Below are positions 1 through 64,000 of a DNA stretch of 64,000 nucleotides, in pieces. Location of the stretch: the sequence record PP534475.1; one strand, written 5' to 3'. This DNA is from Escherichia phage YJin-2024a. The notes under the pieces were generated by a model, which was not told the origin of the DNA, did no database searches, and worked only from the letters and a program-made list of their open reading frames with translations. Positions within the stretch are counted from its first letter, which is position 1, and each line of letters starts with the position of its first letter. The position numbers and the translations under genes were made by a program.

Positions 1-2
1 AT

Positions 3-90
3 TGGTGGGGAAAGATGGAGTCGAACCACCCGAGTCGCAATGACAACTGATTTACAGTCAGCTCTGCTACCACTTACAGAATATTTCCCC
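3..90 (-). tRNA. tRNA-Tyr (anticodon GTA), class II with long variable arm
   Basis: Reverse complement folds with acceptor GGGGAAA/TTTCCCC, anticodon stem GCTGA/TCAGT, loop CTGTAAA, T-arm GGTGG-TTCGACT-CCATC, encoded CCA; resembles E. coli tRNA-Tyr from memory. Confidence 0.7.
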
Positions 91-221
91 ATATTTAGAA
101 GTATTCAAAAAATTCTAATTTAAACACTTTTAAATATGTTTCCAAATTAGATAACTATTATACCAAGTTTTAAGGCACTGAGCAAGTCAAATTTTAAAGA
201 ACTTGCTCAGTGCTGTATTAG

Positions 222-497
222 TTAGTCGAACTTAGGAGCGACAGTTAAGGAGAACGGAAGTTCGAAAACTTCTTCGCCCTCATCACTAACAGTAATTACA
301 CGACCTTTAAGTTCAGACATTGAAATATCAATATCAGCTTTTGCATCTGGAGCCATGCCAGCTTCAACACATTTAGCTTTAATTTCCGGCAGAAGTTCTA
401 CATCGTAGAAATAAAGCCATTCAATCTCACCTTCCCAGCCTTCCCAGGATTTACAGATTGCACTTTCAATACCAGTTGCTATAACACGATTTTGCAT
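222..497 (-). CDS. hypothetical protein
   Basis: 91-aa ORF downstream of a T5-type early promoter (approx 505-540, minus strand). Confidence 0.45.
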   Translation of the reverse strand: MQNRVIATGIESAICKSWEGWEGEIEWLYFYDVELLPEIKAKCVEAGMAPDAKADIDISMSELKGRVITVSDEGEEVFELPFSLTVAPKFD

Positions 498-587
498 TCG
501 TTAACTCCTTCATCAATTTATATAACTATTATACCAGAAATTTAAAGCAAAAGGCAAGTACATTTTTAAAAATTCTGTTTGGAGGAG

Positions 588-794
588 CTAAACTCCAGAT
601 TCTTCAGCCAAGTCTAGACTAATAAGAGATATAGCCATAATTGCCGCTCCATGTTCTTTTTCTCCAGTCTCTTTAGCTAGAGTTATAATGTCAAGAAATT
701 GCTTATGAAAATCTGCAACCTCTTGAGTTATACCTGCCTCAGCAATCATACCTTTAAGCATGAAACGTTGTGCGGTAATTTCAGGATTAGCCAT
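588..794 (-). CDS. hypothetical protein
   Basis: 68-aa ORF; start overlaps stop of upstream small ORF (ATGGCTAA). Confidence 0.45.
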   Translation of the reverse strand: MANPEITAQRFMLKGMIAEAGITQEVADFHKQFLDIITLAKETGEKEHGAAIMAISLISLDLAEESGV

Positions 795-954
795 GTTGTT
801 TCTCCAGTTTCATCTTTAATAGTCTACAAATAAAATCAATGTCTTCATCCGTGCCTAGATCTCTATCTTCAAGAGTTGCCTTGAAGTTTTTAGTCAATTC
901 CATAAGGATGACTTCCCTAGAACGACGTGTTGGCGGAGGTGGATGTCTATACAT
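787..954 (-). CDS. small Pro-rich hypothetical protein (55 aa)
   Basis: ORF below track threshold; stop overlaps the next start, suggesting translational coupling. Confidence 0.3.
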   Translation of the reverse strand: MYRHPPPPTRRSREVILMELTKNFKATLEDRDLGTDEDIDFICRLLKMKLEKQHG

Positions 955-969
955 CTTATTTCCTTAATT

Positions 970-1046
970 TGGTAGGGGTGGTGGGATTCGAACCCACAAA
1001 ACCTGAATTTTAAGTCCAGTACCTATGCCAATTCGATTACACCCCC
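970..1046 (-). tRNA. tRNA, probable anticodon TAA (identity uncertain)
   Basis: Acceptor GGGGGTG/CACCCCT, anticodon stem CTGGA/TTCAG with loop CTTAAAA, T-arm GTGGG-TTCGAAT-CCCAC, encoded CCA; D-stem pairs poorly and variable arm is short for Leu. Confidence 0.5.
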
Positions 1047-1147
1047 GTGTAATCAGTTTATTAGTTGATACATATTATAGCCTAGTGAAAATCCTACTAC
1101 TAGTCCCACAAACCAACCAATATAATAATCTTTTAGTTTCACAGGTA

Positions 1148-1333
1148 TTATCCTCGTTCAATATCTAGGGAAATACCACAGTTAGGATTAATACCTGTAC
1201 CACTGCAATTTGGGCAAACCCAGATATTGCAAAAAGTATCTCCTGCTTCTGCATCAGAACTTTCACCAATTCCCCTACACTCAGGGCAGACACATTCTTC
1301 TAGCTCTTGCTTGAGTTCTTGAAACTTAGACAT
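1148..1333 (-). CDS. small Cys-rich zinc-ribbon protein
   Basis: 61 aa with CPEC..CNIWVCPNC..C spacing typical of a zinc ribbon. Confidence 0.45.
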   Translation of the reverse strand: MSKFQELKQELEECVCPECRGIGESSDAEAGDTFCNIWVCPNCSGTGINPNCGISLDIERG

Positions 1334-1341
1334 ATAGTCTC

Positions 1342-1743
1342 CTAATTAAGTTTTTCAAAACGACCTAGAGAATCTCTAGTCATCTTATTTAAGATTTTTC
1401 CCATATTCTGCTTTCTTGTGAATAATTCTAGGTTAGGTAAAGCATTATTAGACTTATCATCATCTTTGTGCTCTATTTCATAGCCTTCCGGTATTTCACC
1501 GTTGAAAGCCATCCATACGAGTCTGTGCACATATTCATTTTTACCTAGTCCCTTATTGCAAATTTTCACCTGAAAATATCCAGATTTACCATTGCAACGT
1601 GGAGATAATACCTTTCCTTTTATAGTTCTAGTGTACTCGCTATATTGATTTCGTTGTGTTATTATTCTATCCTTAGTTTCTATTGTACCATTTAAGTGTA
1701 CAATTAAAATAACACCAAAGTACTCAAATTCAACCTTTTCCAT
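1342..1743 (-). CDS. HNH homing endonuclease
   Basis: HRLVW...IEHKDDDKSNNALPNLELFTRKQN matches the HNH motif; sits inside the tRNA cluster. Confidence 0.6.
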   Translation of the reverse strand: MEKVEFEYFGVILIVHLNGTIETKDRIITQRNQYSEYTRTIKGKVLSPRCNGKSGYFQVKICNKGLGKNEYVHRLVWMAFNGEIPEGYEIEHKDDDKSNNALPNLELFTRKQNMGKILNKMTRDSLGRFEKLN

Positions 1744-1757
1744 ACGTAATACCTAAT

Positions 1758-1832
1758 TGGTGGGTCGGAGGAGAATCTAACTCCTACTCATTAGCTTATG
1801 AGGCCACCGCTTTAACTTTAAGCTACCGACCC
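1758..1832 (-). tRNA. tRNA-like RNA with non-canonical anticodon arm
   Basis: Good acceptor GGGTCGG/CCGACCC, D-arm GCTT-AAAGTTA-AAGC, T-arm AGGAG-TTAGATT-CTCCT and CCA, but the only stable stem in the anticodon region (CTCAT/ATGAG) encloses a 6-nt loop. Confidence 0.4.
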
Positions 1833-1838
1833 TATGTT

Positions 1839-1932
1839 TGGAGGAAGATGCCAGACTCGAACTGGCACACCGTGTTTCCACAGTTACTGGCTGTTTAGCA
1901 AACAGCTCCCTTACCTTTAGGGTTAATCTTCC
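1839..1932 (-). tRNA. tRNA-Ser (anticodon GCT), class II
   Basis: Acceptor GGAAGAT/ATCTTCC, anticodon stem GCTGT/ACAGC with loop TTGCTAA, long variable arm, T-arm GCCAG-TTCGAGT-CTGGC. Confidence 0.65.
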
Positions 1933-1953
1933 AAATTTATAAGATATATTATA

Positions 1954-2466
1954 TTAGAAATTTAGCTTCATAGCAAGAAAATTTTTCAAGTTTTCGGTAG
2001 ACATCTCATCCACATCTATAGGAGAAACAAAGCCGTTTAATTTTCTAGCAAATTTTTCACCTGCAGGGTCATTATCCCCGACAGCTACCAATTTAAAAGG
2101 TAGTAATTTCAGTTGCTTTAATAACGCAACTGCCTTAAATACAGATTCAGCAATCAATACTACTTTTTCATCTCCATTGAGAGTTTCTAGTCCCCATACA
2201 CACTGGGTAGTAGAATGAGTAAAGTATTTAGCTTCAAAGGGGCACTTACCATGACCTTTTGGAGCAGAAGGATTATAAGTTTGATAGCCCCTCAACATCC
2301 CAGAGAAGTCATATAACGGGACTGTTAGCCATCCTTCCGGACTTAACCAGCAATGATATTTATCTGTATCAAATCCTCTAGATAAGAGGTGCTGTGTTAG
2401 CTCATCAACATTCATATTTGGTTCCTCTCTCAAATTTATAGATATATTATACAGAGAATTTAGCAT
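1954..2466 (-). CDS. hypothetical protein with Toprim-like motifs
   Basis: VVLIAESVFKA ... VAVGDNDPAGEKFARKL resembles the Toprim E and DxD signature. Confidence 0.4.
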   Translation of the reverse strand: MLNSLYNISINLREEPNMNVDELTQHLLSRGFDTDKYHCWLSPEGWLTVPLYDFSGMLRGYQTYNPSAPKGHGKCPFEAKYFTHSTTQCVWGLETLNGDEKVVLIAESVFKAVALLKQLKLLPFKLVAVGDNDPAGEKFARKLNGFVSPIDVDEMSTENLKNFLAMKLNF

Positions 2467-2590
2467 TCAAGCAATCAAATTTTTTAACTTTTTAGAGAAA
2501 AATCATAGGGCACTTAAGGATAGCAGATAAGTGGTGAGGACCAAAATTTGTGACCCCACTAAAAATCCGGGGGTAATTTTTAAAGACCCC

Positions 2591-2619
2591 TTGACATTTT
2601 CGCTGGGGTAGTGTAAAGT
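2591..2619 (+). promoter_or_regulatory. sigma70-type promoter TTGACA-17-TAAAGT
   Basis: Consensus -35, 17-nt spacer, near-consensus -10; AGGAGG RBS 8 nt before ATG at 2682. Confidence 0.6.
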
Positions 2620-2681
2620 ATATGTTATGGATGAGTGATCAAAGAGACACACATTTTCTATATACTAGGAGGTGTCAAAAA

Positions 2682-3674
2682 ATGACAGAAGAAGTAGCTA
2701 AGAGTCCTGAGACCGTCGCTAGCGTTGCAGCAGAACTGCACCGTCACGAGGAATCAGATAAGAAAAAGTGGGAGAAGGTCAGAGCCTACGAAGAGAAACA
2801 TCGTGAACACGATGAAGATGATGAAGAAGATGACGATGATGAGTATTGTCATAAATATGGAAAACGTAAAATGCAAGAACCAGTAAACGTATTCACTAGT
2901 GGCTTCCCTGGCCTAATGGGTGGTTACCCAGCAAACGCAGGTGCTTTCGGTGGTGAAGGTATGGGACTATTCGGAGCTATCCTAATCGGTGCTCTATTAA
3001 CAGGCGGATTCGGTGGTTTCGGTGGATTCGGTGGACGTGGTGTAGTTGGTGAAGGTACCGCAGTTGATGCAGTACTTCAGAACCAAGATACCGCTAGTAT
3101 TCTAGCAGCTATTAACACTACTCGTACAGAGGCTAACCAGGGTACTGGAGCTGTTTTAAGCGCAGTTAATAATGGTTTTAGCCAGACATCCCAAAACCAG
3201 AGCCGTGATACTCAGTCTGTACTAACTACGATCTATGGTACAGGTGCTAATCTGTCTAATCAGATCTGCCAGGAAACTCGCAACGTTATTCAGGGTCAGT
3301 TCGATCTTTCTCGCCAGATTGATCAAGCTTTCGCAGCTAATCAGATAGCTCGTGCACAAGATAAGTTTGATTCTGCACAGATCGCTTTCCAGCAGACTTT
3401 ACAAACTAATAACCAGTTTGCCGCTGTTCAGGCTCAGATGTGTGCTAACCAGAACTCTCTGGAACGTCAGATCGCTGAATGTTGCTGTGAACTTCAGACT
3501 GCGATTGCTGGTGTAACTACTGCGCGTATCCAGGATGAGTTAGACGCGTGTCGTCTACGTGAAGCAATCGCTGCGGGTAGCGGTGCTAACGGTCAGGTAA
3601 TTAATCAAATCGCTTTAAGTCTTGGTGCTATCACTCAGACTCTGGCTGGTCTGCAGGCTAAACTGCCGGCTTAA
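2682..3674 (+). CDS. membrane protein: acidic N-terminus, glycine-zipper segment, Gln/Asn/Thr-rich Cys-containing C-terminus
   Basis: Start moved to ATG 2682 because of the RBS; GGFGGFGGFGG hydrophobic Gly-zipper; DEDDEEDDDDE acidic tract; no recognisable family. Confidence 0.6.
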   Translation: MTEEVAKSPETVASVAAELHRHEESDKKKWEKVRAYEEKHREHDEDDEEDDDDEYCHKYGKRKMQEPVNVFTSGFPGLMGGYPANAGAFGGEGMGLFGAILIGALLTGGFGGFGGFGGRGVVGEGTAVDAVLQNQDTASILAAINTTRTEANQGTGAVLSAVNNGFSQTSQNQSRDTQSVLTTIYGTGANLSNQICQETRNVIQGQFDLSRQIDQAFAANQIARAQDKFDSAQIAFQQTLQTNNQFAAVQAQMCANQNSLERQIAECCCELQTAIAGVTTARIQDELDACRLREAIAAGSGANGQVINQIALSLGAITQTLAGLQAKLPA

Positions 3675-3695
3675 TATTAAGGGGAGGAGCCCATT

Positions 3696-4112
3696 ATGAG
3701 TAAATATGGTTTTGTAAATAACGGACTTAATCAAAGTATGGGCTCCCAGCAGCCCGTTCCGGGTCTGGATAACCCCTACTTACAACAGTTGCAACAGCGT
3801 TTAGCAGAAGCGCAACAGATGCAGCAACAACTCCAGCAAAACCCTGGAAGTGTAAGTCCTATGCAAATGATGCAGCAAATGAGCGGGCAGTCGCAAATGC
3901 CTCAACAAATGCAGCAACAGATGCCGCAGCAGCAAGTTCAGCAACAAACCCAACAACCGCAGGTTTCTGCGGAGGGACAGGCAGTACTAGCCCTTTTCGA
4001 AGACTTCGCAAAGACAGAGGATGGGAAACAGCTTGTATCACTTATGGGTAAGTTTAATAGCTTCTGCCAAAGCCAAGTTGCAAAAGCTCAAAATGGTGGT
4101 AATAACTCCTAA
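3696..4112 (+). CDS. Gln-rich low-complexity protein
   Basis: 138 aa with PQQMQQQMPQQQVQQQTQQPQ tract; GGAGG RBS upstream. Confidence 0.55.
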   Translation: MSKYGFVNNGLNQSMGSQQPVPGLDNPYLQQLQQRLAEAQQMQQQLQQNPGSVSPMQMMQQMSGQSQMPQQMQQQMPQQQVQQQTQQPQVSAEGQAVLALFEDFAKTEDGKQLVSLMGKFNSFCQSQVAKAQNGGNNS

Positions 4113-4121
4113 GGAGAAATT

Positions 4122-4316
4122 ATGTGTTGCAGAAAATCTGTTTCGTGCTGCCCAATGCCTGTAGCACGTTGTTGCTCTCCAGCAATGTTTACGCAAATAC
4201 CGGCGTTCAATCCGTTTGCCTTTAAGCCTACTCTTATCCTGCCCCCTAGAGTAGATTTTCAGTCAAGATTGGCCTCCCGTATGGGTGGTTGCTGTACACC
4301 GAGAGTGTGGTTCTAA
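4122..4316 (+). CDS. small Cys-rich hypothetical protein
   Basis: 64 aa with several CC pairs; last ORF before the terminator; may not be coding. Confidence 0.3.
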   Translation: MCCRKSVSCCPMPVARCCSPAMFTQIPAFNPFAFKPTLILPPRVDFQSRLASRMGGCCTPRVWF

Positions 4317-4329
4317 ACCAAAAACAAAA

Positions 4330-4362
4330 GCCCCTGCCGAAAGGTAAGGGGCTTTTTCTTTT
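4330..4362 (+). terminator. intrinsic terminator
   Basis: GCCCCT...AGGGGC hairpin with inner GAAA loop followed by TTTTTCTTTT. Confidence 0.7.
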
Positions 4363-4365
4363 GCC

Positions 4366-4408
4366 TTAAATACAGAAAAGCCCTGCGCTCTCCAGGAAAC
4401 GCAGGGCT
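4366..4408 (-). terminator. intrinsic terminator for the convergent SPFH gene
   Basis: 8-bp GC-rich hairpin GCCCTGCG/CGCAGGGC followed on the minus strand by TTTTCTGTATTT. Confidence 0.65.
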
Positions 4409-4432
4409 TACTTCAGATGTTACATGCGGGTA

Positions 4433-5380
4433 TTATTTATTACGCATATCCATAATCATTTGGCCATCGTAACCAGTTCCCACTACTGTTTGCGGTACAC
4501 CACCTTGGTATTTCTGAGCACGAATCATTTCGACTTCCAGTTGTTTCCAACGAATCATCTCAGGAGTAATGGTACGTTGCAGTGCGGCGTTAGCTTCAGC
4601 TTCTTTCTTAGCTGCATACAGTTTAGCATCTGCATCACGTTCGTTAGCAATAGCTTGGTTATTACGAGCTTCGCGATCTGCTTCTGCTTGTTTAACCTTC
4701 TGCTGTGCTTCTTGTTCAACACGAGCCAACTCAGCTTTTGCAGCATTAACTTGCTCTTCACGAACTTTGGTATTCTGTACCTGTTCCATGATTACTGGAG
4801 GCAGAGTAATATCCTGAAGGAATACCTGCTTAACTGTGTAACCATATGGGCGTGCATACTCTTCAACTTCTTGTTGAATTGCAGTTTGCAATTGAGCCTG
4901 AATTTTAGCATCAAACAAATCTTGTGCTTTAGGTACAGACTTACCAAACTCACGAATAGTAGACAGTAATTTTTCAGTTACATACTTGTCTAGCGCCTGA
5001 TCCTGAGTACCTGCGTTAATGCGGTTAATCGGTGCCTTAGAACCATCAAACTGCAACATAACAGTCAGGTCAACAGTGGATTTAAACTTATCCTGACTAG
5101 GAACCTGAAGTTTATCTAATTTTAGAGCAATATCTTTAGTACTAAAAGTATCGAAAGAAGCAAAAGGATTTACAATATGAAAGCCGGGTAATACTGGGCT
5201 AGGGTCAACTTTACCCAGGAAAGTCTGGGTTTTAACAGTACCGTCTTGAACAACAGTATAGGAGTTAAGGGCCAGAACTAAACCTACCAAACCAACTGCA
5301 GCACCAATACCCCAACGTTTGATATTACGCATCAATTTTTGCTCATAAGTCAGTTCTTTAGTGTTTTTAGTAGCAAACAT
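4433..5380 (-). CDS. SPFH/band-7 (prohibitin/HflKC-like) membrane protein
   Basis: N-terminal TM helix, SPFH-like core, long Ala/Glu/Gln-rich coiled coil (AKAELARVEQEAQQKVKQAEADREARNNQ). Confidence 0.65.
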   Translation of the reverse strand: MFATKNTKELTYEQKLMRNIKRWGIGAAVGLVGLVLALNSYTVVQDGTVKTQTFLGKVDPSPVLPGFHIVNPFASFDTFSTKDIALKLDKLQVPSQDKFKSTVDLTVMLQFDGSKAPINRINAGTQDQALDKYVTEKLLSTIREFGKSVPKAQDLFDAKIQAQLQTAIQQEVEEYARPYGYTVKQVFLQDITLPPVIMEQVQNTKVREEQVNAAKAELARVEQEAQQKVKQAEADREARNNQAIANERDADAKLYAAKKEAEANAALQRTITPEMIRWKQLEVEMIRAQKYQGGVPQTVVGTGYDGQMIMDMRNK

Positions 5381-5414
5381 ATATTTCCTTTGTTTTAGTT
5401 ACAGTTAATAAAAT

Positions 5415-5489
5415 TGGCCGAGGTGACAGGATTCGAACCTGCATAAAGGAATTTAGAAGACTCCTGCCTCTCCCTTAGACTACACCCCG
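5415..5489 (-). tRNA. tRNA-Arg (anticodon TCT)
   Basis: Acceptor CGGGGTG/CACCTCG, D-arm GTCT-AAGGGAG-AGGC, anticodon stem GGAGT/ATTCC with loop CTTCTAA, T-arm GCAGG-TTCGAAT-CCTGT, CCA. Confidence 0.7.
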
Positions 5490-6286
5490 TTTAAGTATTT
5501 TTAAGAACTCTCGTAAAAACTCTTAAAAATACAGACGATACCGGGAGAGTCATAAGTCTCACTCATTAAGTATTTCAAGACAAAATACAGTAACGTCTAT
5601 TATTTTCCAGTTTAAGTCAGGGTGACTTAGTGGTTATGTCCTGCGGTATATTGAGGACTCGGTTAGGCTTGGGGTCATGACTTCCCACCTTTTGCTGCTA
5701 CTCAACAGGAGTTATCGCGAATTACCTGTGCTATTGTGCACCATTAGTGACATCTCTCATGTCAGCATTTCCCACTTTGTGGATAGCTTGAAAAACTACT
5801 CCGATATGGAGAAAGAACTTCACTATCCTAGAATACCTTCTAAAGTTCTTCTTTAGCCTGGACATAGTTAAATCGTAATAAAACTATTCAGCAGACTGGT
5901 TGGTTAGTCTGGAACCAACTACCGCGTGGTTTAGGCAGTGCGCAACTAACCTCGGAAGCTTTTACATTAAAAGCACCAGTTATCCAGTTCTTACCGACCG
6001 TAGGACTCGAACCTACATCTTCCACCAGTTACGGCTTGATAATACCAATTATACTAGGACGGCAGTGTTACTACATAAGTGATTTCCACACCCCACTATT
6101 TATAAATTAGAGAAGAGTTTAGGGGAGAGGTTTCAGACGCCTCATTTTACACGTTCTAGCCACTAACCGGGATTGCCGCCCCCTGTGTACTAGTTTTACA
6201 ACTAACCCACCGACTCTATTCAATGCGCTCCGGTTGGGATTCTGCACTCAGCGTAATCGGCTCGCTGTTCTCTAATTTATGAATAT

Positions 6287-6315
6287 ATTATACAGAATTT
6301 AAAGGCATTTAGCAA
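6287..6315 (-). promoter_or_regulatory. T5-type early promoter (TTGCTA-17-TATAAT) firing into the ORF-free region 5490-6280
   Basis: Minus-strand consensus hexamers with AT-rich upstream element; -35 lies 9 nt after the stop of the 6324-6767 gene. Confidence 0.6.
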
Positions 6316-6323
6316 ATAAATTT

Positions 6324-6767
6324 TTAATTAAATTCGCCAGCAATCTGAGCAGCAGTACCGCCATCATAACGCCCAGGAAATTCTTCCTTAATCGCTTTCA
6401 TCAGCATACCCTTTGTAATTCCAGGGTTTAGCTTAACTAATTCTGCAAAGTATTTACGAATCTCAGTATCAGATAACTGAGGAGGCAGATACTCCTGCAA
6501 CCACTTATTTAGAATGTATTCATACTGAGCGGACTGCAAGCTATAACTATCAAGATCTTGACCATGAAGTTTAGCTTTCATCTGGTTAATGCTTTTTAGT
6601 TGCGCTTTGAGATAAGACACAAATTGTTCAGAAGTGATGAAATCTTTATCAATACGCTGAAGATCCCCGATTATGGTCTGATAGCTTTTAGCGACTTCTT
6701 TATCAGAACCATTAAACTTAGAATCCTGCAAAGCTCTACGCAAAACATCTAAAATATTCTCTTCCAT
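6324..6767 (-). CDS. YqeY/GatB-C-terminal-domain-like protein
   Basis: C-terminal GMLMKAIKEEFPGRYDGGTAAQIAGEF resembles the GatB/YqeY motif. Confidence 0.5.
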   Translation of the reverse strand: MEENILDVLRRALQDSKFNGSDKEVAKSYQTIIGDLQRIDKDFITSEQFVSYLKAQLKSINQMKAKLHGQDLDSYSLQSAQYEYILNKWLQEYLPPQLSDTEIRKYFAELVKLNPGITKGMLMKAIKEEFPGRYDGGTAAQIAGEFN

Positions 6768-6937
6768 TATTTCATTCCTAACGCTTGGTTAAAAGATTGT
6801 TCTGTCATAACTGCTGAGACTTTGGCGAAATCAAACTTTTTAGGGTTTGTAGTGATTTCAGCAACGTTAGAAGTTTTAACAGTTTTCGTAGTACGAATAC
6901 CGCGAGTGTTAACACCAATAATTACAACTGATTTCAT
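6767..6937 (-). CDS. small hypothetical protein (56 aa)
   Basis: ORF below track threshold; stop overlaps next start (TAATG); promoter at 6969-6997 upstream. Confidence 0.35.
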   Translation of the reverse strand: MKSVVIIGVNTRGIRTTKTVKTSNVAEITTNPKKFDFAKVSAVMTEQSFNQALGMK

Positions 6938-6968
6938 ATTTCGCTTCCTCTCATTAATTTATGGAAGT

Positions 6969-6997
6969 ATTATACGGAAATTTAAATATTTAAGCAA
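6969..6997 (-). promoter_or_regulatory. T5-type early promoter TTGCTT-17-TATAAT
   Basis: Consensus hexamers on the minus strand with AT-rich upstream region. Confidence 0.6.
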
Positions 6998-7005
6998 GTA
7001 AATTT

Positions 7006-7473
7006 TTAAGTTTTAGTGACAACAGGTTTATAGAATGTATGTCCCTTAATCTTAGTTGTTTTCTTAAATTTCTTTGTCCAGTAAGGTTTATCTTTACCAC
7101 TATGGAAGTATAGTGCTCCATATGTAGGATCTTGTGGTAAATCAACGTAGTATATCACTCTAGCTAAATTCTTAGCGGTTTGCCAAGCCTCATCAGTTTT
7201 ATCAACTTTTGGTCTCTTAGATACCCAAGAGAACTGGTTAGACTGATATACTACTTTACAGTAGGAATCTGGGAATTTACCGGAGTTTACACGGTTTTTA
7301 GTAACATGTGCAATCGCCGTCATTCCCTTTATGCCCTCACCACGACTCTCGAAATAGATATTTTTAGCAATGCAATCTATTTCTTTTGCATCGTGCGATG
7401 CCTGACTACTAAAGCTGAAGGTAAGGGCAGCTACTAAAAGCAAAGCTGCCTTCATTCTTTTTACTCCTGCCAA
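7006..7473 (-). CDS. secreted SleB-family cell-wall hydrolase
   Basis: Signal peptide MKAALLLVAALTFSFSSQA; NIYFESRGEGIKGMTAIAHVTKNRV matches the SleB hydrolase motif. Confidence 0.6.
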   Translation of the reverse strand: MAGVKRMKAALLLVAALTFSFSSQASHDAKEIDCIAKNIYFESRGEGIKGMTAIAHVTKNRVNSGKFPDSYCKVVYQSNQFSWVSKRPKVDKTDEAWQTAKNLARVIYYVDLPQDPTYGALYFHSGKDKPYWTKKFKKTTKIKGHTFYKPVVTKT

Positions 7474-7778
7474 TCATATTCAACACGATTGGGATTTTCT
7501 TTATACCCTAAGTCAAGCAAATCATTACGCATAGTTTGCTTAGCTACTGGGTTCGAGGTTACTAGTACCACTTTCTTTGGTCTCTGCCCAAATTCTAAGA
7601 GTAAACGAAGAATTTGATAACCTTCCATACCATCTACAGCTAAGTCATTATCCATATAAATGAAGTGGCCTGTGGTATCAGTTTTATTCAGAAACTCTAC
7701 AGCGGCTTCTGGGGTTCGAATGATAATGTCCATTCCGTGAAGATTACGCACATCATCAATCAAAATATGAAAAGTCAT
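7461..7778 (-). CDS. CheY-like receiver (REC)/flavodoxin-fold protein
   Basis: HILIDD, YMDNDLAVDGMEGYQIL and VVLVTSN align to REC Asp-pair, phospho-acceptor and Thr positions; overlaps hydrolase gene by 13 nt. Confidence 0.45.
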   Translation of the reverse strand: MTFHILIDDVRNLHGMDIIIRTPEAAVEFLNKTDTTGHFIYMDNDLAVDGMEGYQILRLLLEFGQRPKKVVLVTSNPVAKQTMRNDLLDLGYKENPNRVEYDWQE

Positions 7779-8220
7779 AATAGCCTCGTTTCATCAATTT
7801 AAAAATATATTATACATATAATTTAGTAGATTAGCAAATACATTTTTAAATTGTGAAACTAGTAAACCGATAAACAGCCTAGAGGCGCCACAGGCCATAT
7901 CTTATGAGCCATGTACCTTTGATCTAGGGTTTGAATCATCAACGAATACTTTGCATCTTTTAGCTTTAGAAGTTTAGAAGTTTGAGTTCTTTAAACTTTT
8001 CAGCTTTCATACTTAAATGTTGATCTTTGAAGTTGTGTCGGTAATATCAACGACGCTTTGTTCTTACGTGTCAGCTTAAAAGGCTGGTGTAATAAACATA
8101 ATCTCCAATAGATTATACTTTATAGTATGGTCAGCGGTCTTATTTAACCTCGTATTTCAACCGCTGCTGCGAGGTAAGATGCTTGGGCTTTCGTCTACCG
8201 ATTTACTAGCTTTTAAATTA

Positions 8221-8859
8221 TTACTCTACTTCAATGAAGGTAGAGGCGTTAGACTCGGACAGAACAAAGTCAACATTTGTTGCAAAGTCCTGGTATTCCT
8301 CGTCATGTTGCTTAATCAGCTTCTCCAGTTCCAGCGGATCAATCAAGAATGGAGTATTCTTGAGTTCCAGCAGGTTGAGCTGCATTTTAACTTCATCTTC
8401 GGAAGTTTTCTTATCGCGGGTAGCCATGCTATCCTGCAAACGCTCATATTTAGCGTCAAACTGTGCTTTCTGCGTATTAAACTTAACCGTAGCGGCATGG
8501 AACTGCTTACGCATGTTAGCCAGCAGCTGAGCTTTAAGCTCCATAGAACGCTTAGCTTCAATTGCTTCCGCAACAGTCATCTTACGAGAACCAATCTCAA
8601 CGATTGTTTCTGCATTGCTCTTAATCAGAGCAGATTTGATACTATCACGCTTAGACATCATATCCAGCAGAGACTGGAAATCAGTCTTAATACGAGTAGA
8701 CAGATCGGCTACTTCGATTGCAGCGCCAACTACAACCTGGTTTTTATCCTTACCTTCACCAACAGCGATCAGAAGCTGCTGTTCAGTAGCTTTACGGATT
8801 TTAGCTTCCAGAGATTTGATAGTTGCCAGAGCACGAGTTTTAGAAATACGAGTAGTCAT
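8221..8859 (-). CDS. hypothetical coiled-coil protein
   Basis: 212-aa ORF, no recognisable motif. Confidence 0.5.
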   Translation of the reverse strand: MTTRISKTRALATIKSLEAKIRKATEQQLLIAVGEGKDKNQVVVGAAIEVADLSTRIKTDFQSLLDMMSKRDSIKSALIKSNAETIVEIGSRKMTVAEAIEAKRSMELKAQLLANMRKQFHAATVKFNTQKAQFDAKYERLQDSMATRDKKTSEDEVKMQLNLLELKNTPFLIDPLELEKLIKQHDEEYQDFATNVDFVLSESNASTFIEVE

Positions 8860-8912
8860 TATTTGCTTCCTTATATGAAGTTTGAGATTTGAATTTGTTT
8901 AAATTTGGTCTA

Positions 8913-9095
8913 TTACAGACCAATTGCCAGCAGAGTGCGCAGAACAGTATCGTTACTGTTATCAATTTTAGGATTAGCACGATTTAGTAGATTAAAGATT
9001 TTCTGGATACCTGATTGACGTTCAGCCATACGACGGATACCCAGATCACGAGTAGCTTTCTTACCATTTTTACGAACATTTTTAGATACTGGCAT
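8913..9095 (-). CDS. small basic hypothetical protein
   Basis: 60-aa Lys/Arg-rich ORF. Confidence 0.4.
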   Translation of the reverse strand: MPVSKNVRKNGKKATRDLGIRRMAERQSGIQKIFNLLNRANPKIDNSNDTVLRTLLAIGL

Positions 9096-9165
9096 ATTTG
9101 TTTTCCTTTTATTGTTTTCTCAAATTTATGAATATATTATACAGAATTTTGGAGCCGGAAGCAAA

Positions 9166-9867
9166 TCAAATTTTCATTTTTTCGATCATAGCTGCAACAC
9201 AATAGCTCTCAACTAAGGCATCGAATGCTGGGTCGTGCTTAACCGGATAGATCCCATAACGAATAGTGTCCATCTTCTCCATTTTAGCTATTGCCCAGCT
9301 AATACCTTCGGTCTCTAGAGCTTTATAACTGTATCCAGCTTGCATCCAGAGATTACGAAGAGATCGAACATTGCCCAAATTCCAGAATTTCCACGGAACT
9401 ACCTCTTCATTGGTTCCAGCATGGAACGTATTTGCAGAGTAGATAGTCATATCAAACTCTGGGCCATTGCCATAATACAAAGCATTTTCGCCTAGAGCCA
9501 ACTCCATAATATTTTGAGCCATAGAGAAGGCAGCATAGTTTGAGCCTAATTTATTAGTGCAATGATGTTTACCATTTTGGAAGGCAATCAGTTTTGGATT
9601 ACGTTCCTTCATAGCTTCCATAATGTGGATAGCAGACGGACTATTTTTAGCTTGATCCATCCAGAATGCTAGAGTAGATGCTGTAACTTTGGCACCAGAA
9701 TTAAGTTGATCTTGCACATCCAAAGTAACAAATACTAGATCAGGGTCTTTATCAATTCCATGCATAGCCACAAAAGCGAAAGAAGGCATTGCGATATGAG
9801 TAGTACCACAATCTCCTGGAGTTCCTAGAGATTCAATATCTAGCATACCAAATGGTTTTACTTTCAT
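9166..9867 (-). CDS. DEDDh-family 3'-5' exonuclease
   Basis: Exo I motif GMLDIESLG and C-terminal HDPAFDALVES (H-x4-D). Confidence 0.6.
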   Translation of the reverse strand: MKVKPFGMLDIESLGTPGDCGTTHIAMPSFAFVAMHGIDKDPDLVFVTLDVQDQLNSGAKVTASTLAFWMDQAKNSPSAIHIMEAMKERNPKLIAFQNGKHHCTNKLGSNYAAFSMAQNIMELALGENALYYGNGPEFDMTIYSANTFHAGTNEEVVPWKFWNLGNVRSLRNLWMQAGYSYKALETEGISWAIAKMEKMDTIRYGIYPVKHDPAFDALVESYCVAAMIEKMKI

Positions 9868-9895
9868 AACTTATCCTTTATTGTGTAGAAAACTA

Positions 9896-10117
9896 TTAAA
9901 GAGCTGTCTCTTTAATAGACTCCCACTTCTTGGGGTCTTTAAAACCAGGAAGCATATCCTCACTGACATCCCAGTTCTCTTCCATATAGTGGTCATCTAA
10001 GTCTAACTCATCCACTGCTAAATCCATTATCTCATGACTAGAAAGTCGTGTGTAATCCCTAGCTGACTTATGAGTACTAGCACGGTTAAAATCATTCTTT
10101 ACTACAAAATTACGCAT
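9896..10117 (-). CDS. hypothetical acidic protein
   Basis: 73-aa ORF bounded by hairpin elements. Confidence 0.45.
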   Translation of the reverse strand: MRNFVVKNDFNRASTHKSARDYTRLSSHEIMDLAVDELDLDDHYMEENWDVSEDMLPGFKDPKKWESIKETAL

Positions 10118-10119
10118 AG

Positions 10120-10148
10120 TTTCTCCAAATAAGAGGGGCTTTCGCCCC
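10120..10148 (-). terminator. GNRA-tetraloop hairpin terminator
   Basis: Minus-strand GGGGC-GAAA-GCCCC followed by CTCTTATTT. Confidence 0.55.
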
Positions 10149-10158
10149 CTGATTTAAA

Positions 10159-10374
10159 TCACTTGCCCAGCAGTTTAAGGATATTTTCCATAATAGTTTG
10201 GGCAGATTTTTCACTCTTGTTGGTTTCAGCCAACTTTAAAGCGAGTTCTTCCTGCTGTTTCTGAATATCAGCAGCGATTTTTTGATCAGCCTCAATACGA
10301 GCTTGAAGCTCATCAGTGATAGTGCTAAAGGAAGCAACGATTTCAGTAACAGAACGTGGTTTCTTAGAGAACAT
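10159..10374 (-). CDS. hypothetical coiled-coil protein
   Basis: 71-aa ORF flanked on both sides by GGGGC-GAAA-GCCCC hairpins. Confidence 0.45.
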   Translation of the reverse strand: MFSKKPRSVTEIVASFSTITDELQARIEADQKIAADIQKQQEELALKLAETNKSEKSAQTIMENILKLLGK

Positions 10375-10438
10375 AAAAAATATCCTTGATTAGTTAGAGA
10401 ATTGGTCGATTGTAGGGGCTTTCGCCCCTATTTACCTG

Positions 10439-10954
10439 TTACTTCGCTTTACGCTTGCGAGCTGGTTTAGCAGATTTACGAGCAGAATCACCAGTGAACT
10501 TAATGCCTACACCATAACACAGAGCACGAACATTATCTTTACTATACTCTACGCCAAAGATATTTGGCTTAACAGAGCCAAACTGTCCACGAGTATCACG
10601 CAATACATCTGCTGTTGGTTTACGCTTCTGGTTAACTGCCTTCTCATAGTCTTTCATAGACATACCATTACGAGAGAACAATTCAGCCCCAGCGTTGAAG
10701 CTCAGGGAAACTGGGACAGATTTGTGGCCGTAATTTTCTACATACATAACCATTTTGTAGGATTTACGAGTAGCATTTTTAGCCTTAGGCTTCTGACGAA
10801 TCGGAGCCGGATTATTCAGTGCTTGAGCAGCCTGAGCATCGGTAGGATGCTTACGCAGGTGGCGTTCCAGACGAGCTTTGCGATTAGCCTCAGTCTTCGG
10901 GAAAGTTTTAACTGCCGGAGCTGCTTGAGTTTTTGCGTTTTTCTGCTTAGCCAT
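10439..10954 (-). CDS. Lys-rich basic protein, possible nucleic-acid binding
   Basis: Start moved to MAKQKN because of upstream AAGGAAAA RBS; both termini Lys/Arg-rich. Confidence 0.45.
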   Translation of the reverse strand: MAKQKNAKTQAAPAVKTFPKTEANRKARLERHLRKHPTDAQAAQALNNPAPIRQKPKAKNATRKSYKMVMYVENYGHKSVPVSLSFNAGAELFSRNGMSMKDYEKAVNQKRKPTADVLRDTRGQFGSVKPNIFGVEYSKDNVRALCYGVGIKFTGDSARKSAKPARKRKAK

Positions 10955-11030
10955 TATTTGTTTTCCTTTTTTGTTTATCAATTTATGAAGTATATTATAC
11001 GAGAATTTGAAGCGTTTAGCAAATGAATTT

Positions 11031-11480
11031 TTAATTTATTAACTGTAAGCTTCTTTTAATTTCAGACCTTACCTGCATCAAAAGAACTCCTAAAGTATTA
11101 TCCCCGATGCCTCGGCAAACACCCCAATATGTATCTCCCCAGGTATTTCCTTCGATCAAAGTTGCATTTTTTGTTGCTAACAGTTTGTCTCTCAAATCAG
11201 GAATTGCAAACTTTAACCGTAAAAGCTCTAGCATTACATCATCTTTTACCTTATCCCAGTCAGAGCGCAGAGTTAATTTACGTCCTCTACGTTTGGCAAC
11301 TCCTGCGTTTAGGGAGCGTAGTACATGGGCTACATTATCTTTTTGGTCTGATTTCATAGCCTGAAAAGCATGTTCTACAGTATCAGCATGCCATATTTCA
11401 TTTAGATATTCGAAAGTAATTGGTGATAAATAAAAGTTTGATAAGAAACTATAAGTACCTTTAAATTCAGTAATCTTCAT
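11031..11480 (-). CDS. NADAR (YbiA-like) domain protein
   Basis: LSNFY, EHAFQAMK and GNTWGDTYWGVCRGIGDNTLGVLLMQVR align with E. coli YbiA (FSNF, EHYFQAQK, ENDAYWGDGGHGKGKNRLGYLLMELR). Confidence 0.75.
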   Translation of the reverse strand: MKITEFKGTYSFLSNFYLSPITFEYLNEIWHADTVEHAFQAMKSDQKDNVAHVLRSLNAGVAKRRGRKLTLRSDWDKVKDDVMLELLRLKFAIPDLRDKLLATKNATLIEGNTWGDTYWGVCRGIGDNTLGVLLMQVRSEIKRSLQLIN

Positions 11481-11761
11481 TTTTTACGCCCCGCATCTTT
11501 AGCCTCCTCGGCGGTATAGATATACTGATAAGCCCCTTTGGAGTAGGCTGGAGCAGTACACATTTTCTTACGCTCAATCTCTTCTTGAGCTTTTCTTTCG
11601 CGTTCCGCTAATTCTTCGTCCAGATAAACTAAACGTTGTTCTGGAGGAGGTGGAAGACGTGTTTCTGGCTCACCAATATTAGCCTTTCTTATTTGACGAG
11701 GCGATTGTGCACGTTTTCTCAATGGTTTAAATCCTAATGAATTTGAGTTATAAATCCGCAT
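11477..11761 (-). CDS. hypothetical protein
   Basis: 94-aa ORF overlapping the NADAR start by 4 nt. Confidence 0.4.
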   Translation of the reverse strand: MRIYNSNSLGFKPLRKRAQSPRQIRKANIGEPETRLPPPPEQRLVYLDEELAERERKAQEEIERKKMCTAPAYSKGAYQYIYTAEEAKDAGRKK

Positions 11762-11837
11762 AAAGCCCTCCTCACTTTCAATACGAATATTATACTAAAT
11801 TAGAGGGCTTTAAGCAAGAAAATTTTTAATTTATTTA

Positions 11838-12326
11838 TCACATCTCAGCCATTTCAGCTTCAGTAATAACTGTATTACACAATGCATCTACAGCTTCATT
11901 ACCACTAATACCAGAATGCCCTTTAACCTTAATAAAGGTAGGATTAGTATTATGAAAGTTGATATACTGCTGTGTTAATTTAAATGCTTCCTGCCAAAGT
12001 TCTAGATTAAGAGGAACTTCACCATCTGCTTTCTTCCAGCCTTTCCTTTGCCAAGAAAACATCCAACTTTCCATGCCATTTTTGCAATAAGCAGAGTCAG
12101 TATAGATAGCAATTGGTCTATTATCTTTTTTAACAGACCAACGTAGAGCTTCTACAATAGCTGTGAGTTCCATCTCATTATTTGTAGTTTTAGGATTATA
12201 ACCAGATTTAGAACCCAAACGATCGTCGTTATCATTATAGACAATAAAACCCCAAGCACCTGGACCTGGGTTAGACTTACAAGCACCATCTGTGTAAATG
12301 TGGAAAACCGACATTATACCTCCCAA
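11838..12326 (-). CDS. rnhA: ribonuclease H
   Basis: YTDGAC..NPGPGAWG, NEMELTAIVEAL, IYTDSAY, KVKGHSGISGNEAVDAL. Confidence 0.85.
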   Translation of the reverse strand: MGGIMSVFHIYTDGACKSNPGPGAWGFIVYNDNDDRLGSKSGYNPKTTNNEMELTAIVEALRWSVKKDNRPIAIYTDSAYCKNGMESWMFSWQRKGWKKADGEVPLNLELWQEAFKLTQQYINFHNTNPTFIKVKGHSGISGNEAVDALCNTVITEAEMAEM

Positions 12327-12595
12327 CTAATTTTAAGACCCATGTCCACAAAGGCAGCTTCTCGGTAATATTGAGAGATATGATACCCCTTATCCGATAA
12401 GGTTTTTAGTACCGATTTAGCTGCTCCTGGCATTTCTCTAGGATTATATAGCCACCTAGCGTAAGGATTATCTCGAATAATTATTTCTGTATTTCCAGAC
12501 TTAGCAGCTTCTACAATCTTTTCTTCTATAAACTTTAGAAATGCGGGTACTTCTGTTAATCCTGCAAGTTCTTGAGCTTCTTTGGCTGAAATCAC
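12314..12595 (-). CDS. hypothetical protein
   Basis: 93-aa ORF overlapping the rnh start. Confidence 0.4.
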   Translation of the reverse strand: MISAKEAQELAGLTEVPAFLKFIEEKIVEAAKSGNTEIIIRDNPYARWLYNPREMPGAAKSVLKTLSDKGYHISQYYREAAFVDMGLKISWEV

Positions 12596-12688
12596 TATAT
12601 ACCTCCAATTTATAAAATATATTATATTTAAATTTCACTAAATAAGCAAATGAAATTTAAATATAATAGCCCCGAAGGGCTATTTGAG

Positions 12689-13042
12689 CTAAATTATAAT
12701 TAAGATTATGAGAGCATAGGTTAAGTAATGGAGTAACTGATCAAATCCTAAAGCTATCCAAAACCTGGAATCACTTATATCGTATTTACAGCATTGTGCT
12801 TTCCAGTAATCTATGATAAAGTGTAGAATTAATTCCATTATAGCTAAAGTTATAGCCATTCCTAGTGATGTGAACATAGTAAGAATTATAAAGGTTAGTC
12901 CAGCATGTACTAGAGAATGGGTTAGTAATGGAAGTTTCCACCCTATTTTGTGGGTCTTCCTTAACATGTATGGAGTTTGGAGTGGATAATCAGCCATAAA
13001 ATGTTTCAGGAAGAATACAACAAATAATAATATTGTCAACAT
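12689..13042 (-). CDS. small integral membrane protein
   Basis: 117 aa, three or four hydrophobic helices. Confidence 0.45.
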   Translation of the reverse strand: MLTILLFVVFFLKHFMADYPLQTPYMLRKTHKIGWKLPLLTHSLVHAGLTFIILTMFTSLGMAITLAIMELILHFIIDYWKAQCCKYDISDSRFWIALGFDQLLHYLTYALIILIII

Positions 13043-13045
13043 ATA

Positions 13046-13900
13046 TTATACCGTAAAGGGATATGCAATAGCAGGGTGGTGTTCGTAACCACGAACAGTA
13101 AAATCATCCTTGCTTACCCAGGTCAATACATCCTCCAGAGTTCGGATATTTGGATTGATTTCTAGAGTAGGAGGTGCAAAAGGTTCACGATCGAATTGCT
13201 TATGCTCCATCAAAACATTATACTGATCCTCATAGATATGAAGATTGATAATCTTCTGGCGTGCAATTCCTGGTTTAAGGCCTGTAATTTGTGCCATTAA
13301 TGCTAGAAGCGTATAACACTGAACCATGTTAAATACTTGGCCTAATAGGAAGTCATTAGATCTCTGGAAAGAGTTCAGGTATAATGTATCTCCCAAAATA
13401 GAGAACTGATGAGTGTGCATACATGGACGTAAGCAACCCTTTGAGAACTCCCCAGGATTCCAGAAGGTTAGAATTTCCCCCCGATCATCAATGCCCTTCT
13501 TCAGATTATGATAAATCTTGGCTAGTTGGTCAAACATAAGACCATCGGAATTAGTCCACTGACGTCCTTGAACACCATAGACTCGTCCCATATCATCCTC
13601 ACCTTTACGGTATGGATTGTCTAGCCAAGCTAAGTTTTCATTTGCATTAGCATTCCATGTGTTAACACCAATAGCGCGGAATTGTGCTGCTGAATCATAC
13701 CCACGTAGATACCCAATCATTTCCATTATTGCTTGTTTTGCAAACGCCTTACGAGTAGTAATAAGTGGAAATTCCCCTGCACCTACGTTAAAAGTAAAGT
13801 CTGCATCAATAATAGTGAGGCAACGAACCCCTGTTCTAGGATTCGTTACCCACTGACCCTCTGATAAAATACGTTTTCCAACTTCAATATACTGATCCAT
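13046..13900 (-). CDS. thyA: thymidylate synthase
   Basis: [13 protein letters not shown] and PCMHTHQF conserved ThyA segments, 284 aa. Confidence 0.9.
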
Positions 13901-14433
13901 TAATAAGTAACCAATTCCTGTACAAATCGCAGGCTGTTATCACTGTTTGCGCCAGTTGCGTAAACTAAACGAGTAGATTCATAGTTGTAATCTAGAATCG
14001 TATTATCCAGATGTACATCTGCCTCTAGTTTTTGATTACTAAAGATTGTGGATACAAAAGCACTTTCAATATGTCCATGAATATACATTTCGTACAATAA
14101 TGTTGCGCCACCTAAAACCACTGTCTGTTGATCTTTTAAGAATGTAGGTAATGTATCCCCAATCTTAGAAATTGGGGTATAGATACCATGTTTAATATCA
14201 TCAGGCAGAGGACGATCTGCACGAATAAAGAGGTCAGATTCTCCAATCATACGTTGTCGAACAACTTCTGGAAGTGCTAAATAAGTACCAGCACCAATGA
14301 TGATGTTATCTGGATTCAACATGTCCAGTTGAGAATAGAAAGCATCTAGTTCTTCTTTGAAGGAACCCCATGGAAGTTTACCGCGGAGGCCGAACTCCCC
14401 ATTCGGCCCAACTGCATACATTGCTGTAATCAT
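13900..14433 (-). CDS. frd: dihydrofolate reductase
   Basis: 177 aa, [11 protein letters not shown]-terminal motif, directly upstream of thyA. Confidence 0.75.
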
Positions 14434-15575
14434 AAGAAATCTCCAAATTCATTACCCAGATCTTTCAGAGTATCAGTAGAGGTTTCGGTGACTTGACCTA
14501 CACGATATGCTGCACCAATCTGGATTTCTTGTGGAGCAGGCTGTAAAGAAGTGGTATCCAGCCAGTTCATGATCCATGGAATAGGGTTCTTGGTGATTAC
14601 CGGCAGGTTACTTGGCCATTCTACACCAATGTGCATAAACGCATTACGTCCCACAAAATATAGGTACTCTTCTAGAAGTTCTGCGTTCAAACCAATCAGA
14701 CTACGACCTTTGAAAATGAAATGACCCCACTCAATTTCAGTTTTCAGAGTTTTCAGGAGCTGTGCTGGTGCTTTAGCTACTGCTTCATCTACCAGATCTT
14801 TGTCAAATTGTTGAAACATAATCTGGATGATTGCTTTGGACATCTGGGTGTGCAGAGCTTCATCTTTAGCGATTAATTGTAGATTTTTAGCAATACCTTG
14901 CAGAATATCGTTCTCTGCTAATGCAAAGGTACATGCAAAGGATGCGTAAAACTGCATTGCTTCCAGACCGTAGATCGCAAAGTAAGCGTCTAATAGTTTA
15001 GCCTGAGTTTCACGTTTAACTTCAGGGAACTCAGTTTCTGGATATGTATTGTCACCACGATGATCGCGTACTGCGATGAAATACTGACCTAACTGGTACA
15101 GTTCATCAAATAGTTCAACAGAATCAGCGATGCGTGCGAATGCTTCTTGGTTTTTGGTTACAGAATCAATAAATTCTGCTGGATCAGTTAACACATTACG
15201 AATAATATTGCTATAAGCACGACTATGCAGATCTTCGAAGTAGCTCCACTGTTTGAGCATACCCTCTAATTCTGGACGACTTACAAGCGGCATAATAGCT
15301 GCTTCAGGAGCACGACTGATAAAGGAATCAGTTTGAGTCTGCCATGCTAAGTTCAGGAGTGTAATTTCCTGAATTTCACGTGGGAGGTTAGGCCATTGTT
15401 TCTTATCTGCTTCCAGACTGATTTCAGTTTCAGTCCAAAATTGAGAGCGTTGCAGAAGTGCCAGACGTTCTAGTTCTGGATGTGCTACACGTACATAATC
15501 TGCGATACCGAGAGAATCTCCCAGGAAAAGGTCAGCGTTAGTATGATCCCAATTCAGGTTTAGTAAAGTAGTCAT
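14430..15575 (-). CDS. nrdB: ribonucleotide reductase class Ia small subunit
   Basis: Ferritin-like iron-ligand helices (LEAMQFYASFACTFALAE, KDEALHTQM), 381 aa. Confidence 0.9.
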   Translation of the reverse strand: MTTLLNLNWDHTNADLFLGDSLGIADYVRVAHPELERLALLQRSQFWTETEISLEADKKQWPNLPREIQEITLLNLAWQTQTDSFISRAPEAAIMPLVSRPELEGMLKQWSYFEDLHSRAYSNIIRNVLTDPAEFIDSVTKNQEAFARIADSVELFDELYQLGQYFIAVRDHRGDNTYPETEFPEVKRETQAKLLDAYFAIYGLEAMQFYASFACTFALAENDILQGIAKNLQLIAKDEALHTQMSKAIIQIMFQQFDKDLVDEAVAKAPAQLLKTLKTEIEWGHFIFKGRSLIGLNAELLEEYLYFVGRNAFMHIGVEWPSNLPVITKNPIPWIMNWLDTTSLQPAPQEIQIGAAYRVGQVTETSTDTLKDLGNEFGDFL

Positions 15576-15606
15576 TGATTTTCCTCTTTCTCACTATTTC
15601 AGGAAT

Positions 15607-15635
15607 ATTATAGCAAATCTGGTAGCGATTAGCAA
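15607..15635 (-). promoter_or_regulatory. promoter for nrdB (TTGCTA-17-TATAAT)
   Basis: Consensus hexamers between nrdA and nrdB on the minus strand. Confidence 0.55.
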
Positions 15636-15640
15636 GTAAA

Positions 15641-15674
15641 ATTTCAAAGAAAAAAGGAGACCCGAAGATCTCCT
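15641..15674 (-). terminator. intrinsic terminator after nrdA
   Basis: Hairpin GGAGA..TCTCC followed on the minus strand by TTTTCTTTG. Confidence 0.55.
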
Positions 15675-15682
15675 TGTTTTTA

Positions 15683-18013
15683 TTAAATAGTACAACCACC
15701 GGATGCACAACCGGCTGCTTCTTCTCCAGCACCTCCACCATTTGCGGTATTGAAGTTAGCATAATACCAAGTTTTCCACCCATACTTAACAGCAGTCATG
15801 AAATCACGAACTACTACTGGGCCAGGAATGATTTCATTCTCAAACTTGGTGTAGTCATAGTACATATTCGTACTGATAGACTGACTGAAGAATTTCTGCA
15901 TAGTTGCTACCCACTTGATCCACTCGATACGATCTACATCATAAGCCAGTTTATAGCTCATTAACATTTCCCAATCGGTTGCACCTGGAGCAATTGCAAT
16001 TACTTTATTAACTGCACTACCCTTGATAGATACAATCTTACGAGGTGGTTCGATAGAGTTAGTAACACCTAACAGAACAGAAGAACTTTCTCCCGGCATC
16101 TGAGCAGTCAGAACAGAGTTACGCATACCATATTTCAGAATATCTGCACGTAGAGACTCCCAATCCATTTCTAGACCTACGGATACCAGTTCATCAACAG
16201 TTTTCTTGTACGTGTCGATTACCAGAATTCCTTTAGATGGTTTAGTACGATCAAACCACTCACATGCGCCCTGTTCTTTAGCTAGGCGTACAGAGGCTTT
16301 ATGCAGGAAGTAAGACAGTTTTTCAGCCTCACGGTGAATCCAGTTACGGGCTTCAATACCTTCATAAGCCAGACCTTCTGCTGCCATTGCACCTGCTGCG
16401 TTCATCAGGCCAATACCCACATTACGACGTTTCTTAGCCGTATATTCCATAGTTGGGAACGGATAATCCTGAATTTCAATAATTGTATCAACGAATTTCA
16501 GGAGGATGTAGCAAGTTTTTTCCCACTCGGCCAGAGATTCCATGCGTCCAAGTACAACACCACCTAAGTTACACAGAGATACTTCACCAATATCCTCCGG
16601 CTTCATTTGATCAAGCTGCTCTTTTGTCTTGTACAGCTCTGTAATGTGATGGAACGGGCGTGTAGGCTGAGTAATTTCAACACAAAGGTTTGTCATACGG
16701 ATCGGATCAAGGAAGTTACCGTGACGATTAGATTCCCCAATGTGGTGAGCATACATACGTCCTGTTTCCATTCGGATACGTAGCCAAGTATCTAGGATTT
16801 CTTTTGCAGAGACTTTAGGAGCTGCAGGAACTGTTTTTCCTTCGTGGTCGATCTTTGTAAGAGATGCCACACGTTTCTCCGCTGCCACGTAGATTTCTTC
16901 AAATTTAGCCTCGTCATCACTATAAAACGCTTCATGAACTTCTGGAGCATAGAAGTATGACATTAGCGTAATATCTTCGTTTTTAAGATAACGTTTTAAC
17001 AAAAGATTGTTAAAGCTCAGAGAATAATCCATCTTATCGATTTTATTCTCATCTGTAGCACGTTGTTGCTTAACCTGCATCAATTGAATGATTTCAGGGT
17101 CGAAGTACGGATAAGACACTGTGGCAGAACCACCACGAGTTTGCTGAGTATTGGCCTTTACTGAGCGGTCAATGTGTCGATAATATGGCAGTTTTCCGGA
17201 ATGCGGGAATGCCCCATTTCGCACCGGATCAGCAATTGATCGGCTTTCAAGATGATACCCGATTCCCGCTCTGGCTGCGACCATTTTGAAGACGATGTGC
17301 TCGGCGGTGTCGATTGAATCCAACGTGTCAGTGGAATCCACGAGGCAGCAACTAGCAAATCCACGGTCACTAGAGCGCAGACCAACCAGTGGCGGCGTAG
17401 GAACGTTGATTTTGTGGAGTGACATTGCGTTATAGAGGTCGATTGCATCTAGAATTGTCCAGTTAGGTTGAGATAACATCGCCATTGCCATACCCATGTA
17501 GGCGAACTGCGGAGTTTCATAAATTTCACCAGTGGCTATGTTACGACGGGAATACTTATCAAAGAACTGTTTCAGTCCACCACTAGTAAAAAGACGATCA
17601 CGATCATGGTCGATAACTTGATTCAGAGCTTCAAATTGCTCATCGGTAATCCATGCACTCATGTTTTCCCATGCACCTACGCTAACCATGTGGTCATGGA
17701 AGAAGCGTAGAGAAGGTGGTTCGAAAGAATCATAAAGGCGTTTACGCATTTGCGCAAGACGTAATTCCTTTGCTGGCACATCATATGCTGGATTATCTTT
17801 GATAAGACTTTCAGCAGCTTTAATTAATGCATCCATCAGAGTGTCGGAATCTACAACCCCTTTAGGCAGAGTTTTTTGAGCAGCCATAGTAATGGCTGAC
17901 CAACTTACATCAACTGTTTTGCAACCATACTCCGCCCAACCATTGAGTTTTTCAGGAGCAAAGTCTTCTACAGTACCGTCACGTTTAATTACTTTTTCAA
18001 TGCGATGGCTCAT
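15683..18013 (-). CDS. nrdA: ribonucleotide reductase class Ia large subunit
   Basis: ATP-cone N-terminus, NLCVEITQP active-site region, C-terminal CASGGC pair; start moved to MSHRIEK (RBS AAGGAAAG) because the track N-terminal extension covers the promoter. Confidence 0.9.
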   Translation of the reverse strand: MSHRIEKVIKRDGTVEDFAPEKLNGWAEYGCKTVDVSWSAITMAAQKTLPKGVVDSDTLMDALIKAAESLIKDNPAYDVPAKELRLAQMRKRLYDSFEPPSLRFFHDHMVSVGAWENMSAWITDEQFEALNQVIDHDRDRLFTSGGLKQFFDKYSRRNIATGEIYETPQFAYMGMAMAMLSQPNWTILDAIDLYNAMSLHKINVPTPPLVGLRSSDRGFASCCLVDSTDTLDSIDTAEHIVFKMVAARAGIGYHLESRSIADPVRNGAFPHSGKLPYYRHIDRSVKANTQQTRGGSATVSYPYFDPEIIQLMQVKQQRATDENKIDKMDYSLSFNNLLLKRYLKNEDITLMSYFYAPEVHEAFYSDDEAKFEEIYVAAEKRVASLTKIDHEGKTVPAAPKVSAKEILDTWLRIRMETGRMYAHHIGESNRHGNFLDPIRMTNLCVEITQPTRPFHHITELYKTKEQLDQMKPEDIGEVSLCNLGGVVLGRMESLAEWEKTCYILLKFVDTIIEIQDYPFPTMEYTAKKRRNVGIGLMNAAGAMAAEGLAYEGIEARNWIHREAEKLSYFLHKASVRLAKEQGACEWFDRTKPSKGILVIDTYKKTVDELVSVGLEMDWESLRADILKYGMRNSVLTAQMPGESSSVLLGVTNSIEPPRKIVSIKGSAVNKVIAIAPGATDWEMLMSYKLAYDVDRIEWIKWVATMQKFFSQSISTNMYYDYTKFENEIIPGPVVVRDFMTAVKYGWKTWYYANFNTANGGGAGEEAAGCASGGCTI

Positions 18014-18155
18014 TTGGCTTTCCTTTTTATAGTTATCAGGATTTAAGGAATATTCTACTTTATTATCGGTCATTAGGCAAATAAAATTTTCTGATAGAAA
18101 AGGCCCGAGTATTTTCATACCCAGGCCCTGTATATTACCAGTCTAGCTTTTTAGC

Positions 18156-18377
18156 TTATTCAATTACTTTAGCTCTAGCTACTTCTTTTAATAGAATATC
18201 TATGGAGGTGCTCAGCTCGTTATAATTGAATGGTTTATTTGGATTTGAGGTTACAATTTTCCACGCTAGGGTTGTCTTAGGACTTTCTTCCCCTTCCTTA
18301 CGTGTAATCATATTAGCAGCACTCAGTGAAGTACGATGTATTTTAGTTTTACGGCTCAGATGAACGACGTTTCCCAT
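18156..18377 (-). CDS. small hypothetical protein
   Basis: Start ATG sits 1 nt after the phoH stop with AAGGTG RBS. Confidence 0.4.
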   Translation of the reverse strand: MGNVVHLSRKTKIHRTSLSAANMITRKEGEESPKTTLAWKIVTSNPNKPFNYNELSTSIDILLKEVARAKVIE

Positions 18378-18378
18378 A

Positions 18379-19140
18379 TTACACCTTCCCCATGTCTTTA
18401 AAAATATCATAGAATGCTTTAGACTCAACAGAACGAACGTTATCAATCAGTTCGATCATTGAGAATGGGGCATTTTCGTATTTCTCATAGACTTCCATAA
18501 GGAGTGCTAGACCTGAGTCACCTTTAATGTCTTTCTGAGCTATATCTCCGCAGATAATTAAACGGCAGTCTTGTCCTACACGAGTTAGGAGACAAATCAT
18601 TGCCTCAACGGAAATATTCTGAGCTTCATCGACAATTACATAGGAGTTGTTGAAAGTTCTGCCACGAGCATGTTCGATAGCCAAAAATTTAATTTTCTGA
18701 CGTTCGACATATCCCTTATAGGCATGATCGCCGATGGCCCATTTCATACCATCAGCTATTGGCTCCAACCAAGGCTCTAGCTTTTCTGCTAGATCACCAG
18801 GAAGCATACCAAGAGACTTACCTAGAGGTTCATTAGGACGTACGAGAATCACCTGCTCAATATCTGAGTGAATGTCTACGAGTTCCTGAGCTGCAAGAAC
18901 GGACGGAATAAAGGTTTTACCAGTACCTGGCTCACCGATACCCACAGTCACTGTGTTGTTCTTGATCATATTGATATATGATTTTTGCTCGCGGTTTTTA
19001 CCTACTAGGGATTTAGCAACTGGGTTAGCGTAATCATTAGAAAAATCAGCCTGAATTACGTTATTCTCATATTTGTTGCCACGCTTTCTTGAACCATTGC
19101 GGTTCTCTCTTTTTTGACGTGCTTTTCCCATAAATAACAC
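18379..19140 (-). CDS. phoH: PhoH-like ATPase
   Basis: Walker A GEPGTGKTF and Walker B VIVDEAQN. Confidence 0.85.
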   Translation of the reverse strand: MLFMGKARQKRENRNGSRKRGNKYENNVIQADFSNDYANPVAKSLVGKNREQKSYINMIKNNTVTVGIGEPGTGKTFIPSVLAAQELVDIHSDIEQVILVRPNEPLGKSLGMLPGDLAEKLEPWLEPIADGMKWAIGDHAYKGYVERQKIKFLAIEHARGRTFNNSYVIVDEAQNISVEAMICLLTRVGQDCRLIICGDIAQKDIKGDSGLALLMEVYEKYENAPFSMIELIDNVRSVESKAFYDIFKDMGKV

Positions 19141-19408
19141 TCCTATAGTGTACTTCGCTTCTAACAGAGGATCAACAAAGAGATCTTGTTTATCAACTTA
19201 CAAATACATTATAACAAGGTTTACAGCAAAAAGCAAGTATAATTTTAAATAAACCTATGATATTGCTTTTAAATAAAAAATTTACTTGCTTATAAAGGTA
19301 GAAGTATGATACTAGATAATCATTTATTTATATGTAAAGATATTATGCTGTATAGCATCAATAAAAATTGATAAAAATCAAAAGTCAAATAGTATTAGAA
19401 AAATGTAG

Positions 19409-19437
19409 TTGACGTATGGGGTGGAATTATGTATAAT
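19409..19437 (+). promoter_or_regulatory. sigma70 promoter TTGACG-17-TATAAT
   Basis: Near-consensus hexamers 22 nt upstream of ATG 19459 with AGGAG RBS. Confidence 0.65.
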
Positions 19438-19458
19438 ATGTAAATTAAGGAGAATTTA

Positions 19459-20130
19459 ATGGTAAGAAAGAGAATAACTACAGAAGATGTGAACTTAGCA
19501 CTTGCTCCTAGAGGAATAGTTATGCTAAGCACGTATATATCAGCTAAATCCAACGCTATATTTAAGTGCTCTAATGGGCATAGTTGGGAGGCTAGAGTAG
19601 ATAATGTAAAAGGTGGTAGAGGTTGCCCTTATTGTGCTAGCCGTACTTTGGATCTTAAAGAAGTAAATGAATCTTTAGCTGCCCGTGGAATAAAGATGGA
19701 AGGTAAATACATCAATTCCAAGAGTAAAATCATGTTTAGCTGTGAGAATGATCATAGGTGGGAGTCTACACTTGATAGTGTTAGGAATCATAATTCTGGC
19801 TGTCCTATATGTTTATTAGAGAAGGATAATTACCCTACTAACGTATATATTTTAGTAAGTAATATGGGAACCAAAATAGGGGTATCTAGCAGAACTAAAG
19901 ATAGACTCAGAGATATTAAAACTTCTTCTAACATACATGATTTAAAAATATTTAAGGAGTATAGCTTTTCAGATAGATCAAAAGCTATGCGTATTGAGAA
20001 AGAAACCCATTTACAGTTTAAGGAATATAATTGTCAATATAAAGATTTTGATGGTGCTACAGAATTTTTTAGTATTGAGCCAGAAGTAGTAGCAAGGTTT
20101 ATTGAGGAAATAATTAATGAACAAAGATGA
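19459..20130 (+). CDS. T5orf172/GIY-YIG-like protein with tandem N-terminal zinc ribbons (homing-endonuclease-like)
   Basis: Two KC.NGH.WE...CP.C repeats; NVYILVSNMGTKIGVSSRTKDRLRD resembles the T5orf172 core. Confidence 0.55.
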   Translation: MVRKRITTEDVNLALAPRGIVMLSTYISAKSNAIFKCSNGHSWEARVDNVKGGRGCPYCASRTLDLKEVNESLAARGIKMEGKYINSKSKIMFSCENDHRWESTLDSVRNHNSGCPICLLEKDNYPTNVYILVSNMGTKIGVSSRTKDRLRDIKTSSNIHDLKIFKEYSFSDRSKAMRIEKETHLQFKEYNCQYKDFDGATEFFSIEPEVVARFIEEIINEQR

Positions 20131-21964
20131 ATTGATTAGAAATTGTAAGGAAATTATTGAGGGATCTGCCAATGAAGAGTTACTTTTTAATAACGCGAAC
20201 AAACCGAGTGAACGTTTCCCTACACAAAGGGATATGCTTGCAGGTGAATTGAGTAAGTATCTGATTCTAGAAGAAATGCCAATTCAGATTCGAAATGCTC
20301 ATATGATTGGGGATATTCATTTCCATGATGCTGATTATGCTGCATTAGGCATGACTAACTGTTGTCTGGTAGCTCTGGAAGATATGCTGAAGAATGGTAT
20401 GAAGGTTGGTAATGCTGAAATTAGCACTCCAAACTCTATCACTACTGCGGCGGCTATTACTGCTCAGATTATCACTCAGGTTAGCTCTCATCAGTATGGT
20501 GGTACTTCTGTAGATCGCCTTGATGAAGTATTAGCCCCTTATGTTCGTAAATCCTATGACAAAAATCATGCGTTTGCAAAACGTTGGACTAAGGATGAAG
20601 CCAAAGCATCAGTAATGGCTACGGAGATGACTGAAAAGGAAGTCTATGATGCCTGTCAGGGTCTAGAGTATGAAATCAATACGATGTTCAACTCTAACGG
20701 TCAGAGTCCATTTATTACCTTTGGTTTTGGTCTAGGAACTTCTTGGGAAGCACGTCTAGTACAGAAAGCAATACTGAAAGTACGCATGGATGGTTTAGGT
20801 ATCAATAAACGTACAGCTATCTTCCCGAAACTGGTATTTGTACTTCGTGATGGCGTAAATATGAAACCAGGAGATGTTAATTATGACATCAAGAAGTTAG
20901 CTATGAAATGTACTGCTGAACGTATGTATCCAGATTATATCAGCTATGACAAGGTTGTAGAAGTTACTGGAGACTACAAAGTTTCTATGGGCTGTCGTTC
21001 ATTCCTAGCTGCTACAGAAGATGGTGAAACTGCCGGTCGTAATAACTTAGGTGTTGTTTCTGTAAACTTGCCTAGAATTGCTATCGAAGCTGAGGGAAAT
21101 ATTGACCTATTCTTTGATTTGCTTGAGCTACGTGTGGATACAGCATTAAAAGCGTTGGAATGGAGAGTTGATCGCTTAAAATACATTCAAGCTAAAGCTG
21201 CACCTATCCTCTATATGTCAGGAGCCTTTGGGTTACGCTTGGGGCCTGATGAATATGTATTCGATCATTTCTATAACCGTGCTTCTGTATCTCTAGGGTA
21301 TATTGGTTGCCATGAAATGCTACAGTTCATGTTTGGCAAAGATGTAGATACAATGTCCGAGACCTGCATCAAGTTTGTTCAGCGTGTATTGCAGTACATG
21401 CGGGATAGAGTAGATCAGAAGAAGGAAGAAACTAAATTAGGTTATAGCCTGTATGCTACACCATCAGAATCCCTATGTGACCGTTTTTGTCGTCTAGACC
21501 GTGAATATTTCCCGGAGCATGAAGATATTTTATCCAAAGGATACTACACTAACTCTCACCACCTTGATGTGGAACGTAAAGTTGCTCCTAACGTGAAATT
21601 TGATTATGAATCTAACTTTACTCCGATTGCTTCTGGTGGGTGTATTTCCTATGTAGAACTACCGGATATGAAACGATTCCCAGATGCACTGGAATGGGTT
21701 ATTAATTATGCTGCTAGTAAGGTTCATTACTTCGGTATTAATACTCCAGTGGATTCTTGTGGTAAATGTGGATTCTTAGGTGAAACAATAGCATCCGAAG
21801 ATGGATTTAAGTGCCCTATCTGTGGTAATCATGACCCCGAAACTCTTGAAGTAACTCGTCGAGTTTGTGGGTATCTTGGAAATCCGGGTGCTCGTCCATT
21901 TAACCCTGGCAAACAGCACGAGGTGATGGGCAGAGTGAAGCATCAGGATATTCGAGCTAAGTAA
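20117..21964 (+). CDS. nrdD: anaerobic ribonucleoside-triphosphate reductase (class III)
   Basis: C-terminal glycyl-radical motif RVCGYLG preceded by CGKCG..CPICG zinc site, 615 aa. Confidence 0.9.
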   Translation: MNKDELIRNCKEIIEGSANEELLFNNANKPSERFPTQRDMLAGELSKYLILEEMPIQIRNAHMIGDIHFHDADYAALGMTNCCLVALEDMLKNGMKVGNAEISTPNSITTAAAITAQIITQVSSHQYGGTSVDRLDEVLAPYVRKSYDKNHAFAKRWTKDEAKASVMATEMTEKEVYDACQGLEYEINTMFNSNGQSPFITFGFGLGTSWEARLVQKAILKVRMDGLGINKRTAIFPKLVFVLRDGVNMKPGDVNYDIKKLAMKCTAERMYPDYISYDKVVEVTGDYKVSMGCRSFLAATEDGETAGRNNLGVVSVNLPRIAIEAEGNIDLFFDLLELRVDTALKALEWRVDRLKYIQAKAAPILYMSGAFGLRLGPDEYVFDHFYNRASVSLGYIGCHEMLQFMFGKDVDTMSETCIKFVQRVLQYMRDRVDQKKEETKLGYSLYATPSESLCDRFCRLDREYFPEHEDILSKGYYTNSHHLDVERKVAPNVKFDYESNFTPIASGGCISYVELPDMKRFPDALEWVINYAASKVHYFGINTPVDSCGKCGFLGETIASEDGFKCPICGNHDPETLEVTRRVCGYLGNPGARPFNPGKQHEVMGRVKHQDIRAK

Positions 21965-21971
21965 GCTAATC

Positions 21972-22008
21972 AGCCGGGTTGCTAGTCGACCTGGCTTTTA
22001 TTTTATTT
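21972..22008 (+). terminator. intrinsic terminator after nrdD
   Basis: 8-bp hairpin then TTTTATTTTATTT; overlaps the -35 of the next promoter. Confidence 0.55.
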
Positions 22009-22035
22009 GCTTTCAGCCAAAAATTTATATATAAT
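22007..22035 (+). promoter_or_regulatory. T5-type early promoter TTGCTT-17-TATAAT
   Basis: Followed by conserved ATAAATTTGAGAGGAG leader and ATG 22064. Confidence 0.65.
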
Positions 22036-22063
22036 AGACTTATAAATTTGAGAGGAGAAAGCT

Positions 22064-22345
22064 ATGAGCGAATTGCTTCCTAAAGTAGATGTCTCCCATC
22101 TTGGAGAGCCTAGTGAAGAACGTAAGGCCCTAGATTGGTTGGGCGGATTTGATTATCGTCGTGTTGTTGCAACATGGAATGATAAGAAAGTTAAGAAGTT
22201 TCGGGTACATTATGTAGGTAAAGACAAGTGGCTCTGGATTGATTATGAAGAATCGAAGGGGTCTACTAAGGCTGTGAAAATTTATCGTATGTATGGGTAT
22301 TATTATGCTCACTGTGATAAGAATGAATTTACAGTACAGAACTAA
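22064..22345 (+). CDS. hypothetical protein
   Basis: 93-aa ORF directly after the promoter. Confidence 0.45.
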   Translation: MSELLPKVDVSHLGEPSEERKALDWLGGFDYRRVVATWNDKKVKKFRVHYVGKDKWLWIDYEESKGSTKAVKIYRMYGYYYAHCDKNEFTVQN

Positions 22346-22354
22346 GGAACAAGA

Positions 22355-22558
22355 ATGAAAAACGTAAAACATCTTAAATATCGCTTAATTTACAACGGAC
22401 GTATGGAAACAGAAGATCTGGCCCAGTTAGCTATTAATTCTAATGAGGTTACAGTGCGTGCGCTGGCAATTGAAAAGTTGCGTGCCTCCTATGAAAATCG
22501 TGTTATGGAACTAGAGGAGAAACTTTATGGCATTCTCGAAGCCGATGCTACCAGATAA
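22355..22558 (+). CDS. hypothetical protein
   Basis: 67-aa ORF. Confidence 0.4.
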   Translation: MKNVKHLKYRLIYNGRMETEDLAQLAINSNEVTVRALAIEKLRASYENRVMELEEKLYGILEADATR

Positions 22559-22748
22559 GGGTTTAAACGCCGCTTTGGAAAACGCATTAATGCAACACTG
22601 GGAAACTGGCTATAGGGATGGTGTTGAATCCTGCGCTACTATGCTAGAAGTTATTGCTAATACCTTAATGGAGAAAGGCAATAAAGAATTAGCTGAGCTA
22701 TTAGACAGTATTGGGCAAAACTTCAGAGAACAGGTGAAAAATGCGTAG
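22527..22748 (+). CDS. hypothetical protein
   Basis: 73-aa ORF overlapping both neighbours. Confidence 0.4.
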   Translation: MAFSKPMLPDKGLNAALENALMQHWETGYRDGVESCATMLEVIANTLMEKGNKELAELLDSIGQNFREQVKNA

Positions 22749-23556
22749 ATTAATTATTATTAGTGGTGCAGGTTTGAGTGTTGAAAGTGGTGTACGAGCT
22801 TTTCGTACTGATACTGCTAGTGGTAAAGCATTGTGGGATGATTATGATCTAGAAGAAGTATGTAATATTCATGCCTTTCGTGGTAATTTTTATCATAAAA
22901 CTCATATGTTTTACAACAAGCGTCGTGAAGAGCTAAAAACTGTTGAACCCAATCTTGCACATTTGCGTATTGGTGAATGGTATAAACAATATCCAGGTCA
23001 AATAGTAAACTTGACTACCAACGTTGATGACCTTATTGAGCGTGCTGGCGTTCCACATAGTGACATTCTGCACATTCACGGATATTTAAAAGAGGTTGTT
23101 GTAGCTGATAGCTACAATAGTAGCAATAAACGGATTATTGATGTAGGATACAATTCTATTGATCCAGATGATTATAAATGGGTTAAACCTAATGTAATCT
23201 TCTTTGGAGAGCATGCTCCTGCATATGCAGAAATGTACAATGTTTTTGATGGTATTACCAGTCAAGATATGATAGTTGTGGTTGGTTGTTCTAACCAAGT
23301 AATTAACTTCTACTGGGAATTATTTCCTGTTCTTAATTTGACTGCTGCGAAACTTATGGTTGTTAACTACTATGATAGTGCCCTAGCGGCGGAACCGGAC
23401 TATCAAGGTATGACTCGTAGTGAGATGTACCAGCTGGAAGAACGCGGTGTCCCTTACTGGAGTAAAGGTGCGGTAGATGCTTTCAGTGATCCTGATTTTA
23501 TTGCTCGTGTGGAAGCTCATTTAGAGGGTAGACCTTATGTGTCAGGAAATAAGTAA
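22741..23556 (+). CDS. Sir2 (sirtuin-fold) protein lacking the zinc-ribbon module
   Basis: SGAGLSVESGVRAFR, TTNVDDLIERAG, HIHGY, NVIFFGE, VVVGCS match sirtuin Rossmann-fold motifs; no CxxC pairs. Confidence 0.65.
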   Translation: MRRLIIISGAGLSVESGVRAFRTDTASGKALWDDYDLEEVCNIHAFRGNFYHKTHMFYNKRREELKTVEPNLAHLRIGEWYKQYPGQIVNLTTNVDDLIERAGVPHSDILHIHGYLKEVVVADSYNSSNKRIIDVGYNSIDPDDYKWVKPNVIFFGEHAPAYAEMYNVFDGITSQDMIVVVGCSNQVINFYWELFPVLNLTAAKLMVVNYYDSALAAEPDYQGMTRSEMYQLEERGVPYWSKGAVDAFSDPDFIARVEAHLEGRPYVSGNK

Positions 23557-24049
23557 TACTCCAATTATTTTTCTGGACATTGATGGGGTGCTCAATTCGA
23601 GCATCTCCCACCATCATGCACCTGATGATGAAAAGATTTTCTTTGGGAGTGACTGGGTTTTCAAACCGCTTCTCAAGGCTTTTCAAGATTTTATTCGTCC
23701 TTCCTCGATAATGATTGTTGGGGTATCCTCATGGTTCTCTGTCAGGAATGAGATGGAGAACGTTCAGATTATGACCGGATTAGGTCTTATCGATCGTTTT
23801 CTTGGTACAACGGATTTTACTGGTGGTGGATTATCTAGGGGTAATTCTGTTCTTCGCTTCGTTGAAAAGCATAAGCTCAAACATTGGTGTGTGCTGGATG
23901 ATGCCGGTGCTATGATGTATCAGTATCCAACGGTTATAGTCAATGGTAGGACTGGGATAAATCTTCAAGATTTAAAAGCTGTTAGCTATATGCTAGAATT
24001 TAGCCCAGATCTTGAAATGTGTAAATCCTTGCAACAATTTAAGGTGTAA
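23537..24049 (+). CDS. HAD-superfamily phosphatase
   Basis: Motif I FLDIDGVL and motif IV VLDDAG; overlaps the Sir2-like gene by 20 nt. Confidence 0.55.
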   Translation: MCQEISNTPIIFLDIDGVLNSSISHHHAPDDEKIFFGSDWVFKPLLKAFQDFIRPSSIMIVGVSSWFSVRNEMENVQIMTGLGLIDRFLGTTDFTGGGLSRGNSVLRFVEKHKLKHWCVLDDAGAMMYQYPTVIVNGRTGINLQDLKAVSYMLEFSPDLEMCKSLQQFKV

Positions 24050-24051
24050 AT

Positions 24052-24480
24052 ATGTTCAATAATGTATTCTCTAAAGAAGCTAACCCAATTTTGGTTAACT
24101 TTTGGCGTACTCTCCCAGCTAGCCTGTATAATGAGGCTATTAACTCTTTGAAAATATGGTGTGAGAATAACGAAATCTCCTTTGCTTTTAAAGATGATAT
24201 TGATGAGGCTCCCTGTATTGGTTTAATTGTGCAGGTAGAGGAGGGTCTTGAAGAGATTGTGGGCTGGAAAGAGTTAGACGAAATGGGCTTAGTTTTTGCG
24301 TTAAACTATAAGTTGTTTATGCCCAACAAACACCGTATTGCTATTAATTATAAAACTAGTGAATCTCCTGGTTTTCAGGTTAATGAACGTTACGGTTGGT
24401 CTTACTCACCAGAAGAAGTGAATGATGGCATCCAAAAACTTCGCCGTTTTGGTTATCAAATTCCGGGTTTAACTGCCTAA
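24052..24480 (+). CDS. hypothetical protein, paralog A of a tandem pair
   Basis: Shares with the next ORF the pattern D.PC.G......G.E...W.EL..MGL..ALN..LF.P......I...PGL. Confidence 0.5.
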   Translation: MFNNVFSKEANPILVNFWRTLPASLYNEAINSLKIWCENNEISFAFKDDIDEAPCIGLIVQVEEGLEEIVGWKELDEMGLVFALNYKLFMPNKHRIAINYKTSESPGFQVNERYGWSYSPEEVNDGIQKLRRFGYQIPGLTA

Positions 24481-24489
24481 GGAGGCAGG

Positions 24490-24879
24490 ATGGAACAAGT
24501 ATATTGGCGTCAGATTGACCCTAGTTTGGTGAAACGTGCGGAGAAGCTGCTACAACGTTGGTTGGGGGTAAGGCAAGCCTCCTTCACTTTTCCTGAGCAG
24601 CAAACAGATGATCCCTGTGTTGGTGTTTTCCTATCCGGCTACGCGGGGGAATGGGAATTAGATTGGAATGAATTGTCTGCTATGGGCTTGATTGTTGCCC
24701 TAAACTTCTCTTTGTTCCATCCACGTGGTTTGGCCATATGTCGTGTGCCGGATGACGGTTGTTCGCCCCATCTTTTACAGGTGGAAGATGATATTTGGGA
24801 GTACACTCCAGATATTCTCAAAGAAGCTAAAGAACAATTAAACCGTGTTGGGATCTATGTTCCGGGATTAAATGACTAA
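24490..24879 (+). CDS. hypothetical protein, paralog B of a tandem pair
   Basis: Same architecture as 24052-24480; own RBS AAGGAGG. Confidence 0.5.
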   Translation: MEQVYWRQIDPSLVKRAEKLLQRWLGVRQASFTFPEQQTDDPCVGVFLSGYAGEWELDWNELSAMGLIVALNFSLFHPRGLAICRVPDDGCSPHLLQVEDDIWEYTPDILKEAKEQLNRVGIYVPGLND

Positions 24880-24973
24880 TGATTTTTATTAGCTGAACTC
24901 TGATTACCGAGTCATTTTGGCTCGGATTATTACATAATCTTTCCAGTTAATTGACAGTATGAATAAATTGTCA

Positions 24974-25002
24974 TTGACAAATTGGATGGATTATGTAATA
25001 AT
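24974..25002 (+). promoter_or_regulatory. promoter TTGACA-17-AATAAT with TG extension
   Basis: Two TTGACA hexamers (24951, 24974) upstream of the HNH gene. Confidence 0.45.
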
Positions 25003-25021
25003 ATATGTATTGGAGGTAAAG

Positions 25022-25474
25022 ATGTCGCTCACACAACAAGAACTTTTAGATAATTTCCGATATGAAGATGGAAAATTATTTAGAACTACAGGAAGAAATG
25101 CAGGCAAGGAATGTTGTGTTTCAACGGGAAATGGTTATTACCGTATTTCTCTAGGGAGTAGAACTATGCTCCGACACAGAGCTATCTTCTTAATGCATCA
25201 TGGATACTTACCTGATTTGGTAGATCATGAGAACACTATAAAAGGTGATGATCGTATTGAAAATCTTAGGGAGCAGACAGTATCTGGTAATCTAAGAAAT
25301 ATCAAATATAAGAAAGGAATGCATGTTTACCCTTCTGGTAGTAAGAACTGGCAAGTAGTATTTACTATTAACCGTAAACGGATAGTTAAAGGAACATATG
25401 ACAACTATGAGGTTGCATGTTCTATGGCCAAGATGTTTAGAGGCCAATTATATGGTAGGGAATCAATCCAGTAA
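25022..25474 (+). CDS. HNH homing endonuclease
   Basis: HRAIFLMHHGYLPDLVDHENTIKGDDRIENLR is an HNH motif; start moved to MSLTQQ (RBS GGAGG). Confidence 0.6.
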   Translation: MSLTQQELLDNFRYEDGKLFRTTGRNAGKECCVSTGNGYYRISLGSRTMLRHRAIFLMHHGYLPDLVDHENTIKGDDRIENLREQTVSGNLRNIKYKKGMHVYPSGSKNWQVVFTINRKRIVKGTYDNYEVACSMAKMFRGQLYGRESIQ

Positions 25475-25482
25475 AATTTCAT

Positions 25483-25512
25483 TTGCAAGGGAGTATTATT
25501 TTATAGTATAAT
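25483..25512 (+). promoter_or_regulatory. T5-type early promoter TTGCAA-18-TATAAT
   Basis: Followed by CATAAATGAGAGAC leader; transcribes the ORF-poor region 25520-26000. Confidence 0.55.
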
Positions 25513-26009
25513 ATTCCCATAAATGAGAGACATTAGTAAAAATTGATTTTGCTAATTTTTCTTGTTTACAATCCGCGATACGGAACAGTTAGGCTGCCCC
25601 ATTAAGGGTTGTTTTAACTGTTACGTGTTGGTTTTTAAACAAATAGTTAATAGAATACTTAGCGATCTGCGTCCCGTAGGAACCCTGGTAAGGCCTCGAA
25701 GCAACCTAGATAGAGGTGGTTGTGAAGTGAGACGGGAGGAGTGAAAAACTCCGAGACGTGATTCTGTAAGTTATATTGCATCTAGTATGAGCTAGTATAT
25801 GAAGCATTAGGTGAGCAAATCTGGCTTAGCGGCCATCCTCAAGGATTTGTGCGGTATAGCAAAGCAGCAGCGCAGCGTGAAAGTGGAAGTTGCCACCCCA
25901 CTTCAGTATTTGCAATTAATTTGTTGAGAAATTGACAGTAACAGTTGTTCTATTCTCTCTGAATAGTCCTAAAGAAAACTTATTTCATTTCCAACACAGG
26001 AGTATTGTT

Positions 26010-28799
26010 GTGTTCTCAATCCTACAAGGTCATGCAGGATTTCATCGCGATTTAGCCACAGGCAATTGGCGAGAAGTTAAAGCAGAAGACTATCTTTTTG
26101 CTAAAAGATTTTCCTCAAAGCATCCTGAAGGTAAACCAGCTTCAATGCCCTTCAAGTTTGATGTAATTGATGAAGTTGATCCTCAAACCCTAGTAGAAAT
26201 GCTTCCTCTTATGAGACGTTTAACGTCTGACCCTCATATCGTTGCGGTACGAGGTCGATGTCTTGCACCTAAAAATAATGTGCGGCGTAAGAAGGGCAAC
26301 TTTAATGTATCTAACCCAAGTCATATAATTGCAATGGACGTGGATGGTATTGTAGATACAGGTGGTTGCAACAAGTTTGATCTTGTTGGCATGGCTCGAC
26401 ATATTATTAGAATGTTAAATAGTATTAGTGAGGATATGTTTCCTCTTGATGCAGGGTTTATCGCTCATGCATCGTCTTCGGCTGGGCTAAAACCAGGTAT
26501 CCGAATGCACTTAATACTAGAATCTAATGTTAAAGTAACTCAGGGTCAAATCAAATTCTTATTTACATCTATCAACGAAAGTAGTAGACAAAAGTATGGC
26601 TTTGATATTGCCGACTTAGCTTATTACTCTTCCGTACAGCTCCATTATTTTGCAGATCCGTTATTTACCGATGGTATAGTAGATCCGTTTAAAGCGGAGG
26701 GTGCTTCACGTCTGGTATTTGTTAAGGGTTCTAAAGTAAATTTACCTAATAATCTGGTTGACTATGAAACAACTAGAGGTGAGTTTAAGGAGGAGTTTTA
26801 CTCTTTACTCGACCAAATTAAAGGTAAAAAAGCTGCCTCCGATAAAGTAGAGGAAACTATCAGCGAACTAGAAGAAGCTGAGGATGGGGTGTATCTACGT
26901 ATTATCCCTAAACTCTATCATAGAGCTTTGGAGGATGGTGTTGATTTTGCATGGCTAGAAAAAGAAATTCGTCCAGCCTTATCAGAATATATTGCAACTA
27001 AAGATAATAGTCGTAATATTCAAGATTACTTTAATAATGGTCGTAAACAGGCTCTGAAAGCATTTGTTAATAATTCTAAACGTGATATACCCGATGTTTT
27101 AAAAGGTATTCCACTTAAAAAGCTAGAAACTAATTCTCTAGAAACTGATAACTTCTTGAAATTAAATACTGTACCACCAGAAGGTTATATGACTTTTGTA
27201 AAAGCAAGTCTAGGTACAGGTAAAACTACAGCGGTTGTGCGTTGGTTAGATTCAGGGGTTATTAAAGGTAATTTCTTAGCAATTACCAATACTCGAGCAC
27301 TGGTATCTTCAAATGCTAAGAAATTTAGTGCAGGACAATATGATAAGTCTGTAGATATGCTTAATTTTAAGCGTGGCGCTATTGACCGTATGTCCACAAC
27401 TATTCACTCTTTGCATAAGTTCAAGAGTTTTATTGGTCAAATCGATGCAATCTTTATCGATGAATGTGATGCTGTAATGAATGACCTATTATTCGCCCCT
27501 GTTGTTAAACAACGTCGTGAATGTATTCAGGTTCTTCGGGATATTCTTGCAACTGCAAAAATCATTATATTATCTGATGGGGATATTAGTGCAGAAACAA
27601 TTGAAGCATATGGTTCTTTGATTGAGTTTGATAAACCGGTTGCATTTTATAATCATCACCGTAAAATGCTATCAAAAGCTCATGCTTATGAGTTCCCTGA
27701 TGAATCCAGTATTTGGGTTGCACTTCAGACTTCTCTAGAAATGGGTGAGAAATCTATCCTAGTATCTGACTGTGGGCCGGATGAACTGAATGAGAAGGGT
27801 ATGGCACTGCGTCGTAATACGGGTGCGTTAGTTAAGGAAATCCACTCAAACTCCACATCTGATGTGGATATTAGACGTATTCTGGATTACACAACTAATG
27901 AGCTAATTGATCAACAAATTGATTGCTTATTATGTAGTCCATCCGTAACGAGTGGTGTTGACTTCAACTATTTTGATAACGTATTCGTTATTACTAGAAC
28001 CAGCAACCAAGCGCCAAACATGCGTTTCCAAGCAATCAGGCGCGACCGTGGCGCTCAGAACATTTATTATTTTATTGATAAATCTACGAGTGGATTCTCC
28101 GCAGGTTCTGAACAATATAACATTGATGAAGGTTGGCTGGAGTTAGCACAGCAACTATACGCACGTCGCAGGGAACTGGAGTCTAGGAATTATACTAGTA
28201 CTTTACGTTATTACTTGCTTGATCAGGGTGCAACTATTGATATTTTCAGTGAAAGCTGGGGAACTATCGAAGGTGCTGGGAAGGAATATACGGAAGAGCG
28301 AATCAAAGCCATTTTGCATTCAACTCCTGATTATTGTGCTCCACGCCATGCAGATGCGTATGAAGCTAAACTACTTCTTGTTCGTTATTATCATCTTGAG
28401 TCTATTAAAGATGTAACAGTTGAGCATGTTGAACAATATATCAAGGATAAACCGAATGATAGAGCTGCATTCTTCCATAAGATGCACGAGATGTTCTGGG
28501 AAGATATTAAGAAGTGCTCAAATGTCACTATCAAACCATTCATAGAAGCTCTGAAAGGCAAGAAGAAAGATTTCTTCCTTAAAACAGGTCAGAGTGCTAA
28601 CCCAAAATATGCCAGAATGTATCTTGGTATGATGGGTATTGGCAAGGATATGAACACGGAGAATATTGTAGACTGGTACAGAACTTATTGTAAAATCGAG
28701 TGTATGCCAATCCCATATAAGTTTATGACTGATGAGGAGAAACATATGCATGATGAAGCAATGGCAGAGCTAGGTGCTAGAAATGACAGTGAAGAATAA
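26010..28799 (+). CDS. primase-polymerase-like N-terminal domain fused to P-loop helicase (origin-binding-protein-like)
   Basis: N-terminal IIAMDVDG (hhDhD-like); Walker A SLGTGKTT, Walker B IFIDECD; probable GTG start at 26010 with AGGAG RBS 7 nt upstream (track ORF begins at TTG 25932). Confidence 0.55.
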   Translation: MFSILQGHAGFHRDLATGNWREVKAEDYLFAKRFSSKHPEGKPASMPFKFDVIDEVDPQTLVEMLPLMRRLTSDPHIVAVRGRCLAPKNNVRRKKGNFNVSNPSHIIAMDVDGIVDTGGCNKFDLVGMARHIIRMLNSISEDMFPLDAGFIAHASSSAGLKPGIRMHLILESNVKVTQGQIKFLFTSINESSRQKYGFDIADLAYYSSVQLHYFADPLFTDGIVDPFKAEGASRLVFVKGSKVNLPNNLVDYETTRGEFKEEFYSLLDQIKGKKAASDKVEETISELEEAEDGVYLRIIPKLYHRALEDGVDFAWLEKEIRPALSEYIATKDNSRNIQDYFNNGRKQALKAFVNNSKRDIPDVLKGIPLKKLETNSLETDNFLKLNTVPPEGYMTFVKASLGTGKTTAVVRWLDSGVIKGNFLAITNTRALVSSNAKKFSAGQYDKSVDMLNFKRGAIDRMSTTIHSLHKFKSFIGQIDAIFIDECDAVMNDLLFAPVVKQRRECIQVLRDILATAKIIILSDGDISAETIEAYGSLIEFDKPVAFYNHHRKMLSKAHAYEFPDESSIWVALQTSLEMGEKSILVSDCGPDELNEKGMALRRNTGALVKEIHSNSTSDVDIRRILDYTTNELIDQQIDCLLCSPSVTSGVDFNYFDNVFVITRTSNQAPNMRFQAIRRDRGAQNIYYFIDKSTSGFSAGSEQYNIDEGWLELAQQLYARRRELESRNYTSTLRYYLLDQGATIDIFSESWGTIEGAGKEYTEERIKAILHSTPDYCAPRHADAYEAKLLLVRYYHLESIKDVTVEHVEQYIKDKPNDRAAFFHKMHEMFWEDIKKCSNVTIKPFIEALKGKKKDFFLKTGQSANPKYARMYLGMMGIGKDMNTENIVDWYRTYCKIECMPIPYKFMTDEEKHMHDEAMAELGARNDSEE

Positions 28800-29016
28800 A
28801 AAATGGGAAACAAGGAAGTTCCCAGTAAAAGAACGTAAAGTTCCTGTTTATGATACTTCGGAAAAGCTATGTAGGGTGGTACCGCATAGACTAGCTGGCA
28901 TCCCTAACATATCCGAGTGGTTACTTAAACAACGGAAAACAAACGTGTCTCTTCGCATCGGCTTTGAGTTAGATAAAGTCTATGCTGAACTTGCTTCTTT
29001 GCTCAAGGAATCGTAA
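28783..29016 (+). CDS. small hypothetical protein
   Basis: ORF overlapping the end of the helicase gene; start uncertain. Confidence 0.3.
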   Translation: MTVKNKKWETRKFPVKERKVPVYDTSEKLCRVVPHRLAGIPNISEWLLKQRKTNVSLRIGFELDKVYAELASLLKES

Positions 29017-29024
29017 AAATTTAT

Positions 29025-29053
29025 TTGCATAGTTCAAAAAATTTCTGTATAAT
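29025..29053 (+). promoter_or_regulatory. PN25-like T5 early promoter TTGCAT-17-TATAAT
   Basis: TTTATTTGCAT..TCTGTATAATAGATTCATAAATTTGAGAGAGGAG closely matches the classical T5 PN25 sequence as recalled. Confidence 0.75.
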
Positions 29054-29084
29054 AGATTCATAAATTTGAGAGAGGAGTTTAAAT

Positions 29085-29789
29085 ATGGCTGGTTCTCGTA
29101 GAAAGAAACATATCCATGAAATCCCGGATGAAGTCTTTAAAAAGGTTATAGAGCATCTGGAGAACGGTGGTACTAAGAAAGCAGCTTGTGAAATGCTAGG
29201 CGTATCATCCAATCCAACTATGGAAAGGATGATTGAAGAATGGCAAGATCGCCAAATTCAAGTTGCCGAAATGAAGAAAAAGAAACGCGGCACACTTATT
29301 GAAGGCATTGAGTTAGCTAACGTTATTGAGCAGTATTTATCTGGGGATTCTTTTGAAGAAATTGCCGATCGTAATTATCGCTCTGTAGCAATGGTTAAAT
29401 CTGTTCTGGAACGATATGGTGCTTTGCTTCGTTTGAACGATATTGTAGATCCATTGAATCCTCCAATTATTCCTGATGATGCTGTAGCAGAAGAATTTGC
29501 AGTTGGTGAGCTTGTTTGGGTTCCTGGATACCAGTGTATTGGTGAAATCAAAAAAGCAATGGATAATCCTGTTGGTTGCTACCGTGTATGGCTTCTATCA
29601 GAAGGCAAACAACAGAACGTTCATTATATGAATTACGAGCTGGCTTCTGTTAAACACCTGGAAAAGCTAGGGGTTGATGTAAAATCTCTAGGGTACAAGT
29701 GGACTCGTGAAGAAATTATTACGTTGATTAACGAAGCTGTTAAGGCTGCCCTGAAACTTGATAAAGAAAAAGGAAAACGCCGTGAGTAA
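29085..29789 (+). CDS. HTH-domain DNA-binding protein
   Basis: N-terminal GGTKKAACEMLGVS helix-turn-helix; Lys-rich C-terminus. Confidence 0.45.
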   Translation: MAGSRRKKHIHEIPDEVFKKVIEHLENGGTKKAACEMLGVSSNPTMERMIEEWQDRQIQVAEMKKKKRGTLIEGIELANVIEQYLSGDSFEEIADRNYRSVAMVKSVLERYGALLRLNDIVDPLNPPIIPDDAVAEEFAVGELVWVPGYQCIGEIKKAMDNPVGCYRVWLLSEGKQQNVHYMNYELASVKHLEKLGVDVKSLGYKWTREEIITLINEAVKAALKLDKEKGKRRE

Positions 29790-30012
29790 GCTAACAGATT
29801 TGCTCAAAGATGGAGATGTAAAATATCTCCAGCGGGATAGCTGGGAAAATAATAAATGCTTTACAGTAGTTTTAGAATTTAACGTAGAGCAGGGTACAGT
29901 GACCGAACATGTGTGGGAGAACGGTATGGAATCCCCACTTATCCGTCAAGTAAACCTTACCCTAGACGAGGCTCTGGCTGACGATTGGGAGATTGTTGAA
30001 CTAGATGTGTAG
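29782..30012 (+). CDS. small acidic hypothetical protein
   Basis: Probable GTG start overlapping the upstream stop (GTGAGTAA); track start is TTG 29758. Confidence 0.35.
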   Translation: MSKLTDLLKDGDVKYLQRDSWENNKCFTVVLEFNVEQGTVTEHVWENGMESPLIRQVNLTLDEALADDWEIVELDV

Positions 30013-30118
30013 CAATTACCGAAAAATTTCAGTTGCTTAATCCTATAATTCTTGATATAATATTCTCATAGTTTGAAAGAACTATTCTGTTTAATTCTTA
30101 ATTAAGGAAATATAAAAT

Positions 30119-30529
30119 ATGACTACTCCAACTCAGTGGACTGATGAACTGTTCGAAAAAATGTCTTCCGAATACGTTGCTCGTATGGAGCAATTCCCCG
30201 AGGATGAACGTCCGGGTGTTAGCATGGAAATTGTTAGCGAAATTGCCCAGGAAAATGGTGTAACTCCGAACGGTTTTCGTATGAAGCTGACTAAAGCAGG
30301 TTTGTATATCAAGAAAGCTGCTGGCTCCGCTTCTAAATCTAGCGCATCTACTGGAGAAAAAGCTTCTGGTGGTTCTCGTACCTCCAAAGCCCAGGCTCAT
30401 GCTGATCTTCGTTCAGCATTCTCTGATGCTGGCCTAGCACCAGATTTTCTGGATGATGCAATTATCGACAAACTGACCGGTAAAGCAGCCGCTCATCTGG
30501 CAGAAGCAATCCGAGCTATCACTAAGTAA
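30119..30529 (+). CDS. hypothetical protein
   Basis: 136-aa ORF behind a TATAAT promoter near 30055. Confidence 0.45.
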   Translation: MTTPTQWTDELFEKMSSEYVARMEQFPEDERPGVSMEIVSEIAQENGVTPNGFRMKLTKAGLYIKKAAGSASKSSASTGEKASGGSRTSKAQAHADLRSAFSDAGLAPDFLDDAIIDKLTGKAAAHLAEAIRAITK

Positions 30530-30565
30530 TTTTTAGATAAATCCACCAACAAAAGGAATACAGTT

Positions 30566-30862
30566 ATGACCAAAGCTGAAATTATCGCACAATGTGAAAA
30601 ATTTGGTGAGTTTTATCTTCATTACGAGAAACTTCGTCAGAAAGGAACTACGTACCTTCAGGGTACGATGGAATTTGATCCAGCCCAAGATAAATATCTG
30701 GCTGAGCGTATTAAACGTGAACGTATTCGTAAAGCGAAAGATGATGAGATCCTTGTCTTCTCTCGTACTAATGATAGCTTCCGTTTTATTCCTGTCGAGA
30801 AAGTCCGTCGTGTGACTAGCCTCCAATCAGAGTTAGATCGTGCTTCTCCAGTAGGCCGATAA
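30566..30862 (+). CDS. hypothetical protein
   Basis: 98-aa ORF followed by a terminator. Confidence 0.45.
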   Translation: MTKAEIIAQCEKFGEFYLHYEKLRQKGTTYLQGTMEFDPAQDKYLAERIKRERIRKAKDDEILVFSRTNDSFRFIPVEKVRRVTSLQSELDRASPVGR

Positions 30863-30872
30863 GAAACCAATT

Positions 30873-30894
30873 AGCCCCTATATGGGGCTTTTTG
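30873..30894 (+). terminator. intrinsic terminator
   Basis: AGCCCC-TATAT-GGGGCT followed by TTTTTG. Confidence 0.65.
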
Positions 30895-30912
30895 TGTATT
30901 TGGGATATGTAA

Positions 30913-31221
30913 ATGAGCGAACAGGTAAATCAAAACTATGAAGGACACGTTGATGACCAGTCCATCATACTTTGGGAGAAGGAGGGAGAACAAGTAAGAT
31001 TAACAGTATCTGAATTTCGTGGGAATCTATACATGGGTATTCGTTACTGGCTTCTTGATATTAATGATGAATGGTTTCCAACGAAATCTGGCTTCTCTTT
31101 TCCTTACACCCTAGAAACAACATCACAGCTTTTCTATGCGTTTACACAGATTCTTAGCGAATCTGAGGTTTTACATGAAGTACAGAAACGAGCTGAAGAA
31201 CTCAAAGCCAAGAATGCCTAG
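30913..31221 (+). CDS. PC4/YdbC-like ssDNA-binding protein
   Basis: RLTVSEFRGNLYMGIRYW...WFPTKSGFSFP matches the PC4 fold motif. Confidence 0.55.
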   Translation: MSEQVNQNYEGHVDDQSIILWEKEGEQVRLTVSEFRGNLYMGIRYWLLDINDEWFPTKSGFSFPYTLETTSQLFYAFTQILSESEVLHEVQKRAEELKAKNA

Positions 31222-31239
31222 TTCTTGGCTTTTTCTTTA
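31207..31239 (+). terminator. intrinsic terminator
   Basis: GCCAAGAA/TTCTTGGC hairpin containing the stop codon, then TTTTTCTTTAT. Confidence 0.65.
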
Positions 31240-31248
31240 TAAATGTAT

Positions 31249-31277
31249 TTGCTTTCAACTCAGTTTTGTTATATAAT
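31249..31277 (+). promoter_or_regulatory. T5-type early promoter TTGCTT-17-TATAAT
   Basis: Consensus hexamers upstream of the ligase N-terminal gene. Confidence 0.65.
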
Positions 31278-31308
31278 ATTTATATAAATTGATGAGAGAT
31301 ATAAATAA

Positions 31309-32280
31309 ATGACTAATGTAAAAGAATTTATTAAACGCTGTCAAGAAGCATATTATCAAGGCATGTCTTTAATCTCTGATGAGGAATATGATCGTCTTAT
31401 TAAAAGATTCCCACTAGAGGAAGAGATCGGGCCTAAGGGCGATATTCCACATCTATATCGTATGTATTCTTTACAGAAAGTTTATTATAATCGTGGAGAT
31501 AAGCCCCCATTTAACCCATTAGGTCAGGTAGAAACTGATAAGTTAGATGGTTGTGCGATTTCTCTGTTATATATTAATGGCGAATTTGTTCAAGCACTAA
31601 CTCGTGGTAATGGCATTCTAGGGAATGATGTCACAAGCAACGTAAGACTGCTGAACATCCCTAAAAAGATTTCCCAAAAAGTACCTACTCAAATCACTGG
31701 TGAAGTTCTAATTACAAAAGAAGTAGAAAATAAACGTAACTTTGCCTCTGGTGCTATTAACCTCAAAGATAGTGATGATTTCGTACAACGTATCGGAGAA
31801 GGTGGTTTAATCTTCGTCGCATATGGTATCCAGTGTTCTGCTGAATCTGTAGGTATTACAGAAACGTATTTAAAAGATATGCTTTGGCTAGAGAATGAGA
31901 ACTTCTTAACAGTTGTTAATGTGCGTTCCTTCTTTAAATGGATTCCGACGGATGGTAAAGTTGTTCGTATTAATGACAACAACAAATTCTTCCGAGAAGG
32001 CTGGACTAATAAATTCCCTCGTGGAGCATTCGCTATTAAAGAGGATGAAGAAGGCGAGATTACAACTCTTACTAAAGTTGAATGGCAGGTAGGGGCTTCT
32101 GGTAAAGTAACTCCAGTTGGTTATTTTGAACCGGTAATTATTGATGATGCTACAATTGTTAAAGCGACTCTTAATAACGTTGATTATATTAACTCTCTTG
32201 ATCTAGAGATCGGTTGCCAGATTCGAGTGATTCGTGCTGGTGGTGTAATCCCGTGCATAGTAGAGCGAGTATACGATTAA
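31309..32280 (+). CDS. NAD-dependent DNA ligase, N-terminal adenylation/OB part
   Basis: KxDG active-site motif ETDKLDGCAI; ends where the LigA zinc-finger region would start. Confidence 0.75.
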   Translation: MTNVKEFIKRCQEAYYQGMSLISDEEYDRLIKRFPLEEEIGPKGDIPHLYRMYSLQKVYYNRGDKPPFNPLGQVETDKLDGCAISLLYINGEFVQALTRGNGILGNDVTSNVRLLNIPKKISQKVPTQITGEVLITKEVENKRNFASGAINLKDSDDFVQRIGEGGLIFVAYGIQCSAESVGITETYLKDMLWLENENFLTVVNVRSFFKWIPTDGKVVRINDNNKFFREGWTNKFPRGAFAIKEDEEGEITTLTKVEWQVGASGKVTPVGYFEPVIIDDATIVKATLNNVDYINSLDLEIGCQIRVIRAGGVIPCIVERVYD

Positions 32281-32330
32281 TACATAACCCTTTGCTACCC
32301 ATCTACCATATCGGAATTATAAAGTGGTTA

Positions 32331-32359
32331 TTGACATTTTCGCCGCTTAGGTATATACT
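32331..32359 (+). promoter_or_regulatory. promoter TTGACA-17-TATACT inside the ligase gap
   Basis: Shares the 13-mer TTGACATTTTCGC with the promoter at 2591; only an 8-codon mini-ORF follows. Confidence 0.5.
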
Positions 32360-32423
32360 ATTATCATTCAGTTGAGGGATAGAAAGTTATGGCGAGGGTA
32401 AGCAAAGTTAGTTAAAATTGTGG

Positions 32424-32452
32424 TTGCTAAATGCTTAAATACTTGCTATAAT
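32424..32452 (+). promoter_or_regulatory. T5-type early promoter TTGCTA-17-TATAAT
   Basis: Followed by TATAAATTGATAAGGAAG leader and ATG 32483. Confidence 0.65.
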
Positions 32453-32482
32453 ATTTATATAAATTGATAAGGAAGAAATTTG

Positions 32483-33253
32483 ATGAAAATCGAAATTCCA
32501 ACACAATGTCCCTCTTGTGGTTCTAAGCTAGATCTTGTCAACGGACAATTATTCTGTCGGAATAAGTCCAACTGTCCAGCGCAATCAAGTAAGTTAATTG
32601 AGAACTTCTGTACAAAAATGAAGTTAAAGGGCTTTGGCCCAAAAACTATTGAGAAGCTGGAGCTGACGAAGATTTCAGAACTATTTTACCTAACCGAAGA
32701 AGATTTGGTTAGAGCCGTGGGTAGCAAGGTTGCCGCTAAGTTAATTAGCGAATTAAATACTAAAGTTCGCGGAGACATTGACTTTGGTTCAGTTCTCGGT
32801 TCTTTAGGAATCCCTCTAATTGGAGAGGTTGCAGCAAAGAAATTATCCCAAAATTGCACTAGCTTCCACGATGTGAAGGCTGACGGCAAGGCTGGAGAAA
32901 ATTATAAAGCCTGGCTAAATTCCCCACAAGGCAAGGATGTTATCGAACTGCCGTGGAAATTCTCAACTGGTGCTAAAGCTAAAACTGTCGTTACAGATGA
33001 ATTAGTTGCCCAGTCAAACGGAATCGCGGTATGTATTACCGGATCTTTGCAAGATTTTGCAAATAGAACGGATGCAACAAACTATTTAGAAAGTCTAGGG
33101 TATACGGTTAAGAAATCCGTTACTAAAGACGTCAAATACCTAATCTGTGAGGATGAATCAAAACGTTCTTCCTCATCTTATAAGAAAGCCGAAACGAATG
33201 GGATAGAAATCCTGTCGATTAAAGAACTATTGGAGAAAAATAATAATGTCTAA
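32483..33253 (+). CDS. NAD-dependent DNA ligase, C-terminal Zn-finger/HhH/BRCT part
   Basis: CPSCGSKLDLVNGQLFCRNKSNCPAQ is the LigA zinc-finger; start taken at ATG 32483. Confidence 0.75.
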   Translation: MKIEIPTQCPSCGSKLDLVNGQLFCRNKSNCPAQSSKLIENFCTKMKLKGFGPKTIEKLELTKISELFYLTEEDLVRAVGSKVAAKLISELNTKVRGDIDFGSVLGSLGIPLIGEVAAKKLSQNCTSFHDVKADGKAGENYKAWLNSPQGKDVIELPWKFSTGAKAKTVVTDELVAQSNGIAVCITGSLQDFANRTDATNYLESLGYTVKKSVTKDVKYLICEDESKRSSSSYKKAETNGIEILSIKELLEKNNNV

Positions 33254-34013
33254 ACTGAACTGGAACGTAGAAGGTGTAACCGAGTCTCTGAAAGCAAAAG
33301 CCACTGCTCTGGGTGTTGCTGTAATCTCTCAAGAACAAGTAGCTGCTATTGCTGCTGAACTGGCTACTGAAACTGGCAAAGATGTTACTGCTCGCTCTGT
33401 TGGCTCTAAACTGCGTAAAGAAGGTTTTGAAGTACAGAAAGCTAACGAAGTACAGAAATCCCCGTGGACTCCTGAGCAGGAAGCTGAACTGGTTGATTTC
33501 CTGAACGCTCATGCTGGTCAGTATACCTATGCTGAAATCGCTGCTGCTGTAGCTGGTGGTCAGTTCGGCGCTAAGCAGGTACAGGGTAAGATTCTGAGCC
33601 TGGAAATGACCGCTTCTGTTAAGCCAACTGAAAAAGCTGCTGCTGTTCGTTCCTTCACTCCGGATGAAGAAACTGATTTTGTTAATCAGGTTGTTGCTGG
33701 TGCTACTATTGAAGCTATCGCTGCTCACTTCGGTCGTAATATCAAGCAGATCCGTGGTAAAGCTCTGAGCCTGCTTCGTGAAGGTCGTATCGCTGCTATG
33801 CCGGTACAGGAAACTTCAAGTGCTAAAACTCGTGAAGATCTGTTAGAAGGTCTGGATCTGGTTAACATGACTGTTGCTGAGATCGCTGAGAAAACTGGTA
33901 AGTCTGAGCGCGGTGTTAAATCTATGCTGTCTCGTCGTGGTCTGGTTGCTAAGGACTATGATGGTGCCGCTAAGCGTGCTAAACTGGATGCAAAAGCTGC
34001 GGCTGCTGAATAA
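33246..34013 (+). CDS. abundant DNA-binding protein with three HTH-like repeats
   Basis: Three similar segments (YAEIAAAV..AKQVQGKILSLE / IEAIAAHFGRNIKQIRGKALSL / VAEIAEKTGKSERGVKSML); codon usage of a highly expressed gene. Confidence 0.45.
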   Translation: MSKLNWNVEGVTESLKAKATALGVAVISQEQVAAIAAELATETGKDVTARSVGSKLRKEGFEVQKANEVQKSPWTPEQEAELVDFLNAHAGQYTYAEIAAAVAGGQFGAKQVQGKILSLEMTASVKPTEKAAAVRSFTPDEETDFVNQVVAGATIEAIAAHFGRNIKQIRGKALSLLREGRIAAMPVQETSSAKTREDLLEGLDLVNMTVAEIAEKTGKSERGVKSMLSRRGLVAKDYDGAAKRAKLDAKAAAAE

Positions 34014-34030
34014 TCTGGTAAATTAAACCT

Positions 34031-34065
34031 AAGGGGAGGGGGCTATGCTCCTTCCCCTTTTTGCA
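34031..34065 (+). terminator. intrinsic terminator
   Basis: AAGGGGAGGGG...CTCCTTCCCCTT hairpin followed by TTTTGCATTT. Confidence 0.7.
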
Positions 34066-34095
34066 TTTAGAAGGCACGAAAGCGTGCAAAGGAGA

Positions 34096-35568
34096 ATGAC
34101 CTTGTTTAACGTGCAAGCTGTAGTGTTGAAGATGCTTCTAGCTTCTGAACAGAAGCAAATAGCATTGGAAACATTCTCAAAACTGCATAAAGATCATTTT
34201 AATGACGCTTTCTCCTCAATTTACCAAGCCGTCCAGAATTATTATAAAAAATATAACACAATGCCGTCCATTGACGCACTTATGCTTGAAGCTAATAGGA
34301 ACGCCCGCCTTTCTCAAGCTCTAGTCGTCTTAGCTAACACTCAAATTCCAGAAGTGAGCATGGAACAGGCACTTGAAGTCCTAGAAGCCGAATATACACA
34401 GGATTTATTCCTGAAACTTCTAGAAACAGACGTGCTTCAAGATTTAACAATGCTGGATCAGGGAGAAATTCTCAACCGAGTTGCCTCCCTTCACTTAAAA
34501 TTAGAAGAGAAAGTAACGAATACTGGAAAAGTATTCAACGCAGATAACATGCGTATTTTCCAGAGAGAAGAAGATACCAAACTGAACTTAATCGCTCTTG
34601 GTATTTGTAATGAGTTCGACGCTCAAATTGGTTTAGCTCGCACAGAAACGTTACTGCTTGGTGGTTGGCGTGGTACTGGTAAATCCATTATCTGTTCAAA
34701 CATACAGGTTCAGCAATATTTGAATGGAGATATTGCTCCATACTTCTCAATTGAGATGAAAGAACATGAAGTATTTAGACGTAATCTAGCCATGTTAGCA
34801 GGTGTATCAGCACTAGCAATGCGTAATAATACTCTAGAAGGTGCAGCTCTGTTGAGATTAGCCAGAACTAGAGCTAGAATGTTTAATGGTGGTGAAGAGC
34901 TTTTCGATAGCTTTGTTAAACAGTACACAATGGCTAAGATGAGTGATTTCTACGATATGGAGAGTAAGCTAATAGAAGGGTATGAGCTACATACTCCTAT
35001 GATTATTGTTTATGACCCTGAGCTGTCTATTACAACAGTTGACGTAGAACTAAATAAATTAGTTGCTAGATATGGTGATAAAGTTACAGTAGCTTTACTG
35101 GACTATATTAACCAAACCCGACTTCCAGACTCTAAAACCATTGATATGTATGACTGGAAAGAACAGATGGTTGTTAGCTCGTCTTTCAAATCTATCTGCC
35201 AGAAACATAACGTGGCTGGTGTAGCTCCTTACCAGATAGATCAAGATGGTAGAACACGTATGTCAAAGGGGATTCTTGATTCCGCTGACATGGCTGCTAA
35301 TCTTAATGCTGCAAAAGCTGATAATGGTCAAGGTGCTATTATGTTTGACTTCGTTAAGACTCGTTCTTCTGATAGCGTGAAGTTTATGCCTAAAATGAAC
35401 TGGGAAACTCTGCGAATGGATAACACTACCAACCTAGCAATGGAAGATATATCTCAAATGGAAGCTGAGTTCGTTATCCCTATTGAGAAGGATAAGCCGG
35501 CTCAACCTAAACGTGCTAAGAAAGACAAAGCTGAAAATTCAACAGGTGAACAGGCCAGCGATATATGA
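34096..35568 (+). CDS. RecA-fold replicative helicase (DnaB-like)
   Basis: Walker A GGWRGTGKS, Walker B VALLDY; start moved to MTLFNV (RBS AAGGAG) because the track start lies inside the terminator. Confidence 0.65.
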   Translation: MTLFNVQAVVLKMLLASEQKQIALETFSKLHKDHFNDAFSSIYQAVQNYYKKYNTMPSIDALMLEANRNARLSQALVVLANTQIPEVSMEQALEVLEAEYTQDLFLKLLETDVLQDLTMLDQGEILNRVASLHLKLEEKVTNTGKVFNADNMRIFQREEDTKLNLIALGICNEFDAQIGLARTETLLLGGWRGTGKSIICSNIQVQQYLNGDIAPYFSIEMKEHEVFRRNLAMLAGVSALAMRNNTLEGAALLRLARTRARMFNGGEELFDSFVKQYTMAKMSDFYDMESKLIEGYELHTPMIIVYDPELSITTVDVELNKLVARYGDKVTVALLDYINQTRLPDSKTIDMYDWKEQMVVSSSFKSICQKHNVAGVAPYQIDQDGRTRMSKGILDSADMAANLNAAKADNGQGAIMFDFVKTRSSDSVKFMPKMNWETLRMDNTTNLAMEDISQMEAEFVIPIEKDKPAQPKRAKKDKAENSTGEQASDI

Positions 35569-36455
35569 GTAGAATAACAGAACTACTTGATCTGAAAGGC
35601 ATTGAATATAAAGACACAGGTGGGGACATCCTCATCTGTTGTCTCAATCCAGATCATGACGATAAACACCCAAGTTTGCGTATTGATCCTGAAACAGGTA
35701 TTATGCACTGCTTGAGTTGTGGCTTCGGTAAAGGTATACCGAGCATTTACCATTATTTTAATGAGACTCAGTACCGACAGTCCCCAAGACTATCGCAGGT
35801 ACGTAAAAAGATTTCAGAGATTAGGAATGGATCTACGAATCTTGCAATTCCTGAATCTGCTTACCTTTTCGAAGGTGATTTCCGAGGTATAAGTTCTAAG
35901 ACCTTGAAGAAATATTTTGCTTTCCAACACCAAGCAGATTGGGAAGGCAGAATTGTATTCCCAATCACAGATGCTGTTGGACGCAATATCCTATTTTTGG
36001 GTCGTTCTATAAACAGTTCTGCCCCTCCTAAATACTTAGTAAAACCAAAACAAGTTTCACCACCGATTTTTCCTGTACGATATAATACTCCAGTTCTTAT
36101 TCTAGTTGAAGGTATCTTTGATATGCTGAACCTAGAGGATAATGGTATAGACTATGCTTCTTGCTGCTTTGGTACACATCAGTTCACTTCAGATAACATT
36201 GCAGATAAGTTCAGTCCTTATATTATTGCTGGTGTAAAAGTTGTTGTTATCTTACTAGATAATGATGCTTCTGGTAATAAAGCTGCACAAGCATTGGCTA
36301 AGCTAATTCGTACAAAAACGCGTTTAATACCTGTAGTTGCTAACTTTCTCCTGCCTGAAGGCAAAGATCCAGGTGATTTAAACAAAGATGAAATTGATAT
36401 GTTAGCAAAACGTATTGAAATTTTAATTGCTGAATCGCTTAAAGATTTGGTATAA
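35565..36455 (+). CDS. DnaG-type DNA primase
   Basis: CHC2 zinc finger CCLNPDHDDKHPSLRIDPETGIMHCLSCG plus Toprim segment VLILVEG...LLDNDASG. Confidence 0.8.
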   Translation: MSRITELLDLKGIEYKDTGGDILICCLNPDHDDKHPSLRIDPETGIMHCLSCGFGKGIPSIYHYFNETQYRQSPRLSQVRKKISEIRNGSTNLAIPESAYLFEGDFRGISSKTLKKYFAFQHQADWEGRIVFPITDAVGRNILFLGRSINSSAPPKYLVKPKQVSPPIFPVRYNTPVLILVEGIFDMLNLEDNGIDYASCCFGTHQFTSDNIADKFSPYIIAGVKVVVILLDNDASGNKAAQALAKLIRTKTRLIPVVANFLLPEGKDPGDLNKDEIDMLAKRIEILIAESLKDLV

Positions 36456-36517
36456 TATATTGGTAAGTTAGAGAAGAAACACTGAAGTTATACTTACTTA
36501 CCAAGAGGAGATTAAAT

Positions 36518-39085
36518 TTGAAAATCGCAGTAGTTGATAAAGCTCTAAATAACACTCGTTACGATAAACATTTCCAGCTATACGGCGAGGAAGTTGATGT
36601 ATTCCATATGTGTAACGAGAAGTTATCTGGTCGTTTGCTTAAAAAGCACATTACTATTGGAACACCAGAAAACCCATTTGATCCGAATGATTACGATTTT
36701 GTTATACTAGTAGGTGCTGAACCTTTTCTGTATTTCGCAGGTAAGAAAGGCATTGGTGACTATACTGGTAAACGTGTAGAGTATAATGGATATGCTAACT
36801 GGATTGCGAGTATTAGCCCAGCCCAGTTACACTTTAAGCCTGAAATGAAACCAGTTTTCGATGCAACAGTAGAGAATATCCACGATATTATCAATGGTCG
36901 TGAGAAGATTGCAAAAGCTGGTGATTACCGTCCCATTACTGACCCTGACGAGGCGGAAGAATATATCAAGATGGTGTATAATATGGTTATCGGACCTGTC
37001 GCATTCGACTCCGAAACCTCAGCACTATACTGTCGAGATGGTTATCTGCTTGGTGTTTCTATATCTCACCAAGAATATCAGGGTGTATATATCGATTCTG
37101 ATTGTCTCACAGAGGTTGCGGTATATTATCTCCAGAAAATTCTAGATAGTGAAAACCACACTATTGTTTTTCACAACTTGAAGTTTGATATGCACTTTTA
37201 TAAGTACCATCTGGGACTTACTTTTGATAAAGCACATAAAGAACGCAGGCTCCATGATACAATGTTGCAGCATTATGTTCTAGATGAGCGTCGTGGTACT
37301 CATGGCTTGAAATCTCTAGCAATGAAGTATACCGATATGGGTGACTATGACTTTGAACTAGATAAGTTCAAGGAGGATTACTGCAAAGCATATAAAATCA
37401 AGAAAGAAGATTTCACATATGATTTAATTCCGTTTGATATTATGTGGCCTTACGCTGCAAAAGATACCGATGCCACTATACGTTTGCACAACTTCTTCTT
37501 ACCAAAAATTGAGAAGAATGAAAAACTTTGCAGTCTGTATTATGATGTTCTAATGCCTGGTTGTGTATTTCTCCAGCGTGTTGAGGATCGTGGTGTACCA
37601 ATTTCTATTGATCGCTTGAAAGAAGCTCAGTATCAGTTAACTCATAATCTGAATAAAGCCCGTGAGAAGCTGTATACTTATCCAGAAGTCGTTCAGCTAG
37701 AGAAAGATCAGAACGAAGCGTTTAACCCAAACTCTGTTAAACAACTCCGTGTTCTTCTGTTTGATTATGTTGGCTTAACTCCAACAGGTAAATTGACGGA
37801 TACTGGAGCAGACTCTACAGATGCAGAAGCTCTGAACGAATTGTCTACGCAGCATCCAATTGCTAAGACCCTACTAGAGATTCGTAAGCTGACCAAGCTG
37901 ATCTCTACTTACGTTGAGAAGATTCTTCTAAGCATTGATGCTGATGGTTGCATTCGTACTGGCTTCCATGAGCATATGACTACTTCTGGTCGCCTGAGTT
38001 CTTCTGGTAAACTGAACCTGCAGCAGCTACCTCGTGATGAATCTATTATCAAGGGTTGTGTAGTAGCTCCTCCAGGGTATCGTGTAATCGCATGGGACTT
38101 AACAACTGCGGAAGTTTATTATGCTGCTGTTCTATCTGGTGATAGAAATATGCAACAAGTATTTATCAACATGAGAAATGAACCAGATAAATACCCTGAC
38201 TTCCACTCTAACATCGCACACATGGTATTTAAGCTCCAATGCGAACCTCGTGATGTTAAAAAGTTATTCCCAGCCCTGCGTCAAGCAGCTAAAGCAATCA
38301 CCTTTGGTATTTTGTATGGTTCTGGCCCGGCTAAAGTAGCTCATTCTGTTAATGAGGCTCTTTTGGAACAAGCTGCTAAGACAGGCGAACCGTTTGTAGA
38401 GTGTACTGTTGCAGATGCTAAAGAGTACATTGAAACTTACTTCGGTCAGTTCCCACAGCTTAAGCGTTGGATTGATAAGTGCCACGACCAGATCAAGAAC
38501 CATGGGTTTATCTATAGTCACTTTGGTCGTAAACGTCGTCTGCATAATATCCACTCCGAAGACCGTGGTGTTCAGGGTGAAGAAATTCGTTCTGGATTTA
38601 ACGCAATCATTCAGTCTGCTTCTTCTGATAGTCTCCTTTTAGGGGCTGTAGACGCAGATAATGAGATCATTTCTCTTGGCCTAGAACAAGAGATGAAGAT
38701 TGTTATGCTGGTTCACGACTCCGTGGTTGCTATTGTTCGTGAGGATTTGATCGACCAGTACAATGAAATCCTGATTCGTAATATCCAGAAAGACCGTGGT
38801 ATCAGTATTCCTGGCTGTCCGATTGGTATTGATTCAGATTCTGAAGCTGGAGGTTCTCGTGACTATTCTTGTGGTAAGATGAAGAAACAGCACCCATCAA
38901 TCGCTTGTATTGATGATGATGAATATACTCGTTATGTCAAGGGTGTATTACTTGACGCAGAGTTCGAGTATAAGAAACTAGCTGCAATGGATAAAGAGCA
39001 TCCAGATCATAGCAAATACAAGGATGATAAGTTTATTGCTATATGTAAAGATTTGGATAACGTGAGAAGGATTCTCGGTGCTTGA
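36518..39085 (+). CDS. family A DNA polymerase with 3'-5' exonuclease domain
   Basis: Exo motif FDSETSALY; polymerase motifs KAITFGILYGSG and LVHDS; TTG start with AAGAGGAG RBS; 855 aa. Confidence 0.9.
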   Translation: MKIAVVDKALNNTRYDKHFQLYGEEVDVFHMCNEKLSGRLLKKHITIGTPENPFDPNDYDFVILVGAEPFLYFAGKKGIGDYTGKRVEYNGYANWIASISPAQLHFKPEMKPVFDATVENIHDIINGREKIAKAGDYRPITDPDEAEEYIKMVYNMVIGPVAFDSETSALYCRDGYLLGVSISHQEYQGVYIDSDCLTEVAVYYLQKILDSENHTIVFHNLKFDMHFYKYHLGLTFDKAHKERRLHDTMLQHYVLDERRGTHGLKSLAMKYTDMGDYDFELDKFKEDYCKAYKIKKEDFTYDLIPFDIMWPYAAKDTDATIRLHNFFLPKIEKNEKLCSLYYDVLMPGCVFLQRVEDRGVPISIDRLKEAQYQLTHNLNKAREKLYTYPEVVQLEKDQNEAFNPNSVKQLRVLLFDYVGLTPTGKLTDTGADSTDAEALNELSTQHPIAKTLLEIRKLTKLISTYVEKILLSIDADGCIRTGFHEHMTTSGRLSSSGKLNLQQLPRDESIIKGCVVAPPGYRVIAWDLTTAEVYYAAVLSGDRNMQQVFINMRNEPDKYPDFHSNIAHMVFKLQCEPRDVKKLFPALRQAAKAITFGILYGSGPAKVAHSVNEALLEQAAKTGEPFVECTVADAKEYIETYFGQFPQLKRWIDKCHDQIKNHGFIYSHFGRKRRLHNIHSEDRGVQGEEIRSGFNAIIQSASSDSLLLGAVDADNEIISLGLEQEMKIVMLVHDSVVAIVREDLIDQYNEILIRNIQKDRGISIPGCPIGIDSDSEAGGSRDYSCGKMKKQHPSIACIDDDEYTRYVKGVLLDAEFEYKKLAAMDKEHPDHSKYKDDKFIAICKDLDNVRRILGA

Positions 39086-39575
39086 TTTCAAATTGCCCGT
39101 ATATGCTTTACGGGCGTTTGTATCAATTGAGCAAGAAGGTGATTATTCCGTAATTACAACAAGATATAATAAATATGTGCTAGATAACAGGAAGTTGCCT
39201 GGCACTTTTTCTCAACGTAGGCTTATTCTATTTGAGAAACGGAAAGAATTACCATACAAGCTCTATCCTATTAGAGGTAGAATATCCATGTTATCTCAAT
39301 TAGTTGGGTCAAAGCGTAACCAATTCATAGATTCTGATGGAAATCTTATTAATTGGAAGAAAACTACGTTTTATGATGTTGTCACCTCTAAAGTTTTGCA
39401 TTCAGCTAGAATTTATAACGGAAAATACCAATGCTATGTAGCTAAAGTTCCATATCCATTTGTATTATCCTATGTTCCAGCTTATATAAGTTATATTCTG
39501 GTAAATAATAGCCCTGTTATTTATCAAGTCCATCAAGAGGAGCCTGAAATTCCTAGACTTAGAATAAAATTATGA
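39078..39575 (+). CDS. hypothetical protein
   Basis: 165-aa ORF overlapping both neighbours; start uncertain. Confidence 0.35.
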   Translation: MLDFKLPVYALRAFVSIEQEGDYSVITTRYNKYVLDNRKLPGTFSQRRLILFEKRKELPYKLYPIRGRISMLSQLVGSKRNQFIDSDGNLINWKKTTFYDVVTSKVLHSARIYNGKYQCYVAKVPYPFVLSYVPAYISYILVNNSPVIYQVHQEEPEIPRLRIKL

Positions 39576-40924
39576 AGGTTGTTATATCTAATAAAGCCTA
39601 TTTCAAGCCCGATGATGAACTTTGGGATTATTGTAGTAAGCAAACCACTTATCACATTGAGACAATGACTAGTAAATACCCTATTATGTATAAGAATAGT
39701 GGTGTTGTTGCTAAAGAGATTAAGTGGATTCCTATCACGCGTCTGGATCTACTAGATGCTAAAGGAGTAAAATACGAATTAGTTGATAAACGCACATTAG
39801 CTCCGGTAGATATACCAAAACCTACGTTCAAGCTGCGCGAAGAAGATCAGCTTCCAATATACGAAGAATGCGATGATACCTGTATTATTAATGGTAAGCC
39901 TGGATTTGGCAAAACTATCCTAGCCCTGGCACTTGCGTATAAATTTGGCCAGAAAACTCTGGTAATTTGTACCAACACATCTATTCGTGAAATGTGGGCG
40001 GCAGAAGTTCGTAAATGGTTTGGGTTTGAACCGGGTATCATAGGTTCTGGGAAATACAATATTGATCCACCAATTGTGGTCAGTAATATTCAAACAGTGA
40101 ATAAACATGCGAATAATCTGTCTAAAGTATTCGGTACTGTTATAGTTGATGAAGTTCACCATTGTGTGGCCACAACTTTCACTAACTTCCTAGAAATATC
40201 ATGTGCTCGCTATAAGATTGGACTATCTGGAACATTAAAACGTAAAGATGGTCTACAAGTTATGTTCAAAGATTTCTTTGGATATAAGATCTTTAGCCCA
40301 CCAGTTAATAATACTGTTGCACCTACAATCCATAGGTACTCCGTACCTGTTGAGTTATCAGGGAACCAAAACGTACCCTGGGCATTACGTGCTAACGATG
40401 TGTATAATCATCCTGAATATCGAGAGACTATTATAAACCTGGCACATTTATACGTGAATATGGGGCATAAAGTACTCATTGTAAGTGATAGAACAGAGTT
40501 AATCCAAACAGTGCTAGAAGCTCTTGCACAGCGTGGTGTTACAACATATGAAATTATAGGGGCAACCCACTTAGATGACCGATTAAAAATTCAGGAAGAT
40601 ATAGCAAAAGGTGGACCTTGTGTACTTGCAGCAGCTCAAAGTATCTTCTCTGAAGGTATTTCTCTTAACGAGTTGTCTTGTTTAATAATGGGGAGTCTCA
40701 TTAATAATGAATCTCTCATCGAACAGCTTGCAGGACGTGTTCAACGTATTGTCAATGGTAAACTCGACCCTATTGTTGTAGATCTAATTATGAAAGGTGG
40801 CACTGGACTAAGACAGGCTTCTGGACGTATGGCAGTATATCGTAACAACGGGTGGAAAACTATTACTATGACTCCGGAGAAAGCAGTTCAATTAGCTAAA
40901 ATTGCATTTGGCAACAGCTCATAA
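39572..40924 (+). CDS. SF2 DNA helicase (T5 D10-like)
   Basis: Walker A GKPGFGKT, DEAH-type VIVDEVHH. Confidence 0.8.
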   Translation: MKVVISNKAYFKPDDELWDYCSKQTTYHIETMTSKYPIMYKNSGVVAKEIKWIPITRLDLLDAKGVKYELVDKRTLAPVDIPKPTFKLREEDQLPIYEECDDTCIINGKPGFGKTILALALAYKFGQKTLVICTNTSIREMWAAEVRKWFGFEPGIIGSGKYNIDPPIVVSNIQTVNKHANNLSKVFGTVIVDEVHHCVATTFTNFLEISCARYKIGLSGTLKRKDGLQVMFKDFFGYKIFSPPVNNTVAPTIHRYSVPVELSGNQNVPWALRANDVYNHPEYRETIINLAHLYVNMGHKVLIVSDRTELIQTVLEALAQRGVTTYEIIGATHLDDRLKIQEDIAKGGPCVLAAAQSIFSEGISLNELSCLIMGSLINNESLIEQLAGRVQRIVNGKLDPIVVDLIMKGGTGLRQASGRMAVYRNNGWKTITMTPEKAVQLAKIAFGNSS

Positions 40925-41144
40925 ATGATGTATAATATATACATAAATTTGAGAGAGAAAGTTTCGGATTGATAAGAAAGTCCGAAGCAGAAAAATAAAA
41001 ATTTTAGTTGCTAAATTCTCTCGAAATCTAGTATAATATATACATAAATTCGAGGAGAAAACAAAAATTAAATTCTTCGATTATGAAAAGCTATACTTAC
41101 TAGCTAGAGGAAATTCCGACCTAATTATTAAGCTATTCAAAAGA

Positions 41145-41429
41145 ATGCTTACAGAGCCTGATGCTCACCAATTATTGGTCGGTTCCTCATTCATTTTGAA
41201 TGAATCAACAATAGTTGATAATCCAAATAAATTGTCTAATAGACAACTGGCAGAATATCTAGGAATTTTAAGTCTACGAAATTATGCCGAATACAAGTTT
41301 ACAAACGATCCTAGTTTGGACATACAATATGTTCCAGTATGGATACCACGTTTAGTAATCGACACTAACCCACTAATCGCAATTAACAAATCGAAATTAA
41401 TCTTTAAAGAGGAAATAAAATATGGCTAA
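41145..41429 (+). CDS. hypothetical protein
   Basis: 94-aa ORF with weak RBS. Confidence 0.3.
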   Translation: MLTEPDAHQLLVGSSFILNESTIVDNPNKLSNRQLAEYLGILSLRNYAEYKFTNDPSLDIQYVPVWIPRLVIDTNPLIAINKSKLIFKEEIKYG

Positions 41430-42195
41430 GTCTTGGGGCGAAACTACTGGCGGTTCTAACGATAAAATCGAATTCCTGAAGTTCAACAACGGTATCACTC
41501 GTGTTCGTATCGTTTCTGGTGTTCTTCCACGTTATGTCTATTGGCTGACTAATAAAGAGGGTAACGCAGCTCCTTTCGAATGTCTCCGTTTTAACCGTGA
41601 CAAAGAGAGCTTTGTTCGTGGTAAAGCTGATCCAGTTCATGAGATGGGCTTCTTCGAGAAAGAGCTGGATAAAGAGGGTAATCGTGTTCCGCTGAAACCG
41701 AAGAAAAACTATATCGCTTTTGTTATCGACCGTTCTGATAACAAACTGAAAGTAATGGAAGTCAAGGCTACTATTCTGAAAGGCATCCAGTCTATCATGA
41801 AGCAGTTGAATCTGGCAACTCCGTTTGATATTGATATTTCTATCGAGAAAAAAGGTAAAGGTTTCGATACTGAGTATGATGTACAGCAGATTGCTGCTAT
41901 GCAGTTCCAGATTAAGCTGCAAGATCCTAACAGTGCGGAATCTAAGCAATATGCTGCGGATGTAGATCTGATCGGTGAAGCTATGTGTGACGAAGATGGC
42001 GACATCATTAAGTTCGAAAAAGTTCCTTCTCTGGAACAAACCTATCCGGTTCCTACCTATGAAGAGCAGAAAGAAGCAATTCAAGCCTTCATGGAGGGTC
42101 GTGAGAATAAAGATGATGATGCCAAATCTGGTAATAGCAATGTAGGCTCCCAGAAAGGTATTGACACAGAAGCTGCAAGCGATCTGGACGACTAA
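41422..42195 (+). CDS. gp32-like ssDNA-binding protein with acidic C-terminal tail
   Basis: RVRIVSGVLPR...NAAPFECLRF resembles T4 gp32 AVIRFLPSK...QAPFAIL; C-terminus ...EAASDLDD; high-expression codon usage. Confidence 0.5.
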   Translation: MAKSWGETTGGSNDKIEFLKFNNGITRVRIVSGVLPRYVYWLTNKEGNAAPFECLRFNRDKESFVRGKADPVHEMGFFEKELDKEGNRVPLKPKKNYIAFVIDRSDNKLKVMEVKATILKGIQSIMKQLNLATPFDIDISIEKKGKGFDTEYDVQQIAAMQFQIKLQDPNSAESKQYAADVDLIGEAMCDEDGDIIKFEKVPSLEQTYPVPTYEEQKEAIQAFMEGRENKDDDAKSGNSNVGSQKGIDTEAASDLDD

Positions 42196-42201
42196 TAAAT
42201 A

Positions 42202-42226
42202 GAGGGGCTTCGGCCCCTTTCTTTTT
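42202..42226 (+). terminator. UUCG-tetraloop intrinsic terminator
   Basis: GGGGC-TTCG-GCCCC followed by TTTCTTTTT. Confidence 0.7.
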
Positions 42227-42231
42227 AACCA

Positions 42232-43209
42232 ATGAGAATATTATTTAGTGCTGATCATCATATCAAACTAGGACAAGATAAAGTTCCAAAGGAATGGCAG
42301 AAGCGTCGCTTCCTGATGCTAGGAGAACGGTTAAATGATATATTCCATAATCATAACTGTGATCTCCATATTGCTGGTGGTGATATACTTGATGTTGCCG
42401 ACCCGTCGTCAGAAGAAATAGAACTGCTTGAACAGTTCATGTCAAGACTTGACCATCCAGGCAAAATCTTTACTGGAAATCATGAAATGTTAACTAAAAC
42501 CATTTCATGCCTATATCATTATGCAGGAGTTATTAATAAAGTAACGAGTGGTAAGTGGGAAGTAATTACCAAACCATATCGTTCCCCTGAATTTGATATT
42601 GTTCCGTATGATGAGATCCATAAATCCAAATGGAAACCGTCTGAATCAAAACTATGTTTCACGCATGTTCGTGGTGAAATCCCTCCACATGTAAAACCAG
42701 AAATTGATCTAACTAAGTATAACTGTTATGATACTGTAATTGCTGGCGATTTACATTCTTATACTAATAGCCAGACTATCGGATCTACTAGACTTCTCTA
42801 CCCAGGGTCTCCATTAACTACATCGTTCCATAGAGAACGCACAAAAGGTACAAATGGTTGCTTTATCATTGATACCGACACATTAAAAGTAGAATGGATT
42901 GAACTAGGGGATTTACCACAACTGATTCGTAAAACAATCGGAGCCGGTGAAGAGATGGAACCTAGTGATTATGATCGTGTAGTCTATGAAGTTACTGGTG
43001 ACGTTGTTCAACTAAAGTCTATCAAAGACTCTGATTTATTAGATAAGAAGATTAACCATCGAGTTACTAAAGACGCTAAGTTAAATCTTGTTGATCTTGA
43101 TATGTTAGGTGAACTTGAACTTTACTTCCGTGAAGTCGAGAAGCTATCTCAAGGCGACATTGATAGAATCTTGGCTAGAGCTGCGAAATATGTCAAAGAT
43201 TACAATTAA
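42232..43209 (+). CDS. SbcD/Mre11-like nuclease
   Basis: Calcineurin-like phosphoesterase motifs DHH, GGDILD, GNHE. Confidence 0.8.
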   Translation: MRILFSADHHIKLGQDKVPKEWQKRRFLMLGERLNDIFHNHNCDLHIAGGDILDVADPSSEEIELLEQFMSRLDHPGKIFTGNHEMLTKTISCLYHYAGVINKVTSGKWEVITKPYRSPEFDIVPYDEIHKSKWKPSESKLCFTHVRGEIPPHVKPEIDLTKYNCYDTVIAGDLHSYTNSQTIGSTRLLYPGSPLTTSFHRERTKGTNGCFIIDTDTLKVEWIELGDLPQLIRKTIGAGEEMEPSDYDRVVYEVTGDVVQLKSIKDSDLLDKKINHRVTKDAKLNLVDLDMLGELELYFREVEKLSQGDIDRILARAAKYVKDYN

Positions 43210-45028
43210 GACACTAAAATTTAGTAACGTTATGTCTTACGGTAAGGACATCGTAATTCATTTCGATAAGAATCCAGTTACTCAACTAATTGGTGGCAAT
43301 GGACTAGGGAAATCTACAATTGCTACGGTTATTGAAGAACTCTTTTATAATAAGAACTCACGTGGTATTAAGAAGGATGCTCTGTTCTCCTGGTCTTCTC
43401 CGAAAAAAGAATACGATATGCACGCTTACTTCTCGAAAGATGAAGATGAGTACGAACTGCATAAAGTAGTTAAATCAACTGCTAAAGTAACTCTTATTAA
43501 GAATGGAGAAGATATTAGTGGGCATACGGCAACCCAAACATACAAGATGATTGAAGAGATTATGGGTGGTGACTTCCAAACATTCACCAAACTAATCTAT
43601 CAATCAGTGGGTTCCAATCTAGACTTTCTAAAAGCAACAGATGCAACACGTAAGGCTTTTCTTGTTAACTTGTTCAATCAAGAACAGTATAAAGAAATGT
43701 CAGAAACTATTAAGGCTGATCGTAAAGAAATAGCAAATACCTTAAATAATTTGCAGGGCCAAATGGCTGTAATTACGAAAATCCTTAATGGAAAGAATAC
43801 TCTGGGAACCTTACAAGAACCAGTAGAAGTGCCTGAGTTTGACGAAGAACCCTTAGCACAAGAACTTACTGAATCGAAAATTAAGGCGGCATTAGCCAAG
43901 TCTCAAGAGGCTAATATTACTAAATTGCGTAATTTGGACAAAGCTGTACAAGTTGCCGAACAATCTTTCGAGCCTTTCAAAAATTTGCCCGCGCCCACTG
44001 ACCAAAACGAAGAGATCTCGAGTGTTACGCGTGACCTAACGATTGTGACCTCACGTGCGAGCGAAGTTAAGAAACGTTATCAGAAGTTCAAGCAAGAGGC
44101 TTCAAATACTGAATGTCCTACTTGTGGTACTCATCTGGATACAACTGCTGCTCAAAAAGCAATGGATATGGCTAGAACAGAATATGATCCTCTGTTCAAA
44201 GAGAAGCAATCTCTTGAAGCTAAGTTAGAACAGTTGAAGAAAGAACAACTTGAGTACGTTGCGTATACTAGAGCAAAGGATGCTTTGGATAAAGCAGTGG
44301 TAGCTAGAGACGAGTTCAAAAATTCAATGAGTGATGCTTCTTTTGAAGAACTCAATGTGCAAATCCTACAAGTGCAAATCCGACAATTAGAACAGGAAAT
44401 AGCTGATGGCCGTTCTAAGGTTGCAATTGCCAAAGAGCATAATGCAAATGTTGAATTAGCCAATGCAAAATATAAAGCGAAACTAGAACAGATTGAGAAA
44501 GCTGAGGCAGAAATGTCTGAGATTACTTCCAAACTGGATGGAGTATCAGAAGCTGTTGCTGATCTCGATATTCTGATCGCCGCATTGAAAAATCTGGTAG
44601 GGTATAAACTAGAACATAGTGTGAAAGTATTTGAAGAACTAATTAATAAATACCTTTCTATTATGACTGGTGGTAAGTTCGCACTTGGATTTGAACTTGA
44701 TGAAACGAAATTACAAGTAGTAATCTTCAATGATGGAAACCGTACTAGTATGGAGAACTGCTCTACTGGTCAGCAAAGTCGAATCAACCTAGCAACTCTG
44801 TTAGCTATTCGAATGCTACTAACATCTATTAGTAAAGTTAATATTAATCTTCTATTCCTTGATGAAGTAATTAGCTTTATTGATACGAAAGGACTTGACA
44901 CTCTTGTTGAATTATTAAATGAGGAAGAAAGTCTAAATTCTATCATTGTTTCTCATGGGCATACGCATCCATTAGCTCATAAGATTACTGTCAAAAAAGA
45001 TGCAGAAGGATTTTCCTACTTAGAATAA
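43190..45028 (+). CDS. SbcC/Rad50-like ATPase
   Basis: Walker A GGNGLGKST, long coiled coil, CPTCG zinc hook, C-terminal LLFLDE; start taken at MSKITIK. Confidence 0.8.
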   Translation: MSKITIKTLKFSNVMSYGKDIVIHFDKNPVTQLIGGNGLGKSTIATVIEELFYNKNSRGIKKDALFSWSSPKKEYDMHAYFSKDEDEYELHKVVKSTAKVTLIKNGEDISGHTATQTYKMIEEIMGGDFQTFTKLIYQSVGSNLDFLKATDATRKAFLVNLFNQEQYKEMSETIKADRKEIANTLNNLQGQMAVITKILNGKNTLGTLQEPVEVPEFDEEPLAQELTESKIKAALAKSQEANITKLRNLDKAVQVAEQSFEPFKNLPAPTDQNEEISSVTRDLTIVTSRASEVKKRYQKFKQEASNTECPTCGTHLDTTAAQKAMDMARTEYDPLFKEKQSLEAKLEQLKKEQLEYVAYTRAKDALDKAVVARDEFKNSMSDASFEELNVQILQVQIRQLEQEIADGRSKVAIAKEHNANVELANAKYKAKLEQIEKAEAEMSEITSKLDGVSEAVADLDILIAALKNLVGYKLEHSVKVFEELINKYLSIMTGGKFALGFELDETKLQVVIFNDGNRTSMENCSTGQQSRINLATLLAIRMLLTSISKVNINLLFLDEVISFIDTKGLDTLVELLNEEESLNSIIVSHGHTHPLAHKITVKKDAEGFSYLE

Positions 45029-45031
45029 AAC

Positions 45032-45514
45032 ATGGCCGTAGATAGTAGAGAGAAAGGTAAACGTGGTGAGTATCAAGTAAGAGATATTTTACGTGAACGT
45101 ACAGGTCTTGAGTGGGAACGTGTTCCTGGCTCTGGTGCTTTTGGCCAGAGCCATGGACTGAAGGGTGACATCTACCTTCCACCACAAAGCGGACACATTA
45201 GTAAATACTGCTTCGAAGTTAAGTGGTATAAAGATGATGCATTATCAAGTAATTTATTTAATGTTGGTGAATCTACTCTAGAGAAGTGGTGGCAGCAATG
45301 CTCACGTGAAGGTGAGCAGATGAACTCCAAACCTGCATTAATATTCAAAAAAGACAGAGGACAGTGGTTAATAGCTTTGGATAGCTCAGACCCGATGGTT
45401 GACAACTTAATGAGTCGTACCCATATGGTGTTAAATAAGAAAGACATGGAAATCGTAATTGGTTTATTTGAGCCGTGGCTACATCATGCATCTGTTGAGG
45501 ACTTAATTAAATAA
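45032..45514 (+). CDS. PD-(D/E)xK nuclease, Hjc-like Holliday-junction resolvase
   Basis: KGKRGEYQVRDIL..G....VPGSG.....KGDIY.....CFEVKW follows the Hjc pattern. Confidence 0.45.
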   Translation: MAVDSREKGKRGEYQVRDILRERTGLEWERVPGSGAFGQSHGLKGDIYLPPQSGHISKYCFEVKWYKDDALSSNLFNVGESTLEKWWQQCSREGEQMNSKPALIFKKDRGQWLIALDSSDPMVDNLMSRTHMVLNKKDMEIVIGLFEPWLHHASVEDLIK

Positions 45515-46389
45515 TGAGTAAATCCTGGGGAAAATTTATTGAAGAAGAGGAAGCTGAAATGGCTTCCCGTCGTAACCTAATGATTGTTGATGGAACTAAC
45601 TTAGGCTTTCGCTTCAAACATAACAATAGTAAAAAACCATTTGCCTCAAGTTATGTTTCCACTATTCAGTCTCTTGCAAAATCTTATTCTGCTAGAACTA
45701 CAATAGTTTTAGGGGATAAAGGGAAGTCTGCATTCCGCTTAGAGCATTTACCTGAGTATAAGGGTAATCGAGATGAGAAATACTCACAGCGTACGGAAGA
45801 GGAGAAAGCGTTAGATGAGCAGTTCTTCGAGTATTTGAAAGATGCTTTCGAATTATGTGAAACTACATTCCCAACTTTCACTATTCGTGGTGTAGAAGCA
45901 GATGATATGGCGGCTTATATTGTTAAGCTCATCGGACATCTGTATGATCACGTTTGGTTGATTTCTACTGATGGTGACTGGGATACTTTATTAACTGATA
46001 AAGTTTCTCGATTCTCTTTCACAACACGTCGTGAATACCATCTTCGTGATATGTATGAACATCATAATGTTGACGATGTAGAGCAGTTTATATCTCTAAA
46101 AGCAATTATGGGTGATTTAGGGGATAATATCCGCGGTGTTGAAGGTATTGGGGCGAAACGCGGGTATAATATTATTCGTGAATTTGGTAATGTTCTGGAT
46201 ATTATTGATCAGCTTCCCTTGCCTGGAAAACAGAAATATATACAGAATTTAAATGCTTCGGAAGAATTGCTTTATAGAAACCTAATTTTGGTTGATTTAC
46301 CTACCTACTGTGTGGATGCTATTGCTGCTGTAGGTCAAGATGTATTAGATAAGTTTACAAAAGATATTTTGGAGATTGCAGAACAATGA
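45514..46389 (+). CDS. 5'-3' flap endonuclease (T5 D15-type)
   Basis: N-terminal MIVDGTNLGFRF; 291 aa. Confidence 0.9.
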   Translation: MSKSWGKFIEEEEAEMASRRNLMIVDGTNLGFRFKHNNSKKPFASSYVSTIQSLAKSYSARTTIVLGDKGKSAFRLEHLPEYKGNRDEKYSQRTEEEKALDEQFFEYLKDAFELCETTFPTFTIRGVEADDMAAYIVKLIGHLYDHVWLISTDGDWDTLLTDKVSRFSFTTRREYHLRDMYEHHNVDDVEQFISLKAIMGDLGDNIRGVEGIGAKRGYNIIREFGNVLDIIDQLPLPGKQKYIQNLNASEELLYRNLILVDLPTYCVDAIAAVGQDVLDKFTKDILEIAEQ

Positions 46390-46832
46390 TTAAAATTAAA
46401 TTAACTCATCCAGATTGTATGCCTAAGATTGGTTCCGAAGATGCCGCAGGTATGGATCTGCGAGCATTCTTTGGTACTAACCCTGCTGCAGATTTACGTG
46501 CTATTGCACCAGGCAAATCCTTGATGATTGACACCGGTGTCGCGGTAGAAATTCCGCGAGGTTGGTTCGGTTTGGTAGTTCCTCGTAGCTCTTTAGGTAA
46601 GCGTCATCTGATGATTGCAAACACCGCAGGAGTGATAGACTCAGACTATCGTGGAACTATTAAGATGAACCTTTATAACTACGGTTCTGAAATTCAAACT
46701 CTGGAGAATTTTGAAAGACTTTGTCAGTTGGTAGTAGTACCACACTACTCAACTCATAATTTTGAAATTGTTGATGAACTAGGGGAAACTGATCGTGGAG
46801 AAGGCGGATTTGGAAGCTCAGGAAGTAAATAA
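46386..46832 (+). CDS. dut: dUTP diphosphatase
   Basis: AAGMDLRA, RSSLG..H, GVIDSDYRG dUTPase motifs. Confidence 0.9.
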   Translation: MIKIKLTHPDCMPKIGSEDAAGMDLRAFFGTNPAADLRAIAPGKSLMIDTGVAVEIPRGWFGLVVPRSSLGKRHLMIANTAGVIDSDYRGTIKMNLYNYGSEIQTLENFERLCQLVVVPHYSTHNFEIVDELGETDRGEGGFGSSGSK

Positions 46833-46853
46833 TCCTCTAATTAATTAATAATA

Positions 46854-46890
46854 AACCCCAATGGATTTTGTCCATTGGGGTTTTATTTTA
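46854..46890. terminator. bidirectional terminator between early and late modules
   Basis: 12-bp hairpin AACCCCAATGGA/TCCATTGGGGTT with U-tracts on both strands, between convergent dut and tail-fibre genes. Confidence 0.75.
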
Positions 46891-48618
46891 CTTAGCTTTC
46901 AATATATTTATTTCTTCTTGTAATTCTTCAACTTTATTAATAAGCCACTTAACTGCAGCAACGGAATCAAGCAACATAACATTTTCATCAATGGCTAACG
47001 TTTTCTCTCTTCCGGGATCTCCGTATTCCCGTACATATTGGGGATCTATTTTCTGTAAATCCTGGGCTATAAAACCGCGCCTCACCTGTTCATTCTCATC
47101 ATTTTTATAGATGTATGATTTATAGGGCATCTGCTTAATATTACCTATTGCAATATTAGTATCAATGGACTGAATATTTTTCTTTAATCTTTCATCACAA
47201 ATCGGAGATTTTGAAAAAATATAGTTTAGCGAACCATCGTTATACCCATATTGAAGATCAAATGAATTATCAATAAACGTAAACACGGTAATACTCTTGC
47301 CGTTACCTTGTTCACCATCTGGTAGTGCCCAATCCCTTACTTGAGCAATTGCAGCTCTAGGATAACTATTACTAGAATCAGGATAAGATATTTGTCCAAA
47401 ACAAGCAAAAGATCTATAGTTCTTTAGTGAATTACCACTACCACCCCCAAGAATTGGGACGAAGGCACTATATGCTGTGTTATTCCACCAGTCCGGCGCG
47501 CGATAAGCGCAGTGACTATAGGAACTCCCTGTACCGACTCCGGACGGCCTATGGGATGTTGAAAACTGACCATTACTGTCATACTTAATGCTTACAGGGA
47601 TCCCTCTATCATCTGTTATAGTTAAGCTAACACCCCATGCGCCATTAATTACTTTACTTGATTTTAGTTCCGCTGTTACATTTGCACTGGGCGATTTATA
47701 TTCAGATTTAACACTACCACCAGAAACAACAACACCTGAATCGGGGGTTGTTTTATCAGCGTTAATAACACTCCATGATGTATTTGCTGCAACGAAACCA
47801 CCGGACGCCCGGATTACCCATACACCGGTGAAGTTATTAGGGGTAATCTCTTCGGTATTACCATAACGCCCATACACACTAGATTGACGAGAAGCATCAA
47901 AGTTCCATCTACGTGGATAATTCGTTACTGCAGCATTTTCTACAATGGCGTTTAGGTTAGCATATTTTTGGAATGCCTCGGACGGATATCCAGCACCACT
48001 TGCACCATCATTTTCAATAATTGATGTAGAAGTTACGGTTCTAAAGTAGGCAGTTAAGTTAGGAGCAGAAGACTCATTCGCTCTACCGAGGTTAGAAGTT
48101 ACCCCACCATCACCACGTCCAAAAAGACCCTTAAAGGAGCCAGATTGAACACCATTTCGATCAGGAACACGGAAGGTTGTTTGACCATCACCAACTGAGT
48201 ATTTGCCTCTCTCATGTGGATCTGCTAACCATTCTGCATCACTGATAGGACTTAACATTTGAGCATATGCCCAAAGCTCCGGCCAGTCAGCACGGTTTAG
48301 CAATTGACCATCGGAAACCACCTCGTAAGGTTGAATATACGCACGACTATCACGCAGGTGGAAATCGCCAACCCCGTAATTCATAACGCCATTCATTGTA
48401 GGGCCAACTGTGCCAGTATTAATCTTATTCTCTACCCAACGCTTAGTAACCGCATCATAGTCACTAACAGGGTCTCCCGCAAGGGGAGTAGACCCAATAG
48501 GACGCACATTTAACCATGCTGCTGCACGATCTGCTAAGTCGCTTAAGTTATTATTCTTATTAAGCGACTCATTTTTAAGTTTTGTAATATCCGTAGGAAT
48601 TACTGTTTTAGTTACCAT
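46888..48618 (-). CDS. L-shaped tail fibre distal protein with C-terminal S74 intramolecular-chaperone domain
   Basis: C-terminal GFIAQDLQKIDPQYV...LAIDENVMLLDSVAAVKWLINKVEELQEEINILK resembles the autoproteolytic chaperone domain. Confidence 0.7.
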   Translation of the reverse strand: MVTKTVIPTDITKLKNESLNKNNNLSDLADRAAAWLNVRPIGSTPLAGDPVSDYDAVTKRWVENKINTGTVGPTMNGVMNYGVGDFHLRDSRAYIQPYEVVSDGQLLNRADWPELWAYAQMLSPISDAEWLADPHERGKYSVGDGQTTFRVPDRNGVQSGSFKGLFGRGDGGVTSNLGRANESSAPNLTAYFRTVTSTSIIENDGASGAGYPSEAFQKYANLNAIVENAAVTNYPRRWNFDASRQSSVYGRYGNTEEITPNNFTGVWVIRASGGFVAANTSWSVINADKTTPDSGVVVSGGSVKSEYKSPSANVTAELKSSKVINGAWGVSLTITDDRGIPVSIKYDSNGQFSTSHRPSGVGTGSSYSHCAYRAPDWWNNTAYSAFVPILGGGSGNSLKNYRSFACFGQISYPDSSNSYPRAAIAQVRDWALPDGEQGNGKSITVFTFIDNSFDLQYGYNDGSLNYIFSKSPICDERLKKNIQSIDTNIAIGNIKQMPYKSYIYKNDENEQVRRGFIAQDLQKIDPQYVREYGDPGREKTLAIDENVMLLDSVAAVKWLINKVEELQEEINILKAK

Positions 48619-48627
48619 TATAAAACC

Positions 48628-48903
48628 TTATGCCCACTCTCTAAGAGGCTGTGCAAGAATAACACTATGATCACTGTATTGAGTGAAGTCAAATGAATCA
48701 TCAATAACCCTTACGTTCACATAATACCCCTCATTCTGGGTATATATGGGCTCATCCTCTGAGCCACCAGTTTGTGTATAGGTATATCCGATAACATCAA
48801 GCATTATTTGATTTTGCAAAGTTTCATTGCCTTCCCAATCAATAACCACAAGGAAGTCTTCAAATGCTTTCTTGTCCTTAAATTTCATAGTTAAGTCTTT
48901 CAT
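48628..48903 (-). CDS. small hypothetical protein between tail-fibre genes
   Basis: 91-aa ORF. Confidence 0.4.
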   Translation of the reverse strand: MKDLTMKFKDKKAFEDFLVVIDWEGNETLQNQIMLDVIGYTYTQTGGSEDEPIYTQNEGYYVNVRVIDDSFDFTQYSDHSVILAQPLREWA

Positions 48904-51221
48904 ACAGATTCCTTCATTTGACGATCTGTTAATTCTTTATGCCAGATTCTAAAGTTACGAATATGACCGAATAAACTACGCTCTCCGTTAGCAAGGTTGT
49001 AGCCAATACGTATTGTGTGTGCACCATTCACGCTAGACCATGACGATTTAGTTTGCGTTGAAAATATACCATTTGAAACGACCTTGAAATTTCCTTCTGT
49101 ATTTCTTACAAATCCTGCAATTAGTTTTCTTTCTGAATCCACAGCCGGAAATGAAACAATACTACCAAACTGAACGTAAGGTCTTCCATTTCCAGTAGCA
49201 GATCTAAACCCGAATACCAATGCATCATCAGCAGTCTTAAAGCCACTGATATCAAATATTCTTGGCGCTAAGTTAGGAGCAACATCCCAATTTTTGTTAA
49301 CCTCAACAAGGCAAGAAACAGGAGCATTATAAAGGTTATTTTTTATTGGTATAGTAACCAGATCGCTCGCCCTTGTGGCTGGCGTTCCTTCTGTAATAAT
49401 AAAAGATGATGCGCAAGAGCCAACTTCAATTTGAGGCATTGAAATATCAGCGGTGCTTGTGTCGTCAAAAATAGCGCCACCAGTTTTGTTGGCCATATTA
49501 ATAACGCCTCGAACATCTGTAGATGTATCGGTTATCTTATACACAACCTCTACAACTATCCAATCACCATCTTTTGATACATTTTTTACGATAATATTGT
49601 TTGCATCACTACCAGAGGTCGATATTCCCATGTTATCAAGGTCAATAAATGCAACTGCTGACGTCGTTAATGGATCTCCCTTGTCAAATCTAGCCCCGAT
49701 CCGCAAATTCACACCCTTTGCACGAAATGATATTACCACATGATCACCGCTAACCACTGGTATCTTATTTGGTGTTAAGCCTGCAATTATCGTGTACGCA
49801 CCGGTTTGGCCCATATAATCACCAGGCGTGAACGTTGCATATTTAAAACCGCGATTATCAGTTTTTGTCTCACTTCTGCTCAGACCTGGATTTGGATTCC
49901 ATGATTCCGGTGTATTTGAGTTTATAAAATAATTTGTCCTCTGACCTTCAATTAGCAAACCTTCTTTTTCAAATCGCGGTTCGTCAACTTCAGCAACGGT
50001 AAATACTCCTGATTTATTAATGTATGTTGCACCTGTCGCGCGTTTAAAGTTAACAACCTTATCAGATGGCATGGTGATCACGTCATCATCAACAGTTATT
50101 TGTTTATAGCCTGGTGCAAATCCTGCTAGCATGTCCAGTGAATCATTGAATGGAATCCACACATCAGGGAAAGACTGAACTTCTGTGGTATTGCTAATAG
50201 CAACTTCTACTTTATCCACCTCAGCCTGGGCACGATCAGCTTCGGTTTTTGAGCGATCGGCTTCTGTCTTAGCAGTTTTAGCACTATTAGCAGCATTAGT
50301 AGCTTGTTTTCCCGCTTCAGTAGCAGATGCAGCAGCATTAGTTGCAGAAGTAGCCGCTTGATCTTTTAAAGCTGTTGTCTCCGTTACAGCACTATTCTTG
50401 ATGGTTTGAGTATCAGATTTTAATGCCTCAACATCAGATTTTAGACCTTGAATAGTGGTTACTGATTGACTAGCTGAAGTTGCAGAACTAGCAGCATTTG
50501 TTTCACTAGCCTTAGCTTTAGTTTCGCTAGACTTTGCATTAGTTTCTGATGTTTTTGCCTTAGTCTCGGATACTTTAGCAGCAGCAGCAGAGGCAGCCGC
50601 TTGTGCAGCAAATGCTTCCGCTTCATCCCTAAAACCTTTAGAATCGGCAGCAGACGCAGCAGATTCAGCAGCTCTAGTTTCACTAGTCTTAGCATTAGTT
50701 TCACTAATTTTTACAGCAGCAGCGGAAGCAGCAGCATTAGTCTCACTAATTTTAGCATTAGTCTCGGAGGCTTTAGCTTTGGTTTCACTAGACTTTGCAT
50801 TGGTTTCTGATGCTTTTGCATTAGTCTCTGAGGTTTTAGCCTTAGTTTCACTAGCTTTTGCATTAGTCTCAGATACTTTAGCTGCTGCGGCTGATTCTGC
50901 AGATCTATCCGCTGATGCAGCAGATTGAGTAGCAGATGTAGCGGACTGAGTGGCAGAGGCTTCAGAAGCTCCAGCAGATATAGCAGCTTCTTGTTCAGAA
51001 TCCTTAGCGTTAAGTTCCGAAGTCTTAGCAGCTATCTCAGAATCTTTTGCAGCTGCAGCAGACTTAGCTGCTGCCTCAATAGACGATACTAGCTCACTTG
51101 CAGTAATAGAACTAATAGAGTTACCAAGAGTTACTGTATATCTAGGAAATTTACTAGCAGTAGCTTTAGTATCATCAATATTTAGTATCTGTTGTACAAT
51201 AATCTTAGTAGTTACTGCCAT
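48900..51221 (-). CDS. L-shaped tail fibre proximal protein with tandem heptad repeats
   Basis: About 18 copies of SETNAKA/SETKAKA near the N-terminus followed by a beta-rich domain. Confidence 0.65.
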   Translation of the reverse strand: MAVTTKIIVQQILNIDDTKATASKFPRYTVTLGNSISSITASELVSSIEAAAKSAAAAKDSEIAAKTSELNAKDSEQEAAISAGASEASATQSATSATQSAASADRSAESAAAAKVSETNAKASETKAKTSETNAKASETNAKSSETKAKASETNAKISETNAAASAAAVKISETNAKTSETRAAESAASAADSKGFRDEAEAFAAQAAASAAAAKVSETKAKTSETNAKSSETKAKASETNAASSATSASQSVTTIQGLKSDVEALKSDTQTIKNSAVTETTALKDQAATSATNAAASATEAGKQATNAANSAKTAKTEADRSKTEADRAQAEVDKVEVAISNTTEVQSFPDVWIPFNDSLDMLAGFAPGYKQITVDDDVITMPSDKVVNFKRATGATYINKSGVFTVAEVDEPRFEKEGLLIEGQRTNYFINSNTPESWNPNPGLSRSETKTDNRGFKYATFTPGDYMGQTGAYTIIAGLTPNKIPVVSGDHVVISFRAKGVNLRIGARFDKGDPLTTSAVAFIDLDNMGISTSGSDANNIIVKNVSKDGDWIVVEVVYKITDTSTDVRGVINMANKTGGAIFDDTSTADISMPQIEVGSCASSFIITEGTPATRASDLVTIPIKNNLYNAPVSCLVEVNKNWDVAPNLAPRIFDISGFKTADDALVFGFRSATGNGRPYVQFGSIVSFPAVDSERKLIAGFVRNTEGNFKVVSNGIFSTQTKSSWSSVNGAHTIRIGYNLANGERSLFGHIRNFRIWHKELTDRQMKESV
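50486..50878 (-). repeat. tandem 21-bp (heptad-coding) repeat array inside the tail-fibre gene
   Basis: Direct repeats visible at nucleotide level, coding residues approx 116-245. Confidence 0.6.
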
Positions 51222-51643
51222 TATTTAGTTACCCCATCACTGATAAATACTTTACCCTCCATTATGCGAAAGGAGCTAATTGCAGATCCTATAACATCTC
51301 TAGTCATGATTATATCATAGTATCCAGCAAATCGCTGACGAGGATTATATTTATCTCTATCTTTAGACGCTTTAGCCCCTATATTTTCCACAGATTCTAC
51401 GGGTAAACTTATAGCTACAGCCCCCTGAGCAGCATCAATAATATTAGTAGTAAAGGATGCTAATATCTCCGCATTCTCATCTAGGCTATTTTTTACAGTA
51501 CCTCTTAGAGAATATCCGGTTAAGTTAACAGGAGTATTTGTAGGCGGATAAGTACTATCATCAACGTCTAAGAACTGCATCATTAGACCATATGGTACAT
51601 TTTCGTCTATTACTAAATCTATAACTCTATTTTCAGTACTCAT
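51221..51643 (-). CDS. tail collar/Ig-like protein (T5 p132-like)
   Basis: 140 aa, position between tail-fibre and pb4-like genes. Confidence 0.5.
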
Positions 51644-51646
51644 TAT

Positions 51647-53719
51647 TTACCTTATATGGATGTACCCGTTTTGCAGGTCTATCTTCATTCTGTAATAGGC
51701 TTCCGGGTTCCCTGATAACGCAGCATTTCTATCATAGATTATATTAACACCGATTTGTGATAAGAAGGCATTTCCTGCCACAATCTTATCAGCAGTCACA
51801 GTTCCATTAACAATCATGTTGCCATGAAGAACCATTGCAGGGTTAATCCAACCGGAACCATTCCATTGACGAGTAAATGCTGTTTGCGGAGCATTACTAT
51901 TAAACTCAGTCAATACATCATATCTAACTGGTGGACTACCAAAGTTATTCTGGAAGAAGGCATTAGCTTGTCCACCATCCCAGCCTCCAAGACCTGGAAT
52001 ACCTAAGGAATACATGCCAGGGCCTCTTTGCCCATCTGCACCAATAGTACCTTCAGTACCACTCCACTGAACTACATCAGACCAGCTAGTACCTTCAAGA
52101 AGTTTGTTAGTAACTGGATCAAGTGTACCCGTAGTCGCATAGATATTTTGTGTCATATCTGTGCGGTTAGGTGGAGTTTTTGACCAACCAGGAGGCGGAT
52201 AATCTTGTTCTAGTGGTTTAGCAGGTAGAGATGTTGCTAACTTATAAACAAATACTGTTTGTTTACCCTGCATCCCAGTACCAATATCTACGTCACCATT
52301 AGGAGTTCCAATAACAACTCCGCTAGAAATACGAAGAGTATCACCATCATAACGTATCCACTGAGTAGCATTACCTATATCTAACTTTGGCTTAGCAGAA
52401 GTGTTATCCATTCCCATCCAGATACCAGATTTTGTATCTCCCCAAGTTTTACCTTGAGTATAGATTGCCGGATTATCTCGACCAGTTAGATTAGTCATTA
52501 CAAAGTTAGCAGCATTGATAGTTTTAGTTATAACACTACCATCAACGTTAACTATCTTTTTAATAGGATCGAAAGATATTGGTGCTTTTCCTTCTGCATC
52601 TAGGAGGCCTATATTAATAGCACCAGTAGCAGCATCGATTAAAAATGTTTGCTTCCACGTGGAGCCATCTTTAATCTTACCTTTAATATACGCATAGTTT
52701 ACTTCTATACCAGTTTCATTAACAAAACTATTATCAAGAGGAGTATCCTCATTTAGTATAAAAGTCTGTACTGCAGAATCTGTTACATCTTGAGCATCTG
52801 GTCCCCACGCTATAGAGGAGACTTTAAATTTATGCTCAATTTTCCACGGAAACGATATAATAGTTGCCGCTTGTGCAGCACCTACGTTAATTTTTTGGGC
52901 CTTAGTCCATCCAGTTCTTGCAAATTCTGCGGAGTCTATATAAGACACGACAAATTCACGAACATTGGCTCCAGACCCCCTGTTCCAATCCCATTGCACA
53001 CGTAAATCATAACGTTCTTTACCATCTGCAATTCTTGCAGCCTTGAAGGTAATATTGCTAGGAGCAGTGGGCGGTACAAAGTTATACTCTACAGTAAGAA
53101 CTTTAGAAAACTCAAAGTATCCAGAGGAGTCTACAGTTACACCATCAGGCATAGTAACTTGCCCTGATATGCGTACTTTATAATCCCCAATAGGAACACC
53201 ACCAAATCTAATAGTGTGGGATAGTGGACCTATATAATACTTTACCCACGGGCTATTTGAAGGTTGAGTACTCTTTAGCTCAATAGTACAATAACTAGCT
53301 TCTCCCGTAGTTTCTATAACTACTATTGGAGCACCAACACCCACATCTACTGGATCTGCTTCTGATCGAGCAGCAGTAATAGTAGGTTTTTCTTTGGTAC
53401 TAAAAGTAGTTTTATTAGATAAATTTATACCGATCTTAGCCTCTAATAGCTCAGAGTCTATAATAGAATCATAAAAAGCCCCTTGAATCTCGTAAGAGGT
53501 TGAAGGGGTTAGATTATTAATCATTACGAAGAAAGTATCTATACCAGTATAATCACGTCTATCTATACTTTCTCCTGTCTTTAACCAAAAAGATCTACCA
53601 ATAACGTCATAGTCAGTATATATAGAGTGCTGGACATATGCCATTGTATATCCAGTCATTATACTATTTAAGACCATTTTGGCTGGTGCATTATTCGAAA
53701 TCATTAAATGGATGCCCAC
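51647..53719 (-). CDS. tail tip/baseplate protein (T5 pb4-like)
   Basis: 690 aa, beta-rich, downstream of hub gene. Confidence 0.55.
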   Translation of the reverse strand: MGIHLMISNNAPAKMVLNSIMTGYTMAYVQHSIYTDYDVIGRSFWLKTGESIDRRDYTGIDTFFVMINNLTPSTSYEIQGAFYDSIIDSELLEAKIGINLSNKTTFSTKEKPTITAARSEADPVDVGVGAPIVVIETTGEASYCTIELKSTQPSNSPWVKYYIGPLSHTIRFGGVPIGDYKVRISGQVTMPDGVTVDSSGYFEFSKVLTVEYNFVPPTAPSNITFKAARIADGKERYDLRVQWDWNRGSGANVREFVVSYIDSAEFARTGWTKAQKINVGAAQAATIISFPWKIEHKFKVSSIAWGPDAQDVTDSAVQTFILNEDTPLDNSFVNETGIEVNYAYIKGKIKDGSTWKQTFLIDAATGAINIGLLDAEGKAPISFDPIKKIVNVDGSVITKTINAANFVMTNLTGRDNPAIYTQGKTWGDTKSGIWMGMDNTSAKPKLDIGNATQWIRYDGDTLRISSGVVIGTPNGDVDIGTGMQGKQTVFVYKLATSLPAKPLEQDYPPPGWSKTPPNRTDMTQNIYATTGTLDPVTNKLLEGTSWSDVVQWSGTEGTIGADGQRGPGMYSLGIPGLGGWDGGQANAFFQNNFGSPPVRYDVLTEFNSNAPQTAFTRQWNGSGWINPAMVLHGNMIVNGTVTADKIVAGNAFLSQIGVNIIYDRNAALSGNPEAYYRMKIDLQNGYIHIR

Positions 53720-56553
53720 TCCACAGACTGTTCTCCATCATCTCCTTCTGCTCTAATACGAAAATATAGTTTTCTATTGATTCCTAGAGCATCACTGTTA
53801 TGAAGAGCAAAATCTGCCTTATTATACATTAATAAATAGTCATAAGTATACTGATTTTCAATACGTACACTTCTTAGCATTCTATTCTGAGAATCATAGA
53901 TCTCCAGAGTATAGAATATACTTTCTATTATATCTTCTTCTGGTATCCTATCCCAAGCTAGTTTTACATCTGGGCCGACAAACTCAGTTACATCCCCAGA
54001 AGCCGTATTAGTTACCCTAAAATTAGATACTACGCTTAGGTTTTTAGCAGAGTTAAGTTCTATAGATAATGTTACTGGAGAACTTCTTCTACCATTTATA
54101 TCCACAGCCCTTATTTCAAATATTGCTAAACCTGCAGGCTCTCCAATTATCTCTTGGATCATGCGTTCATTGGGATTTGTTTCTAGTTGCTGCACAATAT
54201 AAGGCTCAGCATGCCCGGAATGCACGATAGAGTAATAAACTACATTATTAGTTAAGCTTGGAAGCCAAGATAACTCACCATTTTTTCCTATAGAACCAAC
54301 TAAACCACCGGGTGTAGGGGTATATTTAAAATCTCTAGGAGGGAGGACATTGTTACTAATATCTGGTATATCATTACCACTATTATCTACTTGATCAGAG
54401 TTGATAAATACATCTTCCCCATACTCTTGTAGAGTAACATTTATCTTTCCTTCCCTAGAGTTTTCGACTTCATCTACTAAAAAGTATTTCTTATCCCATC
54501 CGTAACGGTCATATGTAAATGCAATAGCATCGTTAGGCTCAATACCAATGAATTGATACGGTAAAGAAAATGAGAGGGTTCTAGAATACCTAGATTTCTT
54601 AAGTTCTCTGTCTGCAAAACTTCTAGCAGTATAGTAGTTAGTTATATTTGCAAAAGATAATTGTAATTTTTTGTCTAAATTTTTATCTTGCTCTTTATAT
54701 CTAGAGTTATAAAAGGTAATAGAGTTAGTTTTCCAGCTAAGAGCTGGGTCTACGATAGATGCTTGAACTGAGTTGAACTTATTTCTACCAGTAGTATCTG
54801 ATAGCTCTAAATCACCATAAGTATCCAGAAAATTAATTTCTAATGGAGTATTAGAATATTTTTCTACAGTAATCCTATATTGACCAGATAAGTTGTTAAT
54901 AGCCCCACCGTAGGACTCTAGCAAACCTTGCACGTTTTTAAATACTGATTCAGATGTATCTAGAATAGTATTCATTTGTACTATTTGTCTATTTTCTGCT
55001 AATGGATCATTCCACCCAACGTATCTCCAGTATGGCTGCCAAGATACCTGGTAAGATTCATCTATAATATCTAAGATAGCAGCTTCTTGTATCAATTGTT
55101 GAAGAGGGAACTGATCAATAGTAATGTTAGCACCATATCTATCTGAAGTTAAGTAATCAAGTGTTTGCCAGATACCATTTAAACTAGTGCTATTAGCAGT
55201 TACTCTACCATCAGAATGATAGATTTTTATCTTCTTACCCTGAATCTCAGCACTAACTTCTGGGATCTCAGTTCTATTTTCATTAATAGTAAAGCGTACT
55301 ACCGCGTATGCAGTATCTAATAGTTTATATCTAGCATCCCAGTACTCAGGCCCATTACCGTTCATACTTTGGAGATAGAACCCACGCTCCTTCGCTATAT
55401 TTACTAATACTTCAGAAGCCGTTTGATCAGCTTTTCCATGATAAGTCCAAATCCTTATATCACCATTACCATCGTTATATTTATATTCCTGACCATGCAC
55501 GGAAGGACTACTAGAGGATGTTCCTGATGCTATTCTTTGCATGGTGTCTCCGGCTACTTTTTTAACACCAAAACAGGTTCTAGCAGAGCTATCATTAGAG
55601 TCCATACAAATCATAGGGTTATCCCCAAAGGAAAAGTCAAGAAAACCGTCTATCTCCCCTTCAGCAAAGGCGTATACTACATAAACTATATTAGGGTTGT
55701 GTAATTCCGTATCCGCAAAAATAGGTATTCCCGGTATTTTCTGTACACCATAAACTACTGGTATATATTTAGCAGCAAGGTTAAAATCTATATCTACTTC
55801 TTTAGTAACAGTCTCATAATACTTTTTAAGACTATAACTTCTGGATAGTCCAAATAGCTTTTTCTTAGACTTTAGCTTGTATCTTTCTTCCTGTACCTGA
55901 TACTTTGCTAGAATAGAGATACTTTTATTGGCGTGAAAGAAACCGTAGTCTTCTTGGTACTCAAGTCTTTTAGCCCCGTTAGATGGAAGTAATTGCCCTG
56001 CTACAACTTCAAGCCCTCTATGAGAAGCATCATCAGTAAATCTACCATTAACCCTATCAAAATCATAGAATTGGTTAGAACAATTCCAAGTAATTGTGGA
56101 GGTTCCAACTCCCGAAGTACTAATATTATCCTTAATACCTCCACCAGTAATTCTACCTCTAAAGTATAATAAAGGCCCGTTTGTGTCTGGGTCTACAGGT
56201 AAAATAGAACCATCCTCTGTAATAATTGCTTGGTGGATTGATACTGTTCTATCTAAAAAGGACACACCATTCTGCACTAATTTCAGTACTTCATCCTGCG
56301 CTGTACCCGTAATAGTAAAAGATAGACTGCCAATAGATAAATCTCTGTTTTGTTTATGTGCGCTAATAGATTTAACTTTACCAGCCTGATACAAAATACC
56401 GTTATATAGTACATCTCTAAAATAATCAGTTAAATAAATAAAAGCAGTACTAGTACCAGTAGAGCTAGGCAACTCTAGAGAAATTAGACTAGCAGTTTTT
56501 ATTCTGCTGTTAGTTTTTAAGTAGCTTCTAGCACTATCTAATATTTTTTTCAT
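53704..56553 (-). CDS. baseplate hub/Tal-like protein (T5 pb3-like)
   Basis: 949 aa, immediately after Dit-like gene. Confidence 0.6.
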   Translation of the reverse strand: MKKILDSARSYLKTNSRIKTASLISLELPSSTGTSTAFIYLTDYFRDVLYNGILYQAGKVKSISAHKQNRDLSIGSLSFTITGTAQDEVLKLVQNGVSFLDRTVSIHQAIITEDGSILPVDPDTNGPLLYFRGRITGGGIKDNISTSGVGTSTITWNCSNQFYDFDRVNGRFTDDASHRGLEVVAGQLLPSNGAKRLEYQEDYGFFHANKSISILAKYQVQEERYKLKSKKKLFGLSRSYSLKKYYETVTKEVDIDFNLAAKYIPVVYGVQKIPGIPIFADTELHNPNIVYVVYAFAEGEIDGFLDFSFGDNPMICMDSNDSSARTCFGVKKVAGDTMQRIASGTSSSSPSVHGQEYKYNDGNGDIRIWTYHGKADQTASEVLVNIAKERGFYLQSMNGNGPEYWDARYKLLDTAYAVVRFTINENRTEIPEVSAEIQGKKIKIYHSDGRVTANSTSLNGIWQTLDYLTSDRYGANITIDQFPLQQLIQEAAILDIIDESYQVSWQPYWRYVGWNDPLAENRQIVQMNTILDTSESVFKNVQGLLESYGGAINNLSGQYRITVEKYSNTPLEINFLDTYGDLELSDTTGRNKFNSVQASIVDPALSWKTNSITFYNSRYKEQDKNLDKKLQLSFANITNYYTARSFADRELKKSRYSRTLSFSLPYQFIGIEPNDAIAFTYDRYGWDKKYFLVDEVENSREGKINVTLQEYGEDVFINSDQVDNSGNDIPDISNNVLPPRDFKYTPTPGGLVGSIGKNGELSWLPSLTNNVVYYSIVHSGHAEPYIVQQLETNPNERMIQEIIGEPAGLAIFEIRAVDINGRRSSPVTLSIELNSAKNLSVVSNFRVTNTASGDVTEFVGPDVKLAWDRIPEEDIIESIFYTLEIYDSQNRMLRSVRIENQYTYDYLLMYNKADFALHNSDALGINRKLYFRIRAEGDDGEQSVEWASI

Positions 56554-57164
56554 AGACTTTCCCGTAAGTTTAATGAGATGTTGGAGTATGTTCCATTATT
56601 ATTTAGTGTAGATCCAAAAGCATCACCATTCATAAGTTTTGTTCTAAATAGTATTCCATTAAATACTGGCTTCTCTGCTCCAGTAGTAGTTATAAATAAA
56701 TCAGGGTATAAGTTCATAGACCACGTATTGCCTGATTTACTGAATGATGTTATTTTATATACTTTTGGGTGGTTGGACAGCTTAAACAGGTCACCAGGTT
56801 TTGGGGTACCTGTAAGAAGCCCTTTTGTATCCATAGTTATATTAGAACCCTTCTGTCCAGCAGGTATATTTACTAGACTAGTATTACCTCTAACTCTAAA
56901 AGCTTCGTATTGGGGTAATATAACATCTATATAACCACCAGTCCTTTTGTATTCTAGAATAAAAGCGTCTAGAACACTATATTCATCTGGAAATAATTCT
57001 GGATAAGAAATATTTATACCCCAGTATTGAGCAGATACCTTAACTTCGTTAACTTTACCATTTGGTAACTCATCACGAATTACTGGGTCATTATCAATCA
57101 GGTTAACACTTTCGAATCCTAAGCCTGAAAGTTCTGGATTCGTGTATGGGTCTGGTAATCTCAT
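56550..57164 (-). CDS. distal tail protein Dit (T5 pb9-like)
   Basis: 204 aa, directly downstream of tape-measure gene. Confidence 0.6.
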   Translation of the reverse strand: MRLPDPYTNPELSGLGFESVNLIDNDPVIRDELPNGKVNEVKVSAQYWGINISYPELFPDEYSVLDAFILEYKRTGGYIDVILPQYEAFRVRGNTSLVNIPAGQKGSNITMDTKGLLTGTPKPGDLFKLSNHPKVYKITSFSKSGNTWSMNLYPDLFITTTGAEKPVFNGILFRTKLMNGDAFGSTLNNNGTYSNISLNLRESL

Positions 57165-57235
57165 AGTTAATTTCTCCTCTTTAATAACAATATTATAATA
57201 GTATTAGAAAATTTTATCAAGAAATTTTTATTTTT

Positions 57236-57266
57236 CCATAAAGAAAAGGAGGACTCAAAGTCCTCC
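57236..57266 (-). terminator. intrinsic terminator after the tape-measure gene
   Basis: GGAGGACT/AGTCCTCC hairpin followed on the minus strand by TTTTCTTTATGG. Confidence 0.6.
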
Positions 57267-57273
57267 TCCAGTT

Positions 57274-60200
57274 TTAAGAATTTCCTAATGTTTTCAGACT
57301 AGCACCGTTCTCATTCAGAGCTAATTCTACTGCGTCTCTTAGAGCACCACTATTACTAGAGGCAAACTCTCTAAAACTTGCAGCATCCATAGCACTAATA
57401 TTCAGGATGATAGGTCTTCCTGAAGTTGAGTTAGATGAGGTTTTTAGCTCATCATTAGGTGTAGCTTTCATAGGAACCATAGGGGTAACTACTTCTGTAC
57501 CATGCTCACCCATTTGATAGCTAACCCCAGGGTACATATTACCACCCTCAGCACGAGGAACGAAAGAGTTAGCACCACCTATACCTTTATCGCCTCTGAT
57601 ATAAGATAATTCACCAGCATTAGCAGACATAGACACATCTATATTCTTCTGACGCTCTCCTAAGGTTAGGTAACTAGTTGTACTTGCTCCAGAATCCACA
57701 GAGGGTATAGAGGATGCACTAGAAGCAGCGGCTAAGGATAGTGCGCCTGCAGCAGCCGCAGTGGCCATCATCGTTAACCCTAATGGTAAGAACGGACGGG
57801 TAGCTGCAGCGTTCATCATAGCTACGGCTGTAGATATGATTATTTGCTTTTTAGCTTCTCGCTGTTGTATCTTAGTCTTTTCTGCCTCCAACTTCTTGAT
57901 TTTAGCTTTAGATTCCTCAGATTTACCATCACGCTTCTGTTCTGCTGCAATAGCCTGGTCTATTGCACTTATTTGCTGGTTAGCGGAATATGCCATCATC
58001 TGTCCCACCATCTGCATACCTGCAGATATGGTTGTTATACTATCCAAGCTATCTTGTGCATTAGCCACCACTGCTAAGGAGAAATTACCTATGCTGTTAG
58101 CCAATGCTGTAGAAGCAGAATCCACTTCTGACATCTTAGCTATAGCCTGATCATACATAGACATTCTATTCTCAAAATCAGCAAACTCTTTATCTGCTCC
58201 AGATAGACCAGTTGTAGGAGTGAATGTACCCCCTAGTGAGGATATGACTGATTTGTACGTTTGATCCTCTCTTTGCTTTTTAAGCTGTTCTAAGGCTGCT
58301 GAAGTTTTATAAATCTCATTACGATATTTAATTTCTTCTTCAGTATTACCTTTAGACAGCTCCAGCTGCTGCTGCAGAATAGATAACCTTTCAGTGAGAA
58401 TCTGGGACTGACCAGTGACATTTCTCTGCGTTTGGCTAACCTCTAAGTCATCCATGAGACCTGACACAAGTGAGGCAGCAGCCTGTTTCTCTGCTTCCCA
58501 TTTTTCTCTACGTATTTGTGCTTGAGCACGTCTAGATTGCTCTATCTTAGCTTGGCTGTTTTCTTGTTTAGCATATAGCTCAGTTTTTTTCTTCTCTATC
58601 TCTAGTTCAAGATTTAACTGTTCTAGACGATACTGAGTATCAGTCATAGTACGGTTATTTAAAAGGGCTATTTCTTCGTCAATGCCGAGAATTTTATCTG
58701 TAAGATCTTTAACCTTCTTCTGAGCTTCCATACCCTGATTGGTAAGTTTAAGTTTCTCCAGCTGAACTTTTTCAATTTCTTTCTCAACAGCTTTATTTCC
58801 CTGGTTTGTTTGAAGAACACGGCGTAAAGCAGCTTCTTGCTCTTCTAGCTGTTGGAGTTCTAAACGCCTACCGGCTTCCTGTGCTTTTTCTTTATCCTTA
58901 GTTTGGTTATATACATCAGCTATCTTCTGTTGAACTGCTAACTGGTTCTTAGTCTCATTACCAGTTAGTTTAACGTACTCAGATAGAGCCTGGGATGCAG
59001 TTTTCATTTCAGATAAAGTGTTAAACCCTAAGTTGAGATTTTTAACATACTCATCAGCACTCTTACCAGTTCCTGCGGATAGAGATTCTACATTTCTAAT
59101 TACATCTTCAAAAGTTGCACTGGTTTTAGCAGCAGTATCTGTGCTCATAGCTATATTTTGAAAGTCATTAGCTAAATCACCAGAAGTTTTCTTAGTTTGA
59201 TTATATGCTTTTTGTTGCTCTACTAGACCCTTTAGAGCAGCAGAGTTAAAGTCATATACAGCATCAGGATCCGTAGCATCTTTCTGTAGATTAATCTGTT
59301 TCTGGAACTCTGGATTAGCTTTTGCAACAGCAGCTCCGGCAGTTTGAAACGCTGATTTCCAAGCATTAAGGTTTTCAGTAGAATCTGCAACTTCTTTATC
59401 TAAGCGTTCTACTTGTAGACCCATAGCTGCAGTTTCTGCTACAAATTGCTTATTGGCCTCCGAAGCACCTATTGTTAAAAGATCAACAGGGTCACCTTTA
59501 CTAACTTGATTTATAGCTAGTCTTGTATAGAAATCTGCTTGTCCCATACGTTTATCATACTCAGCCTTTAGTTTGTTACGCTTATCAAGAGATTCCCTAT
59601 ACATACCTAAAGCTTTATTGTATCCTTCTTCAGAAGCAGATAAACTTAGAGCAACAGCACCTACATTACTGGGATCTATCAGTTTATTAGTTTTTTCTTG
59701 AGCTCTAGCTGCTTCAGCAGATATAGAAGCCTGAGAGATATAGAATATTGTGTTGATATAATCCATCATTGGTCCTAAGTACTTAGCAGCAGCTTGTTGT
59801 ACTTTTCTTAGGGCAGAGTTAGCGTTAGCAGCAAATAGCTCCCAAGGAGTTAATTTAAGAACCTCATCTAGGTAGCCAAGCTGCTTAGTAGATTCAGTAA
59901 TTATCGCGTTAGCGTATGCTTGTTGTCTCTGGAAAGTGGTAAGACTATTAATATTATAAGTTATACCTGTGTTAGCAGCATTTAACTGTTTAACATAGTC
60001 AGCATATGCGTCATTAAGACGAATGGTGATACCAAGCTCATCTAGAAGTTCGATCTCTTGTTTTGATACACCCTTAATTACACGGTTAAGTGCATCAGTC
60101 ATATCAACACCAAGAACAGCCGCCGCACGACGAGCTACTAAACCAAATTTACTAAGTTGTTCAGCATCAAATCCGTAGGCTGAGGCAGTGGAGGCCTGTC

Positions 60201-60954
60201 TCATCGCTTCCTCAAAAGAAATAGCGTATCCAGTAGCTTCTTGTAGTGATCTGGCAAGAGACTGAACAGGAGTACCTGTCTGAGCGCCTACTATAACACC
60301 AAACTGTTCCAATCTGTTTAGCTGATCACCTATTTTAAGTTGTTCGAATGCAGCTTGCAAAACGTAGAGATTGGAAGCAATACCTGCGTATAGCATAGGT
60401 AAACCACCACCGATCTTAGCCATTGCCGCAAAATTACGAGTAGCTCCGCGTGCGGAACCGGAAGTATTACCTAAAGCTCTAGAAGCTCTACCAGCAGCAC
60501 CAGCAGTGTCATTAAAACCTCTAGTTGTACCACCTAATGCTCTATTAGTATCATATAATCTATCTTGAACTTTCTCTGTTGCAGCTGCAACATCATTACC
60601 CATTGCTTTAACAGATCTAGAAACTCCATCGAATCCCATCTCTAGTTTATCTGTTATTTCAATAAGTTGGATAGCTAGGTAGTCTAGTTTATCACCAATA
60701 TCATTGATAGATTTAGTGATACCAGCCATACCCCTACTAGCTTGCATTTTAGTAAGACTTTTTGCTGCTCTATCTGCTGCCCTCTCAATGGAGTAAAGGG
60801 TTTTGGGCATTTTACCTAACTGCTCATTTGTCAGTTCGGAAGCAGCAGCAGCGTTTTCCAACGCATCAGATACGTTTTCAATAGACTTTGCAGTACGAGT
60901 TGCCCCCTTCTGTTTAACGTCTATTAGTAATTCTCGTATTAGCTTATCAGTCAT
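57274..60954 (-). CDS. tail tape measure protein
   Basis: 1226 aa, coiled-coil-rich, internal hydrophobic/Ala-rich segment. Confidence 0.85.
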   Translation of the reverse strand: MTDKLIRELLIDVKQKGATRTAKSIENVSDALENAAAASELTNEQLGKMPKTLYSIERAADRAAKSLTKMQASRGMAGITKSINDIGDKLDYLAIQLIEITDKLEMGFDGVSRSVKAMGNDVAAATEKVQDRLYDTNRALGGTTRGFNDTAGAAGRASRALGNTSGSARGATRNFAAMAKIGGGLPMLYAGIASNLYVLQAAFEQLKIGDQLNRLEQFGVIVGAQTGTPVQSLARSLQEATGYAISFEEAMRQASTASAYGFDAEQLSKFGLVARRAAAVLGVDMTDALNRVIKGVSKQEIELLDELGITIRLNDAYADYVKQLNAANTGITYNINSLTTFQRQQAYANAIITESTKQLGYLDEVLKLTPWELFAANANSALRKVQQAAAKYLGPMMDYINTIFYISQASISAEAARAQEKTNKLIDPSNVGAVALSLSASEEGYNKALGMYRESLDKRNKLKAEYDKRMGQADFYTRLAINQVSKGDPVDLLTIGASEANKQFVAETAAMGLQVERLDKEVADSTENLNAWKSAFQTAGAAVAKANPEFQKQINLQKDATDPDAVYDFNSAALKGLVEQQKAYNQTKKTSGDLANDFQNIAMSTDTAAKTSATFEDVIRNVESLSAGTGKSADEYVKNLNLGFNTLSEMKTASQALSEYVKLTGNETKNQLAVQQKIADVYNQTKDKEKAQEAGRRLELQQLEEQEAALRRVLQTNQGNKAVEKEIEKVQLEKLKLTNQGMEAQKKVKDLTDKILGIDEEIALLNNRTMTDTQYRLEQLNLELEIEKKKTELYAKQENSQAKIEQSRRAQAQIRREKWEAEKQAAASLVSGLMDDLEVSQTQRNVTGQSQILTERLSILQQQLELSKGNTEEEIKYRNEIYKTSAALEQLKKQREDQTYKSVISSLGGTFTPTTGLSGADKEFADFENRMSMYDQAIAKMSEVDSASTALANSIGNFSLAVVANAQDSLDSITTISAGMQMVGQMMAYSANQQISAIDQAIAAEQKRDGKSEESKAKIKKLEAEKTKIQQREAKKQIIISTAVAMMNAAATRPFLPLGLTMMATAAAAGALSLAAASSASSIPSVDSGASTTSYLTLGERQKNIDVSMSANAGELSYIRGDKGIGGANSFVPRAEGGNMYPGVSYQMGEHGTEVVTPMVPMKATPNDELKTSSNSTSGRPIILNISAMDAASFREFASSNSGALRDAVELALNENGASLKTLGNS

Positions 60955-60960
60955 GTTTTA

Positions 60961-61002
60961 TTTTTCCCAATAAAAAAGGCTCTGGGCAAATCACCCAGAG
61001 CC
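60961..61002 (-). terminator. hairpin terminator/attenuator upstream of the tape-measure gene
   Basis: 9-bp hairpin GGCTCTGGG/CCCAGAGCC followed on the minus strand by TTTTTATTGGG. Confidence 0.55.
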
Positions 61003-61037
61003 AAGCCTCATCGTGGAACGCCCATTGGAGGAAACTT

Positions 61038-61493
61038 TTACCGTGCGCGAGATTTAGCATGTGGCTTAACGTTAGGAATCCTCCCGTTTTGCGGTTTATG
61101 CTTCTCAGCACGTTTACGTGCAGCATCTACAGCTTTAGCATCAAATATATTGATAATGTGTAGAACAAATTCTTTTTCTATAGGATCAGTAATCCCATAA
61201 ATATCAAATAAAACACCTAGAGCAGCTTTATCTTTACCTATAAAAATAGGAAAGTCACCTGGTATGAAACAATCAATTAGACTGTTATAAATATTCATAC
61301 TAATAGATACAATAGGTGGAAAATCTTCGAGTTCAACAGGCATAGCCTTAGGATCAGGTTCTATACCCATTGACTCGCAAAGTATTAAATATTGTTGTTT
61401 AGTCATTTTAGACGCTGAGCTTTTAATACATTTGTCTGCAAAATCAGCAACAGCATCTAGGAGTTCTTTACGCTTTTGGGCTACGAAAAGTGT
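61038..61493 (-). CDS. tail assembly chaperone, downstream (+1) frame
   Basis: Frame open from 61493 and overlapping the end of the upstream chaperone ORF by 26 nt; ATG at 61406. Confidence 0.45.
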   Translation of the reverse strand, partial: TLFVAQKRKELLDAVADFADKCIKSSASKMTKQQYLILCESMGIEPDPKAMPVELEDFPPIVSISMNIYNSLIDCFIPGDFPIFIGKDKAALGVLFDIYGITDPIEKEFVLHIINIFDAKAVDAARKRAEKHKPQNGRIPNVKPHAKSRAR

Positions 61494-61872
61494 CTAAGTG
61501 GAACACTGTCTGGTTGATCCAAGAATCAAACGCAGCAGAGTTCTGCATGAGCATTACAGCATTATCGCGGCTAAAAGGAACTTCAGTAGCAGGATCAGCA
61601 TCTGTTTCAATCAGCATCAGTTTTTCAACGTCACCTACAGTCAAACCAGTCCAACCTTTAATAGCTGCGTCAACAAAGGCTTCAATGAACTTATCGTCAT
61701 CCTGTACCTGAATCAAAGTACCGTTAACCCATTCATCGCGTTTAGCAGAGGAGATAACACGTTTAGAGGTAGCACGAGACATATAGTTAAGTTCTAATTT
61801 AAAGTTCGGCATACCTGGGTAGGAAAGAGTAATAGTACGAGTATCAAGAGTAATATCTTTTAAATTAATCAT
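61468..61872 (-). CDS. tail assembly chaperone (G-like)
   Basis: 134-aa acidic ORF upstream of the tape-measure gene. Confidence 0.5.
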   Translation of the reverse strand: MINLKDITLDTRTITLSYPGMPNFKLELNYMSRATSKRVISSAKRDEWVNGTLIQVQDDDKFIEAFVDAAIKGWTGLTVGDVEKLMLIETDADPATEVPFSRDNAVMLMQNSAAFDSWINQTVFHLDTFRSPKA

Positions 61873-62768
61873 TTTTTAATTTCTCCAAAGAAATCTATTC
61901 TCACTGGGTCTGAAGAAGCAGTAGGTATAATATCCCACTCGACTCTATACACATCTGAGAACTCTAGGCGTTTTGTAATACGTGCTGAAGGAAAATCTAT
62001 AGAAATATTATTATTTCTTATCGTTAAAGGTATATCTGTCTCCGGTTCTATATTATAAACCATATCTCCTGCAAAACGTTTTAAGTAGTACAGAGAAATG
62101 GTTGCCGAAGCATTCATTTCAGTTACATAAGCTCTTTTATTATTATAAATTTTATTTATATCAAAAACACTCTTATCCTCTCTCCAGGAGCACTGCTGTT
62201 GGAAAGATAAAGAGGCAGAAATAAGACCAGGTAAGATGCTACCATTAGTAGAAGCTACTACTGGGCTATAAGACATTACTTCACCCTGTATAATAGAAGC
62301 TGCTTCTCTATATATAGATACTTCGGAAAATTTCCCCGATTCAATACCAACATTAAGAATTGGTATATTCTTATCTAAAGAAAAATCTACTGTAGATACA
62401 TAGCAGTTTTCAAAATATACACAGTTATTATCTTTATTTACTATATAGATATTGAACATAATAGGTTCAATATTACTACTATATAGTGGGAGTAAGAAAG
62501 TATTACCTTTTCTATCAAAACCTAACCATTCAAAGAAGTTAGCCTCAGTAAGAGTATTACTGAAATTTACTGCTAGAGAGATAGAAGAGGGGGTTTGAGC
62601 ATTTATAATAGAGTCTGCATAGTTAGTTCTACGATGAACAGTCCTACGAAGAGTCTTGAATTCCTCGTAGGAAGTCTGTATATCATAGTTTGATAGGGCA
62701 TCAAAATGAAATGCCCTACCATCATACTCAACTATAACTTTTGACTCTCTCATTAGAGAGTAATACAT
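61869..62768 (-). CDS. tail structural protein
   Basis: 299-aa ORF between tail-tube and chaperone genes. Confidence 0.45.
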   Translation of the reverse strand: MYYSLMRESKVIVEYDGRAFHFDALSNYDIQTSYEEFKTLRRTVHRRTNYADSIINAQTPSSISLAVNFSNTLTEANFFEWLGFDRKGNTFLLPLYSSNIEPIMFNIYIVNKDNNCVYFENCYVSTVDFSLDKNIPILNVGIESGKFSEVSIYREAASIIQGEVMSYSPVVASTNGSILPGLISASLSFQQQCSWREDKSVFDINKIYNNKRAYVTEMNASATISLYYLKRFAGDMVYNIEPETDIPLTIRNNNISIDFPSARITKRLEFSDVYRVEWDIIPTASSDPVRIDFFGEIKK

Positions 62769-62772
62769 TTAA

Positions 62773-64000
62773 TTAGCCACCTGCTGTTACAGTAATGCTC
62801 TTAGTACCTTCTACACCAGAACTGTCTTTAGCTACAGCTTTCACAGTAACTTCTCCAGTCTTAGTAGTATCTGCAGTTAATAGACCAGACTCTGGATCAA
62901 TTGTAGCTGCATCACCACTAGAAATAGACCAAGGTACGGCACTATTAGTAGCATCTGGCGGAGTTACTTCAACAGACATCTGTAGAGTATTGCTATTCTC
63001 CACTGAAGTGACATTACCAGCGGATTTAACTGTGATTGATTCAACTAGTTTTGGGGGAGTTTTAGCGCCATCTCCTGTAGCAATCAGATTAGCCACAGTG
63101 GTTTTAGTATACTTGCTAGAGAAACCAAGATAACCTTCATCACCAGTATCCAGATCTGTAGGAATAGCTTTAAACTCTACTGAAGTACCAAGTACATCAT
63201 CAGTTTCAATAGTAGGAATATTAACGTGTGCTTGTTTAGCTACCAGAATAGCCGCAGGACGTTCTTCATCATATTCACCACCAAGTACTAGAGCAATTTC
63301 GAAGCGGTTAACTACCTTAAGAGTTTTAATTAGATCTTTATATAGCTCCATAGATCCTAGAGCTTTATCATTAAGGTAAGCTGTCAGAGAACCAGTTAGT
63401 TCAAACGCACCAGTAAATGAACCGATTGGAATATTTACACGGGACATAATATTTGGGGTTAGGTACGTGATGTTATTATTAATGGTGAAAGTACCCCCAG
63501 TAATAGGGATATCATATGCCTTATCAGAATCCATATCCTTAATTTTCAGGATAGTCAGTTTGTTCTTAATATAAGAACTCTGAATAGTCATATAAGTTTC
63601 ATCATCAATACCTACCACATCTGGATCAAATGGCTGAGCATCCAGAGGAATAAGCTGATTACCATTACCAGACCAAGTTACACGACCAATATCTTCGATA
63701 TCAACGTTAACTTCTGCCTGATTAATCTGACAGGAATCGATATAACTCCATGCTTTATCAGTCAGAATATAAATATGTAACATTGCTAACTCGTGATAAG
63801 AGTTATCTTTGAAGTTAACCATAAAGTTAGCTTCGTTATTGTGTGCCCCTGTATTACCTTCTAAGTTAATAGCTTTACCACTAGAAAGTGCATGCCATAA
63901 CATATAGTCAGGAACAATTTGTTTGCTAGTAGTTTTGTCTTTATATGGCAGGATATAAGTAGAGAAACTCCACTCAGCTGCGTTTAAAGAGTCGTTAAAA
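62773..64000 (-). CDS. major tail tube protein with C-terminal Ig-like domain (T5 pb6-like); 5' end beyond window
   Basis: Frame stays open to the window edge; C-terminal Big_2-like segment. Confidence 0.65.
   Translation of the reverse strand, partial: FNDSLNAAEWSFSTYILPYKDKTTSKQIVPDYMLWHALSSGKAINLEGNTGAHNNEANFMVNFKDNSYHELAMLHIYILTDKAWSYIDSCQINQAEVNVDIEDIGRVTWSGNGNQLIPLDAQPFDPDVVGIDDETYMTIQSSYIKNKLTILKIKDMDSDKAYDIPITGGTFTINNNITYLTPNIMSRVNIPIGSFTGAFELTGSLTAYLNDKALGSMELYKDLIKTLKVVNRFEIALVLGGEYDEERPAAILVAKQAHVNIPTIETDDVLGTSVEFKAIPTDLDTGDEGYLGFSSKYTKTTVANLIATGDGAKTPPKLVESITVKSAGNVTSVENSNTLQMSVEVTPPDATNSAVPWSISSGDAATIDPESGLLTADTTKTGEVTVKAVAKDSSGVEGTKSITVTAGG

Follow-up and report, generated by a model that had tools for sequence, protein, structure and literature searches.

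A SETxAxx heptad array as a predicted length-variable spacer in the L-shaped tail fibre of a T5-like phage

The window, a 64,000-nt stretch of DNA, is that of a T5-like siphophage (Demerecviridae, Markadamsvirinae). Its interval 30000–46000 is 97.9% identical to Salmonella phage vB_SalS_ABTNLsp4, and at least 80% of this interval is covered by 422 phage records. The heptad array lies in a fibre gene that is located immediately downstream of the collar gene ltfC/p132 (Table 1), the product of which falls into phrog_34807, annotated as 'collar tail protein for L-shaped tail fibre attachment'. The 773-residue fibre protein matches the PHROG tail and tail-fibre families phrog_1419, phrog_5481 and phrog_24369, and its residues 1–110 align with residues 1–110 of DT57C LtfA (PDB 8HQZ chain d; E 1.4e-34, phmmer against PDB). 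An hmmscan of the whole protein, repeat region included, against Pfam-A gave no family at E up to 0.1, and the exact 773-residue protein had no record in the assembly collection. A conserved ORF of 91 residues separates the fibre gene from the LtfB-like gene, and the two ORFs upstream (690 and 949 residues) are pb4- and pb3-like, judged by size and position alone. The same gene order is found in HMD-P4, SIA3lw, FGS017, T5 and the Logan contig L023.

In phage DT57C, a locus of this kind comprises two genes, ltfA and ltfB, whose products build a branched L-shaped tail fibre (LTF; PMC4728585). By its sequence, the 773-residue protein is the LtfA of such a two-gene locus, with the attachment of LtfB being predicted. 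The anchor match, the collar neighbour and the LtfB-like gene together justify the label 'L-shaped tail fibre gene'; the first-pass annotation had placed the array in a gene of this type, and the DT57C LtfA match and the LtfC neighbour bear this out. Two plus-strand ORFs that overlie the array region (50601..50810 and 50950..51228) were rejected as artefacts of low-complexity sequence opposite a well-supported gene.

Table 1. Coordinates of the fibre locus and of the domains and repeat blocks of the 773-residue fibre protein (aa, residue numbers in that protein).
Feature	Coordinates	Strand	Evidence
LtfB-like distal fibre protein, 576 aa, with C-terminal intramolecular chaperone domain	46888..48618	-	Pfam PF13884 Peptidase_S74, E 2.4e-14; phrog_6921 tail fibre
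ltfA-type L-shaped tail fibre gene, 773 aa, contains the array	48900..51221	-	ORF list, PHROG, PDB 8HQZ
LtfC/p132 collar protein gene, fibre attachment point	51221..51643	-	Pfam PF23926 LtfC, E 1.5e-14; phrog_34807
N-terminal anchoring domain, aa 1-40, predicted by homology to insert under the LtfC collar	51102..51221	-	AF2 and homology
Predicted coiled-coil (proximal arm) domain, aa 41-345, heptad periodicity throughout	50187..51101	-	AF2, register, homologues
Block 1: seven SETxAxx heptads, aa 117-165, with 63-nt (three-heptad) super-period	50727..50873	-	TRF period 63, score 174
Degenerate in-phase heptad SAAAVKI, aa 166-172	50706..50726	-	
Block 2: two heptads, SETNAKT and SETRAAE, aa 173-186	50664..50705	-	
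Spacer, 31 aa, aa 187-217, with conserved SKGFRDEAEAF motif and predicted helix break	50571..50663	-	
Block 3: four heptads, aa 218-245	50487..50570	-	

In translation, 13 units on the minus strand fit the pattern SET[NKR]A[KA]x, and they are arranged in three blocks (Table 1). An earlier count of about 18 corresponds to the 393-bp span divided by 21, and is too high because that span also includes the SAAAVKI heptad and the 31-residue non-SET spacer. The spacer equals four heptads plus three residues (4 × 7 + 3), and the heptad register therefore shifts by +3 across it; its SKGFRDEAEAF motif is kept in orthologues and is also present in DT57C LtfA. The heptad-coding repeat itself is real, with a periodicity far above chance: 72 in-phase SE...SE pairs are observed, whereas 2000 shuffles gave 1.6 on average and never more than 16, and the autocorrelation of residue identity is 0.53 at lags 7, 14 and 21 (lag-7 range 0.43–0.53) versus about 0.1 at other lags. 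As protein, the heptad units are 75% identical, with strong conservation at the heptad surface positions Glu2, Thr3 and Lys6.

The 21-nt units had been described as near-identical, a description that does not hold for the DNA. Their mean pairwise identity is 66% (8–20 of 21 positions) and that of adjacent units is 65%; at third codon positions identity falls to 43%, Ser is encoded in five different ways within the array, and the longest exact direct repeat measures 17 nt. Tandem Repeats Finder (TRF) reports only two separate arrays, one of 2.6 copies (81% matches) and the other of 7.1 copies (68% matches). Classical slipped-strand mispairing, which requires perfect or near-perfect units, was rejected with units diverged this far (66% identity; 68–81% matches in TRF). 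Such synonymous divergence between units marks the array of this genome as old and stable. The TRF score is higher for a period of 63 nt than for one of 21 nt, which suggests ancient growth by duplications of three heptads. In addition, block 3 probably arose long ago as a partial copy of block 1, since both follow the heptad SAAAAKV and the units at residues 138 and 225 share 20 of their 21 nucleotides.

The array is predicted to be embedded in a much longer helix. In the AlphaFold2 (AF2) model, which is a monomer computed from a shallow alignment (pTM 0.28), residues 1–39 have no regular structure (pLDDT below 50), whereas helices extend over residues 41–194 and 200–345 with pLDDT of about 80–88, array included. 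The sole break (residues 195–199, pLDDT below 50) falls within the conserved SKGFRDEAE motif. The register with Ser at position 1 is unbroken from residue 47 to residue 200, and the array is thus one portion, the most regular, of a much longer heptad-periodic segment; in the model, the SETxAxx repeats would form the most regular stretch of a helix of about 305 residues (41–345). Ser, Thr and Ala are unusual residues for a coiled-coil core. Judged from invariance only, the invariant small residues Ser1 and Ala5 most likely make up the core here. With an α-helical rise of about 0.15 nm per residue, the length would come to about 1 nm for one heptad, about 13.5 nm for all 13 and about 45 nm for the complete helix.

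Homologous fibres suggest how this helix may be used. In T5 pb1, residues 1–40 are the anchoring domain, residues 41–218 a coiled coil and residues 219–1263 the fibre, and in cryo-EM images the coiled coil is straight, with a variable kink after it (PMC12750041). DT57C LtfA likewise has an N-terminal anchoring domain, followed by a helix that starts at Thr40, and its three chains form a coiled coil that projects radially from the collar (PMC10713586). By homology, residues 41–345 probably form a parallel homotrimeric coiled coil that constitutes the proximal arm; the trimer is predicted from the DT57C cryo-EM structure and the T5 images, as the AF2 model describes one chain and draws on a shallow alignment. 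The array segment lies outside the resolved parts of the DT57C, T5 and RAD2 structures.

The protein encoded in the window shares with T5 pb1 and DT57C LtfA a homologous anchor, the position after the collar gene, a helix that begins at about residue 40, and the proximal-arm role (PMC12750041, PMC10713586). It shares with T5 pb1, in addition, heptads of the SETNA type with Ser in the same register. However, the T5 helix comprises 178 residues rather than about 305, and it carries about seven SETNA-type heptads (six by pattern search), compared with 13 canonical ones here and none in DT57C. Unlike in these two proteins, the present helix has a predicted interruption at the conserved GFRDEAE break, and it leads to another distal domain (with a match of the GTA-spike-fibre type), accompanied by a separate LtfB.

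Outside the T5-like phages, the heptad motif, as SE[TND][NKA]AK[ATS], occurs in Klebsiella phage fibres and depolymerases, among them RAD2 DpK2 and the tail fibre of the Webervirus Sushi, which has about 17 consecutive heptads; over block 1, the DNA identity to Klebsiella phage fibres is 70–75%. Residues 121–177 of RAD2 DpK2 (PDB 7LZJ) align with block 3, and the N-terminal domain of that protein is an extended triple helical bundle, in which the residues before 191 are not modelled (PMC8552709). These phages belong to an unrelated family (Drexlerviridae), and their proteins have another N-terminal anchor and, distally, a β-helix depolymerase; the likeness is confined to the shaft module and may stem from exchange of that module or from convergence. 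T4 fibritin (gpwac) offers a further comparison: it is a trimeric fibre of heptad segments, the number and length of which differ among related phages, but it ends in a C-terminal foldon and acts as a whisker and assembly chaperone, unlike the array described here.

Within the sublineage to which the window belongs, the array does not change in length. Four independent relatives, HMD-P4, SIA3lw, FGS017 and the contig L023 (about 90–97% nucleotide identity), have arrays of identical length with no indel; HMD-P4 is 97.2% identical over the array region, and L023 matches at 373 of 387 nucleotides across the array, with no gap in the first 1350 nt. Orthologous units are 96–97% identical, versus 66% for paralogous units, and it follows from this difference that no recent homogenisation has taken place in this lineage.

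Across the wider group, the array does vary. The orthologue set was drawn from IMG/VR loci and a BLAST search of phage records; a homologue search with residues 1–344 was dominated by low-complexity heptad matches, none of those listed exceeding 601 residues, and a search with residues 1–116 returned four fragments of about 100 residues and nothing else. We aligned 14 T5-like genes (the window, HMD-P4, SIA3lw, FGS017 and ten IMG/VR loci) and measured the array from residue 110 to the conserved SATSASQS motif, which was possible in 13 of the 14, as L005 lacks the motif. In these 13 genes the array spans 34 to 139 residues, and the compared T5-like phages have between 0 and about 14 heptads. The gaps in the aligned genes are whole heptads, plus a three-residue ESA indel. 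The array of L004 is shorter by 101 residues (14 heptads and a three-residue shift), such that block 3 alone remains, and DT57C LtfA has no SET array. In the BLAST search of phage records, full- and near-full-span matches differ from the query by 0, −9, −30, −63, −84 or −126 nt, i.e., by multiples of 21 nt with or without a 9-nt indel, the exception being a difference of +45 nt in three records. The expectation of length change among related phages is thus borne out, mostly in steps of whole heptads, and the refuting condition named in the first-pass annotation, an invariant copy number, receives a split answer: copy number is constant in close isolates but differs within the family at large.

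The variation extends to the arm as a whole. In a comparison of P0003–P0005, P0011, P0012 and P0021 with EC100, L003, L006 and L010, all LtfA proteins with the same anchor and C-terminal domain type, the start of the C-terminal domain ranges from residue 110 to residue 386, and the arm accordingly spans roughly 70 to 345 residues with both ends unchanged in type; P0003–P0005 and P0011 have none or one of the heptads. In the T5-like phages compared, no other part of LtfA/pb1 varies as much in length as the coiled-coil arm, and the array is probably an evolutionarily length-variable spacer rather than a hypermutable switch.

Traces of recombination are visible in several relatives. In the two flanks, L006 and L008 agree at 99.7% and 99.2% of positions, and yet they differ by 93 nt in the array, owing to deletions of 30 nt and 63 nt in L008 relative to L006. 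The 30-nt deletion (10 residues) does not correspond to whole heptads, and the register is therefore not always preserved. Block 3 of L008 holds a 49-nt exact copy of its own block 1, a conversion tract, and rokbiter, L007 and L009 contain exact in-register duplications of 45–58 nt at offsets of 21 or 42 nt. In-frame gain or loss of whole units, together with conversion tracts, thus occurs among the homologues, as in length-polymorphic coiled-coil repeat proteins that evolve by intragenic recombination. The first-pass annotation had considered the array prone to both slippage and recombination; L006/L008 and the 49-nt copy uphold the recombinational part, whereas the slipped-strand part does not apply here, given a longest exact repeat of 17 nt.

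We consider it highly probable that the array is a rigid spacer in a trimeric coiled-coil proximal arm, the length of which evolves by in-frame gain and loss of units and by module exchange. Three LtfA chains, running in parallel, would form the coiled coil of this arm and extend outwards from the collar of the tail, with the array as a rigid spacer within it, a function suggested by the architecture. The array would have grown as one to three heptads at a time were duplicated in frame, and its expansion and contraction across T5-like phages would result from recombination between units together with modular exchange. The literature that we searched contains no mutant or length-swap data on the array, and an effect of the array on host range is hypothetical; in the literature that we read, host specificity in the T5-like fibre family maps to the distal receptor-binding regions (PMC4728585, PMC11990801).

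A different reading would make the array a hypermutable contingency locus, in which frequent changes of copy number within a lysate, through slipped-strand mispairing or unequal recombination, would generate fibre-length variants and thereby a more diverse host range. As in simple-sequence contingency loci, a tandem repeat lies in a host-interaction gene and differs in copy number between strains, here among T5-like phages; the 93-nt difference between L006 and L008, with flanks about 99% identical, and the long exact in-register duplications (45–58 nt) in some relatives point in the same direction. However, the repeat in the window is degenerate (66% between units, 65% between adjacent ones, no exact repeat longer than 17 nt), and it is stable among close relatives, with zero indels in the four at about 90–97% nucleotide identity. 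The far greater similarity of orthologous than of paralogous units argues against ongoing homogenisation, the 21-nt units are in frame and therefore afford no on/off switching by frameshift, and specificity, in the literature that we read, maps to the distal receptor-binding regions (PMC4728585), all of which leaves this reading very improbable. Nearly as improbable, in our assessment, is a multivalent binding surface for LtfB, an assembly chaperone or a host glycan, with copy number setting the valency. The conserved surface positions Glu2, Thr3 and Lys6 would suit such a role, as would the recurrence of the motif in unrelated fibres (Klebsiella phage Sushi, T7-type and BppU_N-type) and the need for an LtfB attachment site on LtfA in a branched LTF (PMC4728585). 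Yet the region proposed to bind LtfB in DT57C, a segment similar to phiEco32 gp14, lies beyond the coiled coil in a protein entirely without a SET array; P0003–P0005 and P0011 retain the anchor and the C-terminal domain type with at most one heptad; and the motif is also found in single-chain fibres that have no LtfB, such as T5 pb1.

It is harder still to believe that the segment is no coiled coil at all, but a β-structured or disordered low-complexity linker in which the heptads are incidental. Its composition, rich in Ala, Ser and Thr with few classical hydrophobic core residues, and the lack of a Pfam match would be compatible with such a linker, whereas the continuous AF2 helix (pLDDT 80–88), the strict seven-residue periodicity and the counterparts in DT57C, T5 and RAD2 DpK2, which are trimeric helical bundles or straight coiled coils, contradict it. 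The rigid-spacer reading admits an extension that we regard as speculative and rather unlikely, in which the arm is an adjustable molecular ruler: the number of heptads and an adjacent module of 25 residues would be selected so that the reach of the fibre suits either the host's O-antigen or capsule layer, by its thickness, or the central fibre, by its length, and the GFRDEAE break with its +3 shift would be a built-in hinge or a docking point for a partner. Recombinational length change would then offer an adaptive route to new hosts, independent of swaps of the receptor-binding domain. Array length may be tuned adaptively or may drift neutrally.

The heptad module is promiscuous among fibres. 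Residues 1–344 match 2479 proteins at E of 1e-5 or better, including fibres with T7-type (PF03906) and BppU_N (PF10651) anchors, and some of the matches end in Gp10_C or fibre-repeat distal parts. Literature searches with the motif string SETNAK and its variants returned nothing relevant, and those on heptad copy-number variation in tail fibres returned no paper documenting polymorphism of this array. Polymorphism in heptad count is nevertheless to be expected of fibres of this kind. The array is part of the coiled-coil arm already described for T5 and DT57C, and near-identical copies of it are known in sequenced Salmonella phages. The natural series of arm lengths is a resource for phage engineers who ask whether length affects adsorption. 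Where duplications are fresh, short-read assemblies of the array region may collapse. We note that some GenBank records, e.g., that of rokbiter, already carry a repeat_region annotation at the position of the array.

Nucleotides 300–720 of ltfA, the gene for the L-shaped tail fibre protein, were compared between two T5-like genomes from IMG/VR, L006 and L008. Their flanks are ~99% identical, and the two are separated by two deletions, one of 30 nt (10 aa, out of register) and the other of 63 nt (three heptads). In addition, 49 nt of block 1 of the heptad array have been copied exactly over block 3 in L008. The overwriting of block 3 is direct evidence that the array has undergone intragenic recombination or gene conversion.

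The adjacent ~25-aa module, with the consensus LKxDVExLKxDTQxIKxSAVxETTA, also varies in length, and is present once in the window phage, as against two or three times in the relatives L003, L006, L010, L011 and EC100 (L016). The module region contains an exact direct repeat of 73 nt in EC100 and one of 114 nt in L011; the duplication of the module is thus more recent than that of the heptads. In the LTF proteins of phages EPS7 and S.Kent 1-2-1 (aa ~56–330), a whole coiled-coil block, KDSEIAAK...SETNAK...GFRDEAE, is present twice, the copies lying ~135 residues apart. In these EPS7-type fibres it is a large segment of the arm that has been duplicated, not the heptad number that has changed.

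Features of the tail fibre region, with positions in the window
Feature	Window position	Strand	Basis
Small conserved ORF, 91 aa	48628-48903	minus	phrog_1361, E 4.5e-31
Distal part of LtfA	49368-49955 (aa 423-618)	minus	NCBIfam NF048003 GTA_spike_fiber match
Mosaic breakpoint in ltfA	~49870 (gene nt ~1350)	minus	Identity drop vs L023
Second length-variable module	50364-50447 (LtfA aa 259-286)	minus	~25-aa unit, just downstream of heptad array
SKGFRDEAE motif interrupting LtfA coiled coil	50616-50642 (aa 194-202)	minus	AF2 + heptad register

At the SKGFRDEAE motif the heptad register shifts by +3, and the helix is broken within it at residues 195–199 (pLDDT <50) in the AlphaFold2 (AF2) monomer prediction. 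The motif is conserved in most of the aligned orthologues but missing from L004; it is also present in DT57C LtfA, and EPS7-type fibres carry it two or three times. It may act as a hinge or provide a docking point.

An array of the same SETxAKx heptads is found in unrelated tail fibres of Drexlerviridae, namely those of Klebsiella phage Sushi and of other Webervirus members. The Sushi array (aa 143–254) comprises ~17 units in a four-heptad super-repeat, and window block 1 shares 69–77% DNA identity with the Webervirus/Sushi arrays, which suggests either that phage families have exchanged the shaft module or that convergence has been strong.

In the distal part of LtfA the NF048003 match has an E value of 7.6e-18, the family being described as 'phage head spike fiber domain-containing protein'; Pfam gave no match in this region. 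L023 (Logan SRR22877988), which is the closest contig, falls from ~96% to ~60% identity at the breakpoint, and the HMD-P4 megablast match stops near residue 435; the anchor plus coiled coil therefore have a history separate from that of the distal domain. The 91-aa ORF, flanked by ltfA and ltfB, occupies the equivalent position in HMD-P4, SIA3lw, FGS017 and L023.

Follow-up and report, generated by a model that had tools for sequence, protein, structure and literature searches.

The G and GT tail proteins of phage lambda are produced by a frameshift that is conserved among long-tailed phages (Levin 1993 and Xu 2004/2013/2014, summarised in PMC5009743). Different phages serve this gene pair by −1, −2 or +1 shifts (Atkins et al. 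2016, PMC5009743). Phage Mu (−2) and the haloarchaeal myovirus HSTV-2 (+1) represent solutions to G/GT expression other than −1; they are unrelated phages with other shift sites, and we set them apart from the present locus on the basis of their description (PMC5009743). [quoted passage not shown] UUU/C-CGG/U dicodons were reportedly studied by Schwartz and Curran in 1997. In E. coli, UUU with a pyrimidine after it is a documented +1-prone site that needs no pause; the argI case, UUU_UAU, is cited in PMC2790909. The argI and dicodon sites are described as translational errors or as engineered, not as conserved programmed sites.

In phage T5, T5.143 and T5.142 (YP_006971.1 and YP_006970.1) are annotated as two separate chaperones. 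Reports on T5 and on its relative Sugarland describe both as lacking a frameshift of the lambda G/GT kind; the Sugarland announcement states, where it cites Zivanovic 2014, that T5 has no predicted frameshift signal. In a 2026 paper, T5.142, the orthologue of the downstream protein considered here, is shown to set off the Schlafen defence RorSlfn5; the authors regard it as a free protein of 122 aa, and neither T5.143 nor frameshifting is mentioned (PMC13056530). Our literature search, with its incomplete coverage, found no description of a chaperone frameshift in T5-like phages.

The locus analysed here lies on the minus strand of the window, the whole 64,000-nt stretch of DNA from Escherichia phage YJin-2024a (PP534475.1). 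This segment is 98–99% identical to Tequintavirus (T5-like, Demerecviridae) genomes, and 444 phage records match it at ≥80% identity. ORF1 and ORF2 are orthologous to T5.143 and T5.142, with 96.8% identity over the hypothetical fusion, the identical site ACT TTT CGT AGC and the same 26-nt overlap, whereas the endonuclease gene T5.141, which lies between the chaperones and pb2 in T5, is absent from the window. The locus resembles lambda gpG/gpGT in its position between the tail tube genes and the tape-measure gene, in its short G-like ORF overlapped at the 3′ end by a T ORF without a conserved start, and in its predicted products, a G protein and a G–T fusion. It differs in the frame relationship, which is +1 rather than −1, in the lack of a usable X_XXY_YYZ heptamer leading into the T frame, and in the single P-site tRNA slip proposed at UUU_C; no sequence similarity to lambda G or T is detectable. 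Comparative analysis indicates that a programmed +1 frameshift probably joins ORF1 and ORF2 into one predicted fusion protein.

Reading frames and identity of the two proteins

The sequence-only reading had described two overlapping ORFs in the canonical position before the tape-measure gene, with the downstream frame open from 61493, a 26-nt overlap and a +1 rather than −1 relationship. Re-reading of the minus strand reproduced this geometry exactly. In the 0 frame, ORF1 ends with ...GAC ACT TTT CGT AGC CCA AAA GCG TAA, in which the stop codon occupies 61470-61468. The ORF2 frame is +1 relative to ORF1 (61872 − 61406 = 466 = 1 mod 3). It contains a TAG at 61496-61494 and is open from 61493 via ATG 61406 to 61038, a run of 151 codons that begins ACA CTT TTC GTA GCC CAA AAG CGT AAA. 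The −1 frame at the overlap has an open stretch of only 7 codons. A formal −1 heptamer in register, C_CCA_AAA, was rejected as a −1 site, because the −1 frame closes within those 7 codons and T5 and S133 have C_TCA_AAA. The minus-strand gene order also agrees with the canonical position: a pb6-like major tail protein, the p140 tube protein, ORF1, ORF2, a hairpin and the tape-measure gene (Table 1). The T5 site homologous to this hairpin is annotated as a putative rho-independent terminator.

Table 1. Coordinates of the features at the chaperone locus and in its surroundings
Feature	Position	Strand	Evidence or remark
Baseplate tube protein p140 homologue	61869-62768	minus	Pfam PF23779, E 1.5e-139
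ORF1, G-like tail assembly (tape-measure) chaperone, 134 aa	61468..61872	minus	0 frame
Predicted GT-like fusion CDS, join(61872..61486, 61484..61038), C61485 skipped	61038..61872	minus	129 + 148 = 277 aa
Region shared by ORF1 and the open +1 frame	61493..61468	minus	26 nt, minus-strand reading
Proposed +1 shift site UUU CGU	61488..61483	minus	In-frame TTT CGN in each of the 59 distinct loci of the +1 type
+1-frame codons upstream of ATG 61406, VAQKRKELLDAVADFADKCIKSSASK	61407..61484	minus	Variable-site pattern, no start codon
C_CCA_AAA, formal −1 heptamer in register	61480-61474	minus	Judged coincidental
ORF2, T-like domain, T5.142 homologue, from ATG 61406, 122 aa	61038..61406	minus	ORF list, PHROG matches
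Terminator-like hairpin between ORF2 and the tape-measure gene	61002-60978	minus	11-bp stem with 7 GC pairs, then a T-run
Tape-measure protein gene, pb2-like, 1226 aa	60954..57274	minus	ORF list; annotated in relatives as tail length tape measure protein

Profile searches placed both products in one chaperone family. PHROG 313 ("tail assembly chaperone", 258 profile positions) matched ORF1 at positions 12–139 (E 1e-33) and ORF2 at positions 170–258 (E 3.2e-17); ORF2 additionally matched PHROG 3914 (E 1.6e-56). When the hypothetical fusion served as the query, its residues 1–262 aligned with positions 12–258 of PHROG 313 in one continuous stretch (182.9 bits); this 277-aa query was joined at AAA_G, 5 codons downstream of UUU_C, and differs from the UUU_C fusion in 4 junction residues. 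Since the fusion is covered in one stretch, the family profile describes a fused protein.

The AlphaFold2 model of ORF1, based on 10 homologues, reached a pLDDT of 83 and was tentatively read as TAC-like; a Foldseek search with it gave no significant match in the PDB, and sequence searches of the PDB gave no match. A single-sequence model of the fusion was uninformative (pLDDT 35.5). A search for homologous proteins returned no match to the hypothetical fusion and 12 matches to ORF1 alone. With the 151-aa extended T frame as the query, no natural single-ORF G–T fusion was found among 1.84 billion representatives, the matches being T-only calls of 90–150 aa. The only two long T-frame matches, the repetitive P0006 (1455 aa) and P0147 (554 aa), were discarded as spurious. 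A tblastn search of 50,697 phage records detected two pieces in every match listed and no single-frame fusion.

The UUU CGN site and its −1-type counterparts

The sequence-only reading had proposed a comparison with related phages as a check on the frameshift. The first set comprised 13 annotated relatives, ranging from T5 to Klebsiella phage Sugarland, Erwinia phage KEY, Proteus phage PL1 and four Vibrio genera (~31–36% identity). In all 13, ORF2 is in frame +1 relative to ORF1 and the two overlap by 14–122 nt, and TTT CG(T/A), encoding Phe-Arg in the ORF1 frame, is the only string common to the overlaps. The full set, assembled from GenBank and IMG/VR, contains 90 distinct related loci, of which 59 are +1-type and 31 are −1-type. 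The +1-type loci span T5, Epseptimavirus, Sugarland, Erwinia KEY, Proteus, four Vibrio genera and metagenomic lineages; every one of them has the +1 overlap and the in-frame TTT CGN. Because the overlap arrangement is present throughout these loci, down to ~30% protein identity, it is not a product of chance. The likely shift site, UUU_C at 61488-61485, falls inside the interval 61468-61493 in which a fusion peptide had been anticipated.

Within the 59 +1-type loci, the TTT CGN dicodon occurs in 17 different 12-nt contexts, with CGT in 46 loci, CGA in 8 and CGC in 5, and neither TTC nor AGR nor CGG is found at the site in any locus. TTTCG is the only invariant block in the nucleotide alignment of 16 +1 lineages. 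Based on the codon usage of the window, where TTT makes up 0.57 of the Phe codons and CGN 0.66 of the Arg codons, the naive probability of TTT CGN in all 17 contexts is ~6e-8, a value that overstates the significance because the lineages are not fully independent. The long ORFs of the window contain somewhat fewer in-frame TTT CGN dicodons than expected (5 observed against 11.1 expected), which hints weakly at avoidance of the dicodon. The five other in-frame dicodons within these ORFs were counted against the frameshift model.

The lineage comparison also bears on where and how a shift could occur. In two lineages, including that of Vibrio phage D350, the ORF1 stop directly follows the site (TTT CGT TAA), and any shift must therefore take place no later than CGT. 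The same frame is also reached by a −2 shift, such as phage Mu uses (PMC5009743), but the codon on which the tRNA would re-pair from UUU is CUU, ACU, CCU, GGU or AUU depending on the lineage and is thus not conserved. Another candidate within the overlap, AAA_G at 61476-61473, would let tRNA-Lys re-pair in the window; however, it is present only in the closest relatives, Sugarland has AAA_C, and ORF1 ends before any such site in KEY, Pontus, D350, SJ1 and L111. Slippage at the stop codon is not a general solution either, since the ORF1 stop lies 0 to ~20 codons after CGN, varying by lineage. We regard a fusion formed through a −2 shift or through one of these other sites as very unlikely. Transcriptional slippage on the T run, which would generate a frameshifted mRNA, is more improbable still and can hardly be entertained: four T stand in a row in the window (CTTTTC), but most lineages have only three, for example CCTTTC, GGTTTC and ACTTTC. 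Runs of 3–4 T are far below the homopolymer lengths at which RNA polymerase slippage is known to occur.

The 31 −1-type loci, all of them metagenomic (uncultured), serve as a control. They constitute a sister clade (IMG/VR loci L042-L066, L070-L080 and L128-L137) in which the homologous T ORF lies in the −1 frame. Like the window, they encode homologous G and T proteins (33–40% identity) and have the same Phe codon at the junction, and their T frame begins at the same residue. Unlike the window, they carry G_GGA_AAC or A_AAU_UUU, and the Phe codon and the codon after it vary freely. A canonical slippery heptamer stands in register at the same place in 29 of the 31 loci (G_GGA_AAC in 16, A_AAU_UUU in 13) and ends at or just before the invariant Phe codon; the remaining two loci have only U_UUU. 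In the G_GGA_AAC loci, this Phe is encoded by TTC in 11 cases and by TTT in 5, with AGC, TCG, TCC or CAG as the codon that follows. Because both positions vary in the −1 clade, UUU and the Arg codon CGN are not demanded by either protein. That they do not vary in the +1 clade points most readily to a constraint at the nucleotide level.

The retention of canonical heptamers in 29 of the 31 −1-type loci shows that selection in this protein family is for a G–T fusion. Fusions built at the −1 sites align end to end with the +1-type fusions, including the region from the junction onward, as illustrated by LFEEQLIATRDQLLNYLQNIAVGMTKDQYF from a −1-type locus and LFVAQKRKELLDAVADFADKCIKSSASKMTKQQYL from the +1 frame of the window. 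In a rough neighbour-joining tree, the −1 clade forms one group nested among the +1 lineages. This topology suggests a single switch between the +1 and −1 modes, the direction of which is not secure. In tblastn searches for cultured representatives of the −1 clade, no match exceeded 36% identity, and the closest isolates reached ~35%.

The 61-nt gap and the start codon of ORF2

The 61 nt between the end of ORF1 and ATG 61406 (61407-61467) are annotated as intergenic in GenBank relatives. The +1 frame contains no ATG, GTG or TTG between 61493 and 61406. Among 31 close relatives, the variable sites of the gap are distributed 5/1/15 over the first, second and third positions of the +1-frame codons (p = 6e-4), compared with 18/12/73 in the ORF2 body and 26/5/87 in ORF1. 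Across lineages, the gap is never interrupted by a stop in the +1 frame. Its amino-acid pattern persists among distant lineages and can be aligned with the segment that follows the heptamer in the −1-type relatives. Judged by the distribution of variable sites, purifying selection acts in the +1 frame on the 27 codons preceding ATG 61406. Given the 5/1/15 bias and the absence of an in-frame start codon, the gap is coding and reachable only from ORF1.

These features weigh on the reading in which only two independent proteins are made and no fusion arises, with ORF2 translated from ATG 61406 (or 61370), possibly by re-initiation after the ORF1 stop 62 nt upstream of ATG 61406. Current annotation follows this reading: each of the 13 inspected GenBank/RefSeq records gives two separate CDSs or leaves ORF2 out, and none contains a joined CDS. 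It also agrees with the published statement that T5 has no frameshift signal and with the behaviour of T5.142, which is soluble when expressed alone and binds and triggers RorSlfn5 (PMC13056530). The sequence-only reading had named a functional RBS before ATG 61406 as evidence against a fusion, and none is apparent: the SD duplex at this position amounts to −0.1 kcal/mol, whereas 54 gene starts of the window have a median of −5.75 kcal/mol and ORF1 reaches −6.4 kcal/mol. At the alternative ATG 61370, which is used in the OSYSP RefSeq record, the value is −1.8 kcal/mol.

The start codon itself is not conserved across the family. ATG occupies this column in 9 of the 16 +1 lineages and in most −1 lineages. 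In six of the other +1 lineages, the column reads ATA, GTT, TTT, CTA, ATT and ATT; in Pontus, the seventh non-ATG lineage, the pattern search missed the column and the aligned residue is F. The motif x-T-K-x-x-Y-L-x-x-C-E, which spans the column, nevertheless persists where ATG is replaced. The reading with two independent proteins only would leave unexplained the selection on upstream codons that have no start codon, the invariance of UUU CGN, and the heptamers at the same spot in the −1-type relatives. We consider it unlikely.

A less doubtful variant is that this phage makes both the fusion, by the +1 shift, and a free T protein from ATG 61406. A free T protein is possible because Met 61406 is kept in many lineages, −1-type ones included, and because T5.142 alone folds and acts; the free protein is functional as a trigger (PMC13056530), and the ATG is kept within the T5/Epseptimavirus group. 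The weak SD duplex speaks against this variant, as does a local hairpin at 61459-61409 (z −2.6, no covariation) that ends 3 nt before the ATG, and the ATG is not conserved across the family. In lambda, moreover, T is not made as a separate protein. On balance, we see the production of both as a possibility of low probability. The choice posed by the sequence-only reading, between a +1/−2 frameshift fusion and an independent start at ATG 61406, is thereby narrowed: the +1 shift is favoured by the comparison, while the −2 shift has no conserved re-pairing and ATG 61406 lacks an SD sequence and gives way to a non-start codon in six or more of the 16 lineages.

Proposed mechanism and biological meaning

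Under the favoured reading, a programmed +1 shift at UUU CGU, most ribosomes would reach the ORF1 stop and yield the 134-aa G-like chaperone, while a minority would shift. The tRNA-Phe in the P site (anticodon GAA) would leave its G:U wobble pairing on UUU (61488-61486) and re-pair by Watson–Crick pairing with the overlapping UUC (61487-61485), so that GUA (61484-61482) would become the next codon. Translation in the +1 frame would then pass through the gap and ORF2. The C at +4 of UUU is invariant, and this re-pairing of tRNA-Phe(GAA) from UUU to UUC is possible throughout the +1-type loci; the A-site codon after the slip is GUA, GUG, GUU, GAA, GAG or GCG, depending on the lineage. The peptide expected from a shift at UUU_C is DTFVAQKRKELL after AspN cleavage or DNAVMLMQNSAAFDSWINQTVFHLDTFVAQK after trypsin; virions do not contain these proteins. 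If lambda is a guide, the G part of the fusion may bind the tape-measure protein and the T part may recruit the tail tube protein. The frame geometry, the UUU CGN invariance throughout the family, the coding selection on the gap, the missing start and RBS and the homology to the −1-type relatives are results of the analysis, whereas the occurrence of the shift, tRNA slippage as its mechanism and these domain functions are inferred.

The proposed site shares with prfB the +1 re-pairing of a P-site tRNA but differs in its surroundings, which lack the stop codon and the conserved SD-like element needed there. The A-site codon of the window, CGU, is neither a stop nor a rare codon; as it is the commonest Arg codon of the window (336/715), no hungry-codon pause is expected. 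The 16-lineage alignment contains no conserved SD-like or purine-rich element upstream of the site, where the window has CACUUAGACACU, and RNAalifold predicts 0 pairs for the same alignment. No Rfam match at E ≤ 1 was found in 61300-61650. The tRNA genes of the window (Tyr, Leu, Met, Ser and Arg(TCT) only) include no special tRNA-Phe or tRNA-Arg(CGN). Since neither a pause nor an SD-like element nor a conserved RNA structure was found, the efficiency of the shift may be low. With argI UUU_UAU and the UUU CGN dicodons, the site shares the slippery codon, a pyrimidine at +4 and the dispensability of a pause.

The concept of G/GT recoding is known; the comparison supports, as a new element, a family-wide +1 variant at UUU_CGN accompanied by a −1 sister clade. 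More tentatively, and at somewhat less than even confidence, we propose that UUU_CGN might be a minimal +1 signal, kept across the sampled cultured Demerecviridae, that operates without a stop, a hungry codon, an SD-like element or a structure, and that T5.142 might be mainly or only the C-terminal domain of a 277-aa fusion. If true, UUU_CGN would join the few natural bacterial +1 recoding sites and would work without the customary stimulators. A joined CDS would then be missing from the ~900 phage records with matches, almost all of which come from T5-like phages or Vibrio, Klebsiella and Proteus relatives. A switch between +1 and −1 recoding would be documented within one protein family, and the paired clades would offer a natural experiment on the evolutionary exchange of recoding signals. 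T5 serves as a model siphophage, with intensive work devoted to the structure and assembly of its tail; the G/GT rule known from long-tailed phages would apply to it as well, by an unusual route. Views of the T5 tail assembly pathway and of the RorSlfn5 trigger would change accordingly: T5.142 may be a domain of a scarce fusion, which bears on how infection is sensed.

Local RNA structure and neighbouring genes

The features surrounding the chaperone ORFs of the window, together with its tRNA genes, are listed below.

Features on the minus strand of the window
Feature	Coordinates	Strand	Description
pb6-like major tail ORF	62773-63903	-	from the ORF listing
Terminator-like hairpin, strong	60978-61002	-	11-bp stem and T-run; lies after the chaperone ORFs and ahead of the tape-measure gene
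Local hairpin	61409-61459	-	9-bp outer stem, -20.3 kcal/mol, z -2.6
Five tRNA genes (Tyr-GTA, Leu-TAA, Met-CAT, Ser-GCT, Arg-TCT)	3-5489	-	belong to a T5-type tRNA cluster

The 3' arm of the local hairpin stops 3 nt ahead of ATG 61406, the first start codon of ORF2 (the T-like chaperone ORF), and internal initiation could be masked by this structure. Covariation within the hairpin is absent among close relatives, and the structure is not kept in distant ones. The terminator-like hairpin is the same as one annotated as a terminator in T5, where it is followed by the endonuclease gene T5.141; in contrast, the window carries no such gene. The listed ATG of the pb6-like ORF lacks a Shine-Dalgarno sequence (+0.7 kcal/mol), and the corresponding gene in relatives encodes approximately 465 aa. 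The real start of this ORF probably lies past the end of the window.

Use of the TTT CGN dicodon

In-frame TTT CGN occurs five times in the long ORFs of the window, compared with 11.1 occurrences expected from codon frequencies, and is thus under-represented. A possible reason for this scarcity is that the dicodon is shift-prone and therefore avoided, although the statistics are weak. None of the five tRNA genes in the window reads UUU or CGN.

Records and homologues of the chaperone ORFs

The annotation of the ORF2 homologue varies between GenBank relatives, including loci L001, L005, and L007. Most of these records place its start at the equivalent of ATG 61406, while the OSYSP RefSeq record uses that of ATG 61370 (Met-13) and the Erwinia KEY record a TTG within the overlap. 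The homologue is left unannotated in the NR01 record, and the SaI_NFG_5581 record contains an additional 33-aa CDS. Near-identical copies also appear under unlikely hosts, namely the 10-kb record "Listeria phage LM 4-11-1" (98.6% identity) and P0148, an incomplete protein filed under "Enterococcus faecalis" (97%), whose host labels are probably due to contamination or mislabelling. Two long matches to the T domain, P0006 (1455 aa) and P0147 (554 aa), were rejected as homologues, since inspection revealed highly repetitive tandem-repeat sequences whose scores come from many repeated short stretches.

An uncultured clade with the -1 arrangement

Loci L042-L066, L070-L080, and L128-L137, all from IMG/VR, represent a clade of uncultured T5-like phages with contigs of up to approximately 102 kb. 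Their chaperone-pair homologues exhibit a -1 arrangement with the canonical heptamers G_GGA_AAC or A_AAU_UUU. None of the cultured phages in the collection exceeds approximately 35% identity to this clade, which is nested among the +1 lineages in a rough NJ tree.
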